A stretch of 64,000 bases of DNA, from contig CAWDGW010000017.1 of NCBI GenBank assembly GCA_963801995.1, positions 669,544 to 733,543 on the forward strand. The letters run 5' to 3'. The notes below the pieces were generated by a model. The model had not been told where the DNA came from. It did no database searches and saw only the letters and a list, made by a program, of their open reading frames with translations. Positions 1 through 64,000 of the stretch are shown here, one piece after another; position 1 is the stretch's first letter, and the number at the start of each line of letters is the position of its first letter. The stretch is from an uncultured Holophagae bacterium (GTDB lineage Bacteria; Acidobacteriota; Thermoanaerobaculia; Thermoanaerobaculales; Sulfomarinibacteraceae). A program made the position numbers and the translations under genes.

Positions 1-444
1 CGACAGACATTTGAAACCCTCTTCCCCGACGGCCCGTCCGACAACATCTTGCTCAACACGTGGGCGCAACTGGTGGAGATCGTGCACGCCCTCGAGTCCG
101 CGTCCGCGATCTGCGATTCCTTGCTCGGGATGGACGAAGCGGCCAGGGAAAACGCCGAATACCCGATCCGGGCCGGCATCGGAATCGCCGCCGTAGAGGT
201 CCCTCGGGGGACCCTCTTCCACGAGTTCGAGCTGGACGACGACGGGACGGTGGTGACGGCCAACGTGGTCACTCCCACTGCCCAAAACCTCGCGAACATC
301 GAGCTCGACCTGCGTCAGGCAGCACTGCGAACCCTGGACGCCGGCGTCGGCGATGATGAACTCAAGCTGCAACTCGAGATGGTGGTCCGCGCCTACGACC
401 CATGCATCTCGTGCTCGGTTCACGTCACACGAATCACTCGATGA
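1..444 (+). CDS. [NiFe]-hydrogenase large subunit, C-terminal fragment (5' end upstream of window)
   Basis: Frame 1 is open from nt 1. Translation ends ...EMVVRAYDPCISCSVHVTRITR, the C-terminal DPCxxCxxH nickel-ligand motif plus a short extension of the kind removed by a maturation endopeptidase. A cytosolic group-3-like assignment is inference only. Confidence 0.8.
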   Translation, partial: RQTFETLFPDGPSDNILLNTWAQLVEIVHALESASAICDSLLGMDEAARENAEYPIRAGIGIAAVEVPRGTLFHEFELDDDGTVVTANVVTPTAQNLANIELDLRQAALRTLDAGVGDDELKLQLEMVVRAYDPCISCSVHVTRITR

Positions 445-485
445 CGTTGGCGGGATGACGTGTTTGTATCTGCGCCGGTGTTCCT

Positions 486-513
486 GAATTGCGAATTGCG
501 AATTTCGAATTCC
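486..513. repeat. 7-bp tandem array GAATTGC GAATTGC GAATTTC GAATTCC
   Basis: Read directly, 42 nt after the stop at 444. A 24-nt core (488-511) is identical to 1193-1216. Confidence 0.9.
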
Positions 514-649
514 CCTACCGACCTATTCCGAAGTGCCGTCCGAGGTCGCAATTTGCGATGTGCAATGCAACCACAAGGGACGCGGGCGGAGGGCGACGGA
601 TTCGGTAATCCCCTCGCGCCTTCGCGACCTTCGCCATTCTGTCATTCGA

Positions 650-1171
650 GTGCGTCCGCCCTCGGACCGGTGGAGACTCGATGACCGCATTGCCAGATGT
701 CTCGTCGCCGGACTCGGCAACCCCCTGATGGGAGACGACGGCGTCGGGTCGGCCGTCGTCGAACGGCTGTCGGCAGGCGTTCCACTCGCCGGCCTGCGGG
801 CGGTCGAGGTCGGCCCCGACGTCTCCCGGCTCCACCAGTTCTGGGAGGGAGAACCGGTGGTTTGGCTGGTGGATGCCATCGATCTCGATCGGCCGCCGGG
901 CTCGATCCGCCGGATCTCTCATGACTGGCTGCTACGGTTGGAGGCGCAGAACGAGTCCGCTCATGGGCTCGCCGTGACGGAGAATCTGCGGTGGCTTCTC
1001 CACGGCTGCCCCGACCTCACCGCGGTCCGATTCACTCTGTGGGGAGTCGTTCCGCAGTACATCACACCTTGCCCCGCTCTGTCGCCTACCGCTGATCGAG
1101 CTGTCGATCAGCTCGTGACTCAGATTCTCCACGCCTGGCGAGGGACGATCGAGGGAGGCCTCCGCGGCTGA
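650..1171 (+). CDS. hydrogenase maturation endopeptidase (HoxW/HycI/HybD family)
   Basis: LVAGLGNPLMGDDGVGSAVVERL matches the N-terminal GNxxxxDDGxG signature of this family. It lies directly downstream of a large-subunit gene. The ORF-track start at 533 looks too far upstream; GTG at 650 is the first plausible in-frame start (uncertain). Confidence 0.7.
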   Translation: MRPPSDRWRLDDRIARCLVAGLGNPLMGDDGVGSAVVERLSAGVPLAGLRAVEVGPDVSRLHQFWEGEPVVWLVDAIDLDRPPGSIRRISHDWLLRLEAQNESAHGLAVTENLRWLLHGCPDLTAVRFTLWGVVPQYITPCPALSPTADRAVDQLVTQILHAWRGTIEGGLRG

Positions 1172-1191
1172 GCTGCTTCGGCACGCCTCAT

Positions 1192-1218
1192 GATTGCGAA
1201 TTGCGAATTTCGAATTGG
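1192..1218. repeat. 7-bp tandem array (GATTGC GAATTGC GAATTTC GAATTGG)
   Basis: Lies 21 nt after the stop at 1171. It is the inverted partner of the array at 1306-1336. Confidence 0.9.
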
Positions 1219-1305
1219 CGGCGTCCGAGGTCGCTGAGGTTGTCCCGAGATTCCTCGTTGCGTCGAGCGACACCCTGATGCACCTCTGCGATCCCGGTAG
1301 GCCAC

Positions 1306-1336
1306 AATTCGTAATTCGTAATTCGCAATTCGCAAT
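1306..1336. repeat. 7-bp tandem array AATTCGT x2, AATTCGC x2 (reverse-complement family of GCGAATT)
   Basis: The reverse complement of 1313-1336 matches 1193-1216 at 23 of 24 nt, giving a long inverted repeat around a 96-nt spacer. Confidence 0.9.
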
Positions 1337-1503
1337 GGGCGGGTGGGTGGTCGGGCGCAATTCTCCTCCCCTCCGGGTCGAATTCGGCCGTGCGGGGAAG
1401 TCACTCCGATCTTCTGCGCAGCGACGGCATTAGATATGCGACTGAAACTCCGTACCCTACAGTAATACGTCTTGAGATGAAGTATTACTCTGAGGGTCTT
1501 GTA

Positions 1504-1532
1504 TTGACACCACCACAACGCCGCAATATTCT
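1504..1532 (+). promoter_or_regulatory. putative sigma70-type promoter of the uptake hydrogenase operon
   Basis: TTGACA (1504-1509), 17-nt spacer, TATTCT (1527-1532), about 50 nt before the GGAGGAGG RBS and ATG 1584. An 8-bp inverted repeat AGTAATAC-N13-GTATTACT (1461-1489) lies just upstream and may be an operator. Confidence 0.4.
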
Positions 1533-1583
1533 CGGGGGCAGCAGTATAAATCACCCAAAGGGTGCAAGAGGGAGGAGGTTGCC

Positions 1584-2687
1584 ATGGGTCGAATGGAACA
1601 CCTGTTGCGTGGTCCAGACGGTCCCCCTGTGGACGGGGTGGACCGGAGGGACTTTTTAAAGGTCTGCATGTTGGCCGCCGCCACGGTGGGTCTGCCGGCG
1701 TCGGTGGGCCGCAAGTGGGCGGAGGCAGCGGAGGCGGGCCTGAAACCTGTCGTCGTCTGGCTGCACTTCCAGGAGTGCACCGGATGCACCGAATCGTTGC
1801 TGAGAACCTCGTACCCCGGTATCGCGGAATTGATCCTGGATTTGATATCGCTCGACTATCACGAGACCCTGTTCGCTGCGGCGGGCCACCAGATCGAGGA
1901 CGTGCTCCAGGACACGATCACCAAGCACGCGGGTGCGTTCGTGTGCGTCGTCGAGGGCGCTATTCCCACCAAGGACAACGGGATCTACTGCAAGATCGGT
2001 GGAAAAACGGCGATCGAAATGCTCCAAGAGGTTGGCAGCAAGGCCGCGGCGGTCGTCGCCATCGGTTCCTGCGCGTCCTGGGGGGGAATCCCCTCGGCCG
2101 ACCCCAATCCCACGGGTGCGGTGGGCGCCAAGGATATCCTTACGGACACAACGGTGGTCACCATTCCTGGTTGTCCCGCGAATCCGTATAACTTCCTGGG
2201 AACCGTGCTGCAGTTCGCAGTGCTCGGTACCCTGCCGGCGCTCGACGACAAAAATCGACCTCTCTTCGCCTATGGACGGACCATCCACGAGCATTGCCCC
2301 CGCCGCGCTCATTTCGACGCGGGCCGCTTTGCCCGTGAGTACGGTGACGAAGGCCACCGGTTGGGTTACTGCCTATTCGCCCTTGGGTGCAAGGGCCCGG
2401 AGACCCACGCCAACTGTTCCACGAGTCATTTCGGCGAGGTCAACGGTGCCTGGCCCATCGGGATCGGTCATCCCTGCTTCGGGTGCACCGAGCAGGGGGT
2501 CGGTTTCACCAAGGCCCTCCACGAGGAGGCGAAGTTGCCGCCCAACGCGGTTCCGCCCATCAACCCCGACCATCGATCCAGCATCGGAGTCGGCTGGGCC
2601 GGCGCGGCAGGTCTGGCGGCCGGCGCGGTGATCGGCGGAGGGTACATGGCTTCCAAAAAGGTCGCCGACCAGGAGGAGGAATCCTAA
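1584..2687 (+). CDS. [NiFe]-hydrogenase small subunit, Tat-exported, group 1 (HybO-like)
   Basis: Twin-arginine signal RRDFLKVCMLAAATVG. Cys clusters (CTGCTES, GSCASWGG, GCPANP, HxHCPRR, CxxxGCKGP) are typical of small subunits. There is a C-terminal hydrophobic anchor (GAAGLAAGAVIGGGYMA). Confidence 0.9.
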   Translation: MGRMEHLLRGPDGPPVDGVDRRDFLKVCMLAAATVGLPASVGRKWAEAAEAGLKPVVVWLHFQECTGCTESLLRTSYPGIAELILDLISLDYHETLFAAAGHQIEDVLQDTITKHAGAFVCVVEGAIPTKDNGIYCKIGGKTAIEMLQEVGSKAAAVVAIGSCASWGGIPSADPNPTGAVGAKDILTDTTVVTIPGCPANPYNFLGTVLQFAVLGTLPALDDKNRPLFAYGRTIHEHCPRRAHFDAGRFAREYGDEGHRLGYCLFALGCKGPETHANCSTSHFGEVNGAWPIGIGHPCFGCTEQGVGFTKALHEEAKLPPNAVPPINPDHRSSIGVGWAGAAGLAAGAVIGGGYMASKKVADQEEES

Positions 2688-3562
2688 TGAGCCTGGATCG
2701 ACGAACACTGCTGAAAGGGCTCGCGGTCGCGGGCGCTGGAGCGGCGGTGGGGTCGACTCCCGCCAACGCCTCGGAGGCGAAGGTCGCGCCGCCCGATGCG
2801 GTGGGCATGCTCTACGATGCAACCCGCTGCATAGGCTGCCGCGCCTGCGTGACCGCCTGCAAGACGGCCAACGATTTACCAGGAAACATTTACGATCCGC
2901 CGAACGACCTCAACGGCGAGACCAAGAACATCATCAAGAAGTACGAAGTGGACGGTGAGGTCGAGTCCTACATGAAGGCGCAGTGCATGCATTGCATCGA
3001 TCCCGGATGCGCCAGCGCCTGCATGATCGGTGCGTTCAAGAAGCGTGAATACGGCATCGTCACGTGGGACCCGACCCGTTGCATCGGCTGCCGGTACTGC
3101 CAGGTGGCCTGTCCCTATAACATTCCCAAGTTTCAGTGGGAATCCAACAATCCGAAGATCGTCAAGTGCGAGATGTGTCTCCACATGATCGAGGCCGGCA
3201 AGGAACCTGGGTGTTGCCAAGCCTGCCCCAAGGAAGCCGTGATCTTCGGCAAATACACCGACCTGATGGCGGACGCCAAGAGCAGGATCGAAAGGCACCC
3301 CGAGCGCTACTGGGGGCCCGACGGCAAACCCAAGATCTTTGGAGAACACGACGGCGGCGGCACCCAGGTGCTGTATCTCGCGTCCGTGGACTTCGAAAAG
3401 CTCGGGCTGCCGCCACTCGGTGAGGAAGGGTCGGCTGCGCTGGCCCGCTCCATCCAGCACGGCCTCTATCAGGGCTTCATCGCGCCTTCGGTGCTGCTGG
3501 TGGGTCTCGCCGCGGTCGTCTGGCGCAATCGCAGGGCCTCCGAAAAGGAAGGGGGTGAGTGA
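2687..3562 (+). CDS. 4Fe-4S ferredoxin-type hydrogenase electron-transfer subunit, Tat signal plus C-terminal anchor (HybA-like)
   Basis: ATG 2687 overlaps the upstream TAA. It starts MSLDRRTLLKGLAVAGAGAA (Tat motif) and has several CxxCxxCxxxCP clusters (CIGCRACVTAC, CMHCIDPGCASAC, CIGCRYCQVACP). The C-terminal TM is VLLVGLAAVVW. The ORF-track start at 2387 is a read-through artefact. Confidence 0.85.
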   Translation: MSLDRRTLLKGLAVAGAGAAVGSTPANASEAKVAPPDAVGMLYDATRCIGCRACVTACKTANDLPGNIYDPPNDLNGETKNIIKKYEVDGEVESYMKAQCMHCIDPGCASACMIGAFKKREYGIVTWDPTRCIGCRYCQVACPYNIPKFQWESNNPKIVKCEMCLHMIEAGKEPGCCQACPKEAVIFGKYTDLMADAKSRIERHPERYWGPDGKPKIFGEHDGGGTQVLYLASVDFEKLGLPPLGEEGSAALARSIQHGLYQGFIAPSVLLVGLAAVVWRNRRASEKEGGE

Positions 3563-4779
3563 TGGCACACGCTGCAGGAGCTCAACCCGTGGGAGGCCCC
3601 CTGATGACGCGGCCCTTCAAGTGGCTGCTCGGGATTCTCGTTGTGTGGGGAGTCGTGTTGATATGGCGGTTCGCCGCCGGTATCGGTGCGGTCTCCGGTC
3701 TCACTGACGGCTATCCCTGGGGCGTCTGGATCGCCTTCGACGTGGTCACCGGCACCGCCCTCGGGTGCGGTGGATACGCCATCGCGATCCTGGCCTATAT
3801 CCTCAACAAGGGCAAGTACCATCCGGTTGTCCGACCGGCGATCCTGACCAGCGCACTCGGCTACTCGATGGCCGCGCTCGCGATCATCATCGACGTTGGT
3901 CGACCCTGGTACATCTGGGCAATACCCATTGGAGGTGTTCCCCCCAACTCGTTTGGATTCAACTGGAACTCGCCGCTGCTCGAGGTGGCCCTGTGCGTCA
4001 TGGCTTACGTGTTCGTACTGTGGATCGAGCTGTCACCGGCCTTCATGGAAAAGTGGAAGGATTCCTCGTCAGGATTCCTGCGTTCTTTCTCCGAGGTTGG
4101 CCTCAAGGTGATGGACAAGATCCTGATCTTCGTGATCGCGATCGGTCTGCTGCTGCCCACCATGCACCAGTCATCGCTGGGCTCGGTGATGCTGCTTGCG
4201 GGACACAAACTCCATCCGCTGTGGTTCACCCCACTGATTCCGCTGTTGTTCCTGATCAGCTGCATCGGGATGGGGTACGCCGTGGTGGTGTGGGAGTCGG
4301 CCGTATCGACCTCGGTGTTCAAGCGCGAGCGCGAAACCAGCATGTTGACGTCGCTCGCCGGCGTCATGATGGTCGTCAATGCGCTCTATTTGGTGATACG
4401 GTTTGGTGACATCATTATCAGCGGAAAGACCAGCCTGATGTTCACCGACGGATTCATGAGCCTGCTGTTCTGGATCGAGAGTGCGCTCTTCGTCATCCCG
4501 ATCTTCATGTTCGCCGGCAAACGGCGCGAGAACTTCAGAACCCTGTTCAACGGAGCGTTCATGCTCATGCTGGCAGGCTCGGTGTACCGTTTCAACGCCT
4601 ATATCGTCGCCTACAACCCGGGTGAGAACTGGAATTACTTCCCGTCCATACCCGAACTGTTCATCACATTTGGCGTCATCGCGTTGGAGATCACGCTGTA
4701 CATCTACATTGTCAAGAAATTCCCGATCCTGGGGGGCGTCCCAGCCACTCGGTCGGCTGAAGCAGAGGGAGCATCCTGA
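3559..4779 (+). CDS. NrfD/PsrC-like integral membrane subunit (HybB-like quinone-interacting anchor)
   Basis: 406 aa and highly hydrophobic with about 8-10 predicted TM segments. It occupies the same position as hybB between hybA-like and large-subunit genes. The start (GTG 3559 or ATG 3562) overlaps the upstream stop. Confidence 0.75.
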   Translation: MMAHAAGAQPVGGPLMTRPFKWLLGILVVWGVVLIWRFAAGIGAVSGLTDGYPWGVWIAFDVVTGTALGCGGYAIAILAYILNKGKYHPVVRPAILTSALGYSMAALAIIIDVGRPWYIWAIPIGGVPPNSFGFNWNSPLLEVALCVMAYVFVLWIELSPAFMEKWKDSSSGFLRSFSEVGLKVMDKILIFVIAIGLLLPTMHQSSLGSVMLLAGHKLHPLWFTPLIPLLFLISCIGMGYAVVVWESAVSTSVFKRERETSMLTSLAGVMMVVNALYLVIRFGDIIISGKTSLMFTDGFMSLLFWIESALFVIPIFMFAGKRRENFRTLFNGAFMLMLAGSVYRFNAYIVAYNPGENWNYFPSIPELFITFGVIALEITLYIYIVKKFPILGGVPATRSAEAEGAS

Positions 4780-6479
4780 TGGGCGAAATAATCACGGTTG
4801 ACCCGATCACCCGAATCGAGGGGCATCTCCGCATCGATGTCGAGGTGGATCGTGGAAAGGTCCAGAATTCCTGGTCCTCCGGCCAGATGTGGCGGGGGAT
4901 CGAAAAAATCCTCGAAGGGCGGGACCCGCGCGATGCATGGGTCTTCACCCAAAGGATCTGCGGCGTCTGCACCACGGTGCACGCGATCGCCTCGGTGCGA
5001 GCGGTGGAGAACGCGCTCAACATCGAGGTCCCGCTGAACGCGCAGCTGATTCGAAACATCCTCATCGCCGCCCACGCGCTGCACGACCACATCGTGCACT
5101 TCTATCACCTGTCGGCCCTCGACTGGGTGGACGTGGTTTCGGCTCTCAAGGGCAACCCGGTGAAGGCGGCGATTCTCGCCAACTCCCTGTCACCGTGGCC
5201 CCACAACAGCGCCGCCGAGCTCCAGGCCGTCAAGGACAAGCTCAACGACTTCGTGGCCAAGGGCCAGCTGGGGATCTTCACCAACGGCTACTGGGGTCAC
5301 CCGGCCATGAAGCTGCCGCCGGACGTCAACTTGCTGGCGGTTCACCACTACCTGCAGGCGCTCGAATACCAGAAGCGCGCAAACCAGGCTGTGGCCATAC
5401 TCGGCTCGAAGACGCCCAACATTCAAAACCTGGCAGTGGGAGGTGTGGCCAACGCCATCAACCTGGACAACCAGGCCACGCTGAACATGGCCCAGCTGTA
5501 CCAGATCAAGGAACTGCTCATCCAGGTCAGGGACTTCGTCGAGCAGGTCTACATGCCCGACGTGGCCGCCATCGGCGCCATGTACGCACCGTGGCTCAGC
5601 TATGGCGCCGGTGTCACCAACTACCTTGCCGTTCCCGACATGCCGCTCAACACCGCCGGCACCGAGTTTGACCTGCCCGGCGGTACGATCATGAACGCCG
5701 ATCTGGGCAGCCTGAAAACCATCGAAACATTCGACGACCCCTACTTCCGGGACAACGTGGCCGAGTCCATCGCCCACTCCTGGTACGACGGCGACTGGAG
5801 CCGCCACCCGTGGGAGGAGGACACGGTTCCCGCCTACTCGGAATACGACCCCGCGGGCAAGTACTCCTGGGTCAAGTCGCCTCGGTTCGACGGTCAACCC
5901 ATGCAGGTGGGCCCGCTCAGCCAGGTACTCGTTGGGCTGGCCTCCGGCCACGAGCCCACCGTCCGTCATGGGACCTGGATGCTCGAGACCGCCGGCAAGA
6001 TCGCGGGCGCCAAGCTCGGGCCCTCGGTGCTGCACTCCACCCTCGGCCGGCACGCGGCACGCGCCATCCGGTGTGCGGTGGTCGCCGAACTCGCCCTCAA
6101 GCATTGGGATCTATTGGTGGCCAACATCGCCTCCGGCGACACGGACATCTTCACCCCCTTCGAGTACCCGTCGGGCATTCAGCAGGGGTTCGGCTTCCAC
6201 GAGGCGCCACGCGGCACCCTGTCCCATTGGGTCGTGATCGAGGACGGGAAGATCAAGAACTACCAGTGCGTCGTACCCTCCACCTGGAACGCCGGTCCGC
6301 GGGATGCCAACGACCAGATGGGACCGTACGAGGCCTCTCTGGTGGGCAACCCCGTGGCCGATCCGGAACGACCGCTGGAGGTTCTGCGCACCATCCATTC
6401 CTTCGATCCGTGTCTCGCCTGCGCCATCCACACCCTCGATCCCGAGGGCAACGAGGTGTCGAAGGTGAAGGCCCTCTGA
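4779..6479 (+). CDS. [NiFe]-hydrogenase large subunit, group 1 (HybC-like)
   Basis: N-terminal RIEGHLRI and RICGVCTTVHA (RxCGxCxxxH) motifs. The C-terminal DPCLACAIH is followed by a cleavable extension TLDPEGNEVSKVKAL. ATG overlaps the upstream TGA. Confidence 0.95.
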   Translation: MGEIITVDPITRIEGHLRIDVEVDRGKVQNSWSSGQMWRGIEKILEGRDPRDAWVFTQRICGVCTTVHAIASVRAVENALNIEVPLNAQLIRNILIAAHALHDHIVHFYHLSALDWVDVVSALKGNPVKAAILANSLSPWPHNSAAELQAVKDKLNDFVAKGQLGIFTNGYWGHPAMKLPPDVNLLAVHHYLQALEYQKRANQAVAILGSKTPNIQNLAVGGVANAINLDNQATLNMAQLYQIKELLIQVRDFVEQVYMPDVAAIGAMYAPWLSYGAGVTNYLAVPDMPLNTAGTEFDLPGGTIMNADLGSLKTIETFDDPYFRDNVAESIAHSWYDGDWSRHPWEEDTVPAYSEYDPAGKYSWVKSPRFDGQPMQVGPLSQVLVGLASGHEPTVRHGTWMLETAGKIAGAKLGPSVLHSTLGRHAARAIRCAVVAELALKHWDLLVANIASGDTDIFTPFEYPSGIQQGFGFHEAPRGTLSHWVVIEDGKIKNYQCVVPSTWNAGPRDANDQMGPYEASLVGNPVADPERPLEVLRTIHSFDPCLACAIHTLDPEGNEVSKVKAL

Positions 6480-6551
6480 TCGCCGATCATCCATCAACCC
6501 GGGGGCCAGGCTCGTCCTGGCCCCTTTTCTTGGGCTCCAATAATCATGTCT

Positions 6552-6581
6552 CCCGAAACCCGAACCCCGAATCCCGAAACC
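6552..6581. repeat. 7-bp tandem array CCCGAAA CCCGAAC CCCGAAT CCCGAAA (complement of the GGGTTCG family)
   Basis: Lies between the large subunit and the protease gene. It has four C3-4 runs with 3-4 nt spacers. Confidence 0.9.
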
Positions 6582-6586
6582 GTACA

Positions 6587-7120
6587 ATGGTGGCGATGAC
6601 GATGAACAAAAAGATCCGAGTTCTTGGTGTGGGCAACATTCTGATGGAGGACGACGGGCTCGGGCCCTTTGCGGTTCGGGTCCTCGAGGCCGGGTATGAG
6701 TTCCCGGAATGGGTCGAAGTCCAAGACGTGGGCACACCGGGACTCGACTTCGCACCGTACATTGACGAAGCCGCGGCGGTGATCGTCATCGACACTGTGA
6801 GTTCGGACGGACCACCCGGCAGCATCAAACGCTATGACAAGGCCCAGATGCTGGCCAAGCCCCTGCCCGAACGCACCAACCCGCACCAACCCGGCCTGCG
6901 AGAGAGCCTGATGGCCGCTGAACTCACCGACTCCAGTCCCGACGAGGTGGTCGTGATCGGCGTCATTCCCGAGAGCACCGGCAACGTCGCCCGGTTGAGC
7001 GACGTGGTTCGTGCCGCGGTGCCCGATGTGATCGAGGCCGTGATCGCGGAACTGCGCCGCCTCGGCGTTGAATCGACTGCGCGCGTCGAGCCCCTCGACC
7101 CCGAAATCTGGTGGGAGTGA
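6587..7120 (+). CDS. hydrogenase maturation endopeptidase (HybD-like)
   Basis: MVAMTMNKKIRVLGVGNILMEDDGLGPFAVRVL carries the GNxxxxDDGxG signature. Alternative starts are at 6596 and 6602. The long ORF-track start at 5810 runs inside the large-subunit gene in another frame. Confidence 0.85.
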   Translation: MVAMTMNKKIRVLGVGNILMEDDGLGPFAVRVLEAGYEFPEWVEVQDVGTPGLDFAPYIDEAAAVIVIDTVSSDGPPGSIKRYDKAQMLAKPLPERTNPHQPGLRESLMAAELTDSSPDEVVVIGVIPESTGNVARLSDVVRAAVPDVIEAVIAELRRLGVESTARVEPLDPEIWWE

Positions 7121-7123
7121 TCC

Positions 7124-7498
7124 ATGAAGCTGACCGAATTTCATGAACGCTTGCTGATCATTCTGATCGCGCTTCACAGCGCCATCATCGGTGTGGTTTT
7201 CATCTTCGCACCCAACTGGCTGATGCAGTTCGGCGGCTGGACCGGCATCGACCCGATCTTCTTCGGCCGCCAGGCAGGCGCCTTCCACCTCGTCCTCGCC
7301 GGGGCCTACTTGATCGAGCACTTCAAGTACCGGGGCGTGACCATCCTGGTTTCCGCCAAGACTTTTGCGATGGTCTTCCTCTTGGTTTGCACCTTTGTCG
7401 ACTCCTTGCCCTGGGCTGTGCCCGTCTCCGGAGTCGGCGACGCCCTGATGGCGCTCGTCGTTTTGGTTGTTCACAAGACAGTGCAAAAAATCCAGTAA
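7124..7498 (+). CDS. small hydrophobic membrane protein, unknown function
   Basis: 124 aa with about 4 hydrophobic segments. ATG is 3 nt after the hybD-like stop, so it is probably co-transcribed. No motif recognised. Confidence 0.5.
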   Translation: MKLTEFHERLLIILIALHSAIIGVVFIFAPNWLMQFGGWTGIDPIFFGRQAGAFHLVLAGAYLIEHFKYRGVTILVSAKTFAMVFLLVCTFVDSLPWAVPVSGVGDALMALVVLVVHKTVQKIQ

Positions 7499-7508
7499 GC
7501 GGCGATTC

Positions 7509-7549
7509 CAATTCGGAATTCGGAATTCGGAATTCGGAAAACCGTCCCC
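7509..7549. repeat. dispersed element: (GAATTCG)x4 followed by GAAAACCGTCCCC
   Basis: Lies 11 nt after the stop at 7498. 7510-7549 is identical over 40 nt to 36415-36454, and an inverted, slightly diverged copy sits at 28274-28308. Confidence 0.9.
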
Positions 7550-7625
7550 GATCGGCAGAGACGATGGCCCCATTTCTGCGCTATCGAGCGAGCGGATCCG
7601 ATCCCAGGTCAGAGTGAAAATGAAT

Positions 7626-7714
7626 CTGAATTCTGAGTGCCCACCGGCGGTGTCCACACGAACACTTGGGTAACCGATTCCGCGATGTCGGCGTCAGTGG
7701 CACTCAGAATTCAG
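7626..7714. repeat. 16-bp perfect inverted repeat CTGAATTCTGAGTGCC / GGCACTCAGAATTCAG with 57-nt spacer
   Basis: Read directly at 7626-7641 and 7699-7714, between convergent genes. It may be a terminator-like or MITE-like structure. Confidence 0.7.
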
Positions 7715-7730
7715 CAGATCATTCGAACGC

Positions 7731-9242
7731 TCAGCCAAAATCCCCACTGAGCTCATCGTAGATCTCCATCACCTGGTCGCAGCCGAACTGAACCGTCATT
7801 GTGAGGTAGTTCCGCAGCGCCTCGTCGAGGCCTTGAGATTCCGGGTCCGCCTCCAGCACCTCGACGCAGGTCCGGTCGAGGAGGCTCAGCGCCCGGCACA
7901 CCTCGTCCGCCCCGAAATCCTCCTCGTATCGCTTCTCCGCCAGGTCCCTGCAGTAGGCTGTGAACAGGCCCTTCTCGCTGGTTCGCACCGCATTCAGGAG
8001 GTGGCGCAGCACCACGGTGAACCGCCACTCCAGAATTTCCTTCGACACCATCTGGTACGAGGGAAATACATCGGCGCCATCCGATACAGCGAGCAACGCG
8101 TCGACAAACCGCCTCCGGATCTCGTCGTGGTGCTTCTCCAACAGCCGGTGGATCCGCAGGTTGGGACGCACCCGGATGTCCTTGAGGGCGGCCTGGTTGC
8201 GTCGGTGCCACTCGAGCGGGTCGGTCTTCAGGTTCTCTACCATGAACGGCACCCGACGCTGGACGCACAGCCGCTCTCTCGGATGCCAGTCCAGCTTGCC
8301 CTGGGTCCGGCTGGCGTCGACGGCCAGGTCGAAATCTATGTACTTCACCATCCAAGGCCGTTCGAAGGGCCGGTTGCCCAGCACCCGACCCAGCAGGTCG
8401 CGACCCCACACCCCGACCCGCGCCAGCGGCGCCGGCATCAGCAGGGGTTTGGGGCGGCGGCCCCGGAAGTTCACATTGGCCAGATCGAAGAGCTCCCTGT
8501 GGTCGACCGTGTCGTTTGGACTGCAAATCACCACTTCCCGCTGGCCAACGCTGTCCAGGTGATCAAAGAGCCGGCGAAAGAACATCGGCACTTCTCGAAT
8601 GTGGAGGTAGGGAACCGCCGATGCCCCTTTGCCTCCCAGGATTCGCGCATTCCAGACCTTCGACAGCCACGTCCCCAGGAAGATGTACAGCGGAGCATAC
8701 TCGCAGTAGTCCGAGAACATGGCCGCGAAGCGCACGATGCACGACGGCACGTCGCCGTCGTACTCGGCTAGCATCTCCTCTCCCTTGCGCTTGGTGATGG
8801 CGTAGACGTGGTCGCCGTCAGGAGGGCTGTCCTCGTTCAGGCTGGCACCCTTCTGAGGGAACTGGCACGCCGCCACCGAGGAAGCGAAAATGAAGCGCTT
8901 GAGATGGAGACCGCGGCACTCCTCCAGCACATTGCGCAGTCCATCCACATTGGTTCGCCAGTACTCCGGGTGGTCCTCTCCGGTGAAGTCGTAGTGGGCT
9001 GCAAGGTGGATCACATAATCCGCTCCCCCACTGTCACGAACGAACTGGAAGGCCGTCCGGGTCGACTCCCGATCACCGACGTCAGCCTGGTACCAGGTGA
9101 TGTTGTCGTCAAAAGGTGCTCCGCTCCGAAGCTGAGACCGCCGCGCCATCCCGACGATCTGGAAGCGCTCCTTGAGCCCATCCAGCAACCGCCGACCGAT
9201 GAAGCCCGATGCGCCCGTGATGATGAGACGAGGCAGTGCCAT
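7731..9242 (-). CDS. NAD(P)-dependent epimerase/dehydratase (SDR) family protein with an uncharacterised C-terminal domain of about 200 aa
   Basis: MALPRLIITGASGFIGRRLLDGL is the Rossmann GxxGxxG motif at the N-terminus. ATG at 9242 is preferred over the ORF-track start at 9338, which adds 32 residues before the fold. Confidence 0.7.
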   Translation of the reverse strand: MALPRLIITGASGFIGRRLLDGLKERFQIVGMARRSQLRSGAPFDDNITWYQADVGDRESTRTAFQFVRDSGGADYVIHLAAHYDFTGEDHPEYWRTNVDGLRNVLEECRGLHLKRFIFASSVAACQFPQKGASLNEDSPPDGDHVYAITKRKGEEMLAEYDGDVPSCIVRFAAMFSDYCEYAPLYIFLGTWLSKVWNARILGGKGASAVPYLHIREVPMFFRRLFDHLDSVGQREVVICSPNDTVDHRELFDLANVNFRGRRPKPLLMPAPLARVGVWGRDLLGRVLGNRPFERPWMVKYIDFDLAVDASRTQGKLDWHPRERLCVQRRVPFMVENLKTDPLEWHRRNQAALKDIRVRPNLRIHRLLEKHHDEIRRRFVDALLAVSDGADVFPSYQMVSKEILEWRFTVVLRHLLNAVRTSEKGLFTAYCRDLAEKRYEEDFGADEVCRALSLLDRTCVEVLEADPESQGLDEALRNYLTMTVQFGCDQVMEIYDELSGDFG

Positions 9243-9371
9243 ACTTGGCCATGATTGTACACAGCATCGCCGCCCACCCTCCCACCCGCATTCGAAAAGC
9301 GCCCCCACCTCCCACACTTTTCGAAGATATTCGGACACGGACTGACTGGGGCTTTGGGATCTCGGATGCCG

Positions 9372-9406
9372 TGAATTTGAAATCTGGAATTTGGAATTTG
9401 GAATTT
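9372..9406. repeat. 7-bp tandem array (TGAATTT GAAATCT GGAATTT x3)
   Basis: Lies in the divergent intergenic region between the SDR gene and hypA. Confidence 0.85.
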
Positions 9407-9462
9407 TCGGTCCGCAGATCGACAGACCGTTGAGGTCCCGAGCGTCTCGCTATACTCGGGGG

Positions 9463-9858
9463 GTGCACGAAATGGGCATCGCGTTGGAGATTCACCGGGT
9501 GTGCCGGGAGGTACTTGCGGAGCACGGCGGCGGCCGTCTCGAGGTGGTCCGCATGGCCATCGGCGAGCTGTCGGCCATCGAACCCGAACTGCTTGGCTAC
9601 GCGTGGCAGGCAGTGGTGGCGGACGGTCCGGACGCCGACGCTCGGCTGGACATCACGTGGTGCCCGGCACGCCAGCACTGCTCGACCTGTAACGAGGACA
9701 AGCATCGGTCTGAGGGCAGCTGGCTGAGAATCTGCCCGGACTGTGCCATGCCTCTCGAGGTCAGCGGCGGCGACGAACTGGACGTCCTCGAGGTCACAAT
9801 CGCCGCCAACGAAGACGGCTCCGGCACAGCCGAGGCTGAGGCCATGGAGGATTCATGA
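9463..9858 (+). CDS. hypA: hydrogenase nickel-insertion protein HypA
   Basis: A GTG start gives V/M-HEMGIALEI (the family starts MHE). It has the Zn motifs CSTC and CPDC. Its stop overlaps the hypB ATG (ATGA). Confidence 0.85.
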   Translation: MHEMGIALEIHRVCREVLAEHGGGRLEVVRMAIGELSAIEPELLGYAWQAVVADGPDADARLDITWCPARQHCSTCNEDKHRSEGSWLRICPDCAMPLEVSGGDELDVLEVTIAANEDGSGTAEAEAMEDS

Positions 9859-10682
9859 AGCAGGTGGTGACGGTGAAGCGGAGGGCCCTGGCGGCCAGTG
9901 AGGAGTGCGCAGATGTCTTGCGCCGTCGCTTCAAGGAATCGGGAACCCTGGTTGTCAACTTGATCTCGTCCCCTGGCTCGGGCAAGACCACTCTTCTCGA
10001 GGCGACCGTGGCACGGCTCAAGGATGCCTATCGGTGTGCCGTGGTGGAGGGGGATGTGGCCACCGAGAGGGATGCCGATCGGATTCGGGCCCTCGGCGTT
10101 CCAGCTCACCAGATCCTCACCGGTGGCGGATGCCACCTGGACGCCCGGCAGGTCGACAAGGCGCTCGAGGAGGCCCCCCTGCTGCCGGCCGACATCCTGT
10201 TCATCGAAAACGTCGGCAATCTCATCTGCCCGACGACCTACGATCTGGGCGAGGACTTCAAGGTCGCCGTCCTGTCCACCACCGAGGGGGACGACAAACC
10301 CTTCAAGTACCCGGCGATCTTCGCCCGAGCCGAGGTCTCGGTGATCAGCAAGATCGACCTCCTCCCCTACCTCCCCTTCGACATCGAGGCAGTGCGCGAG
10401 CAACTGCGCTCCCTCAATCCCACCGGCACGATCGTCGAAACCTCATCCACCACCGGCGACGGGATCGACACCTGGTGCGACCTCCTCACCGCAACGCCTC
10501 ATCCTCTGAAACGCAGTGCTTCGAACTCAATGCGCCTTCCGGATGCCAGATTGAAGATCTCAAGATTGAGACGATTGTGTTACTCCCGATTGCTCGCAGC
10601 GATGAATTCGGGTGGGTTGCAGGTGGAATTTTCAATTTTCAATTTTCAATTTTCAATTCTCCGCCGGGATCGCCGCAGGTGA
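9855..10682 (+). CDS. hypB: hydrogenase nickel-incorporation GTPase HypB
   Basis: Has the P-loop SSPGSGKTTLLE, the ENVGNLICP motif and SKIDLL. The last ~55 codons are non-conserved-looking and contain the AATTTTC array. The stop TGA (10680-10682) overlaps GTG 10679 of hypF. Confidence 0.85.
   Translation: MKQVVTVKRRALAASEECADVLRRRFKESGTLVVNLISSPGSGKTTLLEATVARLKDAYRCAVVEGDVATERDADRIRALGVPAHQILTGGGCHLDARQVDKALEEAPLLPADILFIENVGNLICPTTYDLGEDFKVAVLSTTEGDDKPFKYPAIFARAEVSVISKIDLLPYLPFDIEAVREQLRSLNPTGTIVETSSTTGDGIDTWCDLLTATPHPLKRSASNSMRLPDARLKISRLRRLCYSRLLAAMNSGGLQVEFSIFNFQFSILRRDRRR
10627..10661. repeat. 7-bp tandem array (AATTTTC)x4 plus a partial unit, inside the hypB 3' end
   Basis: Read directly; translated as EFSIFNFQFSIL in the hypB frame. 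Confidence 0.9.
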
Positions 10683-13021
10683 CCGGAAAGACCACCCGCC
10701 TGCGAGTCATGTGTCGTGGTGCCGTTCAAGGCGTCGGATTCCGTCCGACCGTGCACCGGATCGCTTCCGAGATGGGACTCACCGGATGGATCGTCAACGA
10801 CCCTTCCGGCGTCACCGCCGAAGTGGAAGGTCCTTGCGAGGTGGTCACGACGTTTCCCGACCGGTTGCGGGAAGCCCTCCCACCCCTCGCCAGGGTGGAC
10901 GAAACGGTCACCGAGGAGATCCCGCCCGAAGGGGCGACCGAGTTCGAGGTCAGAGAATCGGCCCAGGGCCGTCGCGCCGGCGCCCTCGTTCCACCTGATG
11001 CGGCCCTCTGTGAGGACTGCCGCCGTGAGATGGAGACCCCAGAGGATCGTCGCCACCGTTATCCCTTCACCACCTGCACCAACTGCGGACCGCGATTCTC
11101 CCTGGTTTTGCGACTCCCCTACGATCGACCCCAGACCGCCATGGGTTGCTTCCCGCTCTGCTCGGAGTGCGAGCGGGAGTACACCGACACCGCCGATCGT
11201 CGATTCCACGCCGAGCCCGTGTGCTGCCCCGCCTGCGGGCCACGGATCTGGTTTCAAGACAACCTGGCGAGGGGATCGCCGAGGGCCAGGAAGCCATCAA
11301 CCGAGCACGGGGCGCCCTGCTCGACGGCGCCATCCTTGCCGTCAAGGGCCTCGGAGGGTTTCAACTGGCCTGCCGCGCCGATCTTCCCGACCCGGTTCAC
11401 ACCCTCAGAGAACGAAAACGGCGGCCCACCAAGCCGTTCGCGGTGATGGTCCGCAATCTTGCCGAGGTCGATCGTCTGGTGTATCTCGATGAGCGAGACC
11501 GCGCCATCATGTCCTCCCCGCGGTCGCCGGTCGTGCTCGCACCCCGACGGGAGCCATCCCCCGTCTGCCAGGACGTCGCCCCGGGGATCGGGGATCTGGG
11601 TGTCATGATCACCACCACGCCCCTGCACGTGGAGCTTCTGGCCGATTCGTCCGTGCCGCCCCTGGTGATGACCTCTGCCAACCTCTCGGAGGAGCCGATC
11701 TGCCGTTCCAATCGTGAGGCCGTCGAGCGCCTTGCGGAAATCGCCGACGGTTTTCTCCTCCACGATCGCGATGTGGTTCGCCGGGTGGACGACTCGGTGG
11801 TCCGCTCGGCCGCCGGCGGGCCCATCGTGTTGCGCCGAGCTCGGGGTTGGGTCCCGGAGCCACTGCCCCTGCCGGAGTCGGCACCGGTGCCATTGCTGGC
11901 CGTGGGCGGCCACCTCCAGGTGACCGCCTGCGTTGCTGTCGACGGCCAGGCGTTCCCAAGCCAACACGTGGGCGACCTGGACTCGGAACCGGCGCGCGCC
12001 TTTCTGCGCGAGGTCATCGAAGGGTTCGAAGATTTCCTCCAGGTCGAGCCCCGGTTGATCGCGGCCGACGCCCACCCCGACTACCCCAGCAGGTGGTTCG
12101 CCGAGGAACTCGCGCGTCGGCGGGACGGGGAGCTTCTTTTGGTCCAGCACCACCTGGCCCATGCCGCGGCCGTGCTCGCCGAGCACGGGCGGTTTCCGTG
12201 CGCGGAGGAGTCGGTGCTGGCCATCAGCCTCGACGGCACCGGATGGGGCCCGGACGGAACCGCCTGGGGCGGAGAATTCCTGCGTCTCGGAGGGGATCTC
12301 GCATGGAGCCGGCCCGGCCACCTGCAGCCACTGCCCCTCGTGGGTGGCGAACTCGCCGTGCGGCAGCCGTGGCGGGTCGCCGCCGGCAGCCCTTGCTTTG
12401 GCGGGCATGGCGGACGACGTGGCTCTCCTGCCCTTGGGGTTGAACCTCGATCCCGCCACGGTCCACCAGGTGTGCGGTCTGTCGGTCACGGGACAGTGGC
12501 CCATGGCCTCCGGTGCCGGGCGACTCTTCGAGGCGGCCGGGGCCCTGTTGGGCCTTGCGACCCACAACGACTGGGAGGGCGAAGCAGCAGTCCGTCTGGA
12601 GGGGCTCGCCGCCAACTGGCCCGATCCTGCCGAACTCTGGAAGATCGAATCGAACTGCTCTGACATCCCGGTGATTCTGCCGTCCATCGGGCTGTTGGCC
12701 GAGGCGGCCCGTCGACTACTCCGGGGCGAACCGCCGTCCTGTGTGGCGGCATCGTTCCACGCCACCTTCTGCGAGCTGGCCGCCCGCCTCGTGATCCGAA
12801 TCTCGCAAGGAGTCAGAGGCCCGGTGGCCCTGGGCGGTGGTTGCCTGGCGAACCGCCTGCTCCGCGAGGGTCTCCGGTCACGGCTCGAGGAGGCCGGATT
12901 CGAGCCCCTGCTGGCCACCTCCATCCCTCCTGGTGACGGCGGCCTTTCCTACGGCCAGGCCGCTCTCGCCTCTGTGGCAACTGCTCGCGGCGTATCGCTG
13001 GCCAGTGAATTGATAGTCTAA
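10679..13021 (+). CDS. hypF: carbamoyltransferase HypF, interrupted by two apparent 1-nt frameshifts (about 11265 and 12380)
   Basis: Has the acylphosphatase domain (VQGVGFRPTVHRIA), two CxxC-x18-CxxC zinc fingers, the YrdC-like KGLGGFQLACRA and the C-terminal Kae1-like PPGDGGLSYGQA. The protein continues across three ORF-track frames (9905.., 11146.., 12161..). The total length of 2343 nt is in-frame overall. Confidence 0.85.
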
Positions 13022-13055
13022 ATTCGTAATTCGCAATTCGTAATTCGCAATTTTC
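13021..13055. repeat. 7-bp tandem array AATTCGT AATTCGC AATTCGT AATTCGC AATTTTC
   Basis: Starts at the last base of the hypF stop codon. Confidence 0.9.
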
Positions 13056-13174
13056 AGCAGGCTGGGATCCCACACAGCGAATTCGCCCTCCTCCATTGGC
13101 ACAGCGACGACTCTTCGGCGTGAGTTATCATCAAGAGTCGGGGAATCCTGACGAACGAACCGGGAGGCGTACTC

Positions 13175-13402
13175 GTGTGTCTCGCCATACCCATGCGATT
13201 GAAGGAACGTGACGAGATGGACGGCGTCGTCGAACTCGACGGCATCGAACGAAGAGTGTCCCTGATGTTGCTGCCCGACGCCGAGGTGGGACAGCACCTC
13301 CTGATTCACGCCGGCTACGCCATTGGTTCGGTGGACGAGGAAGAGGCCGCTCAAACCCTCGAGCTGCTGCGGGAGTACGCCGACGCCATGGTGGATCTGT
13401 GA
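13175..13402 (+). CDS. hypC: hydrogenase assembly chaperone HypC
   Basis: Has the canonical MCLAIPM N-terminus and is 75 aa. Its stop overlaps the hypD GTG (GTGA). Confidence 0.9.
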   Translation: MCLAIPMRLKERDEMDGVVELDGIERRVSLMLLPDAEVGQHLLIHAGYAIGSVDEEEAAQTLELLREYADAMVDL

Positions 13403-14499
13403 CCCCAGGCAACCCGCTCCACGACCGCAAGGCTGTGGCCGGCCTGGTTCACAAGATCGAAGAGGCCGCGAACCGACTCGGGCGGCCCGCAACCTTCATG
13501 GAGGTCTGCGGGACCCACACCCACACCGTGGCCGGCGCCGGACTCAGACGCATGATGCCAACTGGCATTCGGCTGGTGTCCGGACCCGGATGTCCGGTCT
13601 GCGTCACCCCGGTGAGCTTCCTGGACCGCGCCCTAGCCATTGCCGAACTGCCAAACACCATTCTCTGTACGTTCGGCGATCTGATGCGGGTTCCATCGAG
13701 CTCCATGTCTCTTGAGCAGGCGCGAGCGCGGGGCCTCGACGTCAGAGTGGTCTACTCACCACGCGACGCCCTGGAAATGGCCCGCGATATTCCGGACCAA
13801 ACCGTCGTTTTTCTGGCGGTGGGCTTCGAAACAACCGTTCCCACCTTTGCAGCGGCTCTCGCCGAGGCCGAACAGCTCGGCATCGACAACTTCAAGATCC
13901 TCCCCGGTAACAAGGTGATTCCGCCGGCCATGGTGGCCCTGGTGCAGGACCCGGAGCTCGAGGTCAGCGGTTTTCTGCTGCCAGGTCACGTGTCGGTGCT
14001 CACCGGCTGGGAGGTCTTTCGGTTCCTGGCCGATGTTCACGGTGTGCCCGGCGCCGTGGTGGGCTTCTCCCCCACCGACGTATTGCGAGGGGTGCTGGAG
14101 CTCATCGAACAGAATATCGATGGTCACGCGGCTGTGGAGAACCTCTATGGCAGCGTGGTTTCGCCGACGGGAAATCGCACCGCCTTCGCCATGGTGGACC
14201 GATTCTTCGAGCCCGCCGACGACGATTGGCGCGGATTCGGAACAATCCCAGCGTCCGGTCTCGCCCTTCGTGGGAATTGGGCACACCGCGACGCCGGCAG
14301 GATTCCGGTCGAGCTTCCGCCGCCGCGAGAACCGGTGGGCTGCCGTTGCGGCGACGTGCTGCGAGGCGCCATCGATCCGCCCGAATGCCCGCTTTTCGAT
14401 TCCGGCTGTTCCCCGGATACGCCGGTTGGAGCGTGCATGGTGTCCAGCGAAGGCACGTGCTCGGCCTGGTTCCGGCACGAACGATGGGACGGCGCCTGA
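13399..14499 (+). CDS. hypD: hydrogenase Fe(CN)2CO-assembly protein HypD
   Basis: Carries the motifs MEVCGTHTH, GPGCPVCVTP, GFETT and the C-terminal CxxC-type Cys cluster. Confidence 0.9.
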   Translation: MTPGNPLHDRKAVAGLVHKIEEAANRLGRPATFMEVCGTHTHTVAGAGLRRMMPTGIRLVSGPGCPVCVTPVSFLDRALAIAELPNTILCTFGDLMRVPSSSMSLEQARARGLDVRVVYSPRDALEMARDIPDQTVVFLAVGFETTVPTFAAALAEAEQLGIDNFKILPGNKVIPPAMVALVQDPELEVSGFLLPGHVSVLTGWEVFRFLADVHGVPGAVVGFSPTDVLRGVLELIEQNIDGHAAVENLYGSVVSPTGNRTAFAMVDRFFEPADDDWRGFGTIPASGLALRGNWAHRDAGRIPVELPPPREPVGCRCGDVLRGAIDPPECPLFDSGCSPDTPVGACMVSSEGTCSAWFRHERWDGA

Positions 14500-14500
14500 G

Positions 14501-15526
14501 ATGAAATCCAATCTTCCTGCCAACGTGCTTCTCGCCCACGGTTCAGGCGGTCGACTGACCCAAGAACTGGTGCGTGACGCCTTCATTCCTGCCTTGGACA
14601 ACCCCATACTTGCCACCCTGTCGGACGCAGCGATCCTCCCCGAACTGCCGCCAGGCCGGCCCGCCCTGACCACCGACGGTTTCGTGGTGGATCCGGCGGT
14701 GTTTCCCGGTGGCGATCTCGGTTACCTCAGCGTGGTTGGCACCGTCAACGACCTCGCCGTGGCCGGCGCCCGGCCCCTGTGGCTGACCTGGGCTCTGGTC
14801 CTCGAGGAGGGCGCGCCGGGCGAGCTCATCGAAACCTGCGCCCAGGGAACCGCCCGCGCGGCCCAGGAGGCGGGCATCCAGATCGTGGCTGGCGACACCA
14901 AGGTCGTGCCCAAGGGCAAGGGTGACGGGATCTACGCGGTCACCGCCGGCCTGGGCGTGGTCCCGCCCGGACGTGACGTGGGCGACCACCGCATCACCCC
15001 CGGTGATGCGGTCCTGGTCTCCGGACCCATTGGCGATCACGGCGCCACCATCATGGCCTGCCGCCACGGTCTCGGCAGCGACGAACTCCGGTCCGACTGC
15101 GCCCCCGAGGCGTCGCTTATCGAACACCTCTTCGCCTCCGGGATCGAGGTGCACGCCATGCACGACCCAACCCGGGGAGGGGCGCTGACCGTGTGCCACG
15201 AGACCGCCGAGCGCACCGGGTTGCGAATCACCCTGGACGAGGAGGCGATTCCGGTGCGCCGGGAGGTGCGGGCGGTGTGCGAGATCCTCGGTCTCGAGGT
15301 GCTCAGTCTGGCCTGCGAGGGTCGCGTGCTGGCGTGGATCGCCCACGCCGACGCTGACCGAGCCCTCGCAGCGTTTCGGAGCCACCCTTCGGGCAGTGAA
15401 GCTGCGGTGATCGGATCCGTCTCCGAGCGTCAGCCCCGCGAGGTCCCTCTCGTCCTCGAAACCTCAGCGGGAGGGCTTCGACCTCTCGATCTCCTATCGG
15501 GAAGCGACCTCCCCCGTATCTGCTAG
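14501..15526 (+). CDS. hypE: hydrogenase carbamoyl dehydratase HypE
   Basis: Starts MKSNLPANVLLAHGSGG, has PurM-like repeats and the canonical C-terminal PRIC. The ORF-track start at 14033 lies inside hypD. Confidence 0.9.
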   Translation: MKSNLPANVLLAHGSGGRLTQELVRDAFIPALDNPILATLSDAAILPELPPGRPALTTDGFVVDPAVFPGGDLGYLSVVGTVNDLAVAGARPLWLTWALVLEEGAPGELIETCAQGTARAAQEAGIQIVAGDTKVVPKGKGDGIYAVTAGLGVVPPGRDVGDHRITPGDAVLVSGPIGDHGATIMACRHGLGSDELRSDCAPEASLIEHLFASGIEVHAMHDPTRGGALTVCHETAERTGLRITLDEEAIPVRREVRAVCEILGLEVLSLACEGRVLAWIAHADADRALAAFRSHPSGSEAAVIGSVSERQPREVPLVLETSAGGLRPLDLLSGSDLPRIC

Positions 15527-15564
15527 CTGCTCAATATGCGGAACGAAGTGGAGCGTATTGAGCG

Positions 15565-16047
15565 CTAATCGGATTGGATCTTCTCGAGCGTCTCTCGGAC
15601 CTTGGCGGCGTGACCCCTGGACTTGACTCGCCTCCAGTGGTGCGCGATTCGACCGCTCGGATCGATGATGACGGTGGAACGGATCACACCGACGCTGATT
15701 CGCCCGTACATGTTCTTTTCGCCCCAAGCGCCGTAGGCCTCCATGACGCCGTGGTCGGGATCGCTCAGCAACCGAACCTTCAGGCCGTGTTTGGCGATGA
15801 ACTTGCGGTGTTTCTCGGGCAGGTCGGGACTGCAGCCGAGCACTTCGGCGTCGAGACCTTCAAAGGCCTCGATGCCCTCGGTGAACTCGCAGGCCTCGAT
15901 GGTGCAACCCGGAGTGTCATCTTTCGGGTAGAAGTAAAGCACCACCCACTTCCCCTTCAGATCCCCAAGAGAAACATCTTTCCCGTCCTGATCCGGCAGT
16001 GTGAATCCCGGCGCTTGCCCTCCAAGTTGGATCGGTAATGCTGCCAT
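15565..16047 (-). CDS. bcp: thioredoxin-dependent peroxiredoxin Bcp (AhpC/TSA family)
   Basis: VVLYFYPKDDTPGCTIEACEF contains the peroxidatic Cys motif PxDxTxxC. Length 160 aa. Confidence 0.85.
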   Translation of the reverse strand: MAALPIQLGGQAPGFTLPDQDGKDVSLGDLKGKWVVLYFYPKDDTPGCTIEACEFTEGIEAFEGLDAEVLGCSPDLPEKHRKFIAKHGLKVRLLSDPDHGVMEAYGAWGEKNMYGRISVGVIRSTVIIDPSGRIAHHWRRVKSRGHAAKVRETLEKIQSD

Positions 16048-16246
16048 TGCCGCCTCTCCTTCCCGGCCCTGCCCTCAAAAAACACAAGGCTGTGAAAAAT
16101 AGTTATATCTCAGTTCGCTGAACTTTGGAGAATCAGAAAAACTCATTCTGCGGAGCGAAGCGGAGCAGAATGAGCGCCGCACCCATGTCCCTTTCCAGCA
16201 CCGACCGTCGGCCATGCTAAGGTCGCCCCAACAAGGAGGACGCCAG

Positions 16247-16925
16247 ATGAACTTGCCTCGAGGGCCCCTCGGATGGCTCACAGTCATGCTGATCTTCATG
16301 GCATCAATGACGACGATTTCCGTCGCCGGTGAAAAAGGAAACCACCCGGGTCTGAAAGACCCCAGGTTCGCCGCCGAGAAGGCCCCCGACATTTACAAGG
16401 TCAAGGTGGAAACCACCAAGGGAGACTTCGTCATCGAGGTTGTCAGAGAGTGGGCTCCCAACGGCGCCGACCGCTTCTACAACCTCGTCACGGTGGGCTA
16501 TTACAAGAACACCGCCTTCTTCCGAGTCGTCGCCGGTTTTATGGCCCAGGTGGGCATGCATGGCGACCCGGACATCCAGGCTGCATGGTCCGATTTTCCA
16601 ATCAAGGACGATCCGGTTTTGAAGGACAACACCCGCGGTATGGTGACCTTCGCCGCCAAGTCGGTCCCCAACTCCCGGACCAGCCAGATCTTCATCAACT
16701 ACGGTGACAACACCTATCTCAAACGCCACGGCAGGTTTTCCCCGTTCGGCCAGGTGGTCGAAGGAATGCAGGTTGTGGACTCCCTCTACTCCGGATACGG
16801 GGAGGGCGCTCCCAGCGGGAAAGGGCCGTCGCAGGCCGAGATCAATCCGGCATGGCAACGCCTATCTCAAAAAGGAGTTTCCCGAACTCGACTACATCAC
16901 TCGCGCCACCATCGTGACCGAGTAA
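16247..16925 (+). CDS. secreted cyclophilin-type peptidyl-prolyl isomerase, one apparent 1-nt frameshift near 16848
   Basis: AAGGAGG RBS lies before ATG 16247, followed by a signal-like N-terminus. Cyclophilin motifs FFRVVAGFMAQVG and NSRTSQIFINYGDN are present. The conserved C-terminus GNAYLKKEFPELDYITRATIVTE is in the next frame (ORF 16704-16925). Confidence 0.8.
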
Positions 16926-16992
16926 TGTACGAACGGCGAATCTCCTTCTTTCTCACAACAGGGGTGCGGATATCATCGCCCCCAGAGGAGTC

Positions 16993-19900
16993 ATGGGCCT
17001 GACACCCGATGATGTGCTGAGGGCCCGCGCGGCCTTCGACGAAAACGCCGCGGAGATTCTCCGCTTGGCGGTCGAACGCGGCCTCATATCGCCCACCGAG
17101 GCCGACACAGCCATCACCCACGCCCATGTGGAGGTCACCCAGACCGCCGACGGCACTCCGCCCCCGGTGGTCGAGGTGCTCGCCCACAGCGGCGTCTTGG
17201 ACCCGAGCACTCTGGCTGGCCTGGCTCGGGAACTTGGACTGCCCGACGACCACGCATCCACATGGGCGGGAATGGAAAACGCCGCCTTTCCCGACTCTTT
17301 CGACGTACCGCCGGTCAAGGACTGGGACCGCTACGAGATCGTGGACTTCATCGGCCGCGGCGGCATGGGCGACGTCTTCAAGGCACGTGACCCTCGGCTG
17401 GGGCGCTTTGTCGCCCTCAAGTTCCTCCGTCGCGACACTCCGGAGATCGTCCACCGATTCCTCCGTGAGGCCCGGGTTCAGGCAAGGATCGACCACGACA
17501 ACGTGTGCCAGGTCTACGAGGTCGGCGAGGTCGATGGCCACCCCTACATCGCCATGCAGTACATCGCCGGCGGCTCCCTCAAGGAAATCAGCGATCTGCT
17601 GACCATCCCCGAGAAGGCCAGAATCATGGTGGATGTGGCGGACGCCCTCCACGCAGCCCACCAGGCCGGCTTGATTCACCGCGACATCAAGCCCGCCAAC
17701 ATTCTGGTAGAGCGGCTTTCCGAAGGCGGCTGGCGGCCGTACGTTGTGGACTTCGGCATTGCCCGCGAAGCCGAAGGTCGCGACGTCACCATCTCCGGAA
17801 TGGTCCTGGGCACCCCTGCCTTCGCGGCGCCGGAGCAGGTACGGGGCGAGATCGACAGGCTCGACCGTCGAACCGATGTCTACAGCCTCGGAGCCACCAT
17901 GTACTGGTTCCTCACCGACCGGGCGCCCTACGAGGGGGGTTACCCGGAGGTCCTGGCCGGAATCACCGATCGCGAGCCTGTTCCTCCTCACCGGATCAAG
18001 CCCGAAATCGCGGTGGACCTCGAGACCGTCACCCTGAAATGCCTCGAAAAGGAGCAGGACCGGCGCTACCCAACAGCCCGCGCCGTGTCGGAGGATCTGC
18101 GGAGATTTCTCTCGGGGGAACCGATCACCGCCCGACCCACAACTCTGTTCTACAAGCTCGGCAAGAAGGTCCGGAAATACAAGGGATTGACGGCGATCGG
18201 CCTCGCGGTGCTGGTCGCCTTCGCCTTTGTGGTGGGTTATGCCCTTCGTTCGAACCTCATGGCTCGACGCCAGGCGGCGATCGCCCAGCACCTGCTCGTC
18301 CAGGCCAACGAGATCGACAACCTGGCGCGGATCACAGCCATGATGCCGCTCCACGATCGGCGCCAGGAAGAGACCCGAATCAACCGACGAATGCGGGAGA
18401 TCGAGGAGGAGACTGCCCGGCTGGGGCGGCTCGCCTTTGGGCCCGGTCACTACGCCCTTGGCCGGGGTTACCTCGCTCTCCAACGCTACGAGCAAGCTCT
18501 GGAGCACCTCCAGCTCGCCGAAGAGTCGGGCTATGACAACCCGGCTGTTTCCTACGCCACGGGGATGGTGCTCGGCAGGCTCTACGAGGCACAGCTCCAA
18601 CGGGCGAGCCAGCTTGACGACGAAGCGTTGCGCAACGCCTTCCGCCGTTCCATCGAGGCCGAGTACCGCGAGCCGGCTCTCGCATACCTCCGAGCGAGCG
18701 AGACCTCTCAGCCGGAGGCCGCGGCCTATGCCGAGGGCCTGATCGCCTTTTACGAACGCCGGTACGACGAGGCTCTGGCCAAGGCTCGGTCCGCTTTCGA
18801 CGAGGCCGACTGGCTCCATGAGGCCAAAAAGCTCGAAGGCGATATCTATCTCACCCTGGCGACTGAAAACCGCTTCCGCGGCGAGTACGATCAGGCGCTC
18901 GCCGAGCTCGAGATGTCCGGAAAGGCGTACTTCGCCGCGTTTGACATCGCTCGGTCGGACGCGACCATCCTGGACGGCGAGTGCACCCGCTGGATCGAGG
19001 TCCTCGAGACCGAGGCCGCCCGCGGTGACCCCGCCCGCTCGACCTTTGATCAGGCTCTGGCCGCCTGCGATCGATCGCTGCTGGTCAACCCGGATCGGTC
19101 GGCTGCCCACGAGCAGCTGTCATGGCTCCACTGGCGGTGGGCCGACCTGGTCAACGATCGGGGCGACGACCCGTCCGATTTCCTCGACCGGGCCATCGAG
19201 TACGCCCGGCGAGCCATCCAGATCGACCCGGACAGCGCGTCGGCCCACCACAAGCTCGGCGGTGCCATGCTGGTGGCCGGAGTTCACGAAATGGGCCAGG
19301 GTCACGACCCGCGTTCCACCCTGGAGCGTGCAGTGGCGAGCCTGCAGGCAGCGGCCAAGGCCGATCCCAGCATGGTTCCAGCCCACGACGACCTGGGTTA
19401 CGCCTGGGAGAGGATCGCCCGCTATGAGCTGAGCGCCGGCCTCGACCCCCGCTCCGCCCTCGACAACGCAATCGCCAGCTTTGACCGGGCGATCAACATC
19501 AATCCCGAGTACGCCAACCCTTACAACAACAAAGGGATCGCCCTGTGGCGGAGGGGCTACTACGAGCTCAAAACCGGACTCGATCCCGAGCAATCGCTCG
19601 ACCAGGCCCTCGACGCCCTGTCCGCCGCCACAACAATCAATCCCAACTACGCCTACGCCTACGCCAACCGCGGCCTGACCTACCGCACCAAGGCCCTTCA
19701 CCTCCTCGAGCTGGACGAGAACCCCACACCCTGGCTCGACCAGGCGAGGGTCAACTACGACAAGGCGCTGACCATCAAACCCGGAATTTTCTGGGGCTAC
19801 CCGGAGCAGGCCTCGGTGGAGTTGCTGTCCGCCCGGTGGGCCATGCGTCAGGGCCGCTCGCCCGAGCCCTTCTTCGAGGCCGCGGCCAGGGCGGCCCAAC

Positions 19901-20244
19901 GCGGCCTCGACGTCAATCCCCAGAACGCGGCGGCCTACCAGACGGCGGCCAAGGCCCACCGCTGGCGAGCCGAATGGCTCCGTTCCATGCGTCGAGACCC
20001 CAATCCCGACATCACCGCGGGCCTCCGACTGATTCGTACGGCGCTCCAGCTGAACCCCGCCCTCGCCAATGCCCTGATGACTGAAGCCGCACTTCTGATC
20101 CTCCAGGCCGAAGCATCCGACTCCCCTACCGAGCGCCAGAATCTGGTTCGGTCCGCCACCCGGTCGCTGGATCGAGCCATCGAAATCAATCCGGTCCTCG
20201 AACGCGAAGCCCGCCAACTCCGAGAGCGTGCGGAGCTGATCTAG
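16993..20244 (+). CDS. Ser/Thr protein kinase with one TM segment and a long C-terminal TPR region
   Basis: Has the kinase motifs GRGGMGDVFKA, HRDIKPANILV, DFGIA and GTPAFAAPEQ, then TM LTAIGLAVLVAFAFVVGYAL, then about 650 aa of TPR-like repeats (AxxNRGLxY, NPxYAxAY). Confidence 0.9.
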   Translation: MGLTPDDVLRARAAFDENAAEILRLAVERGLISPTEADTAITHAHVEVTQTADGTPPPVVEVLAHSGVLDPSTLAGLARELGLPDDHASTWAGMENAAFPDSFDVPPVKDWDRYEIVDFIGRGGMGDVFKARDPRLGRFVALKFLRRDTPEIVHRFLREARVQARIDHDNVCQVYEVGEVDGHPYIAMQYIAGGSLKEISDLLTIPEKARIMVDVADALHAAHQAGLIHRDIKPANILVERLSEGGWRPYVVDFGIAREAEGRDVTISGMVLGTPAFAAPEQVRGEIDRLDRRTDVYSLGATMYWFLTDRAPYEGGYPEVLAGITDREPVPPHRIKPEIAVDLETVTLKCLEKEQDRRYPTARAVSEDLRRFLSGEPITARPTTLFYKLGKKVRKYKGLTAIGLAVLVAFAFVVGYALRSNLMARRQAAIAQHLLVQANEIDNLARITAMMPLHDRRQEETRINRRMREIEEETARLGRLAFGPGHYALGRGYLALQRYEQALEHLQLAEESGYDNPAVSYATGMVLGRLYEAQLQRASQLDDEALRNAFRRSIEAEYREPALAYLRASETSQPEAAAYAEGLIAFYERRYDEALAKARSAFDEADWLHEAKKLEGDIYLTLATENRFRGEYDQALAELEMSGKAYFAAFDIARSDATILDGECTRWIEVLETEAARGDPARSTFDQALAACDRSLLVNPDRSAAHEQLSWLHWRWADLVNDRGDDPSDFLDRAIEYARRAIQIDPDSASAHHKLGGAMLVAGVHEMGQGHDPRSTLERAVASLQAAAKADPSMVPAHDDLGYAWERIARYELSAGLDPRSALDNAIASFDRAININPEYANPYNNKGIALWRRGYYELKTGLDPEQSLDQALDALSAATTINPNYAYAYANRGLTYRTKALHLLELDENPTPWLDQARVNYDKALTIKPGIFWGYPEQASVELLSARWAMRQGRSPEPFFEAAARAAQRGLDVNPQNAAAYQTAAKAHRWRAEWLRSMRRDPNPDITAGLRLIRTALQLNPALANALMTEAALLILQAEASDSPTERQNLVRSATRSLDRAIEINPVLEREARQLRERAELI

Positions 20245-20345
20245 CCCGCCGCCTCATGGTTCCTGTGTGTTAGTGTGTCGGGCGAACAGACCCGCTCACG
20301 GATCGTGAAATATTGTTGCTGTTGACGCGAATGGAGGACAGGAAG

Positions 20346-20765
20346 ATGAAAAGAACATTGTTGCTGGCGACCGTTGGGCTCGCACTTCTCGTTGCACCGA
20401 GCGCCGGAGCCCAGGAAGAAATCATCGACAACGTCATGGCGGCCTGTGCACCAGAGATTGAGGCCTACTGCAGTCAGGTAACCCTCGGCGAAGGCCGGCT
20501 GCTGGCCTGCTTCTACGCCCACGAGGACAAGCTCTCGGGCCGCTGCCAGTACGCCCTCTACGAGGGGGCCGCCCAACTCGAACAGTTCGCCGTCGCGGTC
20601 ACCCACCTGGCGAACGCGTGTTTCGATGACGTCGAGAAGTACTGCGCCGAGGTCGAGCTTGGCGAGGGACGAGTCGGCACCTGCCTGTTGGAGCACAAGG
20701 CCGAGGTCACGGATGCCTGCCGCCAGGCCATGGACGACGTCCAACTCGAGGTCGGGGGAGAATAG
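20346..20765 (+). CDS. secreted cysteine-rich repeat protein
   Basis: Signal peptide MKRTLLLATVGLALLVAPSAGAQ. Two copies of C-x3-(E/V)-x2-YC-x2-V-x2-GEGR-x3-C-x3-H-x6-C. GGAGGA lies upstream of ATG 20346. Confidence 0.65.
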   Translation: MKRTLLLATVGLALLVAPSAGAQEEIIDNVMAACAPEIEAYCSQVTLGEGRLLACFYAHEDKLSGRCQYALYEGAAQLEQFAVAVTHLANACFDDVEKYCAEVELGEGRVGTCLLEHKAEVTDACRQAMDDVQLEVGGE

Positions 20766-20915
20766 CCCCCCAACGGGTGCCGTCGCGATATCGGGAGGTA
20801 CACTGCCCGGCAGTGTCGTCTCGCCTCGAATGGCCCAAACCATCGGGGGCAGGCGCCGTAGAACATCACGATCGGAATGAACGCCGAACGCTGATGTGGA
20901 CGGAGTTGGCTCGAA

Positions 20916-22244
20916 ATGAACCTCGCACGCCGAGTTGTGTTGAATTCCCTGATGATCGCGTTCGCCGGCGCAGCCGCATTTCCACCCCAACCTCTGGTCG
21001 CCGCAGGGACGGAGGTCCCGACGTGCCGTGGCGACACCGTGGTCGCGGACCCTTCTTACGCCGACCGGACAATCGCCTTTGCCACGCGTCTGGCCGAGCT
21101 CGGACCCCGCCCGGCGGCTGGCGAAGCTGAAGCTCGAGCCCGCGCGATGGTCGTCGCCGAGTTGGAGGCCATCGGACTGGACGTCGCCATCGAGCCCTTC
21201 GGGTACCGGTCGTTCACCATCGAAAGGACCAGTCTCGAGCTCGGGGGCGCCTCGGCCGAGCCCGTGATATTGGGGCTGGACCCCTTCGTTGACCGCCTCG
21301 ATTTCGCAGGGACGGCGGTTGTGGTGACGGACCCGGCTCAGGCCTCGCAGGCCATCGACGGGCACATCGTCGTCACCAATCACCCCCTCATGCAGCTCAT
21401 GATCGCCGAGTTCAACCCTGCGGTGGTGATCTGCGTCGAACCCGCCGATCTGGAAGCGTTCACGGCTCGGGGCAACCTCGAGGTCTCCCTCCAGGTCCAC
21501 GGCAAACCCATCGTGCTGCGATCAGCCAACGTGGTTGCTCGAATCGGACCGCCGAAGCCCTCCGGGCGGGGAATCCTCGTCACCTCCCACACCGATGCCT
21601 ACCAGGACAGCCCTGGGGCCAACGACAACGGCACCGGCCTCGGTCTCATGATCGAGCTCGCGCGGGCGTTCGCGACGAACTCCGAGCAACTCGACACCTC
21701 GATCACCTTCATCGCATTCGGCGCCGAGGAAAATGGAGCGATCGGCTCGCGAGCCTACCTCCAGGACCACCTCGCAGACCTGGCAGAGGTCGTCGCCGTG
21801 GTCAACCTCGACACCCTTGGTGGGGCACTTGGACCGGTGATCGCCACCAAGCCATCTGAGAAACCTGAATCCCCGATAGAGCTCCAGAACCGCATTCCCG
21901 AGTCGCTCCAGGGAAAAGCCTGGGAAGGCCCTCAAGGCCAGTGGAGGATCATCCACCCCGAGATCATCCCCACCGCCTTTACCTCGCACTATCCCGAGTG
22001 GCTGTACGAGATCGTCAACCAGAGCGCTGCCGACCTCGGCATCGAGATCGTGCACCTCGATCTGATCTCCGACCACCGCACCTTTGCCCTGGCCGGCGTG
22101 CCGGCCATCAGCATCCAGTCACGCGAGCACCACATCCACTCAAAGCAAGACACGGCCGACGCTCTGGTGCCCGAGACCATCGCCGCCGGCGCCAAGCTCG
22201 CAGCGAGAATCCTGTGTCGCCTGCAAGCCGGATCTGATGAATGA
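20916..22244 (+). CDS. M28-family zinc aminopeptidase, secreted
   Basis: HTDAYQDSPGANDNGTGLGLMIELARAF and FIAFGAEENGAIGSRAYL match the M28 metal-ligand blocks. The N-terminus is signal-like. Confidence 0.8.
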   Translation: MNLARRVVLNSLMIAFAGAAAFPPQPLVAAGTEVPTCRGDTVVADPSYADRTIAFATRLAELGPRPAAGEAEARARAMVVAELEAIGLDVAIEPFGYRSFTIERTSLELGGASAEPVILGLDPFVDRLDFAGTAVVVTDPAQASQAIDGHIVVTNHPLMQLMIAEFNPAVVICVEPADLEAFTARGNLEVSLQVHGKPIVLRSANVVARIGPPKPSGRGILVTSHTDAYQDSPGANDNGTGLGLMIELARAFATNSEQLDTSITFIAFGAEENGAIGSRAYLQDHLADLAEVVAVVNLDTLGGALGPVIATKPSEKPESPIELQNRIPESLQGKAWEGPQGQWRIIHPEIIPTAFTSHYPEWLYEIVNQSAADLGIEIVHLDLISDHRTFALAGVPAISIQSREHHIHSKQDTADALVPETIAAGAKLAARILCRLQAGSDE

Positions 22245-22262
22245 GGCGCTTGTCTGCGGGTT

Positions 22263-22295
22263 CCCGAATCCGAGCCCGAATCCCGAGCCCCGAGA
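22263..22295. repeat. imperfect 7-bp array CCCGAAT CCGAGC CCGAAT CCCGAGC CCCGAGA
   Basis: Lies between convergent genes. It is G-rich (GGGG-type) on the minus strand, 43 nt after the stop of the minus-strand RHH gene. Confidence 0.8.
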
Positions 22296-22337
22296 TCCTG
22301 CACCACCAGTCCTCAGAGGATCGGCGATTGAAGCCTC

Positions 22338-22643
22338 TTACAGGGGGCACACGTCGCCCGGGCAGTCGTCCTCGAACGGGCAACTTTCGTACGGGCAGTT
22401 GGCCTTCCTGAGGGTCTTCCTGGCCCGCTCCCAGTCTACCGGCATGGCGGCGCTTTGCTGGCGCTGCCCTACGGCACCCCGAATCTCATCCACGTGGCGC
22501 AGGTAGTGCTCCACTGCGCGTTGGACGATTTCCGAGCGGGTCACGCTGAACCGACTGGCGGCGTCAGCGACCCAACCGGCAGTCTCGTCTGAAAGTTCGG
22601 TATAAAACTCGACCACGGCATCCCCTTTTGTGTTCATTGGCAT
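22338..22643 (-). CDS. ribbon-helix-helix (CopG/Arc-like) protein with Cys-rich C-terminal tail
   Basis: VVEFYTELSDETAGWVADAASRFSVTRSEIVQRAVEHYL follows the beta-strand/helix/helix pattern of RHH proteins. The tail is CPYESCPFEDDCPGDVCPL. The start is uncertain (ATG 22643 or 22637); a perfect TATAAT overlaps 22643, so the mRNA may be leaderless from 22637. Confidence 0.55.
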   Translation of the reverse strand: MPMNTKGDAVVEFYTELSDETAGWVADAASRFSVTRSEIVQRAVEHYLRHVDEIRGAVGQRQQSAAMPVDWERARKTLRKANCPYESCPFEDDCPGDVCPL

Positions 22644-22712
22644 TATAGACCACAACTGCAACTGATTCTCAGAACGAAATTCACAGTCAGGGGATTCCAA
22701 CAGGGGCGCAGT

Positions 22713-22789
22713 TGGCGGGGCTAGCAGGACTCGAACCTGCGACCAATGGTTTAGGAAACCACTGCTCTATCCACCTGAGCTATAGCCCC
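22713..22789 (-). tRNA. tRNA-Arg (anticodon CCU), CCA encoded
   Basis: The minus strand reads GGGGCTA TA GCTC AGGTGGATA GAGC A GTGGT TTCCTAA ACCAT TGGTC GCAGG TTCGAGT CCTGC TAGCCCC G CCA. This folds into a full cloverleaf with a 7-bp acceptor stem, U33, anticodon CCT and a purine at position 37. Confidence 0.85.
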
Positions 22790-22842
22790 GCACGGGGAGT
22801 CCGATGCTAAGCCGATGGCTTCTGGCTGTCAATCGCGGGCCG

Positions 22843-22908
22843 GTGCCGTGAGGCGGGATGGGCCGCAGAAGAACGCGGTTTAGGAATTGGGCGCAGATCG
22901 ACGCAGTT
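22843..22908 (+). other. copy A of a ~65-nt post-tag element (..GTGCCGTGAGGCGGGATGGGCCGCAGAAGAACGCGG..GCGCAGATCGACGCAG)
   Basis: About 85% identical by eye to 26350-26414. It starts with GTG CCG TGA, resembling the V-P-stop end of the tagged genes. A weaker third copy lies at 24166-24230. Confidence 0.6.
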
Positions 22909-22922
22909 CAACAGCCCCAGCA

Positions 22923-23004
22923 CCAGGGCCGACACATTTGGCGGTTGGTGGGTGGTTCAAAACCATCTTGACTCGGCACGAAGGGTCAACAGTGTCGGCC
23001 CTGG
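22923..23004. repeat. 13-bp perfect inverted repeat CCAGGGCCGACAC / GTGTCGGCCCTGG with 56-nt spacer
   Basis: Read directly. The spacer contains two smaller hairpins (GGTGGTT-caaa-AACCATC and TTGAC-N12-GTCAA). It may be a structured RNA or terminator next to the tRNA. Confidence 0.6.
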
Positions 23005-23056
23005 CACCGATATCGGCGCTTTTTCTGCCTCCGCACATTATCCGCATGTTTTCCTC

Positions 23057-23085
23057 ATGACAATCTCGTTTCTGAGACCTATATT
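23057..23085 (+). promoter_or_regulatory. putative sigma70-type promoter
   Basis: ATGACA-N17-TATATT, 40 nt upstream of ATG 23125. Confidence 0.4.
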
Positions 23086-23124
23086 GTGACCAACTGTTCA
23101 GATCTACAGAACGGGGGGAGAGTC

Positions 23125-24174
23125 ATGAGCCGCCCGATGCCGTTGGCCTGGTGGCCGCCGTTTGCTGTCGTATGTCTGGGTGTCCTTGCGCCGCCAGCGG
23201 GCGCGCAGGTGTGTCCGGAATTGGTGGGCGTCTTGCCGGGAGCTATCGGTGTCGTCACAGCGTCGGGTGACTACGCATACCTTTGTGGTGACTGCTATTC
23301 AAACGGCGGTGACCTTCATATTGCCGACGTCTCACATCCCTCGGTGCCGGAGGTCGTCGGCCAGTTCGAGATGCCGGAGCTTGATATTCACCAGATCGCC
23401 GTGCAGGACGGTTACGCTTACGTCGTAGGCACGGAGTTTTCGAGTGGGAGTCTTCGTGTGATCGACGTAGCCGATCCGCGCGCCCCCGTGGAGGTGGGGC
23501 GCTTCGACGTCCCGGACGCTTCGGCCACAGCGGTCTCGGTGTCTGGCGCCAACGCGTATGTCGGGTACTTTATCCCGGGTGGATTCCCGTTCCGAGTTCT
23601 CGACGTGAGTGATCCACAGCATCCCATGGAGGTGGGAACGGCTCCTACGCATTGGGTTTACGACGTGGCAGTGGCGGACCACTACGCGTACGTCTCATCA
23701 GGCGATATTTTTCTTTCTTACCTTCAGGTGATCGACGTGAGCGATCCATCCGCACCGGTAGTGTTGGTCACGGTTTTATACTTCGGCGGCCAAATCGCGG
23801 TTGACAACAGCTATTTGTACGCAGCTGGGGGCTCCGGCCTTCGGGTCATCGACGTGAGCGATCCGTCCAACCCGGTCGAGGTCGGCTTTGTCGACTTGCC
23901 GGACGGCGCTGGGGACGTCGCGGTATCGTCCGGCTTCGCCTACGTCACCGACTACCCCGCTGGCCTTCGGGTCATCGACGTGAGTCATCCAACCGCACCC
24001 GTGGAGGTCGGTTTTTTCGACACAGACGGCCTCGCCACAGGTGTCTCGGTTTCAGATGGCTACGTATTTGTTGCGGATGGCAATGGCGGCCTGAAGATCT
24101 TCCGAGAGTGTGGTGTGTTCTTGGACGGTTTCGAGTCCGGCGACACAGCGGAGTGGTCGGCGGTGGTGCCGTAG
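23125..24174 (+). CDS. secreted LVIVD-repeat beta-propeller protein carrying the C-terminal GDTxxWSxxVP tag
   Basis: Signal-like MSRPMPLAWWPPFAVVCLGVLAPPAGAQ. Has about 7 repeats of the L(R/Q)V(I/L)DVSDPxxPVEVG type. Ends ...FLDGFESGDTAEWSAVVP*. Confidence 0.8.
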   Translation: MSRPMPLAWWPPFAVVCLGVLAPPAGAQVCPELVGVLPGAIGVVTASGDYAYLCGDCYSNGGDLHIADVSHPSVPEVVGQFEMPELDIHQIAVQDGYAYVVGTEFSSGSLRVIDVADPRAPVEVGRFDVPDASATAVSVSGANAYVGYFIPGGFPFRVLDVSDPQHPMEVGTAPTHWVYDVAVADHYAYVSSGDIFLSYLQVIDVSDPSAPVVLVTVLYFGGQIAVDNSYLYAAGGSGLRVIDVSDPSNPVEVGFVDLPDGAGDVAVSSGFAYVTDYPAGLRVIDVSHPTAPVEVGFFDTDGLATGVSVSDGYVFVADGNGGLKIFRECGVFLDGFESGDTAEWSAVVP

Positions 24175-24285
24175 AACGGATAGGCCGCGGATGAACGCAG
24201 ATCAGGCGCAATGAGGCGCAGTCAAAAAAACGATCTGGCGAACCGGCCGTATCCACAGTGAAGGTGTTCAGCCGGGGGAGGTGCC

Positions 24286-25445
24286 GTGATGTTCCGTGTC
24301 GCCGCGATATTGGTGACGGTGCTCTGTGGGCTCCAGCCCACAGCCGCTTTGACTCAGGTGCAGTGGCAGGTGGTCGTCAGCGATGGTTTGGGTGACAACG
24401 ACAACGGCGACGCCGGAGCGATGTCGGTTTTTCAGCAGCAGCTGTACATCGGGACGGCCAACTTCACCGATGGAGCCGAGCTCTGGCGCAGCCCGGACGG
24501 GACGAGCTGGGACCAGGTCAACAACGACGGCTTCGGTGACGGCGGCAATCACGCCGTGTACGCCATGGCGGTCTTCGACGGCCAGCTCTATGCGGCGACC
24601 TATCAGGGGAATATCGCCACAGGGACCGGGGTCGAGATCTGGCGTGCCGCCGACGGCTCGTCGTGGGAGCAGAGCAACAGTGACGGATTCGGGGACTCCA
24701 CCAACGCGGGCGCACTTGCGATGGCGGTTTTCGGGGGCGACCTCTACGTGGGAACCTTCAAATTCTCCACCGGGGGCTGCGAAATGTGGCGAAGCGACGA
24801 TGGAACCAACTGGACCCAGGTGAACTCCGACGGCTTCGGCGATCTCAGCAACCAGGGTGTGTTCTCCATGGCGGTCTTCGATGGCCAACTCTACGCCGGC
24901 ACCTACAAGGACAGCGGCGGCGGCGGCGAGGTGTGGCGTCCCCGGACGGCACCGCCTGGACCCAGGTCAACTCCGACGGCTTCGGAAATACCGCAGACAG
25001 GGGCATCTACTCCATGGCGGTGTTTGACGGTCAGCTGTACGCAGGAACCGGTCTCGGCGAGATCTGGCGGACCGACAACGGCACCGATTGGCAGCAGGTC
25101 GTCGGCGACGGGTTCGGCAACGACCGAAACTGGGCGATGGATTCCTTGGCTGTATACCGCGGGGAACTTTTAGCCGGCACGTACAACAGCCTGACCGGGA
25201 CCGAGGTCTGGCGAAGCGCCGACGGCTCAATATGGGAACAGGCCAACAGCGACGGATTCGGTCACGCCTGGAATTGTTCATCATCGTCGGTCGCGATCTT
25301 TGCCGAGCAGCTGCACATCGGGACCTACACCTGCGATCCCATGTTCCCTGCGCCGCCGTTCCAGGTATGGCGGACGAACAACCACATTTTCGAGGACGGC
25401 TTCGAGTCCGGCGACACCTCGGCGTGGTCGGCGGTGGTGCCGTAG
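24286..25445 (+). CDS. secreted repeat protein (~48-aa W-x-QVN-x-DGFGD / MAVFDGQLYAGT repeats), tagged; one 1-nt frameshift near 24940
   Basis: Signal-like MMFRVAAILVTVLCGLQPTAALTQ. The repeats continue seamlessly from ORF 24286-25173 into ORF 24786-25445 (..GGGGEVWR / SPDGTAWTQVNSDGFG..). Ends ..FEDGFESGDTSAWSAVVP*. Confidence 0.75.
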
Positions 25446-25454
25446 GCACGTTTC

Positions 25455-25493
25455 GAGCTTCGGGATTCGGGGTTCGGGGCTCGGGGTTTGGAG
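25455..25493. repeat. 7-bp array GAGCTTC GGGATTC GGGGTTC GGGGCTC GGGGTTT (G-quadruplex-capable)
   Basis: Lies 10 nt after the stop at 25445. Four G3-4 runs are separated by 3-4 nt. Confidence 0.9.
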
Positions 25494-25587
25494 CCACGTA
25501 CCTTGACAGCCCCTGAGTCGAGCACCAGATTCCGAGATGACGGCTCTGTTATTCAGACTGGCCATGTTCTGGAGTCGATCATGAAGA

Positions 25588-26286
25588 ATGCGACGACGCC
25601 TCTCGGATTTCGATCACCCCCTGATCACGAAAAGGCTGAACGAGCTGACCACGGACGACAAATCGGAATGGGGAAACATCGAGGCCTTATTCGATTTCGT
25701 CCGTGATGGCATCCCCTTCGCCTTCCCGATGAAGTTCAGCGACTGGGACGTTGTCAGAGCTTCTGACGTTGTCACATCAGGCTTTGGCTACTGCAACACC
25801 AAGGCGACGTTGCTCGTGGCACTGTGCAGGGCATCTGGAATCCCTGCGCGGGTGCACTACGGCTTGATTGACGTCCGAATCATGAGGGGAATCTTCCCCT
25901 CCTTCGCATTTCCATTTCTGCCGGCATCGGGGCCCCATTCCTGGACCGAGGTGGAAATCGACGGGCAGTGGAAATCGGTCGACTCCTACATCAATGACGA
26001 GACTCTTTTTCGTGCTTCGCGCCGCCGGCTCCAAAGTATGGAGCAGTCTCTCGGTTACTCACTCGCATGCGCGGACGGCAGGTGCAGCTGCGAGTTCAAT
26101 TTCGGCGACCGAGGTTTCGTCCATATGGGAGCAGTCGTCGAAGACCACGGCGTCTGGGATGACGCTTCACAGTACTTTGAGTCCGAAAAATACGTGAGGT
26201 TCAGCGCTATCCAGCGCCTGTTCTATCCCGTGATTGCCGTTGTCAGCAACCGAAATATCAGGCGACTCAGGGCCTCCCTCGGCTGA
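25588..26286 (+). CDS. transglutaminase-like cysteine protease-fold protein (no signal peptide seen)
   Basis: GFGYCNTKATLLVALCRASGIPARVHYG (catalytic Cys block), then HSWTEVEIDGQWKSVDS (His/Asp block). Confidence 0.7.
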   Translation: MRRRLSDFDHPLITKRLNELTTDDKSEWGNIEALFDFVRDGIPFAFPMKFSDWDVVRASDVVTSGFGYCNTKATLLVALCRASGIPARVHYGLIDVRIMRGIFPSFAFPFLPASGPHSWTEVEIDGQWKSVDSYINDETLFRASRRRLQSMEQSLGYSLACADGRCSCEFNFGDRGFVHMGAVVEDHGVWDDASQYFESEKYVRFSAIQRLFYPVIAVVSNRNIRRLRASLG

Positions 26287-26310
26287 CGGCCCCTTGCCCC
26301 TCGATCAACC

Positions 26311-26414
26311 GAGAATCTCATCCGCCGACACCTCGGCGTGGTCGGTGACGATGCCGGAGGCCGGGATGGTCCGCAGAAGAACGCGGGTCAGAAATTGGAC
26401 GCAGATGAACGCAG
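26311..26414 (+). other. out-of-frame remnant of the tag-coding 3' module plus copy B of the post-tag element
   Basis: 26321-26359 tccgccgacacctcggcgtggtcggtgacgatgccggag translates (+1 relative to the upstream gene) as SADTSAWSVTMPE. Compare ggcgacacctcggcgtggtcggcggtggtgccgtag (GDTSAWSAVVP*) at 25411-25445. The stop has become GAG. It is followed by the element shared with 22843-22908. Confidence 0.7.
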
Positions 26415-26591
26415 CCCACAGGAATAGGCACCACCTATCCCGTTCTTTCGATCGTTTGCATCGAGGAAATTTCGCAACTGTGAGATACGTGGCACCGCTA
26501 TTCCAATTTCTATATTGATTATAGTGATTATATTGCTTGGTATGGTACTATTGTTTTTGGAGATACCTTGAGCCCACCAAGCGACAAACCC

Positions 26592-26747
26592 ATGCTCACC
26601 TTCGTGATCGATAGGGACCTATTGGATCGGGTCGACGATTACAGGTACGAGAACCGGTTTCCTACCCGGGCGGGGGCGATCAGGTGGCTGCTGGAGTGGG
26701 CGCTGAAACAAACCCCACCGTCCGACAAACACCGGCGGAGCAAATAG
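26592..26747 (+). CDS. small ribbon-helix-helix-like protein (51 aa; below the ORF-track size cut-off)
   Basis: MLTFVIDRDLLDRVDDYRYENRFPTRAGAIRWLLEWALKQ.. shows an N-terminal beta-strand followed by two helices, as in CopG/antitoxin-like proteins. It follows an unusually AT-rich stretch (26495-26560) with direct repeats TGATTATA/GTGATTATATTG. The antisense ORF 26619-26867 is rejected. Confidence 0.45.
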   Translation: MLTFVIDRDLLDRVDDYRYENRFPTRAGAIRWLLEWALKQTPPSDKHRRSK

Positions 26748-26763
26748 CAGGAGGACCCGCGGC

Positions 26764-26967
26764 ATGGCATCCAAGTGGAAGAACCGCAAGCTCGTCTCCA
26801 ACCTGGACCCGATGGTGTACGAAAAGGACCGCGCCGGATTCATGCGCGGTCTGCGTGAGATCGACATGGCGGCCCGGCTCGGCTACGACACCCGCAACTC
26901 CTACCTCATCGTCGAGAACGACCGTGTGGTGGGCATCGGCGGCTGCGGTCCTGGAGCCAGGCGCTAA
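26764..26967 (+). CDS. small hypothetical protein (67 aa), apparently coupled to the RHH gene
   Basis: AGGAGGA lies 7 nt before ATG 26764, and the gene starts 17 nt after the upstream stop. No motif recognised. Confidence 0.4.
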   Translation: MASKWKNRKLVSNLDPMVYEKDRAGFMRGLREIDMAARLGYDTRNSYLIVENDRVVGIGGCGPGARR

Positions 26968-27101
26968 CTCAGCCGCCCACCCGCACGAAATCCGCACAAA
27001 ATCAGAAGATTTTCGTCACGACTCTTTGTCGACCACCACCCATGTTGTTTGAAGGATGCAGATGACAGAGGTCTTGCTTTCACAACAGGAAGGAGGCGAC
27101 G

Positions 27102-28226
27102 ATGGCACAAGCACACGGGACTCAATGCCGCCATTCGACCAGGTACCTGGTGGTGACCTCATTCCTTGTACTGTCCCTCGTTGGTCCTCGGCTCACCGCC
27201 GAGTCTCCGACCGGCACGGAAACTGCCGCCCGCTGGGCCTACGGGCCCACGACCGCGGTGGCCGTTGTTGACCAGTACGCGTACTTCGGCAGCGGCTGTG
27301 TGCTGCTGGTCGCCCATATCTCCGATTCAGCAGAGCTGGAGATCGTGGCCGAGATCGCCCTGCCCGGAGTCGTGCGGGGCATCGACGTGGTCAATGGCTA
27401 TGCGTACGTGGCCAACGGGAGGTCCGGCCTTCGAATCCTCGACGTCAGGACTCCAACGACTCCGGTGGAGATCGGCGTCGCGTTGGACCCGAGGGATGCC
27501 TATGGCGTCGAAGTGTCCGGCCGCCACGCCCTGGTTGCGGATTTCCGGGGAGGACTCTGGATCATCGACGTCGCCATACCATCCTCCCCTATCGCGGTTG
27601 GATTATCGGCCGAACCTGCAAACCCGGTTGACGTGGTGGTGTGGGGAGATCACGCCTTCGTCGCGGACATGTGGGACGGACTTCGAGTCATCGACTATTC
27701 CGACCCCTCATCGCCTTTCGAAATTGGGCAATTCGACACTCCCGGGATCGCCATCGGTGTGGCGGCCACTGGTCGCCACGTTTACGTGGCCGACTACCAC
27801 GGGGGTCTGCAGGTCGTGGACGTGAGCCAGCCAGAGAAACCGAATCTCGCCGGCCGAGTCGACACACCGGGCGCCGCCAAGGGTCTCTGGATCTGCGAGG
27901 ATCTGGCACTCGTCGCGGACGACGCTGCGGGGCTTCTTGTCATGGATGTGAGGTCGCCCGCCTCGCCCCTCGTCACCGGATTCCACTCAACGCCCGGATT
28001 TGCATCGGGTGTTTCGAGCGATGGACAAACCGCTTTTGTCGCCGACGGTTGGGCCGGCCTTCGGTTGATTGACATCAGGCCGCCGGCCTCCCCTCTCGAG
28101 GTTGCGGCGTACATCAGCCCGACACGTTCAGCCCCGTCGCGACACTGCGGCGGATATGGGTCTGTCGAAGAAACGCCCTCCGGGATCGAGATCTTCAGAG
28201 ACTGTGATCACGACAGCCGGCAGTAA
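27102..28226 (+). CDS. secreted LVIVD-repeat beta-propeller protein (untagged paralog type)
   Basis: GGAAGGAGG RBS. Repeats of the type LRILDVRTPTTPVEIG, LWIIDVAIPSSPIAVG, LRVIDYSDPSSPFEIG and LQVVDVSQPEKPNLAG. Ends ..EIFRDCDHDSRQ* without the tag. Confidence 0.8.
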   Translation: MAQAHGTQCRHSTRYLVVTSFLVLSLVGPRLTAESPTGTETAARWAYGPTTAVAVVDQYAYFGSGCVLLVAHISDSAELEIVAEIALPGVVRGIDVVNGYAYVANGRSGLRILDVRTPTTPVEIGVALDPRDAYGVEVSGRHALVADFRGGLWIIDVAIPSSPIAVGLSAEPANPVDVVVWGDHAFVADMWDGLRVIDYSDPSSPFEIGQFDTPGIAIGVAATGRHVYVADYHGGLQVVDVSQPEKPNLAGRVDTPGAAKGLWICEDLALVADDAAGLLVMDVRSPASPLVTGFHSTPGFASGVSSDGQTAFVADGWAGLRLIDIRPPASPLEVAAYISPTRSAPSRHCGGYGSVEETPSGIEIFRDCDHDSRQ

Positions 28227-28273
28227 CGGTCAGTGGACTCGGCGGTGCGAGGCGTCGTTGAGTTTTCGGAGTC

Positions 28274-28308
28274 GGTTTCCGAATTCCGAATTCCGAATTC
28301 CGAATTTT
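28274..28308. repeat. 7-bp array GGTTTCC (GAATTCC)x3 GAATTTT, an inverted copy of the (GAATTCG)n element
   Basis: Lies between convergent genes. The reverse complement reads AAAATTC(GGAATTC)x3 GGAAACC, matching 7509-7549 and 36414-36454. Confidence 0.9.
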
Positions 28309-28318
28309 GCCCGACTGC

Positions 28319-29696
28319 CTACGGCACCGAGGCCGACCACTGGCCGGTATCCCCGGTCTCGAAGGAGTCCGAGAAAAGGTGGGGACTCGTGACGGTCAGG
28401 CCCTTGATGCAGAAGTTGGCCGTGTCGTCGTCGAACCAGAGATCCTGCCAGACCCCGCCGCCATCGCGGTAGAAGCTCTGATCGGGATCGGCCGATGACT
28501 CCACCAAGGTGCGGCTCTCGGCTCCGAGCAGTACCGGGACGATGGAGGTCCGATCAAAGGGCTGGCCACCCTGGGACAGGCTCAGATACAAGAAAAAGTC
28601 GTCGCCCGTTTGGAGGTTCACCGGAACGTCCAGGTCAACGGTGTAGAATCCCTTCTCGGTCAAGGATCCACTGGTTGTCGAAAGGGGATCGGCCAGGGCG
28701 CCGGCTTCGAAACGATCGTAGACCGTAACCGTGTAATCCACCTGCTCGGCGGCCGTGAAGAAGCTGACTGCCGTCAACAGCTCATCCATGACCGCGGTGA
28801 AGGCGTTGAAGGCTTCGTCCGCATCCAACTTGGTGTCCCGCCATCCGTGGTAGTCGTGGTAATACACGCCTTCGTACCTGAGCGGTTCCACGTCCTGGAA
28901 GGACACCGCCCCCATCTCGGGGTGCTGACAGCTGTACTTGTCGTAGTACGAAATCCAGAAGTAGCCGTCGTGCCCCCACCATTCTCCCCAGCTGTTCTTC
29001 ACCAGCCAGGCGCCCGGTTGCGGGGCTTGAGTGTTGTGATTGATCGTCCCAGCCGACGATGGAAACCGCATGGTTGGGCTCCATGGGCTCGGACGGTGGC
29101 TGGTAGTGGTTGTAATTCCAGTCAATGAACTGACCGGCGTAGGCCATGCAGGTGCCGACCACGCCGTGGTTCATCACCGCCGTCTTGATGGTCTCGATCT
29201 CGCTGAGATCCACCTCGGCCACGTACCAGGCGATGTGGCGCGGATAGTAATAGTGGTAACTGGGATCGCTGCGCAGCGGTGGCGTGTCGTAGCTTTGCCC
29301 GTCCACGTCCCGCACCGCCCCCTCCAGACGGGAGAGGTACGCCGATGTCACCAGGTAGTCGCCGCCGTTGTGAACTTCCAACCCGCCGCCAGTGGGTGGG
29401 TCCGTATCGTCGTTGTTGTGCTGATTGAATCCGTTCCACCAATCCAGGTGGTACTCGGCCAGGTTGGGCTCGCCCTGCTCTCCTGCCGCCGCCCAGGCAC
29501 CGGTCATCAGCAGATTCCCCTCCATGGAGGCCATGGCTCCGTGAGTCCAGCAGGTCCCACCCTGTTGTGACTTGACCGAGGTCACATAGTTGGTCCCGCC
29601 AACGTCGCGAAGATCAAAACTCGCCGGGAGCTGCGCGTGGGCGACGGCGGCAGTCACAAAAACGATGGCGAACACAACGGCGTACTTTTTGGACAT
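28319..29696 (-). CDS. secreted papain-family (C1) cysteine peptidase, tagged; one 1-nt frameshift near 29045
   Basis: Signal [21 protein letters not shown]. Has the catalytic blocks [11 protein letters not shown] (Gln/Cys), [11 protein letters not shown] (His) and [19 protein letters not shown] (Asn/Trp); the last block is in the second ORF (28319-29125). Ends ..[18 protein letters not shown]. Confidence 0.8.
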
Positions 29697-29881
29697 CCGA
29701 AGCCTCCAAGACTGGTACCGATGGCACCAAATCCGGCACCGGTTTACATTCTAGCAAGTTGTTGGTGATACGTTTTCTCAAAATTTGAAAAACACCCGAG
29801 GGGAGTGAATCTCCCCACGATGACCGCTGAAAAGAACGATCGGGAGAGTGGCGAGTGCTGAGCCCCCCGTCTCGGTGCGGT

Positions 29882-31471
29882 ATGCTCGCCCCGATGAGAG
29901 CGGTATTACTCACTGTTGTCGAACGTTCGGTGGTGGTCGTCCTGGCCCTGTTGGTCGCAGGTGGCATCGCCCAACATGTCATGGCTGATTCTGACGGCGA
30001 TTCCAGCCCGGATCTCGCGATCCTCGATCGATCGCCAGGCGATGGCAAGGTATCGCCTTGGGTTGCAGATGCCGTGGCCCTCGGAGGCACCACCGAGCTG
30101 CTCGTGGTTCTGTCCGACCAGGCCGACCTCGAGTCACTCCAGACCGGAGAGGCTTTGTCGGCGCGCCGACATCTGGTGCGAAACGCCTTGTGGGACACGG
30201 CCCAGGCCAGCCAGCGCCAGTTGAGGCTTTGGTTGACCGACAGGGGCATATCCCATCGGCCTTTCTACATCGTCAACGCGATTCTGGTGTCCGGGGCCGA
30301 CAGCGCCCTGGTGGGCGAGCTGGCGACCCGTCCCGACGTGGCGAGGATCGCGGCGAATCCACGGGTGCGGCAGATCCTCCCGGTGCCCAAAGCCCCTCCG
30401 GTGACCGAGTTCGGCGAGGCGATCGAATGGAATGTCTTGCAGATCAGGGCAGACGAAATGTGGGCCAAGGGCATCACCGGCCAGGACATCGTCGTCGGCA
30501 ATCAGGACACCGGCTTCGACTGGGAGCATCCCGCCCTGGTGCAGCAGTATCGAGGATGGGATGGGTCGGCGGCGAACCACGATTACAACTGGCACGACTC
30601 CATCCACACTGGCGGCGGTGCCTGCGGGCCCGACTCGCCGGCGCCTTGTGACGACCACGGCCACGGCACCCTCACCACGGGGGTTGTGGTGGGCGACGAC
30701 GGCGGCGCCAACCAGATTGGAGTCGCGCCCGGCGCGCGCTGGATCGGCTGCCGCAACATGGACCAGGGCGTCGGAACTCCCGCCACCTACCTCGAGTGCC
30801 TGGAGTTCTTCCTCGCTCCCTACCCGGTGGGCGGCACCCCGGCCCAGGGCGACCCCGACCGAGCGCCCCATGTCACCAACAACTCCTGGACGTGCCCGCC
30901 TTCCGAGGGCTGCGACTGGGACACCCTGCAGGCCGCGTTCGAAGCGCAGCGAGCCGCCGGCATCATGACGGTGGTGGCGGCCGGCAATTCGGGCTCGTCC
31001 TGCTCGTCGGTGGATATTCCGCCGGCGATCTACGACGCGGTGTACTCCGTCGGCTCCATTAACCTCTTCGGCGAGATTTCCAGCTTTAGCGCCCGCGGCC
31101 CCGTGATGGTCGACGGCAGCGGCCGGCTCAAGCCTGACATCTCGGCGCCCGGTGAGGACGTCCGTTCGAGCGCCGCCGGAGGCGGTTACGAATCGGCGTC
31201 CGGAACCTCACTGGCCTCCCCCCACGTGGCCGGAGCAGTGGCCCTGCTGTGGTCGGCGTCGCCGTCGTTGATCGGGAGGATCGACGCCACCGAGGCCATC
31301 TTCAACATCACCGCCGAGGGCTGGACGAGCGATCAGTGCGGCGATCCGGCCGACGCCGTGCCCAACAACGTGTACGGATGGGGGGTGCTCGACGCACTCG
31401 CCGCCTACGAGGTCTTCGACGACGGCTTCGAGTCCGGCAACGCCTATTTCTGGTCGGCCATCGTCCCGTAG
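29882..31471 (+). CDS. secreted subtilisin-family (S8) serine peptidase with N-terminal propeptide, tagged
   Basis: Catalytic triad blocks VGNQDTGFD (Asp), HGHGTLTTG (His) and SGTSLASPHVAG (Ser), with NNSW for the oxyanion Asn. Ends ..FDDGFESGNAYFWSAIVP*. The start is uncertain (GTG 29855, ATG 29882 or ATG 29894). Confidence 0.85.
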   Translation: MLAPMRAVLLTVVERSVVVVLALLVAGGIAQHVMADSDGDSSPDLAILDRSPGDGKVSPWVADAVALGGTTELLVVLSDQADLESLQTGEALSARRHLVRNALWDTAQASQRQLRLWLTDRGISHRPFYIVNAILVSGADSALVGELATRPDVARIAANPRVRQILPVPKAPPVTEFGEAIEWNVLQIRADEMWAKGITGQDIVVGNQDTGFDWEHPALVQQYRGWDGSAANHDYNWHDSIHTGGGACGPDSPAPCDDHGHGTLTTGVVVGDDGGANQIGVAPGARWIGCRNMDQGVGTPATYLECLEFFLAPYPVGGTPAQGDPDRAPHVTNNSWTCPPSEGCDWDTLQAAFEAQRAAGIMTVVAAGNSGSSCSSVDIPPAIYDAVYSVGSINLFGEISSFSARGPVMVDGSGRLKPDISAPGEDVRSSAAGGGYESASGTSLASPHVAGAVALLWSASPSLIGRIDATEAIFNITAEGWTSDQCGDPADAVPNNVYGWGVLDALAAYEVFDDGFESGNAYFWSAIVP

Positions 31472-31495
31472 ACTGCATATCTCACCGCCGGTCCA

Positions 31496-31524
31496 TTGAC
31501 ATCGCTCTCTCCGGGGAACATATT
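31496..31524 (+). promoter_or_regulatory. putative sigma70-type promoter
   Basis: TTGACA-N17-CATATT, about 30 nt before ATG 31555 (RBS CTGGAGG). Confidence 0.4.
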
Positions 31525-31554
31525 GGCAACTAGAACCCCCGACTGGAGGCCAAT

Positions 31555-32493
31555 ATGCGTGCAGTCGTCCTCGTCCTCGTGATGGTGTGGCTCTCGCCGC
31601 CCGGACTGTGGGCACAGAACATCTTCGCAGACGGTTTCGAAACCGGCGATGTGTGGAGGTGGACCGACAGCGTTGGGTTCAGCTGTAGTGACGAATGCAA
31701 CCTCGTTTCACAAGTAGGATGTGTGCCCACCGAAAAGTGCACCTTTTTCGGGGCCTCAAATCCGGATCGGGGCTGTGCGCGGTGTGTGGATGACGGCGAC
31801 GTAGGATGGGGAGGTGCCTGTGCCTTCGATCCGACCACCGGGATCGACGACTGCGTGGCAGGCCTCTATTGTCATGAAGGGACCTGCAAGGAGTTCTGTT
31901 CGTGGCCGCCGGAAACCTGTCCTGATCCTGAAGGGTGTTTCGGCATAGCGCTCACCTTTGACGGCCTATTCGTCGGGCTGTGCGTCCCACAGTGCGATCT
32001 CTTCGCCCAGGACTGCAGCCCCGACAAGGGGTGCTACATCATGCTCGGCAGGGATTCCTACCCGAGTTTTTGCTACGTGCCCGAGCCCGAGCCCGATCCG
32101 CCGGACGGCTGCGGCATCGGCCTCGACCGCCCGGGGATCCAAGGAGAGTGCTGCTCTTACATCAATACCTGCCAACCCGAATACGGGTGCAACCAACTCA
32201 ACGGGCCGGATTTCGATCACATGGTGTGCGCCAGAAACTGCGATCCCACCGGCACCCTTGGCTCGGACGACTGCGTGCAGGTTCTCGGATCAACCTTCTG
32301 GTGCATGTCGATCAACGCGTACTACGCAAACCTGGATGAACTGCCCGACGCCTATGGTTTCTGCATCGACTGGACGATCTGGGGTCCGCCCGAGTGCTAC
32401 AACGGTGTCCAGGACGCACACGAGGACGGCATCGACTGCTGCGTGGAGCCCGGAGGGGATCCGGACTGCCCCTGCGTATACGAGTGCCTTTGA
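31555..32493 (+). CDS. secreted cysteine-rich protein (~34 Cys in 312 aa) with the tag-like motif at the mature N-terminus
   Basis: Signal MRAVVLVLVMVWLSPPGLWAQ followed directly by NIFADGFETGDVWRWTDSVG. The rest is Cys-rich, and the C-terminal ECYNGVQDAHEDGIDCCVEPGGDPDCPC resembles Cys-knot-type repeats. Confidence 0.7.
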   Translation: MRAVVLVLVMVWLSPPGLWAQNIFADGFETGDVWRWTDSVGFSCSDECNLVSQVGCVPTEKCTFFGASNPDRGCARCVDDGDVGWGGACAFDPTTGIDDCVAGLYCHEGTCKEFCSWPPETCPDPEGCFGIALTFDGLFVGLCVPQCDLFAQDCSPDKGCYIMLGRDSYPSFCYVPEPEPDPPDGCGIGLDRPGIQGECCSYINTCQPEYGCNQLNGPDFDHMVCARNCDPTGTLGSDDCVQVLGSTFWCMSINAYYANLDELPDAYGFCIDWTIWGPPECYNGVQDAHEDGIDCCVEPGGDPDCPCVYECL

Positions 32494-32553
32494 CCAGCTC
32501 TCTTGCCGGAGGTGCAGGTTTCTGCATAAGGCTGATCCTCAGATTTGAAACCC

Positions 32554-32583
32554 TTGACTACATGTAGACATCGCAGTTAGTAT
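32554..32583 (+). promoter_or_regulatory. putative promoter with embedded 10-bp palindrome
   Basis: TTGACT (32554-32559), 18-nt spacer, TAGTAT (32578-32583). The perfect palindrome CTACATGTAG (32558-32567) overlaps the -35 and spacer and may be an autoregulatory operator for the RHH protein. Confidence 0.4.
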
Positions 32584-32605
32584 CCGTTCCCGCAGGAGGA
32601 GTGCG

Positions 32606-32794
32606 TTGCGAATTCAACCGAAAACAGATACGGCTAACGATGATCAGAAAGTGTTCAGCGTCAGGATCGACCCCATTCTGATCCGCAAGCTCAAGGTCCA
32701 TGCCGTCCTCGTGGACCGCTCCATCAGATCAGTGGTCACCGAAGCCTTCGACGAGTACCTCGCTCTTCATAAGGACGAGGCCGAAAAGCTCTAG
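32606..32794 (+). CDS. ribbon-helix-helix (CopG/ParG-like) DNA-binding protein
   Basis: TTG start 5 nt after AGGAGGA. KVFSVRIDPILIRKLKVHAVLVDRSIRSVVTEAFDEYL shows the RHH pattern. Confidence 0.55.
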   Translation: MRIQPKTDTANDDQKVFSVRIDPILIRKLKVHAVLVDRSIRSVVTEAFDEYLALHKDEAEKL

Positions 32795-34002
32795 CGCGAC
32801 CGATCGGTCGTGCTCATCGCTCGAAAAACTCCCCACCCACCACCCTCCCCCGCTTTTCGAGTTTTCCTGATTTTCGATTTTCGATTTTTGATTTTCGATT
32901 TTTGACTATCGTGGGGTTCGGGCACGGCAGGACCGTCGACCCAGAAGACCCCCGGCAATCGCAGCAGAAACTGAAGGAGCGCCTGGTCCACGTTGGGCAC
33001 CCACAACGGCACCCCCCGTCGATGGGCGTCGGCGGCGAGACGCTCAACCAGAAGACCTGCCGGGCGTCCGGCGCCTGCCACGCTCGCGCACCAACCCGGG
33101 ACGCGCAGCGCCGACCCTGCCTCGGCTCCGGTCGAGAGTACGTCCTCCACCCACCCTTCTTCTCCGCTGGGATCCACCAGCCGCCAGGAGAAACCTTGCG
33201 CTGTAGGTCCACCCGGTGTCGCCAGCCAGCCGATTCCAGTGTGCCCCCATGCCTCGGTCGGTGCCCACGCTCCCACCTGCCGCCCGGTGGGCAGCTCCCA
33301 GACCGAGGCGGGAAAACCTGTCTGTGAGGTCTCTGACTGAGTTGTCTCGACCTTCGCCAAAGCCGTCATGGCCACGGCCGCCGCTCCGCAGTGCCCCTCC
33401 CAGGGTCCGCAGAAGACCGCCGTGACGCCCTCCGAGGCCGCTTCTTCGCGGTCGGTCACACCAGCCCAGGTACGATGGATGTCATCAATGTGGGCGACCG
33501 GCAGCAACACCGCCGGCCACGGCAGAACCACCGGCAGAGCGCCCAACTCGACTGCCAATTCGGCCAGGAGGGTCGCCATCCGTCCCTCCCCCACCTGGCA
33601 CCTCCAGAAGGCCCGATTCTTCCAGGTCACCGCGATCAGGCGTTGTTCCGGGGCCGATACCAGGTCCGCGATCCAGGGATCCAACGGCGGTGTCACCCCC
33701 TGGCACACCTCTGCGGCTGCACGGAAGGCACACCCGGCGTCCACCGTGGACGGTGGCAGCCACAGGGCACCTCCGATTCCCAACCGAATCGCCTGAACCA
33801 GAGCGGCGTCGGTGCGAACGGCAATCACCGCCCGGGCGCGTTCCGCTGGAGGGCTCGCTGCCGCTTCCCGCACCCAGGCCCCTTGGGAGTCTTCAACCGC
33901 CACCCACGCCGGCTCATCGGCACCCATGGCCACTGCTTGTTCGATGACCGAACGGATGGCTTTGTTGGACCCCCCGACCTCGGTTCCGATGAGATTGATC
34001 AT
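32791..34002 (-). CDS. hypothetical protein (403 aa), last gene of the surE-pcm operon
   Basis: ATG overlaps the acyP stop (ATGA). No motif recognised. The last ~35 codons run through the GATTTTC array (translated [15 protein letters not shown]). Confidence 0.5.
32852..32906. repeat. 7-bp array (GCTTTTC GAGTTTT CCT GATTTTC GATTTTC GATTTTT GATTTTC GATTTTT GAC)
   Basis: Read directly. It lies inside the 3' end of the minus-strand ORF, about 60 nt after the plus-strand RHH stop. Confidence 0.9.
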
Positions 34003-34283
34003 TCGTCAGGAACGATCGCGAAGCCCACCAGATCTTCGATCTCGCGGTCCTCGCGGGTCACGTCCACCCGCTCCACCACCGACAGACTTGGGCCACGCTG
34101 CAACACGGCATACAACTTCTCGTGCTCGTCGGCTGGACCGTCCGCCAGGGCTTCCACCGTCCCGTCTCGTCGGTTCCTGACCCACCCTGAAACCTCGAGA
34201 CGCTGCGCTTGCCGCCAGACAAATGCCCGGAAGCCCACGCCCTGCACCCGTCCGTGGACGCGATACCTCCGCCGGCCGATCAT
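33999..34283 (-). CDS. acyP: acylphosphatase
   Basis: [39 protein letters not shown] contains the V-x-G-x-VQGVGFR signature. Length 94 aa. Confidence 0.85.
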
Positions 34284-34897
34284 TCCTCACCCTCCTCAAC
34301 ATTGGTCGCAGTGGCGGCATGGGCGTGACGGCCAAATCTGTGAATCGCCCAGAAGCCCCCGACCAACAGCACCACAAACGCGATGGAAAGCCAGTTGAAC
34401 TGGGTGTACAGAAAATCTCGAATGGAGTCCCCGAAGAGCGCCAGCAGCACGCCCTCTGCCATGAAACGAAAGGTCCTTGAGGCGATGGAGGCCAGTACGA
34501 AGATCTTGAAGTTGATCTTGAACGCACCGCCGGCGATGGTGAACACCTTGTACGGAATCGGAGTCAGGCCTGCGATGCCGGTGGCCCACGCGTTGTACCT
34601 GTCGTACAGCCGTTCGACCGCGTGGATCTTGTTTTCGCTGAATACTTTGAACAGCAGAGGTCGACCGCCGTACAGGCCGATGCCGTAGCCCAGCATCCCG
34701 CCCAGCACGCTGCCGAGGGAGCAGATGAATCCATACCAGATCGCATTCTCCGGGTTTGCCACCCCGAGAGTGATCAGCAGGACGTCCGGTGGAATCGGAA
34801 AGAACGAGCTCTCGGCGAAGGCGAGCAGGAACAACCACATCCCCGGGTGGGGGGCCGCCGCCAACTGGTCGATCCATGCAAAGAGCTTTTCCTTCAT
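34280..34897 (-). CDS. DedA/YqaA (VTT-domain) family membrane protein
   Basis: The start [11 protein letters not shown] at 34897 overlaps the pcm stop. [19 protein letters not shown] and [13 protein letters not shown] are typical of the family. The ORF-track start at 35134 lies inside pcm. Confidence 0.7.
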
Positions 34898-35556
34898 CCG
34901 GTTCCTTCTTCCCAGCCGTGCCGCCCGATCAGTGGGACGAAGCACGCATTCTTGAGCTTGTTGACGACGGTTCTCTCGCCCCGGCGCTCGGCCACCCACA
35001 CCACCTGAGTCTCCCGAGATCCTACCGGAATCACCAATCGGCCACCGTCGGCGAGCTGTTGGAGCAACAGCTCCGGAATTTCGGGCGCTGCGGCGGTGAC
35101 CAGAATGGCCCCGTATGGCGCCTGGGCGCTCCACCCAAGGGTCCCGTCCATCACTTTGACGCTGACGTTTTCGACGCCAAGACCGTCGAGGCGCTCCTTG
35201 GCAGTGCGAGCCAACGCCGAAATCCGTTCCACGGTGAATACGAAGCGCGCCAACCGGGCGAGAACCGCCGCCTGATATCCGGATCCGGTGCCGATTTCGA
35301 GCACCCGGTCCTCGGCATCTATCCGTGCCGCCTCGGTCATCAACGCGACCATCCGCGGTTGTGAGATCGTCTGGCCGTCGCCGATGTTGATCGACACGTC
35401 ATCCGAATAGGCCTGGTGCCGGTACGACTCGGGGACAAAGAGGTGACGAGGCACCTCCCCCATGGCAGCCAGGACCCTCGAGTCGCGGACGCCGGCGGCG
35501 CGCAGCGACTCCACCATCCGTTCGCGGCGGTAGCCGTGGGCGTCCACGGCGGTCAT
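34894..35556 (-). CDS. pcm: protein-L-isoaspartate O-methyltransferase
   Basis: PRHLFVP, GQTISQPRMVALM and the SAM motif VLEIGTGSGYQAAVLA. This is only the C-terminal 220 aa of the 776-aa ORF-track entry 34894-37224. Confidence 0.9.
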   Translation of the reverse strand: MTAVDAHGYRRERMVESLRAAGVRDSRVLAAMGEVPRHLFVPESYRHQAYSDDVSINIGDGQTISQPRMVALMTEAARIDAEDRVLEIGTGSGYQAAVLARLARFVFTVERISALARTAKERLDGLGVENVSVKVMDGTLGWSAQAPYGAILVTAAAPEIPELLLQQLADGGRLVIPVGSRETQVVWVAERRGERTVVNKLKNACFVPLIGRHGWEEGTG

Positions 35557-36335
35557 TCGGACTCGCTCCCGTCCTCTTCGATCGCCCAGCTTGGTCGATC
35601 CTCCTCCAGAGCCTCCAGGAGATCGAATCCGGTCAAATCCAGGTGGAGCGGTGTCACCGACACGTAGCCCGCCGCCACCTCGTGGAAGTCCGTGGACGGT
35701 ATTTCTTCCCAAATCGGCTCGCCACCGCCAATCCAGAAAATCTGTCGACCCCTCGGATCGGTCTGTTCGATCACGCCCTCGGTATAACGGCGGACGCCGA
35801 GCCGCGTCAGTCGGACTCCACGAGGTTTGCCAACGGGCACATTCACGTTGAGCAGGGTGTCCGGAGGTAAACCGTGCTCGATAATCCACTGGGTGAGCCG
35901 CCGCGCATGGGCCGCAGCCACGTGGAACGAGAAACCCTCTCCGCATTGCTGCGAGACCGCAAGGGCTGGAAAGCCCAGGATCACACCCTCGAAGGCCGCG
36001 GAGACCGTGCCCGAGTAGTGCACGTCCACACCCATGTTCCCTCCGAAGTTGATCCCCGAGACCACCACGTCCGGCGGCGAACCCTCCATCAGGCTCGAGA
36101 TGCCGAGCGTCACGCAATCGGTGGGAGTTCCGTCCACCGCGAAGCGCCGGGGTCCCAGCTTCTCGATGTGCAGCGGACGATCCAGGGTGAGAGCGTGGGA
36201 CACGGCGGACTGCTCGCTGTTTGGCGCCACCACCCACACCTCGGCGATCTGTTCGAGGGTGTCGGCCAACACCTGCAGCCCCTCCGAGGTGTAGCCGTCG
36301 TCGTTGGTCAGGAGGATTCGCCAGGGTTCTGTCAT
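35553..36335 (-). CDS. surE: 5'/3'-nucleotidase SurE
   Basis: MTEPWRILLTNDDGYTSEGL (the DDG motif) and SGINFGGNMG. Shows the classic surE-pcm pairing with an ATGA overlap. Confidence 0.9.
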   Translation of the reverse strand: MTEPWRILLTNDDGYTSEGLQVLADTLEQIAEVWVVAPNSEQSAVSHALTLDRPLHIEKLGPRRFAVDGTPTDCVTLGISSLMEGSPPDVVVSGINFGGNMGVDVHYSGTVSAAFEGVILGFPALAVSQQCGEGFSFHVAAAHARRLTQWIIEHGLPPDTLLNVNVPVGKPRGVRLTRLGVRRYTEGVIEQTDPRGRQIFWIGGGEPIWEEIPSTDFHEVAAGYVSVTPLHLDLTGFDLLEALEEDRPSWAIEEDGSESE

Positions 36336-36413
36336 GGCGGTGATTATCCCAGCGTCCCGCCGGATCGACAACCAGCAGTGGTTTCCAAGCTACTGCCCGC
36401 CCGACAACAGGCA

Positions 36414-36454
<41 letters not shown>

Positions 36455-36467
36455 AAAGGTGGAAGGA

Positions 36468-36492
36468 GTTTTCGATTTTTGCTTTCCGATTC
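36468..36492. repeat. 7-bp array TTTTCGA TTTTTGC TTTCCGA TTC
   Basis: Read directly and related to the array at 32852-32906 (shared GAGTTTTCGATTTTTG). Confidence 0.75.
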
Positions 36493-36588
36493 AATGAAGG
36501 CCAGCGTGTCCCTCAAACGGCCGAAACGCCCACGGTGGTTTGCCGCACTGGGACCGACTAGAATACCCGGTGAGGGAGAAAAGAAGTT

Positions 36589-38171
36589 ATGAAGCAGGAA
36601 ATCCTCCTCGGCGACGAGGCGATCGGGCTCGGGGCGATCCACGCCGGCCTGAGCGGCGTCTACGGCTACCCCGGCACGCCATCCACCGAAATATTCGAGT
36701 TCATCGAGCGGCGAACGGCGAAAGCCGGCGATGTCCACGCCTTCTGGAGCACCAACGAAAAGGTCGCTTACGAGGAGGCCCTCGGCATGAGCTGGGCCGG
36801 CAAACGGGCCCTGGTGTGCATGAAACACGTGGGCCTGAACGTGGCCGCAGACGCCTTCATGAACTCGGCGGTGACCGGCACCAACGGCGGCCTGGTGGTG
36901 GCGGTGGCTGACGATCCCGGAATGCACTCCAGTCAAAACGAGCAGGACAGTCGGTACTACGCCCAGTTTGCCCTCATCCCATGCTTCGAACCCCGCAACC
37001 AGCAGGAATGCTACGACATGATCTTCGACGCCTTCGACATGTCGGAAGAGCTGGAGGTGCCGGTGATGGTGCGGTTGGTGACCCGCATCGCCCACAGCAG
37101 GTCGGCGGTGGAGATCCGAGAGAAGCGAGCTCAGAACGAGCTCGAGCCCTCCCGCGACATCAAGAAGTGGACGCTGTTGCCCGCCAACGCCCGCGTCCAG
37201 TACCAGCATCTCACCGAAAAGCAACCCGAGCTGCTTCAGCGAGCCGAGGAAAGCCTCACAACACCCTGACGTTGGCCGGGCGCACCGGGGTCATCACCTG
37301 CGGAATCGCCAACAACTACTACCTGGAGAACATGGGCACCGCGCACGATCAGTCGGTGCTGAGCCTGGCCCAGTACCCGATTCCGGCCAACCTGGTCCGG
37401 CAGTTGGTGGACCACGTGGACGAATTGCTGGTGATGGAAGACGGATACCCGCTGGTGGAATCCACTGTCCGCGGTCTGTTCGGGCTGCAGGACGTTCAGG
37501 TCAAGGGCCGGATGACCGGAGAGCTGCCCCGAGCCGGCGAGCTCAACCCGGACATCGTCAGGGAGGCGCTCGGTCTGCCCGTCCACCCCTCAGCCCACGA
37601 GCCATCGCCGGAGCTGGCCAACAGGCCGCCGGCGCTGTGCAAGGGATGTCCCCACACCGACACTTTCCGGGCGCTCAACGAGGCGCTGAGCGGTTTTGAC
37701 AACCCGCAGGTCTTCTCGGACATCGGCTGCTACACCCTGGCCGCCCTGCCGCCGCTGGAGGCGGTGCACTCGTGCGTCGCCATGGGTGCCAGCATCGGCA
37801 TGGCCGCCGGCGCCGCCCACGCCGGCTACTCGCCGGCAGTCGCAGCCATCGGCGACAGCACTTTTTCCCACGGGGGCATCACACCGCTGCTCTCCGCGGT
37901 CCAGCAAAGGGTGAACCTCAACGTCATCGTGGTCGACAACAGCACTGTGGGAATGACCGGTACCCAGCGATCCATGTCCACCGGCGATTCCCTCGACCAG
38001 ATCATCGTCGGTTCAGGGATCGAACCGGAGCATATGAGGATCATCGAGCCGACCCCGAAGAACCACATCGCCAATGTGCAGGTCATCCGGGAAGAGCTCG
38101 CATTTGACGGCACCAGCGTAATCATCGCCCGCAGAGCCTGCATCGAAGCCCTCAAAAGGCGGGCGAACTGA
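36589..38171 (+). CDS. iorA: indolepyruvate:ferredoxin oxidoreductase alpha subunit, one 1-nt frameshift near 37250
   Basis: N-terminal MKQEILLGDEAIGLGAIHAGLSGVYGYPGTPSTEI, Cys motif CKGCPH and TPP block GDSTFSHGG..VVDNSTVGMTGTQ. The protein continues from ORF 36589-37269 into ORF 36981-38171. Confidence 0.8.
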
Positions 38172-38204
38172 ACCTGCCCGGCACTCGCGTCACGGGAGCG
38201 ATTC

Positions 38205-38972
38205 ATGAAACAGAACATCATCCTCGCAGGGGTCGGCGGCCAGGGAATCCTGTCCATCGCCTACGTGATCGACAACGCCGCTCTGGACGCCGGCTTCCAT
38301 TTCAAGCAGGCCGAGGTCCATGGCATGGCCCAGCGGGGCGGCGCTGTCCAGTCCCACCTTCGGTACTCCGACGAGCCGATCCACTCGGACCTCATCCCCA
38401 CCGGACAGGCCGACATGGTGCTCAGCGTCGAGCCCCTGGAGGTGATGCGCTACTGGCACTACCTGTCACACGATGGCTGGGTCGTGACCAGCGTGACTCC
38501 CTACGTGAACATCCCGGATTACCCGGAATCGGACCACTTGCTCGGGGATCTTGCCGGTTTTCCCAACGTGATCATGGTGGACAGCGGCCTTGTGGCCAAG
38601 GCCGCCGGCAACCTCCGTGCCCAGAATATGGTGGTTGTGGGAGCGGCCTCCCCGCGTCTCGACTTTCCCGAGGAGACTCTGCTCAAGCACGTTGAGACGC
38701 TGTTCGCCAGAAAGGGCGAGCGGATCGTCGACGTCAACACCCGCGCCTTCCGCCTCGGTCGGGCAGCGGGCCTGTTCTTTCGTGGACTGGTCGACGGAGG
38801 CGTCGACCCGAGCCGGGCGATCAAGCTGTGTCAGAAGATCGACCCCGAGACCATCGACCCGTCCCGGGCGGCGGCGTGGGCCCAGGCCCTCGGTGCCGAC
38901 CCGCAACTGATGGATGCCGTGCTGTCGACCGACGGCACCACTCCGTGCGACCGGATTACGGCTCCGGCGTGA
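38205..38972 (+). CDS. iorB: indolepyruvate:ferredoxin oxidoreductase beta subunit
   Basis: NIILAGVGGQGILSIAYVI..EVHGMAQRGGAVQSHLR is typical of the gamma/IorB-type subunit. It is adjacent to iorA. Confidence 0.8.
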   Translation: MKQNIILAGVGGQGILSIAYVIDNAALDAGFHFKQAEVHGMAQRGGAVQSHLRYSDEPIHSDLIPTGQADMVLSVEPLEVMRYWHYLSHDGWVVTSVTPYVNIPDYPESDHLLGDLAGFPNVIMVDSGLVAKAAGNLRAQNMVVVGAASPRLDFPEETLLKHVETLFARKGERIVDVNTRAFRLGRAAGLFFRGLVDGGVDPSRAIKLCQKIDPETIDPSRAAAWAQALGADPQLMDAVLSTDGTTPCDRITAPA

Positions 38973-39026
38973 ACGACTCCGATTGCGGAGGCGCGCGTTT
39001 TGACGCCAACTGACCAGGGGGACCCG

Positions 39027-41408
39027 ATGCCATCCGTTGACCTCGAGCACATTCGACAGATTCTCGCCAGGGCCCACGACGAGGGCCGCTGCAGCCTCTA
39101 CGAGCACGAGTGTTACGACCTGCTCACCGCCACCGGCGCCGAGGCCGCGCCTGTTTGGCGGTTGATCCCGGCGGGATCTCGACCCACCCGGGCCGACCTC
39201 GAGGCCATCTCGTCAGACCTGGTCGTCCTCAAGGTGGTCTCTCCGGACATTGTCCACAAGACCGAAGCCCGCGGCGTGCGCATCGTCGCCCGCGAGGCGG
39301 GCGCCGTGGACACCGCCCACGAGCTCATGCGGCGCGAGGTCCCGGAGGTTTACGCCGACTGGATCACCGCCCACGCCGGTGAGCGCCCGTCGGCTCTGCT
39401 CGGCCTCGAGGGTGAGGGCCTTCGTCGCCGGATCGCCGACCGGACCGTCGGCACCCTGCTGTGCGGCTATGTGGAGCAGGATGCCGGAGGATTCGCCACC
39501 GAACTCTTCGTCGGAATCCGCGCAACCGCAGAGTTCGGTCCGATCATCTCGGCCGGCCTCGGCGGGGTGGAAATGGAGGTCCTCGCCCGCAAGACCCGGA
39601 GGGGCGCCGCCGTGGCCATTGCGCCCAGCGCCACGGTGGACGGAGCCCAGTTCCTCGAGCTCTTCAAGCGCACCCTATCTTACGAGCGGCTGTCCGGCCA
39701 AATGCGGGGATCGGACCGCCTCGTGAGTGATGCGATCCTCGAGGAGGGCTTCCAGGCTTTCATCGACACCGCCAACCACTTTTCGGAGGTCAACCCCAGC
39801 GCGCCCTTCCACATCCACGAGTTCGAGGTCAACCCGTTCGCCATCTCGGGTGCCCGAATCGCTCCGCTCGACGGCGTCTGCAGCTTTGGTCCCACCGTCC
39901 CTGCTCCGCCGCCCCGGCCCACGGCCAAGATCGCCAACCTCCTCAAGCCGAAAACGGTGGCGGTTATCGGTGTGGCCGATAGCTCGGTGAATATGGGGAG
40001 GATCATCCTCCGCAACATCCTGGCGGCTGGCTTCCCAGCCGAAAGCGCGTTCGTCGTCCGGCCCGGGGTCGAGAGTGTCGACGGGGTACGGTGCGTTGGG
40101 TCCATCGGCGAGCTGCCCGAGAAGGTCGACCTCTTCGTGGTGGCCGTCGCCGCGGCCCATGTGCCGGGGGTGACGTCCGAGCTGATCGAGCACGACCGCG
40201 CCAACGCGGTCATCCTGGTGCCCGGCGGGATCGGTGAAAAGGAGGGCAGCCAAGACCTCGAGCAGCGTCTCAAACGATCCATCCGCGAGGCCCACATGTC
40301 AGCGGGCGGCGGTCCGGTTTTTCTGGGCGGAAACTCGCTCGGCGTGGTGTCCCACCCTGGCGGATACGACACCATGTTCATCCCGGAGACCAAGCTGGCC
40401 AAATCTAGCGGTGACCGTCGCCGTCCGGCCGCCTTCATCTCCCAGTCGGGAGCGTTCATCATCTCGAACCTCAGCCGGCAACCGTGGCTCGATCCCGCCT
40501 ACTCGCTGAGCATCGGCAACCAGATCGACCTCACGGCATCCGACCTGCTCGACTTCCTCAAGGACGACCCAGAGGTGGAGGTCTTCGCGGTCTACATGGA
40601 GGGCTTCCAGCCGGGCGACGGACTCGCGTTTGCCCGCGCGGTTCGAGCTGCGGTGGACCTCGGCAAGGACGTCGTCTTCTACAAGGCAGGCCGGACCTCG
40701 GAGGGCCGTTCGGCCACCGCTGGCCACACCGCCTCGGTCGCCGGCGATTACGCGGTCTGCGCCAGCGCGCTGGAGCAGGCTGGTGCCATGGTGGCAGACG
40801 ATTTCAACGAGTTCTCGGATCTGCTGCGACTGTGTCTCCACCTTCGCGGCAAGGAAGTTCGAGGCAACCATCTGATGGTCATGTCGAACGCCGGCTTTGA
40901 AACTGTGGGCATGGCCGACTCTATCCGCCACCACCACGCCGAGTTCCGGCTCGCCGAGCTCGCGAGCCGCACCGAGGAAGCCCTTGAGTTGACCCTCGGC
41001 GAATACCGACTCGACGGACTGGTGAACGTCAAGAACCCCTTTGACGTGACGCCGATGGCGCCGGATGCCGCCTTCGCGCGCCTGCTGTCCCTGGTGACCG
41101 AAGACGACGAGGTGGACGTCGTGGCGGCCGGCATCGTACCGCTCACGCCGGCCATGCAGACCCTGCCCCCCGGCGAAGGTCACTCCGAGTCGATCAACCA
41201 CCCGGAGTCGATCGCCCGCAAGCTGCCCGAAGTGGCCGCTGCCACCTCCAAGCCGCTGGTGGCGGTCGTGGACTCCGGAGTCCGTTTCGACCCTCTCGCC
41301 GGCGAGCTCACCGCAGCCGGGCTGCCCGTATTCAGGTCTGCGGATCGCGCGGTCCGGGTGCTCTGTAAGTGGGTCAACACCAAACTACACAATCAACTCA
41401 AGGGATAA
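39027..41408 (+). CDS. ADP-forming acyl-CoA synthetase (fused ATP-grasp plus CoA-binding/ligase domains)
   Basis: CoA-binding block KPKTVAVIGVADSSVNMGRIILRNI, succinyl-CoA-ligase-like ISQSGAF and GHTASVAG (phospho-His loop). Its position after iorAB fits aryl-acyl-CoA-linked ATP formation. ATG 39027 is preferred over TTG 39000. Confidence 0.75.
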   Translation: MPSVDLEHIRQILARAHDEGRCSLYEHECYDLLTATGAEAAPVWRLIPAGSRPTRADLEAISSDLVVLKVVSPDIVHKTEARGVRIVAREAGAVDTAHELMRREVPEVYADWITAHAGERPSALLGLEGEGLRRRIADRTVGTLLCGYVEQDAGGFATELFVGIRATAEFGPIISAGLGGVEMEVLARKTRRGAAVAIAPSATVDGAQFLELFKRTLSYERLSGQMRGSDRLVSDAILEEGFQAFIDTANHFSEVNPSAPFHIHEFEVNPFAISGARIAPLDGVCSFGPTVPAPPPRPTAKIANLLKPKTVAVIGVADSSVNMGRIILRNILAAGFPAESAFVVRPGVESVDGVRCVGSIGELPEKVDLFVVAVAAAHVPGVTSELIEHDRANAVILVPGGIGEKEGSQDLEQRLKRSIREAHMSAGGGPVFLGGNSLGVVSHPGGYDTMFIPETKLAKSSGDRRRPAAFISQSGAFIISNLSRQPWLDPAYSLSIGNQIDLTASDLLDFLKDDPEVEVFAVYMEGFQPGDGLAFARAVRAAVDLGKDVVFYKAGRTSEGRSATAGHTASVAGDYAVCASALEQAGAMVADDFNEFSDLLRLCLHLRGKEVRGNHLMVMSNAGFETVGMADSIRHHHAEFRLAELASRTEEALELTLGEYRLDGLVNVKNPFDVTPMAPDAAFARLLSLVTEDDEVDVVAAGIVPLTPAMQTLPPGEGHSESINHPESIARKLPEVAAATSKPLVAVVDSGVRFDPLAGELTAAGLPVFRSADRAVRVLCKWVNTKLHNQLKG

Positions 41409-41433
41409 CGAAAAGATTGAAATGTTCGGTTAA

Positions 41434-41517
41434 CTCCGATTTTGGCCCCCCGTTTTCAGGGGCACGACGGGCCGATCGGCTGTCACCGGGCCCCGCACTC
41501 GCGAGTCAAAATCGGAG
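41434..41517. repeat. 11-bp perfect inverted repeat CTCCGATTTTG / CAAAATCGGAG with 62-nt GC-rich spacer
   Basis: Read directly, in the intergenic region upstream of yjbQ. Confidence 0.6.
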
Positions 41518-41551
41518 AAACAGGTAGAACCGATTGGAAAGGCATGACAGT

Positions 41552-41974
41552 ATGAAATCCTTAACTCGACATCTCAGGATGAACGTGCCCGAGAGGATGG
41601 GGTTCGTCAACATCAGCCGCGATGTGGAGGAGGCGGTGCGGGAATCCGGGGTCCAGGAGGGCCTGTGCCTGGTGAACGCCATGCACATCACGGCCTCGGT
41701 CTTCATCAATGACGCCGAGTCCGGCCTCCACCGCGACTACAAGAAGTGGCTCGAGGAATTGGCGCCCTTTGATCCCTCTCCAGAGCGCTACCACCACAAC
41801 CGAACCGGCGAGGACAACGCCGACGCCCACCACAAGCGCCAGATCATGGGCCGCGAGGTGGTGGTGGCCATCACCCACGGCCAGCTCGACCTCGGCCCCT
41901 GGGAGCAGATCTTCTACGGCGAATTTGACGGTCGCCGCACCAAGCGGGTGATGGTGAAGGTTATCGGCGAGTAA
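41552..41974 (+). CDS. YjbQ/UPF0047 family protein (secondary thiamine-phosphate synthase-like)
   Basis: [56 protein letters not shown] matches my recollection of the family consensus. Confidence 0.8.
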
Positions 41975-41979
41975 CCCTC

Positions 41980-42020
41980 GGGATTCGGGATTCGGGGTTC
42001 GGGTTTGGGGTTCGGGGTCG
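41980..42020. repeat. 7-bp array GGGATTC GGGATTC GGGGTTC GGGTTTG GGGTTC GGGGTCG (G-quadruplex-capable)
   Basis: Lies 6 nt after the stop at 41974 and has six G3-4 runs. Confidence 0.9.
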
Positions 42021-42106
42021 ATCTTCCGTGCTATAACCGGGGCTTCAAGGAGGGCAGCTCAATTGTCCGCTGAACGGTGGCAAGGCCATCAGGACCGGAG
42101 AACCCG

Positions 42107-43195
42107 ATGAAGGCAATTCCGCGCCGGGCAATCGGCGTCCTCGCGGCACTCGCGATTGTCGTTCTGCTCGCAGCACCCAAGGTGATTCAGATCCGCAGGG
42201 CCAATACACCTCCCGATGTCGCGTCGTCAGAGAGCATCCAGCAGGTCAGGGTCCACCGAGTTGAATCAACTCAACTCACGGAGCGGCTTGCAACCACCGG
42301 GACCCTGCGAGCCGATGAAGAGGTCGAGATCGTCAGCGAGATTTCCGGCAAGATCTCCGCCATCTTTTTCGAAGAGGGCAGCCGGGTGGCGGCCGGCGAA
42401 CTGCTCTTGAAAATCGATGACACCGAACTGGTCGCCGAGCGGAGGCGAGCATTTTACAGGCTCGAGCTCGCCGAGCGAGCCGAAGCCCGACAGCAGCAGC
42501 TCCTCCGGGACGGTGTCATCAGCAGTGAACGCTACGACGTGGCGCTCGGCGAACTGAACGTCTTGCGGGCCGAGCTTCAGCTGATCGAGGCGACTCTGTC
42601 CAAGACCGAAATCCGTGCTCCCTTTGGCGGCATCATCGGACTGCGGTGGGTGAGTCCCGGGAGCTACCTTTCGTCGGAGACCCGGATCGCCTCGTTGCAC
42701 GACCTCGATCCCATCAAGCTGGACCTGACCGTGCCCGAGAAATACTCCGCGTTGATGCGGGTGGGCAATGAAATCTCGTTCACCGTCGATGGGTTCGAGC
42801 GTGCCTTTCGGGGGACGATTTACGCCATCGAGCCCAGTGTCGACCCCTCCACCCGGTCCCTGCGAATGCGCGCGAGGTGCCCGAACAGCGATGGTGCTCT
42901 TGTTCCCGGGATGTTCGCAAACGTGGATTTGATCGTCCGGTCGACGCCGGATGCCTTGACCGTCCCGTCGATCGCGGTCATCCCGGAGCTTGGCGGAAAG
43001 AAAGTTTTCGTCTACGACGACGGAAGGGCGGAGCCGCGCGCAGTCGAGACAGGAATCCGAACCGCAAGCGCGATCCAGATCACTCGCGGCGTCAGCGAGG
43101 GGGATCTTGTCATCACCTCCGGTCTGCTGCTCTTGCAGCCGGGACTCGAGGTCGAGATCGAAGAACCCGTTGCCGCCGACGACCCGGTGTCATGA
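42107..43195 (+). CDS. RND efflux periplasmic adaptor (MFP/HlyD family)
   Basis: N-terminal anchor MKAIPRRAIGVLAALAIVVLLA, a coiled-coil hairpin region and a beta-barrel region (IRAPFGGIIGLRWVSPGSY). Its stop overlaps the RND ATG. Confidence 0.8.
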   Translation: MKAIPRRAIGVLAALAIVVLLAAPKVIQIRRANTPPDVASSESIQQVRVHRVESTQLTERLATTGTLRADEEVEIVSEISGKISAIFFEEGSRVAAGELLLKIDDTELVAERRRAFYRLELAERAEARQQQLLRDGVISSERYDVALGELNVLRAELQLIEATLSKTEIRAPFGGIIGLRWVSPGSYLSSETRIASLHDLDPIKLDLTVPEKYSALMRVGNEISFTVDGFERAFRGTIYAIEPSVDPSTRSLRMRARCPNSDGALVPGMFANVDLIVRSTPDALTVPSIAVIPELGGKKVFVYDDGRAEPRAVETGIRTASAIQITRGVSEGDLVITSGLLLLQPGLEVEIEEPVAADDPVS

Positions 43196-46100
43196 CCCTT
43201 TACACCCTCAGCATCCGACGTCCCGTCCTGGCGATCGTGATGTCGATCACCATCGTGCTCTTCGGATTGCTCGGATTCTCGTTCCTCGGTGTGCGCGAGT
43301 TCCCGTCGCTCGACCCGCCGAACATCACCGTCTCCACTTCGTATCGGGGTGCCTCGGCCGAGGTGATCGAATCCCAGATCACCGAGCCGCTCGAGGCGTC
43401 GGTCAACGGAGTCGACGGTATCCGCACCCTGACGTCCACCAGCCGTGACGGCCGAAGCACTATCCAGGCCGAGTTCGACCTCGAGACAGATCTCGAGCGC
43501 GCCGCCAACGACGTCCGCGATCACGTGTCCCGCGCCATGTACGATCTCCCCCCGGACGTCGACCCCCCAATCGTTTCCAAGGCGGATGCAGATGCGTGGC
43601 CGATCGCAGGGCTCAGCGTGGGCAGCGACAGCCGCAACCTGCTCGACCTCAGCCGGTTGGCGAAAGAGGTATTCGTCGAACGTCTGCAGACCATCCCGGA
43701 TGTGGCGAGCGTCGACATCTGGGGTGAAAAAACCCACTCCATGCGGCTGTGGATCGACCCCCACAAGCTCGCAGCATACCGGCTGTCGCCGATCGACGTT
43801 CGTGACGCTGTGGCTCGAGAGAACGTCGAGCTGCCATCGGGCCGGATCGAAGGTGAGGATGTGGAGCTTCCGGTGCGAACCATGAGTCGGCTCAACACAC
43901 CGGAGGATTTCAACAGCCTCATCCTCAAGAGCGAGGGCGACCGGATCGTCCGCCTTCGTGACGTCGGTTTCGCTGAACTCGGTCCTCGCAACGAGCGCAC
44001 GGTGCTGAAGATGAACGGCACTTCGATGGTATTGGTCGTGGTCCGTCCGCAGCCCGGGGCCAACTACATCACGATTGCAGACGAGTTCCGGCGCCGCGTC
44101 AATCTGATTCAAAAAACGCTGCCCGCGGACATCAAGGTTTCGTGGGGCTTCGACGCCACCCGCTTCATCCGAAGGTCGGTGGCCGAGGTTCAGCAGACCA
44201 TCCTCATCGCGTTTGCCTTGGTCATCTTGATCATCTTTCTGTTCCTCCGCGACTGGCGAACGACGGTTATCCCGGTCGTCGTGATCCCGGTTTCGTTGAT
44301 CGGGTCGTGCTTCGTCATGTATGTGGCCGGCTTCTCGCTCAACGTCTTGACCCTGTTGGCTCTGGTCCTGGCGATCGGCCTGGTGGTGGACGACGCCATC
44401 GTGGTCGTCGAGGTGATTTACGCCAAGATCGAGGCAGGCCGCGAGCCGATGAATGCCGGCATCGAGGGAACGCGGGAGATCTTCTTCGCCGTGGTGGCGA
44501 CAACCCTGGCTCTTGTCGCCGTGTTCATGCCCATCCTGTTTCTTGGCGGCCTGGTGGGGCGGCTGTTCCGGGAGTTCGGCGTGACCCTCGCCGGGGCGGT
44601 GATCATCTCCTCGTTCGTCGCGCTGACGCTCACGCCGATGCTCGCAACCCGTCTCCTGAAAAAACGCCAACGCCAACCGTGGCTATATGGGGCGACCGAG
44701 CCGTTCTTCCGCGCTCTCACCTCCGCCTACCGGGGCGCGGTGACGAGCATCCTGCATCGGCGCTGGCTGGCGGTGCCGATCATCCTGGTGTGCTTCGGCA
44801 CGGTGGCCCTCTTCTTCGATCTGCTGCCGCGTGAGCTGGCTCCCATCGAGGACCGGAGTTCGATCAGGATTTCCGCCCGCGGTCCGGAAGGGGCGACGTT
44901 CGCCTACATGGACCGGTATATGGACCGGCTGGTATCCCTCGCCCAGAAGAAGGCCCCGGAAGCCGACAACATCATCTCGGTCACCGCACCGGGTTTCGGC
45001 GCCGCTTCGGCGGTCAACTCCGGGTTTGGCCGGATCTCCCTGGTTGAACCCGATGAGCGGCGACGGACCCAGGGTGAGATTGCCGACGCGCTGGGCCTGG
45101 AATTTGACCGGCTGACCGATGCGCAAACCTATGTGTCGGAGTCGCCGACCATCGCTGTCGGAAGAAGGGGTGGTCTGCCGGTCCAGTTCGTGATCCAGGC
45201 GCCGAACATGGAGAAGCTCCAGGAGGTTCTGCCGTCGTTTCTCGCAGCTGCACAGGCCGATCCGACCTTCACCTACGTCGACGTGAACCTCAAATTCGAC
45301 AAGCCGGAGCTCCGAGTCACCATCGACCGGGAGCGGGCACAGGACCTCGGCATCTCCGCCCTTCGAATCGCCGAAACCCTGCAGCTGGCGTTGAGCGAAC
45401 AGCGGCTGGGCTACTTCGTCATGGACGGCAAGCAGTACGAGGTGATTGGCCAGGTGATGCGTGATGCCCGCGACGAGACCGTCGATCTTCGCAATCTCTA
45501 CGTGAGCTCCGCTGGGCGGCCGCCGGTTCTGTTGGACAAGCTGGTGACGGTTTCCGAGACGAGCAGTCCGCCGCAGATCTATCGCTTCGATCGCTATGAG
45601 TCGGCCACCATGGCGGCCGAATTGGCGCCGGGCAAAACGATCGGCGATGGGATCGATGCCATGAATCGAATTGCCGACCGGGAGCTCGATGAGACATTCG
45701 CAACAACTCTCGCCGGTGAGTCGAGAGATTTCGCCGAGAGCGTCAGCAGCCTGTACTTCGTGTTCGCGCTGGCGCTGGTGTTGGTGTATCTGGTGCTGGC
45801 GGCGCAGTTCGAGAGCTTCCGAGATCCCCTGATCATCATGTTCACCGTGCCGCTGGCTCTGGCCGGGGCGCTGCTCTCACTCTGGTACTTCAATCAGACG
45901 ATCAACATCTTCAGCCAGATCGGCATGATCATGCTGATCGGACTGGTGACCAAAAACGGCATCCTGATCGTCGAGTTCGCCAACCAGCGGAAGGCGGCGG
46001 GAAGCTCGGTGACCGATTCCATCATCGAAGGGGCGACGGCGCGCTTCAGGCCGGTGCTGATGACAAGCCTTTCCACAGTGCTCGGTATCCTCCCCATCGC

Positions 46101-46254
46101 CCTCGGCCTGGGAGCGGGGGCGGAGAGCCGCATCCCCATGGGGGTGGCGGTGATCGGTGGCCTGGTGCTGGGAACGCTGCTGACCCTGTTCGTGATCCCC
46201 GCGATGTGCTCGTTCTTGACCAGTCAACAGGGACGAGTGCAGCGCCTGGGTTGA
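43192..46254 (+). CDS. RND efflux permease (AcrB/HAE family)
   Basis: 1020 aa starting MTLYTLSIRRPVLAIVMSITIVLFG. Has 12-TM topology with two large loops and GLVVDDAIVVVE / GLVTKNGILIVE motifs. No outer-membrane factor gene follows. Confidence 0.9.
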   Translation: MTLYTLSIRRPVLAIVMSITIVLFGLLGFSFLGVREFPSLDPPNITVSTSYRGASAEVIESQITEPLEASVNGVDGIRTLTSTSRDGRSTIQAEFDLETDLERAANDVRDHVSRAMYDLPPDVDPPIVSKADADAWPIAGLSVGSDSRNLLDLSRLAKEVFVERLQTIPDVASVDIWGEKTHSMRLWIDPHKLAAYRLSPIDVRDAVARENVELPSGRIEGEDVELPVRTMSRLNTPEDFNSLILKSEGDRIVRLRDVGFAELGPRNERTVLKMNGTSMVLVVVRPQPGANYITIADEFRRRVNLIQKTLPADIKVSWGFDATRFIRRSVAEVQQTILIAFALVILIIFLFLRDWRTTVIPVVVIPVSLIGSCFVMYVAGFSLNVLTLLALVLAIGLVVDDAIVVVEVIYAKIEAGREPMNAGIEGTREIFFAVVATTLALVAVFMPILFLGGLVGRLFREFGVTLAGAVIISSFVALTLTPMLATRLLKKRQRQPWLYGATEPFFRALTSAYRGAVTSILHRRWLAVPIILVCFGTVALFFDLLPRELAPIEDRSSIRISARGPEGATFAYMDRYMDRLVSLAQKKAPEADNIISVTAPGFGAASAVNSGFGRISLVEPDERRRTQGEIADALGLEFDRLTDAQTYVSESPTIAVGRRGGLPVQFVIQAPNMEKLQEVLPSFLAAAQADPTFTYVDVNLKFDKPELRVTIDRERAQDLGISALRIAETLQLALSEQRLGYFVMDGKQYEVIGQVMRDARDETVDLRNLYVSSAGRPPVLLDKLVTVSETSSPPQIYRFDRYESATMAAELAPGKTIGDGIDAMNRIADRELDETFATTLAGESRDFAESVSSLYFVFALALVLVYLVLAAQFESFRDPLIIMFTVPLALAGALLSLWYFNQTINIFSQIGMIMLIGLVTKNGILIVEFANQRKAAGSSVTDSIIEGATARFRPVLMTSLSTVLGILPIALGLGAGAESRIPMGVAVIGGLVLGTLLTLFVIPAMCSFLTSQQGRVQRLG

Positions 46255-46449
46255 GCGCCTCCACCCACCCTATCCGAATGGTGACTTTGGAGATCCCCGG
46301 GGGATAAAACCCCGGGCTGGGGGTAATCCGCTACCGAGGGCTGAACACCCGCGGCCGGTCGGGGTGTTCGCCTAACTCGCACTTCTCACCGCCTATCTAC
46401 TGCGGCCGGCGATGCACCGCGCCCGATGGAGGTCCAGGTCCGTGCAAGG

Positions 46450-46478
46450 TTGCCAAAAACGCGTTGCAGTTATAGATT
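46450..46478 (+). promoter_or_regulatory. putative promoter of giant gene 1
   Basis: TTGCCA-N17-TAGATT, followed by the purine-rich leader ATAGAACAACACATCAAGAGAGAAAG. It is homologous in layout to 52296-52324 and 58352-58380. Confidence 0.5.
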
Positions 46479-46618
46479 TATCTCAATAGAACAACACATC
46501 AAGAGAGAAAGATGAAAAGGCCGTCTCCTCAGGTGCACTCGACTCGTCCACGCGGTACTGCCATTCCGGGCGGAGGGGCCACTTCACCCTTGAGCCACAC
46601 GCGATATCGGAGGGAGTC

Positions 46619-49600
46619 ATGACCCACGATCCAGGTTCCCATCCAGCCACCCGCCGGATTTCTGACTCATCACGACAACCCGGAACATTGGCCCGCCCAT
46701 TGCGGTCCCGGGTCCGGCTCGGAAAGGGCTGCGCATCATCGATCAGTTGGATCCGCGGATTGCGGGCATTCGCCGCGATGCTTGCCCTCTTGTCCTCCGG
46801 CACCATCTGGGCCCAGACCGCAGGCACTCTCAAATGGGAGTACGTCACTGCCTCCTGGCCGTTTGGATCGCCAACCCTTGCCACCGACGGTTCCATATAC
46901 ATCACCACCTGGGCGTTTTGGCCCGGGCTGTACGCGGTCAATCCGGACGGGACGGAAAAGTGGGTCTACCTTCCCGGGTGGGATGTGCAGGCGACTCCCG
47001 CGATCGCTCCCGACGGCACGGCCTATTTCGGGTTGGAAAGCCAAGACTGGGTCCACGCCGTGCGACCCGACGGCACTCGGAGGTGGCGGGCCGCGGTGGA
47101 GGCTGACAGCTACGCATCCCCGGCCATCGCCCGCGACGGAACGGTGTACTTCGGGACGGAATGGTATTCGGAGAACAACCTCTATGCCTTCAATCCCGAT
47201 GGGACCCTCGAATGGACCCGCGACACCGGAGGGCATGTCTACTCTTCTCCCGCCATCGCGTCGGACGGCACGATCTACGTGGCCTCGGACGACATGTATT
47301 TGGATGCACTCAATCCGGATGGGTCTCTTCGCTGGAGATTTGAGTTTGCGACCTCAGGCTCGGGCAGCGACTTCGCCTCATCTCCGGCGATCGCCGCTGA
47401 TGGGTCAATCTTCATTGGATCGCAGAACCGGAATCTCTATGCCATCAACCCTGACGGATCACTCCGTTGGACGTATTTCTTCGGGTCGCCGGTTTTCGCC
47501 TCGCCGGTGATCGGGCCGGATGGGGCGGTTTTCGTCGGCACCAACAACGGCATCATGAACGCCATCAACCCGGACGGAACCCTCAGATGGCAGTTCCCCA
47601 CCGGAGACTCGCTCAGATCCTCATCGGCCGTAGGCTCCGATGGGGCAGTCTATTTCGCGACCGCGTACTCCGGCACTCTCTACTGCGTCGATGCGGGCGG
47701 CACCCTTCAGTGGACCTTTCCGGTCGGCGAATGTTATATGTCCTCACCGCTCATCGGTCCGGACGGGACGGTGTACATCGGAGGCTTCCGCTCCCTCTAC
47801 GCCATTCACTCTGACTCTCCGGGACCGGCCCACAGCCCGTGGCCCATGTTCCGACAGAACGTGCGACGCACCGGGCGCTCCGAGAGGTACCTCACCCCCC
47901 TGTCCATCGGCGAGACCGTCCAGACGATCATCCCGAGGTACGGAGTGCACGACTATTCCTTGGACACCATCGCCGGCGAATCTCTGCTGGTCACGGTGGA
48001 ACCGGGAGCCGGGGCCACAGGCCTGGTGCTGTCAAGCCAAGCCGGGACCTTAGCCCAGACCAGCGATTCACCGGCGGCGTCCGGCCATTACGAGCTTCTG
48101 ATCACACCAACTGTGGAGAGTGGCTACGTGCTGTCGGTCTTCGGTGCCGACGTGGACGAAAACGGAGGCGACTACTCGATCACCGCCAACTACGTGACCC
48201 ATCACGCGAGCGAGGTCGAACCGCAGATCGCCGGCAACTTTGGTGAGGCGAGCGTCGTCATCAGCGGCCTCGGCTTCGTCGACCCGATGCAAGTCCAGCT
48301 GACAGGTCCGGGCTCCCTTTCCGCGTTTTCCACGACCACCGCCTCACCCACCGAACTCCTGGCTCGATTCGACCTCGCTGCAGCTCCAACCGGGATCTAC
48401 GACCTGACGGTCACCTGGCCCGACGCCACCTGGGTCACCCTTTCCGCCGCCTTCGAGGTCGTTCCGGGCACCGGCCCGGAGTACGAGGCCCACCTCCGGG
48501 TTCCGGAAGGCGTGCGGGCAGCGCGCCAGTACGTCGCCTGGCTCGAGTATGCCAACACCGGAGACACGGATCTGCCGGCTCCGCTGTTCACCGTGCGGTC
48601 CAACACGTCGATCTCGCTCGACCCCGATCAGATCGATCGCAACCGGGTGGAGATCCTGGGCGTGGGCGGCCCCACCGACCCGTCCGTCCTCCACCCGGGG
48701 GAAAGCCGACGGGTGCCGGTCTACTTCATGGCTCCGGGCAGCGGTATGGCGGAATTCGAGTTGTTCGAGACGATCGACGACAGCCAGCCCATCAACTGGG
48801 CTGATCACAAGGACGAGATGCGACCCCCGGACATGGATCCGTCCCTGTGGGACATTATCTGGCCCGATTTGATCGCTCGGCTCGGCGTCACGTGGAGTGA
48901 CTACCTCGACGTGCTCCGCTCGGACGCGTCACGGCTGCAGCGGGCCGGACGCAGAGCGTACGACGTTGGCCAGATCATCGCCCTCGAGGTCGGACTGGCG
49001 ACGGGTGATCCCGTCACGACGATCAGCGGCACGCTCAGGAACGCGGCGAGCTACGAACCGCTCGCCGGTATCACCGTCCGACTGCGGAGCACCGACGGGT
49101 CGTCGATCGCGGAGACCGAGACGTCGTACGCGCCGCCCGGGTACTTCCTCTTCGAAGAGGTGGCAGACGGCGACTACGAGCTGTGGATCGATGGTTACTA
49201 CGTGGACCCGGTGCCGTCGGTCTTCATGGCCGGATCGGACATCACCGGGGTGGAGCTGCTGGCCCATGAGTACGATCCGGCTCCGGTCCTCTCGGAAGAG
49301 GAGATTCCGCAGCACGCACCGTCCATAACGATGGATGATGCCGGCGTGGCGTACATGGTGTGGCAGGAAGGTCCGGAGCTCCGCAGTGCGATCAACACCG
49401 CGGGTGTGTGGACCGATGCCGGTCCCATTCCCGGGGCAGAGGGGTCGATGCCCACCGTGGTGTGGGACGCCACCCTGCTCGACGGCGGCACCTCCCCCGG
49501 CCTGTTCGCCGCGTGGCAGTCGGGAGGTCCGGTCAGCACCATTCAGTGGTCGCTCGGGCGCCCGGTCGGGGGCGACATCCAGTGGACCACACCTGAGAGC

Positions 49601-52141
49601 CTCACATCAGATATGGCGGACGACGTGTCCATCATCGCCTTCGTGAGCGACCTGAACGAGCCGGTGGTGCTCTGGCTGCAGCGGGACTACACCATCGCCG
49701 ACGATACGGACCTCTACTTCACCGTGATCCCTCCGCCGCCGCCGCTCTCGCCTCTCGTCCTGCCCGGCCCGAAATCCTCAAGCTACATGCCCGGCGAATG
49801 GCCGTTCTGCTCGAACCCCGGATTACAGGTCATGAAGGAGCTCCCACCCAACATACCCTTTGTGGGCGGCCACTGGGGGTGGAAGGTCATCGGCAGCGGA
49901 TGTGACGCCTTGACCAGCTGCAACCCCCTGATTTCCCCAAACTGGACCATCAAGGTCCCACTCGGGTCGCTAACGAATTTCAACGCCACTGCAGCCTTCA
50001 GATTCCAGTTCAACACCGAACCTTGCGAATGCAAGTATTTGCTCAACGAGGCCCGGATCAGCGCACAAAACGTCGGGGTCAACCTCTCTGTACCGGTTTA
50101 TGCGGTACCGCTCATCGCCGGAGACGTTCCACTCGGTATCGCGACACTGGCGGTCGGAATCGGAGCCACCCTCAACGGAAACCTCACCTGGCACTCGAAC
50201 TTCCCGATTCTGGGCGCGAGCGAAGGGGTTCTCGGCTTGGGTGTCGGGTACGCGATCGAAGGAAAAGTAAACTTCTTTTTTGGGCTCGACGGCACCGTCA
50301 CAGGATCGGCAACGATCTACTGGTCCCAGAGCCAACCCGATTACGACATCAAATTCACCGGAGAGTGCGTCAGGCTCCTCGGCGTTGCCGCGATGGGATA
50401 CGGGCTGGTCAGCGAGCCGTACTGCATCCAGTGGGGTTCGTCGTGTCCTCCACAGGCCGGCTGCCCGGATTCCCCTCCGCCAATCGAAGAAATGACCTAC
50501 CAGGGTCCCAACGGCCTGGCGTCATTGGGCTCGGAAACCGAGATGTTGGATGACCAGTTTCCCGTGGCATGGCAGGTCGAGTACGTCAAGGACCCGTTGA
50601 TCGGCACCGGGTCGACCTACGAGGGCGCCCCGGTGCTCGGAGACATCTCAGGGGACATATACACCGATGGTCCCCCTGAAGTTGCAGCGTCCGGAACCAG
50701 CGAGTACCTGGCGGCCTGGGCGAAGGCCGAGGAGGCGCACGTGCTCGGCGCCAAGGTCTGGGCCTCAAGCTTCAACGGCACCACCTGGTTGACACCGGTC
50801 GCCATCACGCCAGCTACAAACCTCATCAAGGACCCAGCGGTGGTGTTCGATTCTGCCGGTGAACCCATCGCCGTATGGTCGGAGGCCTCCAACGCCGGCC
50901 TCGACTTCGACACCAGCCCGGTGGAAGACATCCTCGCTGCCATCGAGCTTGCCGACATTTTTTTCTCCCGGCGTATCGGAGGGGTTTGGACCGCGCCGTC
51001 GCTGGTCGCCGCCCCGGCCGGGCGCGACGAGCAACCCGCCATCGCGGCCGACGCGACAGGCGCCGCCGCACTGGCGTGGCTCAACCAGTCCGCGGACGGG
51101 GGCTGGACTCTCTTCGCGTCTCTCTGGAACGGCAGCACCTGGTCCTCTCCCGCGGCGGTGGCCACTCCGCCGATCGCCTACCGGCCCCGGGTCTTTTACC
51201 AGGGGGGTCAGCCGATTCTCCTCTGGACCCAACCGCCGACCGACGAGCCGCAATCGGTCTCCGGATGGCGGCTGTACTCCTCGACCTGGGACGGGGTCGT
51301 GTGGTCGGATCCCACTCCGGTGGAACCGCAGGCTCCTCCTGACCTTCCACCCGCGCCCCTCGGCGAAACCGAGTACGACCTGCAGCTCCCGGATCCGCCG
51401 CCGCAGTGCTGTCTGGAAAGCTGCGACGACCCGCTGCCCGTCGATCCACCGCCGGTCCAGCAGGATGAACTGGAGACAGCTTCGGTACCGGTCGTTGCCA
51501 GCAACGACCCCAACGAAAAGGTCGGTCCCGCTGGGGTCGGTGATGGTCATTTCATCGCTGCAGGTGACCCTCTTGATTACGTCGTGTACTTCGAAAACCT
51601 CCCTGCCGCCAGTGCTCCGGCCCAGGAGGTCTTTGTCACCGATTGTCTCGCCTATGAGCTCGACTGGAACTCTGCAACCCTGACCGAGGTCGCCTTTGGA
51701 GAGGTGGTGATCGCGAACCCGGGCCAACATGGCGTATTCAATGCTCGGGTCACCGTTCCCGACCACAGACCGGCCGTGGACCGGGACTGGTGGGTCGAAA
51801 TGTCAAGCCACCTGGACCTCGCGACCGGGTGCGTGGAGGTCGTATTCCGCACCCTCGACCCCGACACCGGTGAGCTGCCTGACGATCCCTTTGCAGGCTT
51901 CCTGCCTCCGGAGGACGGCACCGGACGGGGCCAGGGGCACATCGCCGTGTCGGCGGACTCGAAGCCCGACCTGGTGGACGGCACCGTCATCACCAATCGT
52001 GCGTCGATCATATTCGACATCAACGACTCCATCATCACCAACGAGGTCTTCAACACGATTGGTGATCTGGAGCCGACGCTTCCGTTCTACGACGGATTCG
52101 AGTCCGGCGACACCTCGGCCTGGTCGCGGACGGTGCCGTAG
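46619..52141 (+). CDS. giant secreted multidomain protein 1 (1840 aa), tagged
   Basis: Signal-like RAFAAMLALLSSGTIWAQ; the true start may be downstream of 46619 (for example TTG near 46760). Then ~8 PQQ-like propeller repeats (SSPAIxxDGTIYVGS..LYAINPDGxLxW). The mid-region domains are labelled from motif appearance only: a PPC-like domain, an Ig-like domain, a CarboxypepD_reg-like domain (ISGTLRN..GDYELWIDGYY) and W-rich propeller-like regions. Next come a Cys/Gly-rich module (49799-50470) and a DPNEKVGPAG...IIFDINDSIITNEVFNTIG domain. Ends ..FYDGFESGDTSAWSRTVP*. Confidence 0.8.
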   Translation: MTHDPGSHPATRRISDSSRQPGTLARPLRSRVRLGKGCASSISWIRGLRAFAAMLALLSSGTIWAQTAGTLKWEYVTASWPFGSPTLATDGSIYITTWAFWPGLYAVNPDGTEKWVYLPGWDVQATPAIAPDGTAYFGLESQDWVHAVRPDGTRRWRAAVEADSYASPAIARDGTVYFGTEWYSENNLYAFNPDGTLEWTRDTGGHVYSSPAIASDGTIYVASDDMYLDALNPDGSLRWRFEFATSGSGSDFASSPAIAADGSIFIGSQNRNLYAINPDGSLRWTYFFGSPVFASPVIGPDGAVFVGTNNGIMNAINPDGTLRWQFPTGDSLRSSSAVGSDGAVYFATAYSGTLYCVDAGGTLQWTFPVGECYMSSPLIGPDGTVYIGGFRSLYAIHSDSPGPAHSPWPMFRQNVRRTGRSERYLTPLSIGETVQTIIPRYGVHDYSLDTIAGESLLVTVEPGAGATGLVLSSQAGTLAQTSDSPAASGHYELLITPTVESGYVLSVFGADVDENGGDYSITANYVTHHASEVEPQIAGNFGEASVVISGLGFVDPMQVQLTGPGSLSAFSTTTASPTELLARFDLAAAPTGIYDLTVTWPDATWVTLSAAFEVVPGTGPEYEAHLRVPEGVRAARQYVAWLEYANTGDTDLPAPLFTVRSNTSISLDPDQIDRNRVEILGVGGPTDPSVLHPGESRRVPVYFMAPGSGMAEFELFETIDDSQPINWADHKDEMRPPDMDPSLWDIIWPDLIARLGVTWSDYLDVLRSDASRLQRAGRRAYDVGQIIALEVGLATGDPVTTISGTLRNAASYEPLAGITVRLRSTDGSSIAETETSYAPPGYFLFEEVADGDYELWIDGYYVDPVPSVFMAGSDITGVELLAHEYDPAPVLSEEEIPQHAPSITMDDAGVAYMVWQEGPELRSAINTAGVWTDAGPIPGAEGSMPTVVWDATLLDGGTSPGLFAAWQSGGPVSTIQWSLGRPVGGDIQWTTPESLTSDMADDVSIIAFVSDLNEPVVLWLQRDYTIADDTDLYFTVIPPPPPLSPLVLPGPKSSSYMPGEWPFCSNPGLQVMKELPPNIPFVGGHWGWKVIGSGCDALTSCNPLISPNWTIKVPLGSLTNFNATAAFRFQFNTEPCECKYLLNEARISAQNVGVNLSVPVYAVPLIAGDVPLGIATLAVGIGATLNGNLTWHSNFPILGASEGVLGLGVGYAIEGKVNFFFGLDGTVTGSATIYWSQSQPDYDIKFTGECVRLLGVAAMGYGLVSEPYCIQWGSSCPPQAGCPDSPPPIEEMTYQGPNGLASLGSETEMLDDQFPVAWQVEYVKDPLIGTGSTYEGAPVLGDISGDIYTDGPPEVAASGTSEYLAAWAKAEEAHVLGAKVWASSFNGTTWLTPVAITPATNLIKDPAVVFDSAGEPIAVWSEASNAGLDFDTSPVEDILAAIELADIFFSRRIGGVWTAPSLVAAPAGRDEQPAIAADATGAAALAWLNQSADGGWTLFASLWNGSTWSSPAAVATPPIAYRPRVFYQGGQPILLWTQPPTDEPQSVSGWRLYSSTWDGVVWSDPTPVEPQAPPDLPPAPLGETEYDLQLPDPPPQCCLESCDDPLPVDPPPVQQDELETASVPVVASNDPNEKVGPAGVGDGHFIAAGDPLDYVVYFENLPAASAPAQEVFVTDCLAYELDWNSATLTEVAFGEVVIANPGQHGVFNARVTVPDHRPAVDRDWWVEMSSHLDLATGCVEVVFRTLDPDTGELPDDPFAGFLPPEDGTGRGQGHIAVSADSKPDLVDGTVITNRASIIFDINDSIITNEVFNTIGDLEPTLPFYDGFESGDTSAWSRTVP

Positions 52142-52175
52142 GGGTCGAGGTTCGGGGCTCGGGGTTCGGGAGCGG
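52141..52175. repeat. 7-bp array GGGGTCG AGGTTCG GGGCTCG GGGTTCG GGAGCGG
   Basis: Begins at the last base of the giant-1 stop codon. Confidence 0.9.
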
Positions 52176-52295
52176 AATGTACGGCAGGGGTTTACCCCCC
52201 GCCAATCGGAAACCGCCGAGATCCCCCGGGGATAGACCACCGGGCCGCGGGTTTCTGATCGAAGCAGGTGATTCTTCTCGCCGTCGCCGATGGCG

Positions 52296-52324
52296 TTGTC
52301 AAACATCGGCGTAGGGTCTATATT
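52296..52324 (+). promoter_or_regulatory. putative promoter of giant gene 2
   Basis: TTGTCA-N17-TATATT, then the leader GTTTTCCAAGAAACAACAAGCGAAGAGAGATTGG. The ORF-track start at 52324 falls inside this -10 box and is an artefact. Confidence 0.5.
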
Positions 52325-52521
52325 TGTTTTCCAAGAAACAACAAGCGAAGAGAGATTGGTGCAGTGACTGCGACTGTTGTGGCGCGATCACGACTGAATC
52401 ACCCCCGCAGGATAGGACCCAGGTTCCCAAAAAAACAGGGTTCAAGGGACCGGTGTTTCGACCGCGACCCACCCATCTGTCACCATCTTCATCCCCAAAC
52501 TCGCACGAAGGGAAGCTGACC

Positions 52522-55500
52522 ATGGAACGTTCGGTCAGGGTCTGTTGCGCCGTCTCGCTCCTCCTCCTGCTATATGTGCCCTCAGCGCTCGCCCAGGAGC
52601 CCGGAACCGTAAAGTGGGTCTTCAGTCCTCCCAACACGTATGAACTCGACTCCCCGCCAGCGATTGCCCGAGACGGCACGATCTATGTGGCCGGTCGCGA
52701 TTGGTATGTGTGGGCCCTCAACCCGGACGGGACCCTCAAGTGGCGTTTCACCGCCGATGCGGGATTCCGCTTCAGATCGCCGGCGGTCGCGCCGGACGGA
52801 ACAGTTTATATCGTTGATGACGATAAAGATCTCTATAGCATCGATCCCGACGGAACACTGCACTGGAAGTGGGATAGCCCGGGCCAATACTTCGAAACGA
52901 CCCCGGCTATCGGCCCGGACGGGACCATTTACATCACGGCCAACGACGACGGAGCCGACAACCTCTTCGCCTTCAACCCCAACGGCACGGTCAAGTGGTC
53001 CATTGAAGCCTCGAGTCCGATCACGTCGTCCCCGGCCATCGGCAGAGATGGGGCCATCTACGTCGTCACAGACGGGAGGACTCTCGAGGTCTTCAACCCC
53101 GACGGCAGCCCTGCGTGGAGCTACGTAATGGACGCCGATGGTAGTAGTTGGTGGGCGAACTCGTCACCAGCCATAGGACCTGACGGAGCTATCTACGTCG
53201 CTGGCGGCCCTTTTAGCGATCATGGGCTCTTTGCCATCAATCCCACGGGGACCCTTCGCTGGAGGTTCGATGCCCCATCCGAAATCTACTCGTCGCCGGC
53301 CATCGGGCCCGATGGAACACTCTATGTCGGGACCTACGGCAACAAGCTGCTCGCCGTCAATCCGGACGGCACCCTTCAGTGGGAGTACGTGCTGACCAAT
53401 TCTGTGTACTCCTCAGCGGCGGTCGGATCGGATGGCACGATCTACGTGGGGACGGTCAACGGCTTCATGAACGCGGTCAACCCGGACGGCACACTGCAGT
53501 GGCAACATGAGGGATCCAGCTATTGGTACACCTCGCCGGTTATTGGCCCGGACGGCACGGTCTACGGAGGAGGTCAGCCCTCGTTCTACGCCCTCTACTC
53601 CAGCAGCGACGGCCTCGCCGACACCTCATGGCCCATGTACCACCAGAATGCCCGCCACACGGGAAAGTGGGAGAACGTAGTCATACCGCTTGCCGTCGGC
53701 GACAGCGCGGAGAGCATCGTCCCTCGTGGAGGCAATCACTACTACTCAGTGGAGCCCGATCCCGATCAGGCCCTGTTGATCGAGCTGATTCCCGGGGTGG
53801 ACGCCAACGATCTTTTGCTGACAGGCCAGCTCGGTGCCACCACCTTTTCCACCACAACACTGACACCGAACGGGACCTACGATCTTCTGATCTCCCCCAC
53901 GGCTGCGACTCCCTACACCCTGGCCGTTTACGGTGCCGATGTTGGGGACAACGGCGGCGCCTACACATTGACGGCGAGTTACGTAGAACACCATCTCAGC
54001 AATCTGTCACCGCGGGTTGCTGGAAACGCGGGCGAGGCGCGGTTGGAAATCACCGGGCTGAGGTTTTCCGATCCAATGCAGGTCGCCCTGTCCGGGCCGG
54101 CCTCGATCAACGCATCGGAGGTTTCGGTTGGATCGGACTCCGATGTCCTGGCGCGTTGTGACCTCACCGGCGCCCCAACCGGCACCTACGACGTCACCGT
54201 CACGTGGCCCGACATGAGTTCGGAAACCCTGCCGGGCTCGTTCGAGATCGTACCTGGCACCGGTCCCAACCTCGAGGCGCGCCTGGAGGCACCCGAAGCA
54301 CTCAGGGCCTTGCGTCGCTACGTTGTGTGGCTCGAGTACGCCAACACCGGTGACGCCGACATGCCGGCTCCCCTGTTCACCGTGCGAGCCAACGTCGACG
54401 TCTCCCTGGATCACGATGACATCGCGGGGCACAGCGTCGAGGTCCTCGGCATCGGCGGTTCAACAAACCCGGATGTGCTGCGGGTCGGCGAGTCCATGCG
54501 GTTTCCCATCTACTTCATCGCGCCGAACCTCGGCAGCGACGCCGAGTTCGAGCTCCTCGAAACACCGGACAGCAGCGAGCCCATCGACTGGCCGAGCCTC
54601 AAGGAAGGTATGCGCCCGCCCGACATGGACCCGGGCGTGTGGGATGCTCTGTGGCCCGATCTGATCGCCCGCCTTGGCGTCACCTGGGCCGACTATCTCC
54701 AGGTGCTCAGGGACAATGCGGCGAGGGCCGCATCCTGGGGATTTCCCACCCACGATCCATCCGGCCTGATTGACCTCGAGGTGCTGCAGGCGGCCGGTGA
54801 ACCGCACGCAGCCATCGCCGGCTCGCTGCGCCTCGCCACAACCAACGAGCTCCTGCCGGGCGTGACCCTTCGCCTGCGCAGCCTCGACGGCGCGGTGGTG
54901 AAGGAAACGGACACGACCTATACCCCTCCGGGCCGATTTGCATTTCACGAGGTGCCGGACGGCAGCTATGAGATCTGGATCGAGGGCTACTACCCCGACC
55001 CCGTCATGCAGGTGGAGGTGGTCGGCTCGGATGTGACCGATGTCCAGCTCGTTGGATTCCCCTACGAGCCGGTGAAACTCTCCGAATTCGCTCTCCCCCA
55101 ACACACCCCGGCCATGACAGCGGACGGCACAGGCACTCAATACCTCCTCTGGAAAGAGGGAGCCGAGATCCGGTGGGCCATCAACTCGGGCGGTGTGTGG
55201 ACCCACTCCGGCCCGATCCCCGACGCCGACGGTTCGAATCCCAAGGTCGTGTATGACGATGCTCTGCTGGATGGCGGAATGACCCCCGGGCTGTTTGCCG
55301 CCTGGGAGACCAGTGGGATGGAGAGCACCATCGAGTGGTCGGTGGGTCGATTCGTCTCGGAGGGCATCGAATGGAGCGAGCCCGAAGCGCTGACCTCCGA
55401 CCTGGCCGATGATTTTTCAATTGCTCTATTCACCGACACGGCGTCTGTTCCGATTGTTCTTTGGTTGCAAAAGGACTACGCCATCACCGACGACACGGAT

Positions 55501-58139
55501 CTCTACTACCAGGCCGTTGGTCTCTCCGGGGTTACTGTCAATGATCCCTTCTTCGACTTCGCTTCGATGGCAAGGGATCCGGGCGACTGGCCCTTCTGCT
55601 CGAACCCAGGGCTGAAAGCTCTGTCCGAGCTCCCACCCGGCATTCCCATCATCGGTGGCCACTGGGGGTGGAAGGTCATCGGCAGCGGCTGCGCCCCGCT
55701 CACAACCTGCAATCCGGTGCTCACGCCGAATTGGGATATTGAGATCCCGTCTGGGGCAGCTCGCCAAGTTCGTCGGCAACGCCGGCTTCACCTTCAAGTT
55801 CCAGATCGATCAATGCCCGTGTTCCTACATGCTCCACGAATCCGCCATCAATGCCGGCATCGGGATCAACATCGACGTGCCCGTGGCCGAGGTTCCCCTC
55901 ATTCTCGGCAAGATCCCGGTGGGATACGCCATAGCTACTCTCGGCGTGGCTGGCAACCTCGGAGGCAGTCTGATCTGGCACTCGAATTTCCCAATCCTGG
56001 GTTCCAGCGACGGCGTCCTCAACCTCGATGTCGGCTACGTTGTGACCGGAAAGTTGACCTTCTTCTTCGGTGGCCTGGAGGGCAAGGTCACCGGAGACGC
56101 AACGGTCTATTGGACACAACAGCAACCCGACTACGGCATCAGATTCCTTGGGGAATGCGTCCGACTCATCGGGACAGCATCATCCGGATTCGGGGTCCTC
56201 GAGGAGAATTACGGGATCCAGTGGGGATCCAACTGCCCGCCGCTGCCCACCATGGGAACCGAGGGAATCCGTTTTGACTTCGCAACATCCAGTGATTCAC
56301 GAGACGTCCAAGTCGAGTCACAGATCGAGTACGTGAAAGCTCAATTGGTGGGAACCGGCACGATCCTATGAGGGAAACCCGGTTCTCGGCGACATCTCGA
56401 CTGATCTCTATATCGACGGCCCACCCTCCGTGGCTGTGAGCCCAACCGGAGGTTCTCTCCTCGTCTGGGCAAAGGCCGAGCAACACCAGAACCTCGGAGC
56501 CAAGATCTGGGCATCGAGCTACACGGGAACCGGCTGGTCGACACCAGAGGCCATCACTCCGTCAACGAATTTCGTCAAGGACCCATTCGTCGCCTATGAC
56601 TCGAACGGCAACGCCATGGCCGTGTGGTCCGAAGCCTCCAATGCCGGCCTCGATTTCAATACGAGCTCGGTGGAGGACATCGCGGCGGCGGTCGAGATCG
56701 CCGACATCTGGTACGCACGGCACACCGGAAGCGCGTGGTCGTCACCGGCCCGCCTGGCTGATCTGCCGGGCCGAGACGAGCAGCCGCACCTTGCCCGTGG
56801 TCCGTCGGGGCAGATCGCCGCAACCTGGCTCAACCAGGACGACCTCGGCGATTGGGCGCTCTACGCCGCGATCTGGTACGGATCCTCATGGTCCACACCC
56901 ACCATCATCGCGACACCACCCATCGCCTATCGCCCACTGGTGTACTACCAGGGCGGATTTCCTACGGTTCTCTGGAGCCAGGCCGATCCCGACGTCCCCG
57001 AATCGTTCAACGATTGGAAGCTCTACTGGTCCTCGTGGAACGGAGTGTCCTGGTCCGAACCTGAACCGGTGGGACTTTCCGGATCAACAAAAACCACTGA
57101 AGCTCCTACAGGTCCTGACTCGATGCTGGATCTGCAGTTTCCCGATCCTCCCTCCTACTGCTGTCTGGACAGCTGCGACGATCCTCTGCCCCCGGATCCC
57201 GCCTCCGGCGGCGCCACCCAGATTCCTCAGGGCAACGCATTCTCGCCGGTTGTGGCCTCTGTCGATCCCAATGAAAAGACCGGACCCGCCGGCTCAGGCG
57301 ACGAACACTTCATCGATGCCGGTGACCGGCTGGATTACGTGGTCTATTTCGAAAATCTGCCGGCCGCCGCCGCCCCCGCCCAGGAGGTCTTTGTCACCGA
57401 CTGTCTTGACCACGATCTCGACTGGACCTCGGTCACTCTGGACGAGGTGGCGTTCGGTGATTTCATCGTCGGCAATCCTGGTGCGGAGCCGCTCTTCGAC
57501 ACCCGCATCACCATTCCGGACCACCGGCCTGGCGAAACCAAGGAATGGTGGGTGGACGTCATCACCGACTTCGACCTCGGCACCGGCTGCCTGGACGTCA
57601 TATTCCGCACCCTCGACCCGGTCACCGGGGAGCTGCCGGAGGATGCCTTCGCCGGCTTCCTGCCGCCGGAGGACGGCACCGGCCGGGGCCAGGGACACAT
57701 CAGCCTGTCCGTGGACTCAAAGACCGACCTGGTTGACGGCACCGTCATCACCAACTTCGGCACCATCGTCTTCGACATCAACCAGTCCATCGTCACCAAC
57801 GAGGTCTTCAACACCATCGGCAGCCCGCTGGAGCCGGTGCTCACCGTGAGCCTGGCCGGACCCGGCAGTGGGGTGGTGACCAGCGATCCCCCCGGCATCG
57901 ACTGCGGCGTTGACTGCACCGAGGCCTATCCCATCGCGACGATTGTGGACCTCGAGGCCACCGCGGAGCCCGACTCAGAGTTTGTCGGCTGGTCCGGCGA
58001 TCCGGACTGCTCGGACGGCACGGTGACCATGGACAGCGACAGGAGCTGCACCGCCACCTTCGACCTGCTGCCGTCGCTGCCCTTCTCGGACGGGTTCGAA
58101 TCCGGCGACACCTCGGCCTGGTCGCACACCGTGCCGTAG
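52522..58139 (+). CDS. giant secreted multidomain protein 2 (~1871 aa), tagged; two 1-nt insertions (about 55750 and 56364)
   Basis: Starts MERSVRVCCAVSLLLLLYVPSALAQEPGTVKWVF. It has the same architecture as giant 1. The sequence continues across ORFs 52324.., 55655.. and 56430.., judged by alignment to giants 1 and 3. It carries an extra 81-aa Cys-containing domain (57828-58070) before the tag. Ends ..FSDGFESGDTSAWSHTVP*. Confidence 0.8.
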
Positions 58140-58173
58140 GGTTTTTTGGGGGGTCAGCCGACAGGCGAACATT

Positions 58174-58204
58174 TTCTTAGTTCTTAGTTCTTAGTTCTTA
58201 GTTG
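58174..58204. repeat. 7-bp array (TTCTTAG)x4
   Basis: Read directly, 35 nt after the giant-2 stop. Confidence 0.9.
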
Positions 58205-58266
58205 CGAACGGTTGTCGATCGTTCGAATCGTCGAGGCCTGCCGGGGACGAGGCGGTGGGCGGGGGG

Positions 58267-58294
58267 AAATCAAAACTCAGAACTCATAACTCGC
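58267..58294. repeat. 7-bp array AAATCAA AACTCAG AACTCAT AACTCGC
   Basis: Read directly. Confidence 0.8.
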
Positions 58295-58351
58295 GGCAAT
58301 TCCCGCCTTTTCACCCAACCAGATCGAATCCCTCGCAGCGCCTCCACTTCG

Positions 58352-58380
58352 TTGTCCAGCGTCCAAAACGCTGGTATATT
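58352..58380 (+). promoter_or_regulatory. putative promoter of giant gene 3
   Basis: TTGTCC-N17-TATATT, then the leader CGTTTTCCAAGAAACAACAAGCCAAGAGAGACTGG, nearly identical to the giant-2 leader. Confidence 0.5.
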
Positions 58381-58479
58381 CGTTTTCCAAGAAACAACAA
58401 GCCAAGAGAGACTGGCGCTGCAGATGTTGTTTTCATGGTGCGATAGTGGCTCAGGTATGCAACCGAAAGGACTCGTGCA

Positions 58480-61400
58480 ATGGCCCATTGCGTCCCGACT
58501 CGTGTCGCCCTCACGGCCCTGATCCTGATCAGTTCGACCGTCAGCTCCAGTCAAGAGCCCGGCACCGTGAAATGGGTTTTCAGCCCACCCAATACCTTTG
58601 AGCTCGATACGTCGCCGGTCATCGGCCGTGACGGCACAGTTTACGTAGCCGATCGCTACCTATACCTGTGGGCGCTCAACCCGGACGGGAGTCTCAAATG
58701 GCAGTTCAGCGCCGATGACGGCTTCGAAGCCACTTCACCGGCCGTCGCACCGGATGGAACCATCTACATCGTCGACGACTCACAGAATTTCTATGCCATC
58801 AATCCGGACGGTTCCCTCCGCTGGATGTGGGAAGACCCGGACAACCAACGTTTTGAATCGACCCCGGCCATTGGTCCGGACGGGACCATTTACATCACGG
58901 CCAACGACGACGGAGCCGACAATCTTTTTGCCTTCAATCCCGACGGGACCATCAAGTGGTCGACACAAGCATCGACGTTCATAACCTCATCTCCGGCCAT
59001 CGGCAGAGATGGTGCCATCTATGTCGTCGTGGATGCGAGAATCCTCGAGGTCTTCAACCCGGACGGCACTCTTGCCTGGAGTTATGAGATGGACTCCGAG
59101 GGACACAATTTTTACATAAACTCGTCGCCAGCCATCGGGCCTGACGGTGCGATCTATGTAGGCGGAGGACCATGGACCGATCCGGGGCTCTTCGCCATCA
59201 ATCCCAACGCCACGCTTCGATGGAGGTTCGATTCCCCGTCCGCAATCTACTCATCACCGGCCATTGGGCCCGATGGGACCATTTATGCCGGAACCTACGG
59301 CAACAAGCTGATGGCCGTCCACCCCAACGGAACGCTCCTTTGGGAGCATGGGCTCGGTGGCTCTGTCTACTCTTCCCCGGCGGTCGGATCGGATGGCACG
59401 ATCTATGTTGGTTCGTCGAATGGCTTCATAACAGCGGTCAACCCGGACGGAACCCGACAGTGGCGGCATGAGGGATCCTGCTGGGAGCTCGCAAGCCCTG
59501 CAATCGGCCCGGATGGGACGGTTTACGGGGGTGGACAGCCCTCGTTCTATGCGTTGTACTCAAGCAGCGACGGCCTTGCCAACACATCATGGCCCATGTT
59601 TCAGCAGAACGTCCGCCACACCGGGAAGTGGGAGAACGTGGTCACGCCGCTCGCTGTTGGCGACACCGCCGAAAGCACTGTCCCACCAGGAGGCAATCAC
59701 TATTACTCGGTGGAGCCCGACGCCGATCAAGCCCTGTTGATCGAACTCATGCCCGGGGTGGGCGCCGACGATCTCTTGCTCACCGGGCAGCTCGGCGCCA
59801 CAGTTTTTTCCACCGCGACGCTGACACCGAACGGGACCTACGAACTTCTGATCTCCCCCACGGCCGCGACGCCCTACACGCTGACCATCTACGGTGCCGA
59901 CGTAGGACCAAACGGAGGCGCCTATTCGCTGACGGCTCGGTACGTCGACCACCACCTCAGCGATCTGTCACCTCGGGTAGCAGGCAACGCCGGTGAAACG
60001 CGACTGGGAATCACCGGATTGAGATTCTCCGACCCCATGCAGGTCTCCCTGTCCGGACCCGGCGCAATCGGCGCCACCGAAGTCACGGTGGGATTGGACT
60101 CGGACGTCCTGGCACGTTTCGACCTCACCGGAGCCCCCACCGGCACCTACGATGTCACCGTCACCTGGCCCGACATGACTGAGCGAACCCTCTCAGGGAT
60201 ATTTGAGATCGTGGCCGGCACGGGGCCTCAGCTCGAGGCACAGCTTGTGGCACCCGAAGCACTCAGGGCCTTGCGTCGCTACGTTGTGTGGCTCGAGTAC
60301 GCCAACACCGGCGATGCCGACATGCCGGCTCCCCTTTTCACCGTACGAGCCAACGTGGACGTGTCCCTGGATCACGATGACATCGCGGGGCACAGCGTCG
60401 AGGTCCTGGGCATCGGCGGTTCGGCAAACCCGGATGTGCTGCGGGTCGGCGAGTCCATGCGAGTTCCCATCTACTTCATCGCACCGAATCTGGGAAGCGA
60501 CGCCGAGTTCGAGCTTCTGGAAACTCCGGACACCGGTGAGCCCATCGACTGGCCCAGCCTCAAGGAAGGTATGCGCCCGCCCGACATGGACCCGGGCGTG
60601 TGGGATGCTCTGTGGCCCGATCTGATCGCCCGCCTTGGCGTCACCTGGGCCGACTATCTCCAGGTGCTCAGGGACAATGCGGCGAGGGCCGCATCCTGGG
60701 GCTTTCCCACCCACGATCCATCCGGTCTGATCGATCTCGAGGTGTTGCAGGCGGCCGGTGAACCGCACGCGGCCATCGCCGGCTCGCTTCGCCTCGCGAC
60801 GACCAACGAGCTCCTTCCAGGTGTAACGCTCCGCCTGCGCAGCCTCGACGGCGCTGTGGTCAAGGAAACAGACACCACCTACACCCCTCCGGGCCGGTTC
60901 GTGTTCAACGAAGTGCCGGACGGCAGCTACGAGATCTGGATCGAGGGCTATTACGTGGATCCGGTGATGCAGGTGGAGGTGGTGGGCGCCGACGTGACCG
61001 CGGTGCAACTGATTGGGTACCCGTACGAGCCGGTGGAGCTCTCCGAATTCGCTCTGCCCCAACACACTCCGGCCGTGACAGCGGACGCCGCCGGCACCCA
61101 GTACCTCCTCTGGAAAGAAGGAAACGAGATCTGGTGGGCCATCAATCCGGCGGTGTGTGGACCCACTCAGGCCCGATCCCCGACGCCGACGGTTCGAATC
61201 CCAAGGTCGTGTATGACGATGCTCTGCTGGATGGCGGAATGACCCCCGGGCTGTTTGCCGCCTGGGAGACCAGTGGGATGGAGAGCACCATCGAGTGGTC
61301 GGTGGGTCGATTCGTCTCGGAGGGCATCGAATGGAGCGAGCCCGAAGCGCTGACCTCCGACCTGGCCGACGATTTTTCTATCGACCTGTTCACCGATGCG

Positions 61401-63863
61401 GCATCGGTGCCCGTGGTGCTCTGGCTGCAGCGGGACTACGCGATCAACGACGACACGGACCTCTACTACCAACCCGTCGGTCTCTCCGGAATCGCCGTCG
61501 ATGATCCGTTCTTTGACCTCGACTCGATGGCGCGGGATCCTGGCGACTGGCCATTCTGCTCGAACCCCGGCCTCAAAGCGCTGTCCGAGCTTCCGCCCGG
61601 AATTCCGATCATCGGAGGTCACTGGGGCTGGAAGGTCATCGGCAGCGGCTGTGCACCCCTGACCACCTGTAATCCGGTTCTCACGCCCAATTGGGAGATC
61701 GAGATCCCCCTGGGGCAGCTCGCCAAGTTCGTCGGCAACGCCGGCTTCACCTTCAAGTTCCAACTGGAACAATGCCCGTGCTCCTACATGCTCCACGAAT
61801 CCGCCATCAACGCCGGCATCGGGATCAACATCGACGTGCCCGTGGCCGAGGTTCCCCTGATTCTCGGCAAGATTCCGGTGGGGTACGCCATAGCTACTCT
61901 CGGTGTGAGCCGGCAACCTCGGAGGTGGTCTCATCTGGCACTCGAACTTCCCAATCCTGGGCTCCAGCGACGGCGTCCTCAACCTCGATGTCGGCTACGT
62001 TGTGACCGGGAAATTGACCTTCTTCTTCGGTGGTCTGGAGGGCAAGGTCACCGGAGACGCAACGGTCTATTGGACCCAGCAGCAGCCCGACTACGGCATC
62101 GCTTCCTTGGGGAGTGCGTTCGACTTGATCGGGACCGCGTCAATCGGGATTCGGCGTTCTCGAGGAAACTACCTGATCCAATGGGGATCCAATTGCCCAC
62201 CGCTGCCCAGCATGGGAATTTGAGGGAATGTATATTCCCGTTCGGGAATCCGGTACATCGCGAGACGTCCAAATCGAGTGGCAGATCGAGTACGTCAAGG
62301 CTCAGTTGATGGGACCGGCACGACCTACGAAGGCAACCCCGTGCTCGGCGACATCTCGGCAGACGTCTATATCGATGGACCGCCCTCTGTTGCCGCCAGC
62401 GCCTCAGGAGATGCTCTCCTCGTCTGGGCCAAGGCCGAGCCACACCAGAACCTCGGCGCCAAGGTCTGGGCGTCCACCTACACCGGTACTGGCTGGTCTG
62501 CACCGGAAGCCGTCACTCCGGTAACCGATTTCATCAAGGACCCATTCGTCGCCTATCGACTCAAACGGCAACGCCATGGCCGTGTGGTCCGAAGCCTCCA
62601 ATGCAGGCCTCGATTTCAATACCAGCCCGGTGGAAGACATCGTCGCGGCGACCGAGCTCGCCGACATCTGGTACGCACGGAACACGGGGGCGCGTGGTCC
62701 TCACCGGTCCGGCTGGCTGATCCTCCCCGGCCGAGACGAGCAGCCATCCCTCGCCCGCGGACCCTCTGCACAGATCGCCGCCGCCTGGCTCAACCAGGAC
62801 GACCTCGGCGACTGGGCGCTCTACGCCGCGATCTGGTACGGATCCTCATGGTCCACGCCCGCCATCATCGCGACGCCACCCATCGCCTATCGCCCGCTGG
62901 TGTACTACCAGGGCGGATTTCCTACGGTTCTCTGGAGCCAGGCCGATCCCGACGTCCCCGAATCGTTCAACGACTGGAGGCTCTACTGGTCGACGTGGAA
63001 CGGTGTGTCCTGGTCGACTCCCGAGCCGGTGGGGCCTGGCCGCGCCTTCGGAGGGCACCACGAGACCCGACAGAAGTCGTGTCTCGATGCTGGACCTGCA
63101 ATTCCCGGATCCTCCGTCCTACTGTTGTCTGGACAGCTGCGACGATCCTCTGCCCCCGGATCCTGCCTCCGGCGGCGCCACCCAGATTCCTCAGGGCAAC
63201 GCATTCTCGCCGGTTGTGGCCTCTGTCGATCCCAATGAAAAGACCGGACCTGCCGGCTCAGGCGACGAACACTTCATCGATGCCGGTGACCGGCTGGATT
63301 ACGTGGTCTATTTCGAAAATCTGCCGGCCGCCGCCGCCCCGGCCCAGGAGGTCTTCGTCACCGACTGTCTTGACCACGATCTCGACTGGACCTCGGTCAC
63401 TCTGGACGAGGTGGCGTTCGGTGATTTCATCGTCGGCAATCCTGGTGCGGAGCCGCTCTTCGACACCCGCATCACCATTCCGGACCACCGGCCTGGCGAA
63501 ACCAAGGAATGGTGGGTGGATGTCATCACCGAATTCGACCTCGGCACCGGATGTCTGGACGTCACATTCCGCACCCTCGATCCCGTAACCGGCGAGCTGC
63601 CGGAGGATGCCTTTGCAGGCTTCCTGCCGCCTGAAGACGGCACCGGTCGTGGACAGGGTCACATCAGCCTGTCCGTGGACTCAAAGACCGACCTGGTGGA
63701 CGGCACCGTCATCACCAACTTCGGCACCATCGTCTTCGACATCAACCAGTCCATCATGACCAACGAGGTCTTCAACACCATCGGCAGCCCGGGACCGTCG
63801 CTGCCCTTCTCGGACGGATTCGAGTCCGGCGACACCTCGGCGTGGTCGCGCACCGTGCCGTAG
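58480..63863 (+). pseudogene. giant secreted multidomain protein 3 (~1794 aa if repaired), tagged; N-terminal 2.66 kb intact, then about 12 single-nt indels between 61147 and 63080
   Basis: Starts MAHCVPTRVALTALILISSTVSSSQEPGTVKWVF. It is colinear with giant 2 (offset about 5958 nt) with stretches of 100% nucleotide identity. The conserved protein sequence hops among ORFs 58480.., 61134.., 62002.., 62228.., 62278.., 62576.. and 63003... Ends ..FSDGFESGDTSAWSRTVP*. It may be a real pseudogene or an assembly artefact. Confidence 0.7.
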
Positions 63864-63890
63864 GGGTTCGGGAATCGGGGTTCGGGGGGA
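63863..63890. repeat. 7-bp array GGGGTTC GGGAATC GGGGTTC GGGGGGA (G-quadruplex-capable)
   Basis: Begins at the last base of the giant-3 stop codon. Confidence 0.9.
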
Positions 63891-64000
63891 TCAGCCGACA
63901 ACCGGCGTTTCAGGTTCGCGTGATAACCTGGAGGAACGAAACAAGCCAGGAATCTGGAGGTCGTTGTGGCAGCAAGATTCTGCGTGGCTTTCATCTCGCC

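Follow-up and report, generated by a model that had tools for sequence, protein, structure and literature searches.

Dozens of secreted proteins in one group of Acidobacteria end in a 19-residue peptide that also stands at the start of a cysteine-rich (Cys-rich) secreted protein. This points to a position-tolerant tag for recognition or docking, so far undescribed, and not to a sorting signal of the membrane-anchor type. The peptide was analysed in a stretch of 64,000 nucleotides (the window), where residues 23-41 of the Cys-rich protein are a copy of a 19-residue module that may act, at somewhat less than even chances, as an autonomous, position-tolerant docking handle of the cell envelope. 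The module has the consensus [ILV]F-x-DGFE[ST]G[DN]-x3-W[ST]-x2-V[P/G].

Results

Organization of the Cys-rich gene

The Cys-rich protein displays a signal peptide, two residues and then the motif copy, followed by the Cys-rich domain. The features of the gene are as follows.

31496..31524, + strand: promoter-like TTGACA-17-CATATT between the S8 peptidase stop and the Cys-rich gene (consensus match only)
31545..31549, + strand: Shine-Dalgarno GGAGG, 5 nt upstream of the ATG, read from the sequence
31555-32493, + strand: open reading frame (ORF) of the Cys-rich protein, translation starting MRAVVLVLVMVWLSPPGLWAQNIFADGFETGDVWRWTDSVGFSCSDEC
31555..31614, + strand: predicted Sec signal peptide M1-A20 (MRAVVLVLVMVWLSPPGLWA) with n-, h- and c-regions, judged by rule of thumb
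31621..31677, + strand: N-terminal copy of the 19-residue tag, I23-G41 (IFADGFETGDVWRWTDSVG), a profile match of 15.3 bits
31678..32493, + strand: Cys-rich domain F42-L312 plus stop, without a Pfam hit

The start codon at 31555 is supported by the GGAGG 5 nt upstream, and two promoter-like sites occur in the region against 0.3 expected. By inspection the signal peptide is divided into MR, AVVLVLVMVWL and SPPGLWA, with QN following, and the LWA↓Q site is kept as xxA↓Q in relatives, whose cleavage sites read AWA↓QS, LSA↓QS, LSA↓QD, LSA↓QE, LWA↓DD and AAA↓QE. The original prediction had correctly located the segment at 31618-31680, corresponding to codons N22-F42, and the motif does lie close behind the predicted cleavage site; the cut, however, had been assigned after Gln21, while the -3/-1 rule and the relatives make Ala20 (LWA↓QN) the likelier position. 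The motif would then lie two residues behind the N-terminus of the mature protein.

The N-terminal segment is a copy of the C-terminal tag

A profile HMM was built from seven C-terminal 20-mers, with the N-terminal copy left out, and searched against all six-frame segments of the window. The N-terminal copy was the best non-self hit (15.3 bits, E 6e-4) and scored above all 50 residue-shuffled replicates (best 12.4, mean best 6.6), so that the proposed similarity stands out clearly from a shuffled background. Nine relatives retain the motif ahead of the Cys-rich domain, and their equivalent segments score 13-33 bits with the same HMM; this conservation and the E value confirm the segment as a true copy of the C-terminal consensus, with G for the final P, as had been proposed. 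Across 13 aligned copies, residues F, D, F, E, G and W never vary. The N-terminal copy is the most diverged in the window, presenting 15 bits vs 44-49 for the C-terminal tags and five differences from the consensus. A chance resemblance or a mis-called reading frame, which the low score and the five departures might invite, is rejected by the profile score and by the conservation in relatives, and is rendered exceedingly improbable by the strong Shine-Dalgarno sequence, a GC3 of 0.74 in the frame of the ORF, and the presence in public data of an identical protein (P0001) and of relatives with more canonical motifs. In line with the original prediction, other instances directly behind signal peptides exist, in P0013, P0017, P0159, P0165 and P0092.

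C-terminal tags in the window

Seven ORFs of the window end in the same 19-mer, [ILV]FxDGFE[ST]G[DN]xxxWSxxVP-stop, with FE placed exactly 14 residues before the stop in 7/7, and the Cys-rich ORF carries the only non-C-terminal copy.

24115..24171, + strand: tag of the LVIVD-repeat propeller (ORF 23086-24174), VFLDGFESGDTAEWSAVVP-stop
25386..25442, + strand: tag of ORF 24786-25445, which probably continues 24286-25173 after a frameshift, IFEDGFESGDTSAWSAVVP-stop
28322..28378, - strand: tag of a C1 peptidase + lectin-like protein (ORFs 28319-29125 and 28782-29696, frameshifted)
31412..31468, + strand: tag of the S8 peptidase (ORF 29855-31471), VFDDGFESGNAYFWSAIVP-stop, conserved in the syntenic locus L001
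52082..52138, + strand: tag of an 1840-aa PQQ-propeller/DUF7619 protein (46619-52141), PFYDGFESGDTSAWSRTVP-stop
58080..58136, + strand: tag of a second PQQ/DUF7619 paralog (52324-58139, frameshifted), PFSDGFESGDTSAWSHTVP-stop
63804..63860, + strand: tag of a third PQQ/DUF7619 paralog (58480-63863, frameshifted), PFSDGFESGDTSAWSRTVP-stop

An untagged LVIVD paralog (27102-28226) stops just past the shared ...IFR[ED]C. A recent duplication from the 3' end of the upstream S8 gene was rejected as the source of the N-terminal copy, no DNA identity past the requirement of the shared peptide being apparent by inspection.

Distribution and position of the tag

The C-terminal tag is frequent in MAGs of Thermoanaerobaculia: 113 genome loci yielded 139 copies (91 with the label Acidobacteriota, Thermoanaerobaculia or Holophagae), against a chance expectation of ~0.07, and 5538 cluster representatives match the motif at E<=1e-3. 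The C-terminal carriers are unrelated proteins of a typically secreted or surface-located kind, including S8, C1 and trypsin-like peptidases, LVIVD, PQQ and FG-GAP propellers, and LamG or CBM proteins. Conservation specific to the lineage is observed at T-S-A before W and at x-[TV]-V-P at the end. In scans of whole proteins and of 24-26-aa tail peptides, neither Pfam nor NCBIfam offered a model for the tag, and PGAP names miss it. It is also absent from the literature as covered by full-text searches on motif strings and on C-terminal sorting in Thermoanaerobaculia, and the motif profile retrieved only chance hits, to WD40 Swd1, among PDB sequences.

The position of the tag is tolerant but strongly biased. 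N-terminal vs C-terminal copies number 0 vs 139 in 857 kb of loci, which were sampled around C-terminal tags, and ~5 vs 44 among single-copy top hits. N- and C-terminal versions occur together in three genomes (window, L001 and L116). Internal copies lie between two domains in P0009 and P0012, where an InhA-like MAM domain is followed by the motif and then by the Cys-rich domain, and tandem arrays of 2-3 copies occur; in some free-standing internal or tandem copies VP is followed by more sequence. The position-independent terminal handle originally proposed is therefore upheld as regards position tolerance, while a free end is evidently not needed, given the between-domain and tandem copies, and N-terminal placement is rare in the lineage. 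The C-terminal tags present VP in 106/108 cases, a count to be read with the search pattern in mind, which itself required V-P. In the Cys-rich family the P of VP is replaced by G or another residue (VG[WFAV]), and the window copy reads V-G and then continues into the protein. Taken together, the bias in the sampled loci and the near-invariant VP-COOH suggest some end-specific constraint; since the N-terminal copies carry VG, the C-terminal form may be recognised or processed in an end-specific way. A purely position-independent handle would not need such a bias, which counts against the handle reading.

Homologous C1 peptidases reveal what the tag can be exchanged for. After their conserved last strand, ANFCIKGL, they carry this tag (~24), PEP-CTERM (8), a T9SS C-terminal domain (CTD; ~20), dockerin-like repeats (~6) or nothing. 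The C-terminal tag thus fills the ‘choice-of-anchor’ slot of these peptidases and, at the level of sequence comparison, behaves as a localisation module.

These observations also bear on an alternative that we regard as doubtful, namely that a dedicated secretion or attachment machinery, needing a free ...TVP-COOH, reads and probably removes the C-terminal tag as a true sorting signal, and that the N-terminal copy is a by-product of domain shuffling that bypasses this machinery. For example, read-through could have fused a tagged gene to a Cys-rich gene lying downstream, giving the architecture of P0009 and P0012, and the first domain could then have been lost; such a MAM-tag-Cys-rich architecture exists. 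The extreme positional bias in both samples, VG in every Cys-rich family copy as opposed to the near-invariant VP-COOH, and the exchange of the tag with PEP-CTERM and T9SS CTDs, both processed signals, all favour a sorting signal. Against it, F/D/F/E/G/W of the N-terminal copy are kept across relatives only 44-63% identical and also before a truncated domain, which argues for selection on that copy; free-standing internal and tandem copies exist, several with sequence beyond VP; the tag is without a TM helix; and no sortase-, exosortase- or rhombosortase-like gene was found near 120+ tagged genes. A wider search of the neighbourhood, in which the ORFs of 115 loci (L001-L115) and of the window were clustered for recurrent untagged genes, revealed no partner, acceptor domain or processing enzyme among the clustered neighbours of tagged genes, a negative that weighs against the docking handle. 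The recurrent neighbours were Ser/Thr kinase-TPR proteins (12 loci), ECF sigma factors (4), MacB-type ABC transporters and a T2SSE-like ATPase; they were judged regulators or generic neighbours and rejected as sorting machinery.

The Cys-rich domain with and without the motif

Relatives P0002, P0005, P0012 and P0017 were used instead of the window protein, for which an exact-sequence look-up returned no record. The family alignment displays 19 Cys among 43 invariant columns. No Pfam hit was obtained for the Cys-rich protein, and a Foldseek search of its model against the PDB yielded nothing below E 0.3, just EGF- or furin-like noise. For homologs P0006-P0016 and P0019-21 the Cys-rich domain is listed without the motif, ~500-aa lipoproteins being among the motif-less homologs, and in P0013 and P0017 the motif lies ahead of only the second half of the domain. 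In the AlphaFold model of the Cys-rich protein (21-sequence alignment) pLDDT is <50 over residues 1-41 and about 70-93 over residues 45-285, and the motif is not packed. The C-terminal tail of P0178 is likewise unpacked, with a pLDDT of 54-63 vs ~95 for the body (60-sequence alignment); the low confidence of both copies may reflect only these shallow alignments. The motif appears autonomous, because the Cys-rich domain is found without it, after a MAM domain plus motif, or halved behind it, and because its pLDDT is <50.

In this protein the motif might instead simply be a structural element, the first strand of the domain behind it, as in jelly rolls; its likeness to the tags would then reflect common descent of a type of strand and no shared function. 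This reading, which we consider distinctly unlikely, would agree with the location of the motif in most top multi-copy hits, where it forms the first strand of a ~170-aa ConA-like domain, and in phage proteins that carry it at residue 3-5, and also with its position in the Cys-rich family, always directly before the domain and running on as VG[WFAV], not VP. However, the domain that follows is disulfide-rich, matches nothing in Pfam or the PDB and is not a jelly roll; moreover, it exists without the motif, which may precede the whole domain or its second half only and is left unpacked by AlphaFold. Within the lineage, furthermore, the motif is close to the free-standing tag, including at the S/T-G-D and W-S-x-x-V positions.

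Relationship to jelly-roll domains

ConA-like jelly-roll domains begin with the motif as their first strand in thousands of proteins, and they share with the tag the pattern hydrophobic-F-x-[DN]-G-x0-1-F-E-x-G-x3-4-W. The same pattern of the opening strand is found in the ConA-like or galactose-binding-like jelly rolls CBM_4_9 (PF02018), Polysacc_lyase (PF14099), Laminin_G_3 (PF13385) and NTTRR-F1. The tail peptides align weakly to CBM_4_9 positions 1-19 (E 0.15) and to NTTRR-F1 (model positions 1-19 and 2-22), and in multi-copy proteins the motif aligns to positions 1-40 of PF14099 and 3-46 of CBM_4_9. Small CBM_4_9-like proteins open with a strand of their own, NLVVNPDFDSDVSGWS, and bear the tag at the end. 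Most likely, the tag was derived from the opening β-strand or hairpin of ConA-like jelly rolls. It differs from them in that the strand stands alone, over 19 residues, with no jelly roll behind the C-terminal copies or after the copies of the Cys-rich family. The Cys-rich protein was rejected as a complete ConA-like jelly roll (a ~130-210-aa β-sandwich), considering the missing Pfam hit and the match of tag peptides to model positions 1-19 only.

The idea of a strand donor, raised in the original prediction, gains indirect support from this relationship (CBM_4_9 1-19, Polysacc_lyase 1-40); no acceptor without a first strand of its own was found. By analogy, the tag could be a donor strand acting in trans, a detached jelly-roll β1 entering an acceptor β-sandwich or outer-membrane protein that lacks or sheds its first strand, with surface display as the outcome and co-option by phages; we rate this version as improbable.

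Tagged proteins in phage lysis cassettes

Small phage proteins that end in the motif display N-termini resembling signal peptides or lipoproteins and are encoded directly downstream of endolysin genes (Amidase_3 x3, Amidase_2, M23) or of a holin. They have no PHROG or Pfam match. Their position beside endolysin and holin genes links the tag to the cell envelope.

Discussion

In Thermoanaerobaculia many secreted proteins that are unrelated to one another bear the module, nearly always at their very C-terminus. Once detached from the jelly roll, its three invariant aromatics (F, F, W) and three acidic residues have no fold of their own to bury them. We tentatively propose that the docking handle folds on binding, probably by β-strand addition, to one partner shared by the tagged proteins and located in the periplasm, outer membrane or cell surface, such that these proteins are retained or routed there; in the Cys-rich family the handle sits directly after the signal peptide and not at the C-terminus. 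Binding to the partner, its site and its geometry are inferred. The N-terminal, internal and tandem copies narrow the mechanisms, arguing against a TM-anchor or transpeptidase signal and for a small folded or fold-on-binding epitope, and the link with phage lysis cassettes offers an independent route to the partner.

Thermoanaerobaculia are common in soil and sediment, and hardly any of them are in culture. For uncultured bacteria, the surface proteome is predicted mainly from modular terminal tags; here the tag labels a large number of secreted peptidases and propellers. A natural 19-residue docking peptide, if it works at either terminus, would be a useful part for protein engineering.

Comparison with known systems

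LPXTG signals, PEP-CTERM, T9SS CTDs and dockerins each led to dedicated envelope machinery. Like PEP-CTERM/exosortase and T9SS CTD systems, the C-terminal tag is restricted to a lineage, marks dozens of different secreted proteins in each genome and is interchangeable on homologous passengers; a ‘choice-of-anchor B’-like LVIVD protein also carries it. PEP-CTERM comprises a PEP motif, a TM helix and an Arg cluster, and the T9SS CTD is a β-sandwich of 70-100 aa; both are strictly C-terminal and cleaved, in contrast with the tag, which is also N-terminal, internal and in tandem. The 19-mer has no hydrophobic helix or basic cluster and is thus not an anchor of the PEP-CTERM or LPXTG type, in line with the original argument against a membrane-anchor-type sorting signal; lacking also a PEP motif and any NCBIfam or Pfam hit, it was rejected as PEP-CTERM. 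A T9SS CTD (PF18962 / TIGR04183) was rejected on the grounds of no model hit and a length of only 19 aa, PF18962 being present in some homologs, and an OMP β-signal, with its C-terminal aromatic, on the grounds that the C-terminal copies end in Pro.

Dockerins, which are tolerated at positions other than the C-terminus, resemble the tag as small TM-less appendages, usually C-terminal, on secreted enzymes, and dockerin-like repeats occupy the same slot in C1-peptidase homologs; the proposed handle would follow their logic, with non-covalent docking to one shared partner. A dockerin (PF00404) or EF-hand Ca loop was rejected, as no Pfam hit was obtained and the DxNxDGxxxxxD pattern is absent. Whereas dockerins comprise ~60-70 aa with two Ca-binding DxNxDG loops, the tag has 19 aa and no sequence similarity to them, and no cohesin-like acceptor was found.

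Spanin genes normally adjoin endolysin or holin genes. The motif-ending phage genes do the same and in this respect, known here from sequence alone, resemble spanins or accessory proteins of the lysis cassette. In donor-strand complementation or exchange (chaperone-usher and type V pili), a terminal β-strand fills the groove left by the missing strand of another β-sandwich, a groove that in type V pili arises when the N-terminal strand is cut off by proteolysis. The analogy with the strand-donor reading is conceptual, the tagged proteins here being enzymes and propellers, not pilins. If that reading were true, peptidases and propellers would be displayed on the Thermoanaerobaculia surface, from either protein end, by a minimal 19-residue system resembling cohesin-dockerin pairs or donor-strand exchange, and phages would have co-opted the tag in their lysis cassettes to grip the envelope.

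An N-terminal copy of the tag in the Cys-rich protein

The Cys-rich protein carries a copy of the 19-residue tag directly downstream of its predicted signal peptide. The relevant features are listed below.

31555-32493, + strand: gene for the Cys-rich protein, 312 aa, beginning MRAVVLVLVMVWLSPPGLWAQNIFADGFETGDVWRWTDSVGFSCSDEC
31496-31524, + strand: promoter-like TTGACA-17-CATATT, consensus match
29855-32493: S8 peptidase and Cys-rich protein gene pair, same strand, gap 83-115 nt (8476-10942 in L001, the syntenic genome locus)

A profile HMM derived from only the seven C-terminal 20-mers, with the N-terminal copy left out, was compared with all 1105 six-frame segments of the window. The N-terminal segment was the top non-self match, with 15.3 bits (E 6e-4), exceeding the best score over 50 shuffled replicates (12.4), and the motif segments of Cys-rich relatives presented 13-33 bits against the identical profile. 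In relatives P0002-P0005, which share 54-63% identity with the Cys-rich protein, the signal peptide is invariably followed by two residues and then the motif, often in a more canonical form (AQEIFSDGFESGDVLAWSAS in P0005). Chance resemblance is thus rejected, and the segment is very probably a genuine copy of the tag kept by selection, confirming the N-terminal occurrence originally noticed. The coordinates then proposed, 31618-31680, correspond to codons N22-F42, and the likely cleavage site lies just before the motif, one residue earlier than suggested: from the -3/-1 rule and the likely signal peptidase site across relatives, xxA↓Q (AWA↓QS, LSA↓QD, AAA↓QE), processing after Ala20 is more likely than after Gln21. 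Good support for the start codon comes from GGAGG, 5 nt 5′ of it, and from the ORF's GC3 of 0.74. Two genomes, those of the window and L001, keep the same-strand order S8 peptidase (C-terminal tag) to Cys-rich protein (N-terminal tag), and in both a divergently oriented C1 peptidase gene lies upstream of the pair. Judging from gene order, the two products may form a functional pair, such as an enzyme with its inhibitor or partner.

Tagged proteins of the window

A six-frame scan of the whole window for FE[ST]G[DN]xxxWSxxVP-stop identified seven ORFs, all with FE placed precisely 14 residues ahead of the stop; the Cys-rich ORF contains the sole non-C-terminal copy. The C-terminal carriers comprise an LVIVD propeller, a 219-aa ORF, a C1 peptidase with a lectin-like domain, the S8 peptidase and three giant PQQ-propeller/DUF7619 paralogs. 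The latter are arranged in tandem (46619-63863), each displaying a PQQ β-propeller, a CarboxypepD_reg-like domain, DUF7619 and the tag. Comparison of the LVIVD paralogs shows the limits of the tag, a clean addition of 20 residues: the tagged protein (23086-24174) reads ...IFREC and then the tag, while its untagged paralog (27102-28226) stops six residues past ...IFRDC. Several tagged genes are broken into overlapping ORFs in differing frames:

28319-29696, - strand
24286-25445, + strand
52324-58139, + strand
58480-63863, + strand

An unbroken ortholog of the C1 peptidase occurs in L001 (613 aa), and the public homologs (~456 aa) are likewise intact; the splits probably stem from indel errors in a long-read MAG assembly, unless the genes are pseudogenes.

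Position tolerance and likely origin of the motif

A profile of 13 motif copies, compared with 1.84 billion cluster representatives, retrieved 5538 proteins at E<=1e-3. The top matches contain 2-6 internal copies, each constituting the opening strand of a ~170-aa ConA-like domain (...PVFADGFESGDLSTWTSTNGLAVQ...) and aligning to Polysacc_lyase positions 1-40 and CBM_4_9 positions 3-46, and isolated tail peptides weakly match CBM_4_9 positions 1-19 and NTTRR-F1 positions 2-22. This placement suggests, at the level of sequence, that the N-terminal domain edge is the native position and likely origin of the motif, the free-standing C-terminal form being derived. Among single-copy top matches, 44 copies are exactly C-terminal, about five are N-terminal after a signal peptide (P0159 and P0165, of unrelated families, among them) and others are internal with VP retained. 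Sixteen small proteins display tandem free-standing copies (2-3 each, 2-8 residues apart). The motif is therefore position-independent, as had been proposed, although its restriction to either free end was too narrow, given the tandem and internal copies (P0009, P0012 and those retaining VP). Small CBM_4_9-like proteins of Thermoanaerobaculia display two β1-like strands, one per end: their own at the start and the tag, abutting the last strand, at the end.

L048 5010-5630 and L077 5785-6396: ~200-aa CBM_4_9-like proteins, NLVVNPDFDSDVSGWS start, ...HFDNVEFVE-LVFFDGFESGDTTAWSAVVP end

On the favoured reading, the tag would be a handle for recognition or docking that stands free and tolerates different positions, drawn from a jelly-roll opening strand and set, in the Cys-rich protein, after the signal peptide. 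Docking as the mechanism is plausible, at somewhat short of an even chance.

Distribution of the C-terminal tag and search for machinery

A DNA pattern for GFE[ST]G[DN]xxxW[ST]xxVP plus a stop codon matched at least 113 stretches in 596 Gb, where about 0.07 would be expected by chance. Judged by their record titles, 91 of the 113 matches listed come from MAGs of Acidobacteriota, Thermoanaerobaculia or 'Holophagae', Sulfomarinibacteraceae and Multivoradales among them; a few others bear the labels Deltaproteobacteria, Polyangiaceae or Gemmatimonadota. The consensus of 108 tails, which are preceded by G/P/A/S-rich linkers, is [ILV]-F-[AS]-D-G-F-E-S-G-D-T-S-A-W-S-x-[TV]-V-P, with F at -18 (102/108) and D at -16 (104/108) conserved outside the search pattern. 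No Pfam or NCBIfam model matched the tag, the motif strings had no match in the literature searched, and NCBI names one tagged protein merely 'lectin like domain-containing protein'; the tag appears to be undescribed so far. The 113 listed loci contain 139 C-terminal copies and no N-terminal or internal ones, bar seven that have a few more residues after them or run past a locus end, a count biased by the selection of loci around C-terminal tags. The main rival to docking, in which the C-terminal copies are sorting signals that are processed and require VP-COOH and the N-terminal copy results from domain shuffling, draws its support from the C-terminal bias and from the invariance of VP; we consider it unlikely. 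Clustering of 710 ORFs from 115 loci (L001-L115) and the window revealed no sortase-like enzyme or acceptor candidate, and there was none in the window itself. The transglutaminase-core (PF01841) protein at 25588-26286, directly 3′ of two tagged genes, was set aside as a candidate processing enzyme, as it does not recur in other loci and the tag has no conserved Gln/Lys. The only recurrent untagged neighbours are Ser/Thr kinase-TPR proteins (12 loci, plus the window and L001) and ECF sigma factors (PF07638; 4 loci), a recurrence suggesting that the tagged secretome has regulators of its own, together with generic MacB-type ABC transporters and one T2SSE-like ATPase.

Window 16993-20244; L001 1-508; 12 genome loci, e.g. 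L063 1115-3811: Ser/Thr kinase-TPR proteins, ~900-1080 aa, adjoining tagged clusters
L013 6093-6683: PF07638-type ECF sigma factor, adjoining tagged genes
Window 20313-20765 / L001 610-1044 and window 22338-22700 / L001 2862-3194: a secreted Cys_rich_FGFR-repeat protein and one of 110-120 aa with the C-terminus ...CP[YF]xxCPFxxDCPGDVCPL, both small, conserved and adjacent to the tagged cluster

The window also contains, within 1-15526, a [NiFe] hydrogenase operon and maturation genes, unrelated to the tag:

1584-2687: small subunit
3559-4779: NrfD-like membrane subunit
4779-6479: large subunit
9855-10682: HypB-like maturation gene
14033-15526: HypE-like maturation gene

The motif and the Cys-rich domain

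Four observations support autonomy of the motif with respect to the Cys-rich domain. P0019-21 and lipoprotein homologs of ~500 aa (P0006, 7, 10, 11, 14 and 16) possess the domain but lack the motif; P0009 and P0012 carry the motif internally, with an InhA-like MAM domain on one side and the Cys-rich domain on the other; P0013 and P0017 have it behind the signal peptide, ahead of the domain's second half only; and in an AlphaFold2 model of the Cys-rich protein (21 homologs) residues ~45-285 have pLDDT 70-93 and residues 1-41 below 50. The domain itself had no Pfam match, and its model no PDB fold match. That the motif is simply a structural strand is improbable, since the Cys-rich domain occurs without it. 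An AlphaFold2 model of P0178, a Thermoanaerobaculales C1 peptidase with lectin-like domain and tag (60 homologs), has a mean pLDDT of 85 (body about 95), with the last 26 residues at 54-63 and without regular packing. Both contexts thus resemble flexible appendages, which in these models fits an element folding only on its partner; shallow alignments could also cause the low pLDDT at both termini.

Phage copies of the tag

A motif pattern scan of IMG/VR retrieved 61 viral contigs, with 28 copies at residue 3-5 of 220-470-aa proteins (jelly-roll β1, without signal peptide), 18 internal copies and 17 C-terminal copies on small proteins with signal-peptide-like or lipoprotein-like N-termini. P0033 comprises three tandem tags, its gene flanked by YqaJ exonuclease and cI-like repressor genes on contigs that also contain a GTA_holin_3TM gene, and the P0032 gene overlaps a GTA_holin_3TM gene by 4 nt. 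Small phage proteins ending in 1-3 motif copies are encoded at:

L119 6001-6579
L122 2114-2587
L140 3284-3721
L160 10897-11322
L180 166-486
L143 318-731
L151 8585-8893

These lie in lysis cassettes, just 3′ of an Amidase_3/Amidase_2/M23 endolysin or GTA_holin_3TM gene, many with signal-peptide-like or lipoprotein-like N-termini, and have no PHROGs annotation. In 5 of 10 such small-protein loci checked, the immediately preceding same-strand gene encodes a peptidoglycan hydrolase (Amidase_3, three; Amidase_2, one; weak M23 match, one). The small proteins, using the tag, may represent a new type of spanin-like or lysis accessory protein. Lysis-cassette proteins work on the envelope from its periplasmic face, which would favour an envelope-directed handle over a signal for export into the medium.

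The tag in the 'choice-of-anchor' slot

The 120 homologs examined of the C1-peptidase and lectin-like protein all share the last strand ...ANFCIKGL and differ in the C-terminal extension that follows.

Extensions after ANFCIKGL among 120 homologs
Nothing or <~6 residues: ~45
DGFESG tag: ~24
T9SS CTD: ~20
PEP-CTERM: ~8
Dockerin-like repeats: ~6
Archaeal Ig-like domains: remainder

Together with the LVIVD pair of the window, this comparison of sequences points to the tag, which has neither a TM helix nor a basic cluster, as a module for localisation or attachment. On C1-peptidase homologs it shares its slot with the T9SS CTD, PEP-CTERM and dockerin-like repeats, and it would be a further modular terminal localisation tag.

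Follow-up and report, generated by a model that had tools for sequence, protein, structure and literature searches.

What are the three giant genes that lie in tandem in this genome of an uncultured Holophagae bacterium, and how did they come to be closely alike in some parts and so different in others? The window analyzed here is the whole 64,000-nt stretch in which they were found. We lean toward an answer in which the genes (G1, G2, and G3) encode surface or extracellular binding proteins that present a variable head on a constant scaffold, have become mosaic by recombination, and are probably all functional.

Layout of the tandem array

The three colinear plus-strand neighbors of about 1,800 residues each, as described in the initial annotation, are indeed present (Table 1), and their span of 17.4 kb agrees with the 27% of the window stated there. 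G1 is uninterrupted from 46619, where its longest ORF begins, to 52141; the likely TTG start yields the signal peptide MRAFAAMLALLSSGTIWA, followed by Q, and a database protein identical to G1 (P0001, 100%) is called from an ATG at 46778 (1787 aa). All three giants carry Sec-type signal peptides, followed by an eight-bladed PQQ-like propeller, a core of ~1,400 aa, and a 17-aa C-terminal tag; within the core, a β-rich region, a CarboxypepD_reg-like domain, a sialidase-fold propeller with an all-β insert, a CC linker, and DUF7619 follow one another. The annotation had called this architecture identical in all three; the colinear order stands, but identity does not, because G2 holds an additional 81-aa domain absent from G1 and G3 (PF18998, E 3.4e-5, 24.2 bits against a cut-off of 23.6). 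It appears as a 244-nt indel relative to G3, sits between DUF7619 and the tag, and is found also in the related giants G54a, G54b, and G53.

Judged by sequence, each giant has its own promoter-like site and leader. The element upstream of G1 aligns with those of G2, G3, and three orthologous giants in the related assemblies L054 and L053, with the −35 box, the −10 box, and AAGAGAGA as invariant columns. Over the whole region such sites number 3 against a shuffle expectation of 3.2, and they gain weight only from position and conservation. The heptamer repeat in the G2-G3 spacer recurs upstream of both L054 giants and has no stable RNA fold (z = 0.57). No conserved partner genes were found, the other homologues being located in unrelated contexts.

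Table 1. Features of the giant-gene array, in window coordinates
Feature	Position	Strand	Details
G1 promoter-like site	46450..46478	+	TTGCCA-17-TAGATT, then conserved leader …AGAACAACACATCAAGAGAGA…
G1 CDS	46760..52141	+	intact; likely start TTG 46760
G1 eight-bladed PQQ-like (BamB-type) β-propeller	46826..47827	+	PF13360, blade motifs
G1 core, first part	47915..49291	+	~460 aa, β-rich, one helical stretch; contiguous profile match in relatives
G1 CarboxypepD_reg-like domain	49019..49186	+	Pfam, family members
G1 W-rich region 1	49313..49732	+	AF2 pLDDT 80-90; Foldseek
G1 Cys/Gly-rich insert	49760..50617	+	all-β, ~286 aa; AF2
G1 W-rich region 2	50618..51337	+	AF2 pLDDT 80-92; profile match
G1 CC-containing linker	51395..51436	+	PPQCCLESCDDPLP; invariant residues
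G1 DUF7619 ("DPNEK" domain)	51500..52063	+	PF24595
G1 C-terminal tag	52079..52138	+	LPFYDGFESGDTSAWSRTVP; shared ending
G2 promoter-like site and leader	52296..52355	+	TTGTCA-17-TATATT, conserved leader AGAAACAACAAGCGAAGAGAGA
G2 CDS	52522..58139	+	two 1-nt insertions in assembly, at 55749 and 56364
Conversion tract	54595..54740	+	146 nt exact = 60556-60701, offset 5961
Conversion tract	55210..55409	+	200 nt exact = 61170-61369
Conversion tract over DUF7619	57201..57556	+	exact runs of 86, 89, 164 nt match 63165-63520
Extra domain, G2 alone of the three	57828..58071	+	81 aa, divergent InlB B-repeat, Flg_new_2
G2 tag	58080..58136	+	same tag as G1
Heptamer tandem repeat, G2-G3 spacer	58170..58204	+	(AGTTCTT)x4-5; sequence
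G3 promoter-like site and leader	58352..58411	+	TTGTCC-17-TATATT, conserved leader
G3 CDS	58480..63863	+	~14 small indels in assembly, all within 61147-63080
G3 tag	63804..63860	+	same tag as G1

Heads, core, and C-terminal parts

The N-terminal propeller is the part in which the three giants differ. Its assignment as PQQ-like is well borne out: PF13360 exceeds threshold in 3/3 giants (in G1, E 1.6e-30 and 106.9 bits against a Pfam cut-off of 27.6), eight DG[TSA]x[YF] blade motifs can be counted in G1, and the NCBI name of homologue P0010 (MFC2144229.1) is likewise that of a PQQ-binding-like or BamB-type β-propeller repeat protein. Since dN/dS in this head is ~0.15-0.2, a gene-wide signal of positive selection is absent.

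The ~1,400-residue core is largely unannotated. Its first ~460 aa find a contiguous match in 130 retrieved proteins carrying other heads, and the mid-module profile matches 1514 cluster representatives at E < 1e-10, of which 239 reach E < 1e-30. The module is thus present in no fewer than 1,500 protein clusters, and the match runs the full length of the profile in proteins as long as 7,671 aa. Pfam places β-helix, WD40, or LVIVD heads before CarboxypepD_reg and DUF7619 in three relatives, and DUF7619 alone in a fourth. These comparisons show the core to be a unit with swappable heads, conserved beneath heads of other kinds. CarboxypepD_reg is weak in G1 (22.3 bits, cut-off 32.3), but 13 of 14 family members match it, in line with the original label. 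The PPC-like and Ig-like labels found no significant Pfam match; because the former lacks this support, the “protease-associated” part of the initial case for extracellular binding proteins falls, though such proteins are still the most plausible reading.

Two W-rich regions had been described as propeller-like, and this holds, with a sialidase/BNR fold; they are better taken not as two regions but as one unit, since elsewhere both recur contiguously over ~690 positions enclosing the Cys/Gly module. Foldseek matches the first to GH33 sialidases and related propellers in the PDB (E ~1e-5), and the profile of the second matches the Pseudomonas sialidase/pseudaminidase 2w38 (E 1.2e-4). We interpret them, from models and profiles, as the probable N-terminal and C-terminal blades of a single split propeller. 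The insert between them is a new all-β domain of ~280 aa, predicted by AF2 from a 36-sequence alignment (pLDDT 82.2, pTM 0.70) to form about 12 long strands with strict two-residue alternation; it matched no Pfam family, and no confident fold match was found in the PDB or BFVD.

Beyond the core propeller, the linker residues P1540, P1541, C1544, and C1545 are invariant among 14 homologues. The “DPNEK” domain can now be identified as DUF7619 (52.9 bits, cut-off 27), a family predicted to carry an intramolecular isopeptide bond (PMC12617251); the candidate triad K1581/D1622/N1740 is invariant, and the G1 domain may well hold such a Lys-Asp-Asn bond. The tag is real: it ends all three giants and six window ORFs in total, among them a subtilase and a choice-of-anchor-B homologue, while relatives end differently at this position (e.g., in dockerin-like repeats or …YLPLIxR). 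It matched no known sorting-signal model of NCBIfam; its distribution suggests a sorting or retention signal.

Could the giants instead be extracellular enzymes, polysaccharide hydrolases or lyases with a catalytic PQQ-like or sialidase-fold propeller? Fold comparison pairs the inner propeller best with GH33 sialidases, GH145/GH43 enzymes, and a PL25 lyase, its profile reaches a sialidase sequence as given above, and the β-helix heads of some relatives are typical of polysaccharide lyases. The six-bladed GH33/BNR propellers thus match the W-rich regions best in fold and profile, but GH33 requires an Arg triad and this module has no invariant arginine at all; identity to the enzymes is ~10% (TM 0.2-0.25), and the giants' propeller is split by the 280-aa domain. 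The head, moreover, matches generic PQQ_2/BamB-type models only, BamB equivalog models scoring 54-61 bits, far under their cut-offs of 285-423, and the WD40 and LVIVD heads of relatives are typical binding modules. Catalysis therefore seems unlikely. Slightly less probable still is that the inserted domain is a membrane β-barrel, an outer-membrane anchor or insertable pore that would make the giants membrane-active. Its top matches in the PDB and BFVD all belong to outer-membrane barrels (Pla, OpcA, porins, TpsB, an autotransporter β-domain), and the modeled antiparallel strands show strict hydrophobic/polar alternation with aromatic residues at strand ends. These matches are weak, however (E ≥ 2e-3, TM ~0.2, rmsd ~20 Å), OMP Pfam families were not matched, the glycines on the hydrophobic face are more in keeping with a packed interior than with exposure to lipid, and alternation by itself fits a soluble β-sandwich as well as a membrane barrel.

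Mosaic ancestry and the state of the genes

G2 and G3 are 85.565% identical over 5251 nt; G1 stands at 65-70% DNA and ~48% protein identity to either, close to the “half the residues” first estimated. A sliding window confirms the mosaic and the diverged propeller: G2/G3 identity is 0.60-0.80 there and 0.96-0.99 at 55.2-55.35 and 57.14-57.5 kb, with a further block at 54.3-54.75 kb, for which values of 0.96-0.99 and of 91-97% were obtained. In this last block an exact match lies near the pair first reported (54591-54736 and 60551-60696), whose coordinates were out of register, and the pairing of G2 with G3 is favored by 39 sites, the other two groupings by 8 and 7. The near identity of 55195-55410 and 61155-61370 is confirmed (214/216), and the repeat offset measures 5960 to 5964 nt, where ~5958 nt had been given. 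The mosaic exceeds chance: identical third codon positions form a run of up to 66, and none of 10,000 permutations gave more than 41.

Synonymous divergence between G2 and G3 differs by a factor of more than 10 from one part of the gene to another (dS 0.8-1.2 in the head, 0.06-0.3 in the blocks, 0.056-0.10 over the DUF7619 tract), and the copy with which an orthologue from a related genome clusters changes from region to region; this is recombination and not constraint alone. Between G3 and G54b, dS is 0.055-0.10 over codons 1201-1451 and 1.2-2.5 in the head, against a genome baseline of 0.30-0.56; the heads of G54b and G53 are 94-99% identical in genomes only ~76% so. By these comparisons, blocks have been swapped among the giants and with related genomes, so that the recent gene conversion first proposed is upheld by dS heterogeneity and phylogenetic incongruence, but not as a solely intragenomic process.

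The assembly breaks G2 by two and G3 by ~14 small indels, and it might be asked whether these are real pseudogenes, the array being the decaying remnant of duplications with G1 alone functional. The G3 indels (14 in 1.9 kb) lie far above the window background. Yet the repaired frames of ~1,850 codons hold no stop codons, the repaired giants are under purifying selection (dN/dS about 0.1), G3 and its orthologue give ~0.1 exactly at the indel cluster, and ~14 indels per ~57 substitutions is an unnatural ratio. Related long-read assemblies have the same type of defect, and L054 has the G54b tag in the wrong frame. Because the housekeeping genes for HypF (hydrogenase) and POR (oxidoreductase) are split in this window too, the frameshifts are most likely sequencing or assembly errors, and all three giants are therefore probably functional; pseudogenes strike us as improbable. 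Far less probable is that the tandem copies or their mosaic are an artefact, in which co-occurring strains were assembled into a duplicated or chimeric consensus. Indel errors are present, the related contigs were produced within the same study and bear neighboring ENA accessions, and mis-polishing between similar copies could yield local identity, but divergence between the copies ranges from 15% (G2/G3) to 40% (G1), their heads and domain content are not the same, the independent assembly L054 has two intact tandem copies with the same synteny, and the recombination signal extends to separately assembled genomes. The genes are thus tandem paralogues, as first described.

Preferred reading and known systems

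As binding proteins, the giants would be exported by the Sec signal peptide and probably be surface-attached or extracellular, with the eight-bladed PQQ/BamB-type propeller as putative ligand-binding head. The sialidase-fold propeller would be non-catalytic and carry the inserted β-domain, the CC linker would be of disulfide type, DUF7619 is predicted to be locked by its isopeptide bond, and the tag, common to other secreted proteins of the genome, may serve sorting or retention. Conversion between G2 and G3 homogenizes parts of the scaffold, and recombination with related lineages imports or replaces segments, the head above all. With such an array, a cell would have three distinct heads mounted on an almost common scaffold.

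BamB-type (PQQ_2, PF13360) proteins share the N-terminal propeller, but BamB is a ~390-aa lipoprotein; in the giants the propeller is only ~19% of the protein, and nothing in BamB corresponds to the other 1,400 aa. With isopeptide-stabilized fibrillar or giant adhesins (CLIPPER/DUF11, DUF7507, DUF7619; PMC12617251), the giants share a near-C-terminal DUF7619 with invariant Lys, Asp, and Asn and the character of large secreted Gram-negative proteins with a distal, presumably binding, domain; they differ in having a single DUF7619 copy instead of a tandem stalk and, instead of repeats, a mostly unique globular core (propeller plus inserted β-domain). The choice-of-anchor families of NCBIfam (e.g., TIGR04312, choice_anch_B) likewise combine the same body with lineage-dependent endings: DGFESGD…W…VP here, on the giants and on the window's own choice-of-anchor-B homologue, and the alternatives noted above elsewhere. 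Unlike PEP-CTERM or LPXTG signals, this tag is without a hydrophobic helix or basic tail, and it is without a T9SS C-terminal domain.

Neisseria opa and pilE-pilS, Chlamydia pmp, and Borrelia vls are surface-protein multigene families diversified by gene conversion. The giants are likewise mosaic paralogues of surface type with conversion tracts, pairing a conserved scaffold with a variable, putatively exposed part. They differ in that no silent cassettes or programmed switching were found, every giant having its own promoter-like site, and in that what varies, and what lineages exchange, is an entire domain of 350 aa rather than short hypervariable loops.

Array structure, mosaic identity and probable exchange between lineages

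Three colinear giant genes (G1, G2 and G3) lie on the plus strand in the final 17.5 kb of the window, each encoding a secreted protein of about 1,800 residues headed by a PQQ-like propeller; no further giant copy was found in the 64-kb window, which ends 137 nt past G3. The G1 protein stands in the database as P0001, identical and called from 46778, while a start at TTG 46760 yields a better signal peptide, MRAFAAMLALLSSGTIWA (next residue Q), and agrees with the N-termini of homologues. The closest match of G1 has 54% identity, with no near relative among the database homologues, and a contig-level search with G1 returned propeller relatives only, the PWPMFRQN pattern being the sole shared element.

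Promoter-like sites precede all three genes (see table), and the leader downstream of each is conserved in six upstream regions from three genomes; each giant is probably transcribed as a unit of its own, under similar regulation. An Rfam scan of the whole window found no element or riboswitch upstream of the giants, its sole match being one tRNA gene (22716-22789, minus strand). Just past the stop of the giant preceding G3, at 58170-58204, lies a heptamer tandem repeat, (AGTTCTT)x4-5, which occurs once in the window and again upstream of both giants of a related genome (locus L054); a partly complementary GAACTCA-type repeat follows about 90 nt downstream. The predicted RNA fold of the G2-G3 spacer is no more stable than those of shuffled sequences.

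Giant genes, promoter-like sites, exact G2/G3 runs and other tag-bearing genes in the window
Feature	Position	Strand	Remarks
G1	46619-52141	+	ORF, intact
G2	52522-58139	+	three reading frames as assembled
G3	58480-63863	+	at least four reading frames as assembled
Promoter-like site, G1	46450	+	one per giant
Promoter-like site, G2	52296	+	one per giant
Promoter-like site, G3	58352	+	one per giant
Exact G2/G3 run, 146 nt	54595-54740 = 60556-60701		
Exact G2/G3 run, 200 nt	55210-55409 = 61170-61369		
Exact G2/G3 runs, 86 + 89 + 164 nt	within 57201-57556 = 63165-63520		
Choice-of-anchor-B/LVIVD protein	23086-24174		tag 24124-24174
ORF	24684-25445		tag 25395-25445
Subtilase	29855-31471		tag 31421-31471

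Over 5251 nt, G2 and G3 share 85.6% identity, and G1 matches either at 65-70% at the DNA level and about 48% at the protein level. A sliding-window profile of G2 against G3 runs at 0.60-0.80 over the propeller and at 0.96-0.99 in three blocks; together with the exact runs, it bears out the mosaic identity claimed by the initial annotation. One of the two near-identical pairs which that annotation had located holds (the second, 214 of 216 positions identical); the first is out of register, by 4-5 nt. Synonymous divergence, computed by windows after the frames of the giants had been repaired against an intact orthologue, is uneven too: dS between G2 and G3 is 0.8-1.2 over codons 1-550 and falls to 0.19-0.30 (codons 601-750), 0.14 (codon 851) and 0.06-0.10 (codons 1551-1650). 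Among third-codon positions, identity runs unbroken for up to 66, against a permutation maximum of 41 (n=10,000; p <= 1e-4). In a three-sequence test with the orthologue G54b, one of the two L054 giants, informative sites favour G2+G3 over codons 601-800 (39:8:7 and 39:9:5) and G3+G54b over codons 1201-1500 (63:10:2, 40:3:1 and 31:10:0). Near-identical tracts, synonymous sites included, thus lie between diverged flanks, and the phylogeny along the gene is incongruent relative to the orthologue. On these sequence patterns, the G2/G3 mosaic is attributable to recombination and not to constraint alone; the heterogeneity in dS and the switch in informative sites support and extend the gene conversion proposed earlier.

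Comparison with other genomes carries the same theme beyond the array. L054 has the synteny of the window (oxidoreductase, ADP-forming acetyl-CoA synthetase, YjbQ, RND pump), flanks 86.8% identical at the nucleotide level (dS 0.30-0.56) and two intact tandem giants, G54a and G54b; a second related locus, L053, has flanks about 75% identical and one giant. Copy number is therefore one, two or three across the three related genomes. Five other homologues (L055-L059) are single copies in unrelated contexts. Over codons 1201-1451, dS between G3 and G54b is 0.055-0.10, lower than the genome baseline by a factor of four to eight, whereas in their propellers it is 1.2-2.5, well over that baseline. 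The propeller-coding stretch of about 1 kb in G54b (L054 16.1-17.1 kb) is 94-99% identical to that of L053 (9.2-10.2 kb), against flanking genes about 76% identical (dS about 0.93), which suggests that the lineages have recently exchanged this head cassette. There is a small chance that chimeric assembly lies behind this signal, as the window and the related assemblies all come from one study; the signal is, however, also seen between contigs assembled separately. Accessions of the related assemblies are ERZ25039514, ERZ25039600 and ERZ25039603. From the dS contrasts and the heads shared by L054 and L053, it follows that segments, heads above all, move between lineages and between paralogues. 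The array can be read as a natural experiment, with three heads on one scaffold, and with conversion tracts and imports pointing to the part that is pressed to vary.

The RND pump beside the giants has its best named relatives in Thermoanaerobaculales (Acidobacteriota), at 81-84% identity, which hints at the taxonomy of this lineage, probably Acidobacteriota and Thermoanaerobaculales-like. A functional tie between the giants and these upstream efflux genes was rejected, since the L053 giant lacks RND genes and the other homologues lie in unrelated contexts. In L054, the two giants are followed by a gene for 957 residues (21948-24821) with no Pfam match and no window match at E <= 1e-8.

Heads, conserved core and C-terminal end

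The order of Pfam matches is the same in all giants: a PQQ_2 head comes first, then a weak mid-protein CarboxypepD_reg and, towards the C-terminus, DUF7619. About 1,100 residues per giant are left with no significant match. PQQ_2 (PF13360) scores 106.9, 97.8 and 95.3 bits on the heads of G1, G2 and G3 (cut-off 27.6), each of which has eight blade motifs. Identity with BamB was rejected, on scores of 60.5 bits against 285.2 and 53.8 against 423 for the equivalogs TIGR03300 and NF008351. CarboxypepD_reg (PF13620) stays under its gathering cut-off of 32.3 bits (22.3, 23.0 and 24.5 in G1, G2 and G3), and it matches 13 of 14 family members at E <= 0.01 (best E 8.2e-8). DUF7619 (PF24595) is found in all 14, at 52.9, 60.4 and 63.3 bits in G1, G2 and G3 (cut-off 27). 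G2 only has an 81-residue Flg_new_2 domain between DUF7619 and the C-terminal tag. PPC (PF04151) matched neither the complete protein at E <= 0.1 nor the isolated 100-residue segment at E <= 10, and the PPC-like and Ig-like labels of the initial annotation find no Pfam support. Its array and gene conversion are borne out; several of its domain labels lack support.

According to a 2025 survey (PMC12617251), DUF7619 is CnaA-like, is predicted to carry a Lys-Asp-Asn isopeptide bond and occurs often in surface proteins of Gram-negative bacteria. In P0001 numbering, K1581 (in DPNEK), D1622 (FVTDC) and N1740 (ITNxA) do not vary across 14 homologues; in order and in profile position they match the triad given in PMC12617251, the residues being assigned by position and not from a structure.

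In an exhaustive profile search, the 700-residue mid-region, or mid-module (two W-rich regions enclosing a Cys/Gly-rich insert), matched 5,931 cluster representatives at E <= 1e-3, of which 1,514 pass E <= 1e-10 and 239 pass E <= 1e-30; end-to-end matches are numerous, in proteins as long as 7,671 residues. In three relatives checked against Pfam, CarboxypepD_reg, mid-module and DUF7619 follow in the same order behind differing heads (a right-handed β-helix; WD40 propellers; LVIVD + PPC + CARDB), and a fourth, P0147, shows DUF7619 only. The 460 residues N-terminal to the mid-module are contiguous and conserved in 130 retrieved proteins. Because this order is kept behind other heads and the 460-residue part is contiguous, the unit is a variable head on a constant core of about 1,400 residues.

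The C-terminal tag, …DGFESGDTxxWSxxVP-COOH, ends six window ORFs, the three giants and three others (see table), and a related motif, ADGFETGDVWRWTDS, lies at 31630-31680, directly behind the signal peptide of ORF 31555-32493. The tag is polar, 17-20 residues long, and ends in …TVP-COOH. It has neither a hydrophobic helix with a basic tail nor a domain of about 80 residues, and exosortase/sortase-type and T9SS sorting signals were set aside. It matched nothing in NCBIfam at E <= 10, a literature search for GFESGD found nothing relevant, and neither did a comparison of the C-terminal 251 residues with PDB sequences. Among 269 retrieved relatives it occurs in seven, all of the closest clade; other relatives end in dockerin-like repeats or …YLPLIxR.

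Interrupted reading frames

Against G54b, G2 carries two 1-nt insertions (55749 and 56364) and G3 about 14 small indels, all inside 61147-63080. Such breaks could mark pseudogenes, yet decay to 14 indels should leave neutral substitutions in G3, and in the indel-dense stretch dN to G54b is 0.000-0.014 and dS 0.055-0.10; once repaired, G2 and G3 have no in-frame stop over about 1,850 codons. Housekeeping genes of the window are split too. The 2-oxoacid:ferredoxin oxidoreductase α/β gene (36589-38171) changes frame at about 37254; L053 and L054 each encode the orthologue as one 527-residue protein, 86-92% identical either side of the break. HypF falls into overlapping frames, 9905-11446 (acylphosphatase and zf-HYPF fingers) and 11146-12663 (Sua5/YrdC and HypF_C, the last subdomain shortened); this break, adjoining intact NiFe hydrogenase and HypD genes, points to assembly indels. 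The related assemblies have like defects: the L053 giant is split, and among the L054 giants (16019-21640 and 10001-15718) the G54b tag is out of frame through a 1-nt difference near codon 1842. G54a has CAG in place of its stop codon and reads on for 14 codons beyond the tag. The contig_NNNNN-style contig names suggest a long-read assembler. Because repair leaves no stops, dN is low, housekeeping genes are split and relatives show like defects, the frameshifts in G2 and G3 are taken as assembly error, with high though not full confidence; for annotation, the pseudogene look of both genes is most likely an artefact.

The NiFe hydrogenase cluster (1494-15526) encodes a small subunit, a 4Fe-4S protein, an NrfD-like membrane subunit and a large subunit, with maturation genes for HypB-like, HypF, HypD and AIR-synthase-type (HypE-like) proteins. 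On the minus strand, an ORF at 28319-29696 has a lectin-like domain and, of a papain-type peptidase C1 domain, no more than the final 30 positions; it may be another frameshifted gene.

Predicted function and known systems

The predicted structure of the mid-module (13 sequences) has a pLDDT of 68.8, with both W-rich regions confident (80-92). The closest PDB folds by Foldseek are sialidase-type propellers (E about 1e-5, probability 1.0, TM 0.22-0.25), and the mid-module profile matches sialidase sequence 2w38 at E 1.2e-4, over 63 positions. No arginine stands among the invariant mid-module columns, so that a GH33-type active site is unlikely, and sialidase activity was judged unlikely with the catalytic Arg triad absent. 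For the Cys/Gly-rich insert (36 diverse sequences), about 12 long strands are predicted, at pLDDT 82.2 and pTM 0.70. The insert's top matches in the PDB and a viral library are all outer-membrane barrels, weakly (E >= 2e-3, TM about 0.2); it has no Pfam family, and 36 members searched at E <= 1 gave no OMP Pfam match. Along the strands, residues point in strict alternation to an uncharged face, hydrophobic and rich in Gly, and to a polar one, where 15-60% of the residues are charged, a pattern that fits a packed sandwich or a barrel alike.

Enzymatic, membrane-active and pseudogene readings of the giants are less likely. We lean slightly towards a predicted function as secreted or surface binding proteins with a swappable head. 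A more ambitious joint reading, which is improbable as a whole, would make the core of about 1,400 residues the mark of a widespread but so far undescribed class of giant secreted proteins (mid-module in at least 1,500 clusters): a non-catalytic sialidase-fold propeller with an inserted, roughly 12-stranded β-barrel-like domain acting on or in a membrane, as anchor or pore, beneath a horizontally exchanged head cassette, with the 17-residue DGFESGDTxxWSxxVP as the signal by which a set of this lineage's secreted proteins is sorted. For an uncharacterised class with about 1,100 unannotated residues and a module found behind different heads in at least 1,500 clusters, the array offers a clean entry point.

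Families of large surface proteins that recombine are a known kind, whereas no description is known of the core module, of the domain inserted in it or of the tag. The relatives of the giants bear differing C-terminal endings, as in the "choice-of-anchor" pattern, and because the endings follow it, the tag may act in sorting or retention, as a signal specific to this uncultured lineage, and, being shared, possibly marks a secretion or retention pathway there.
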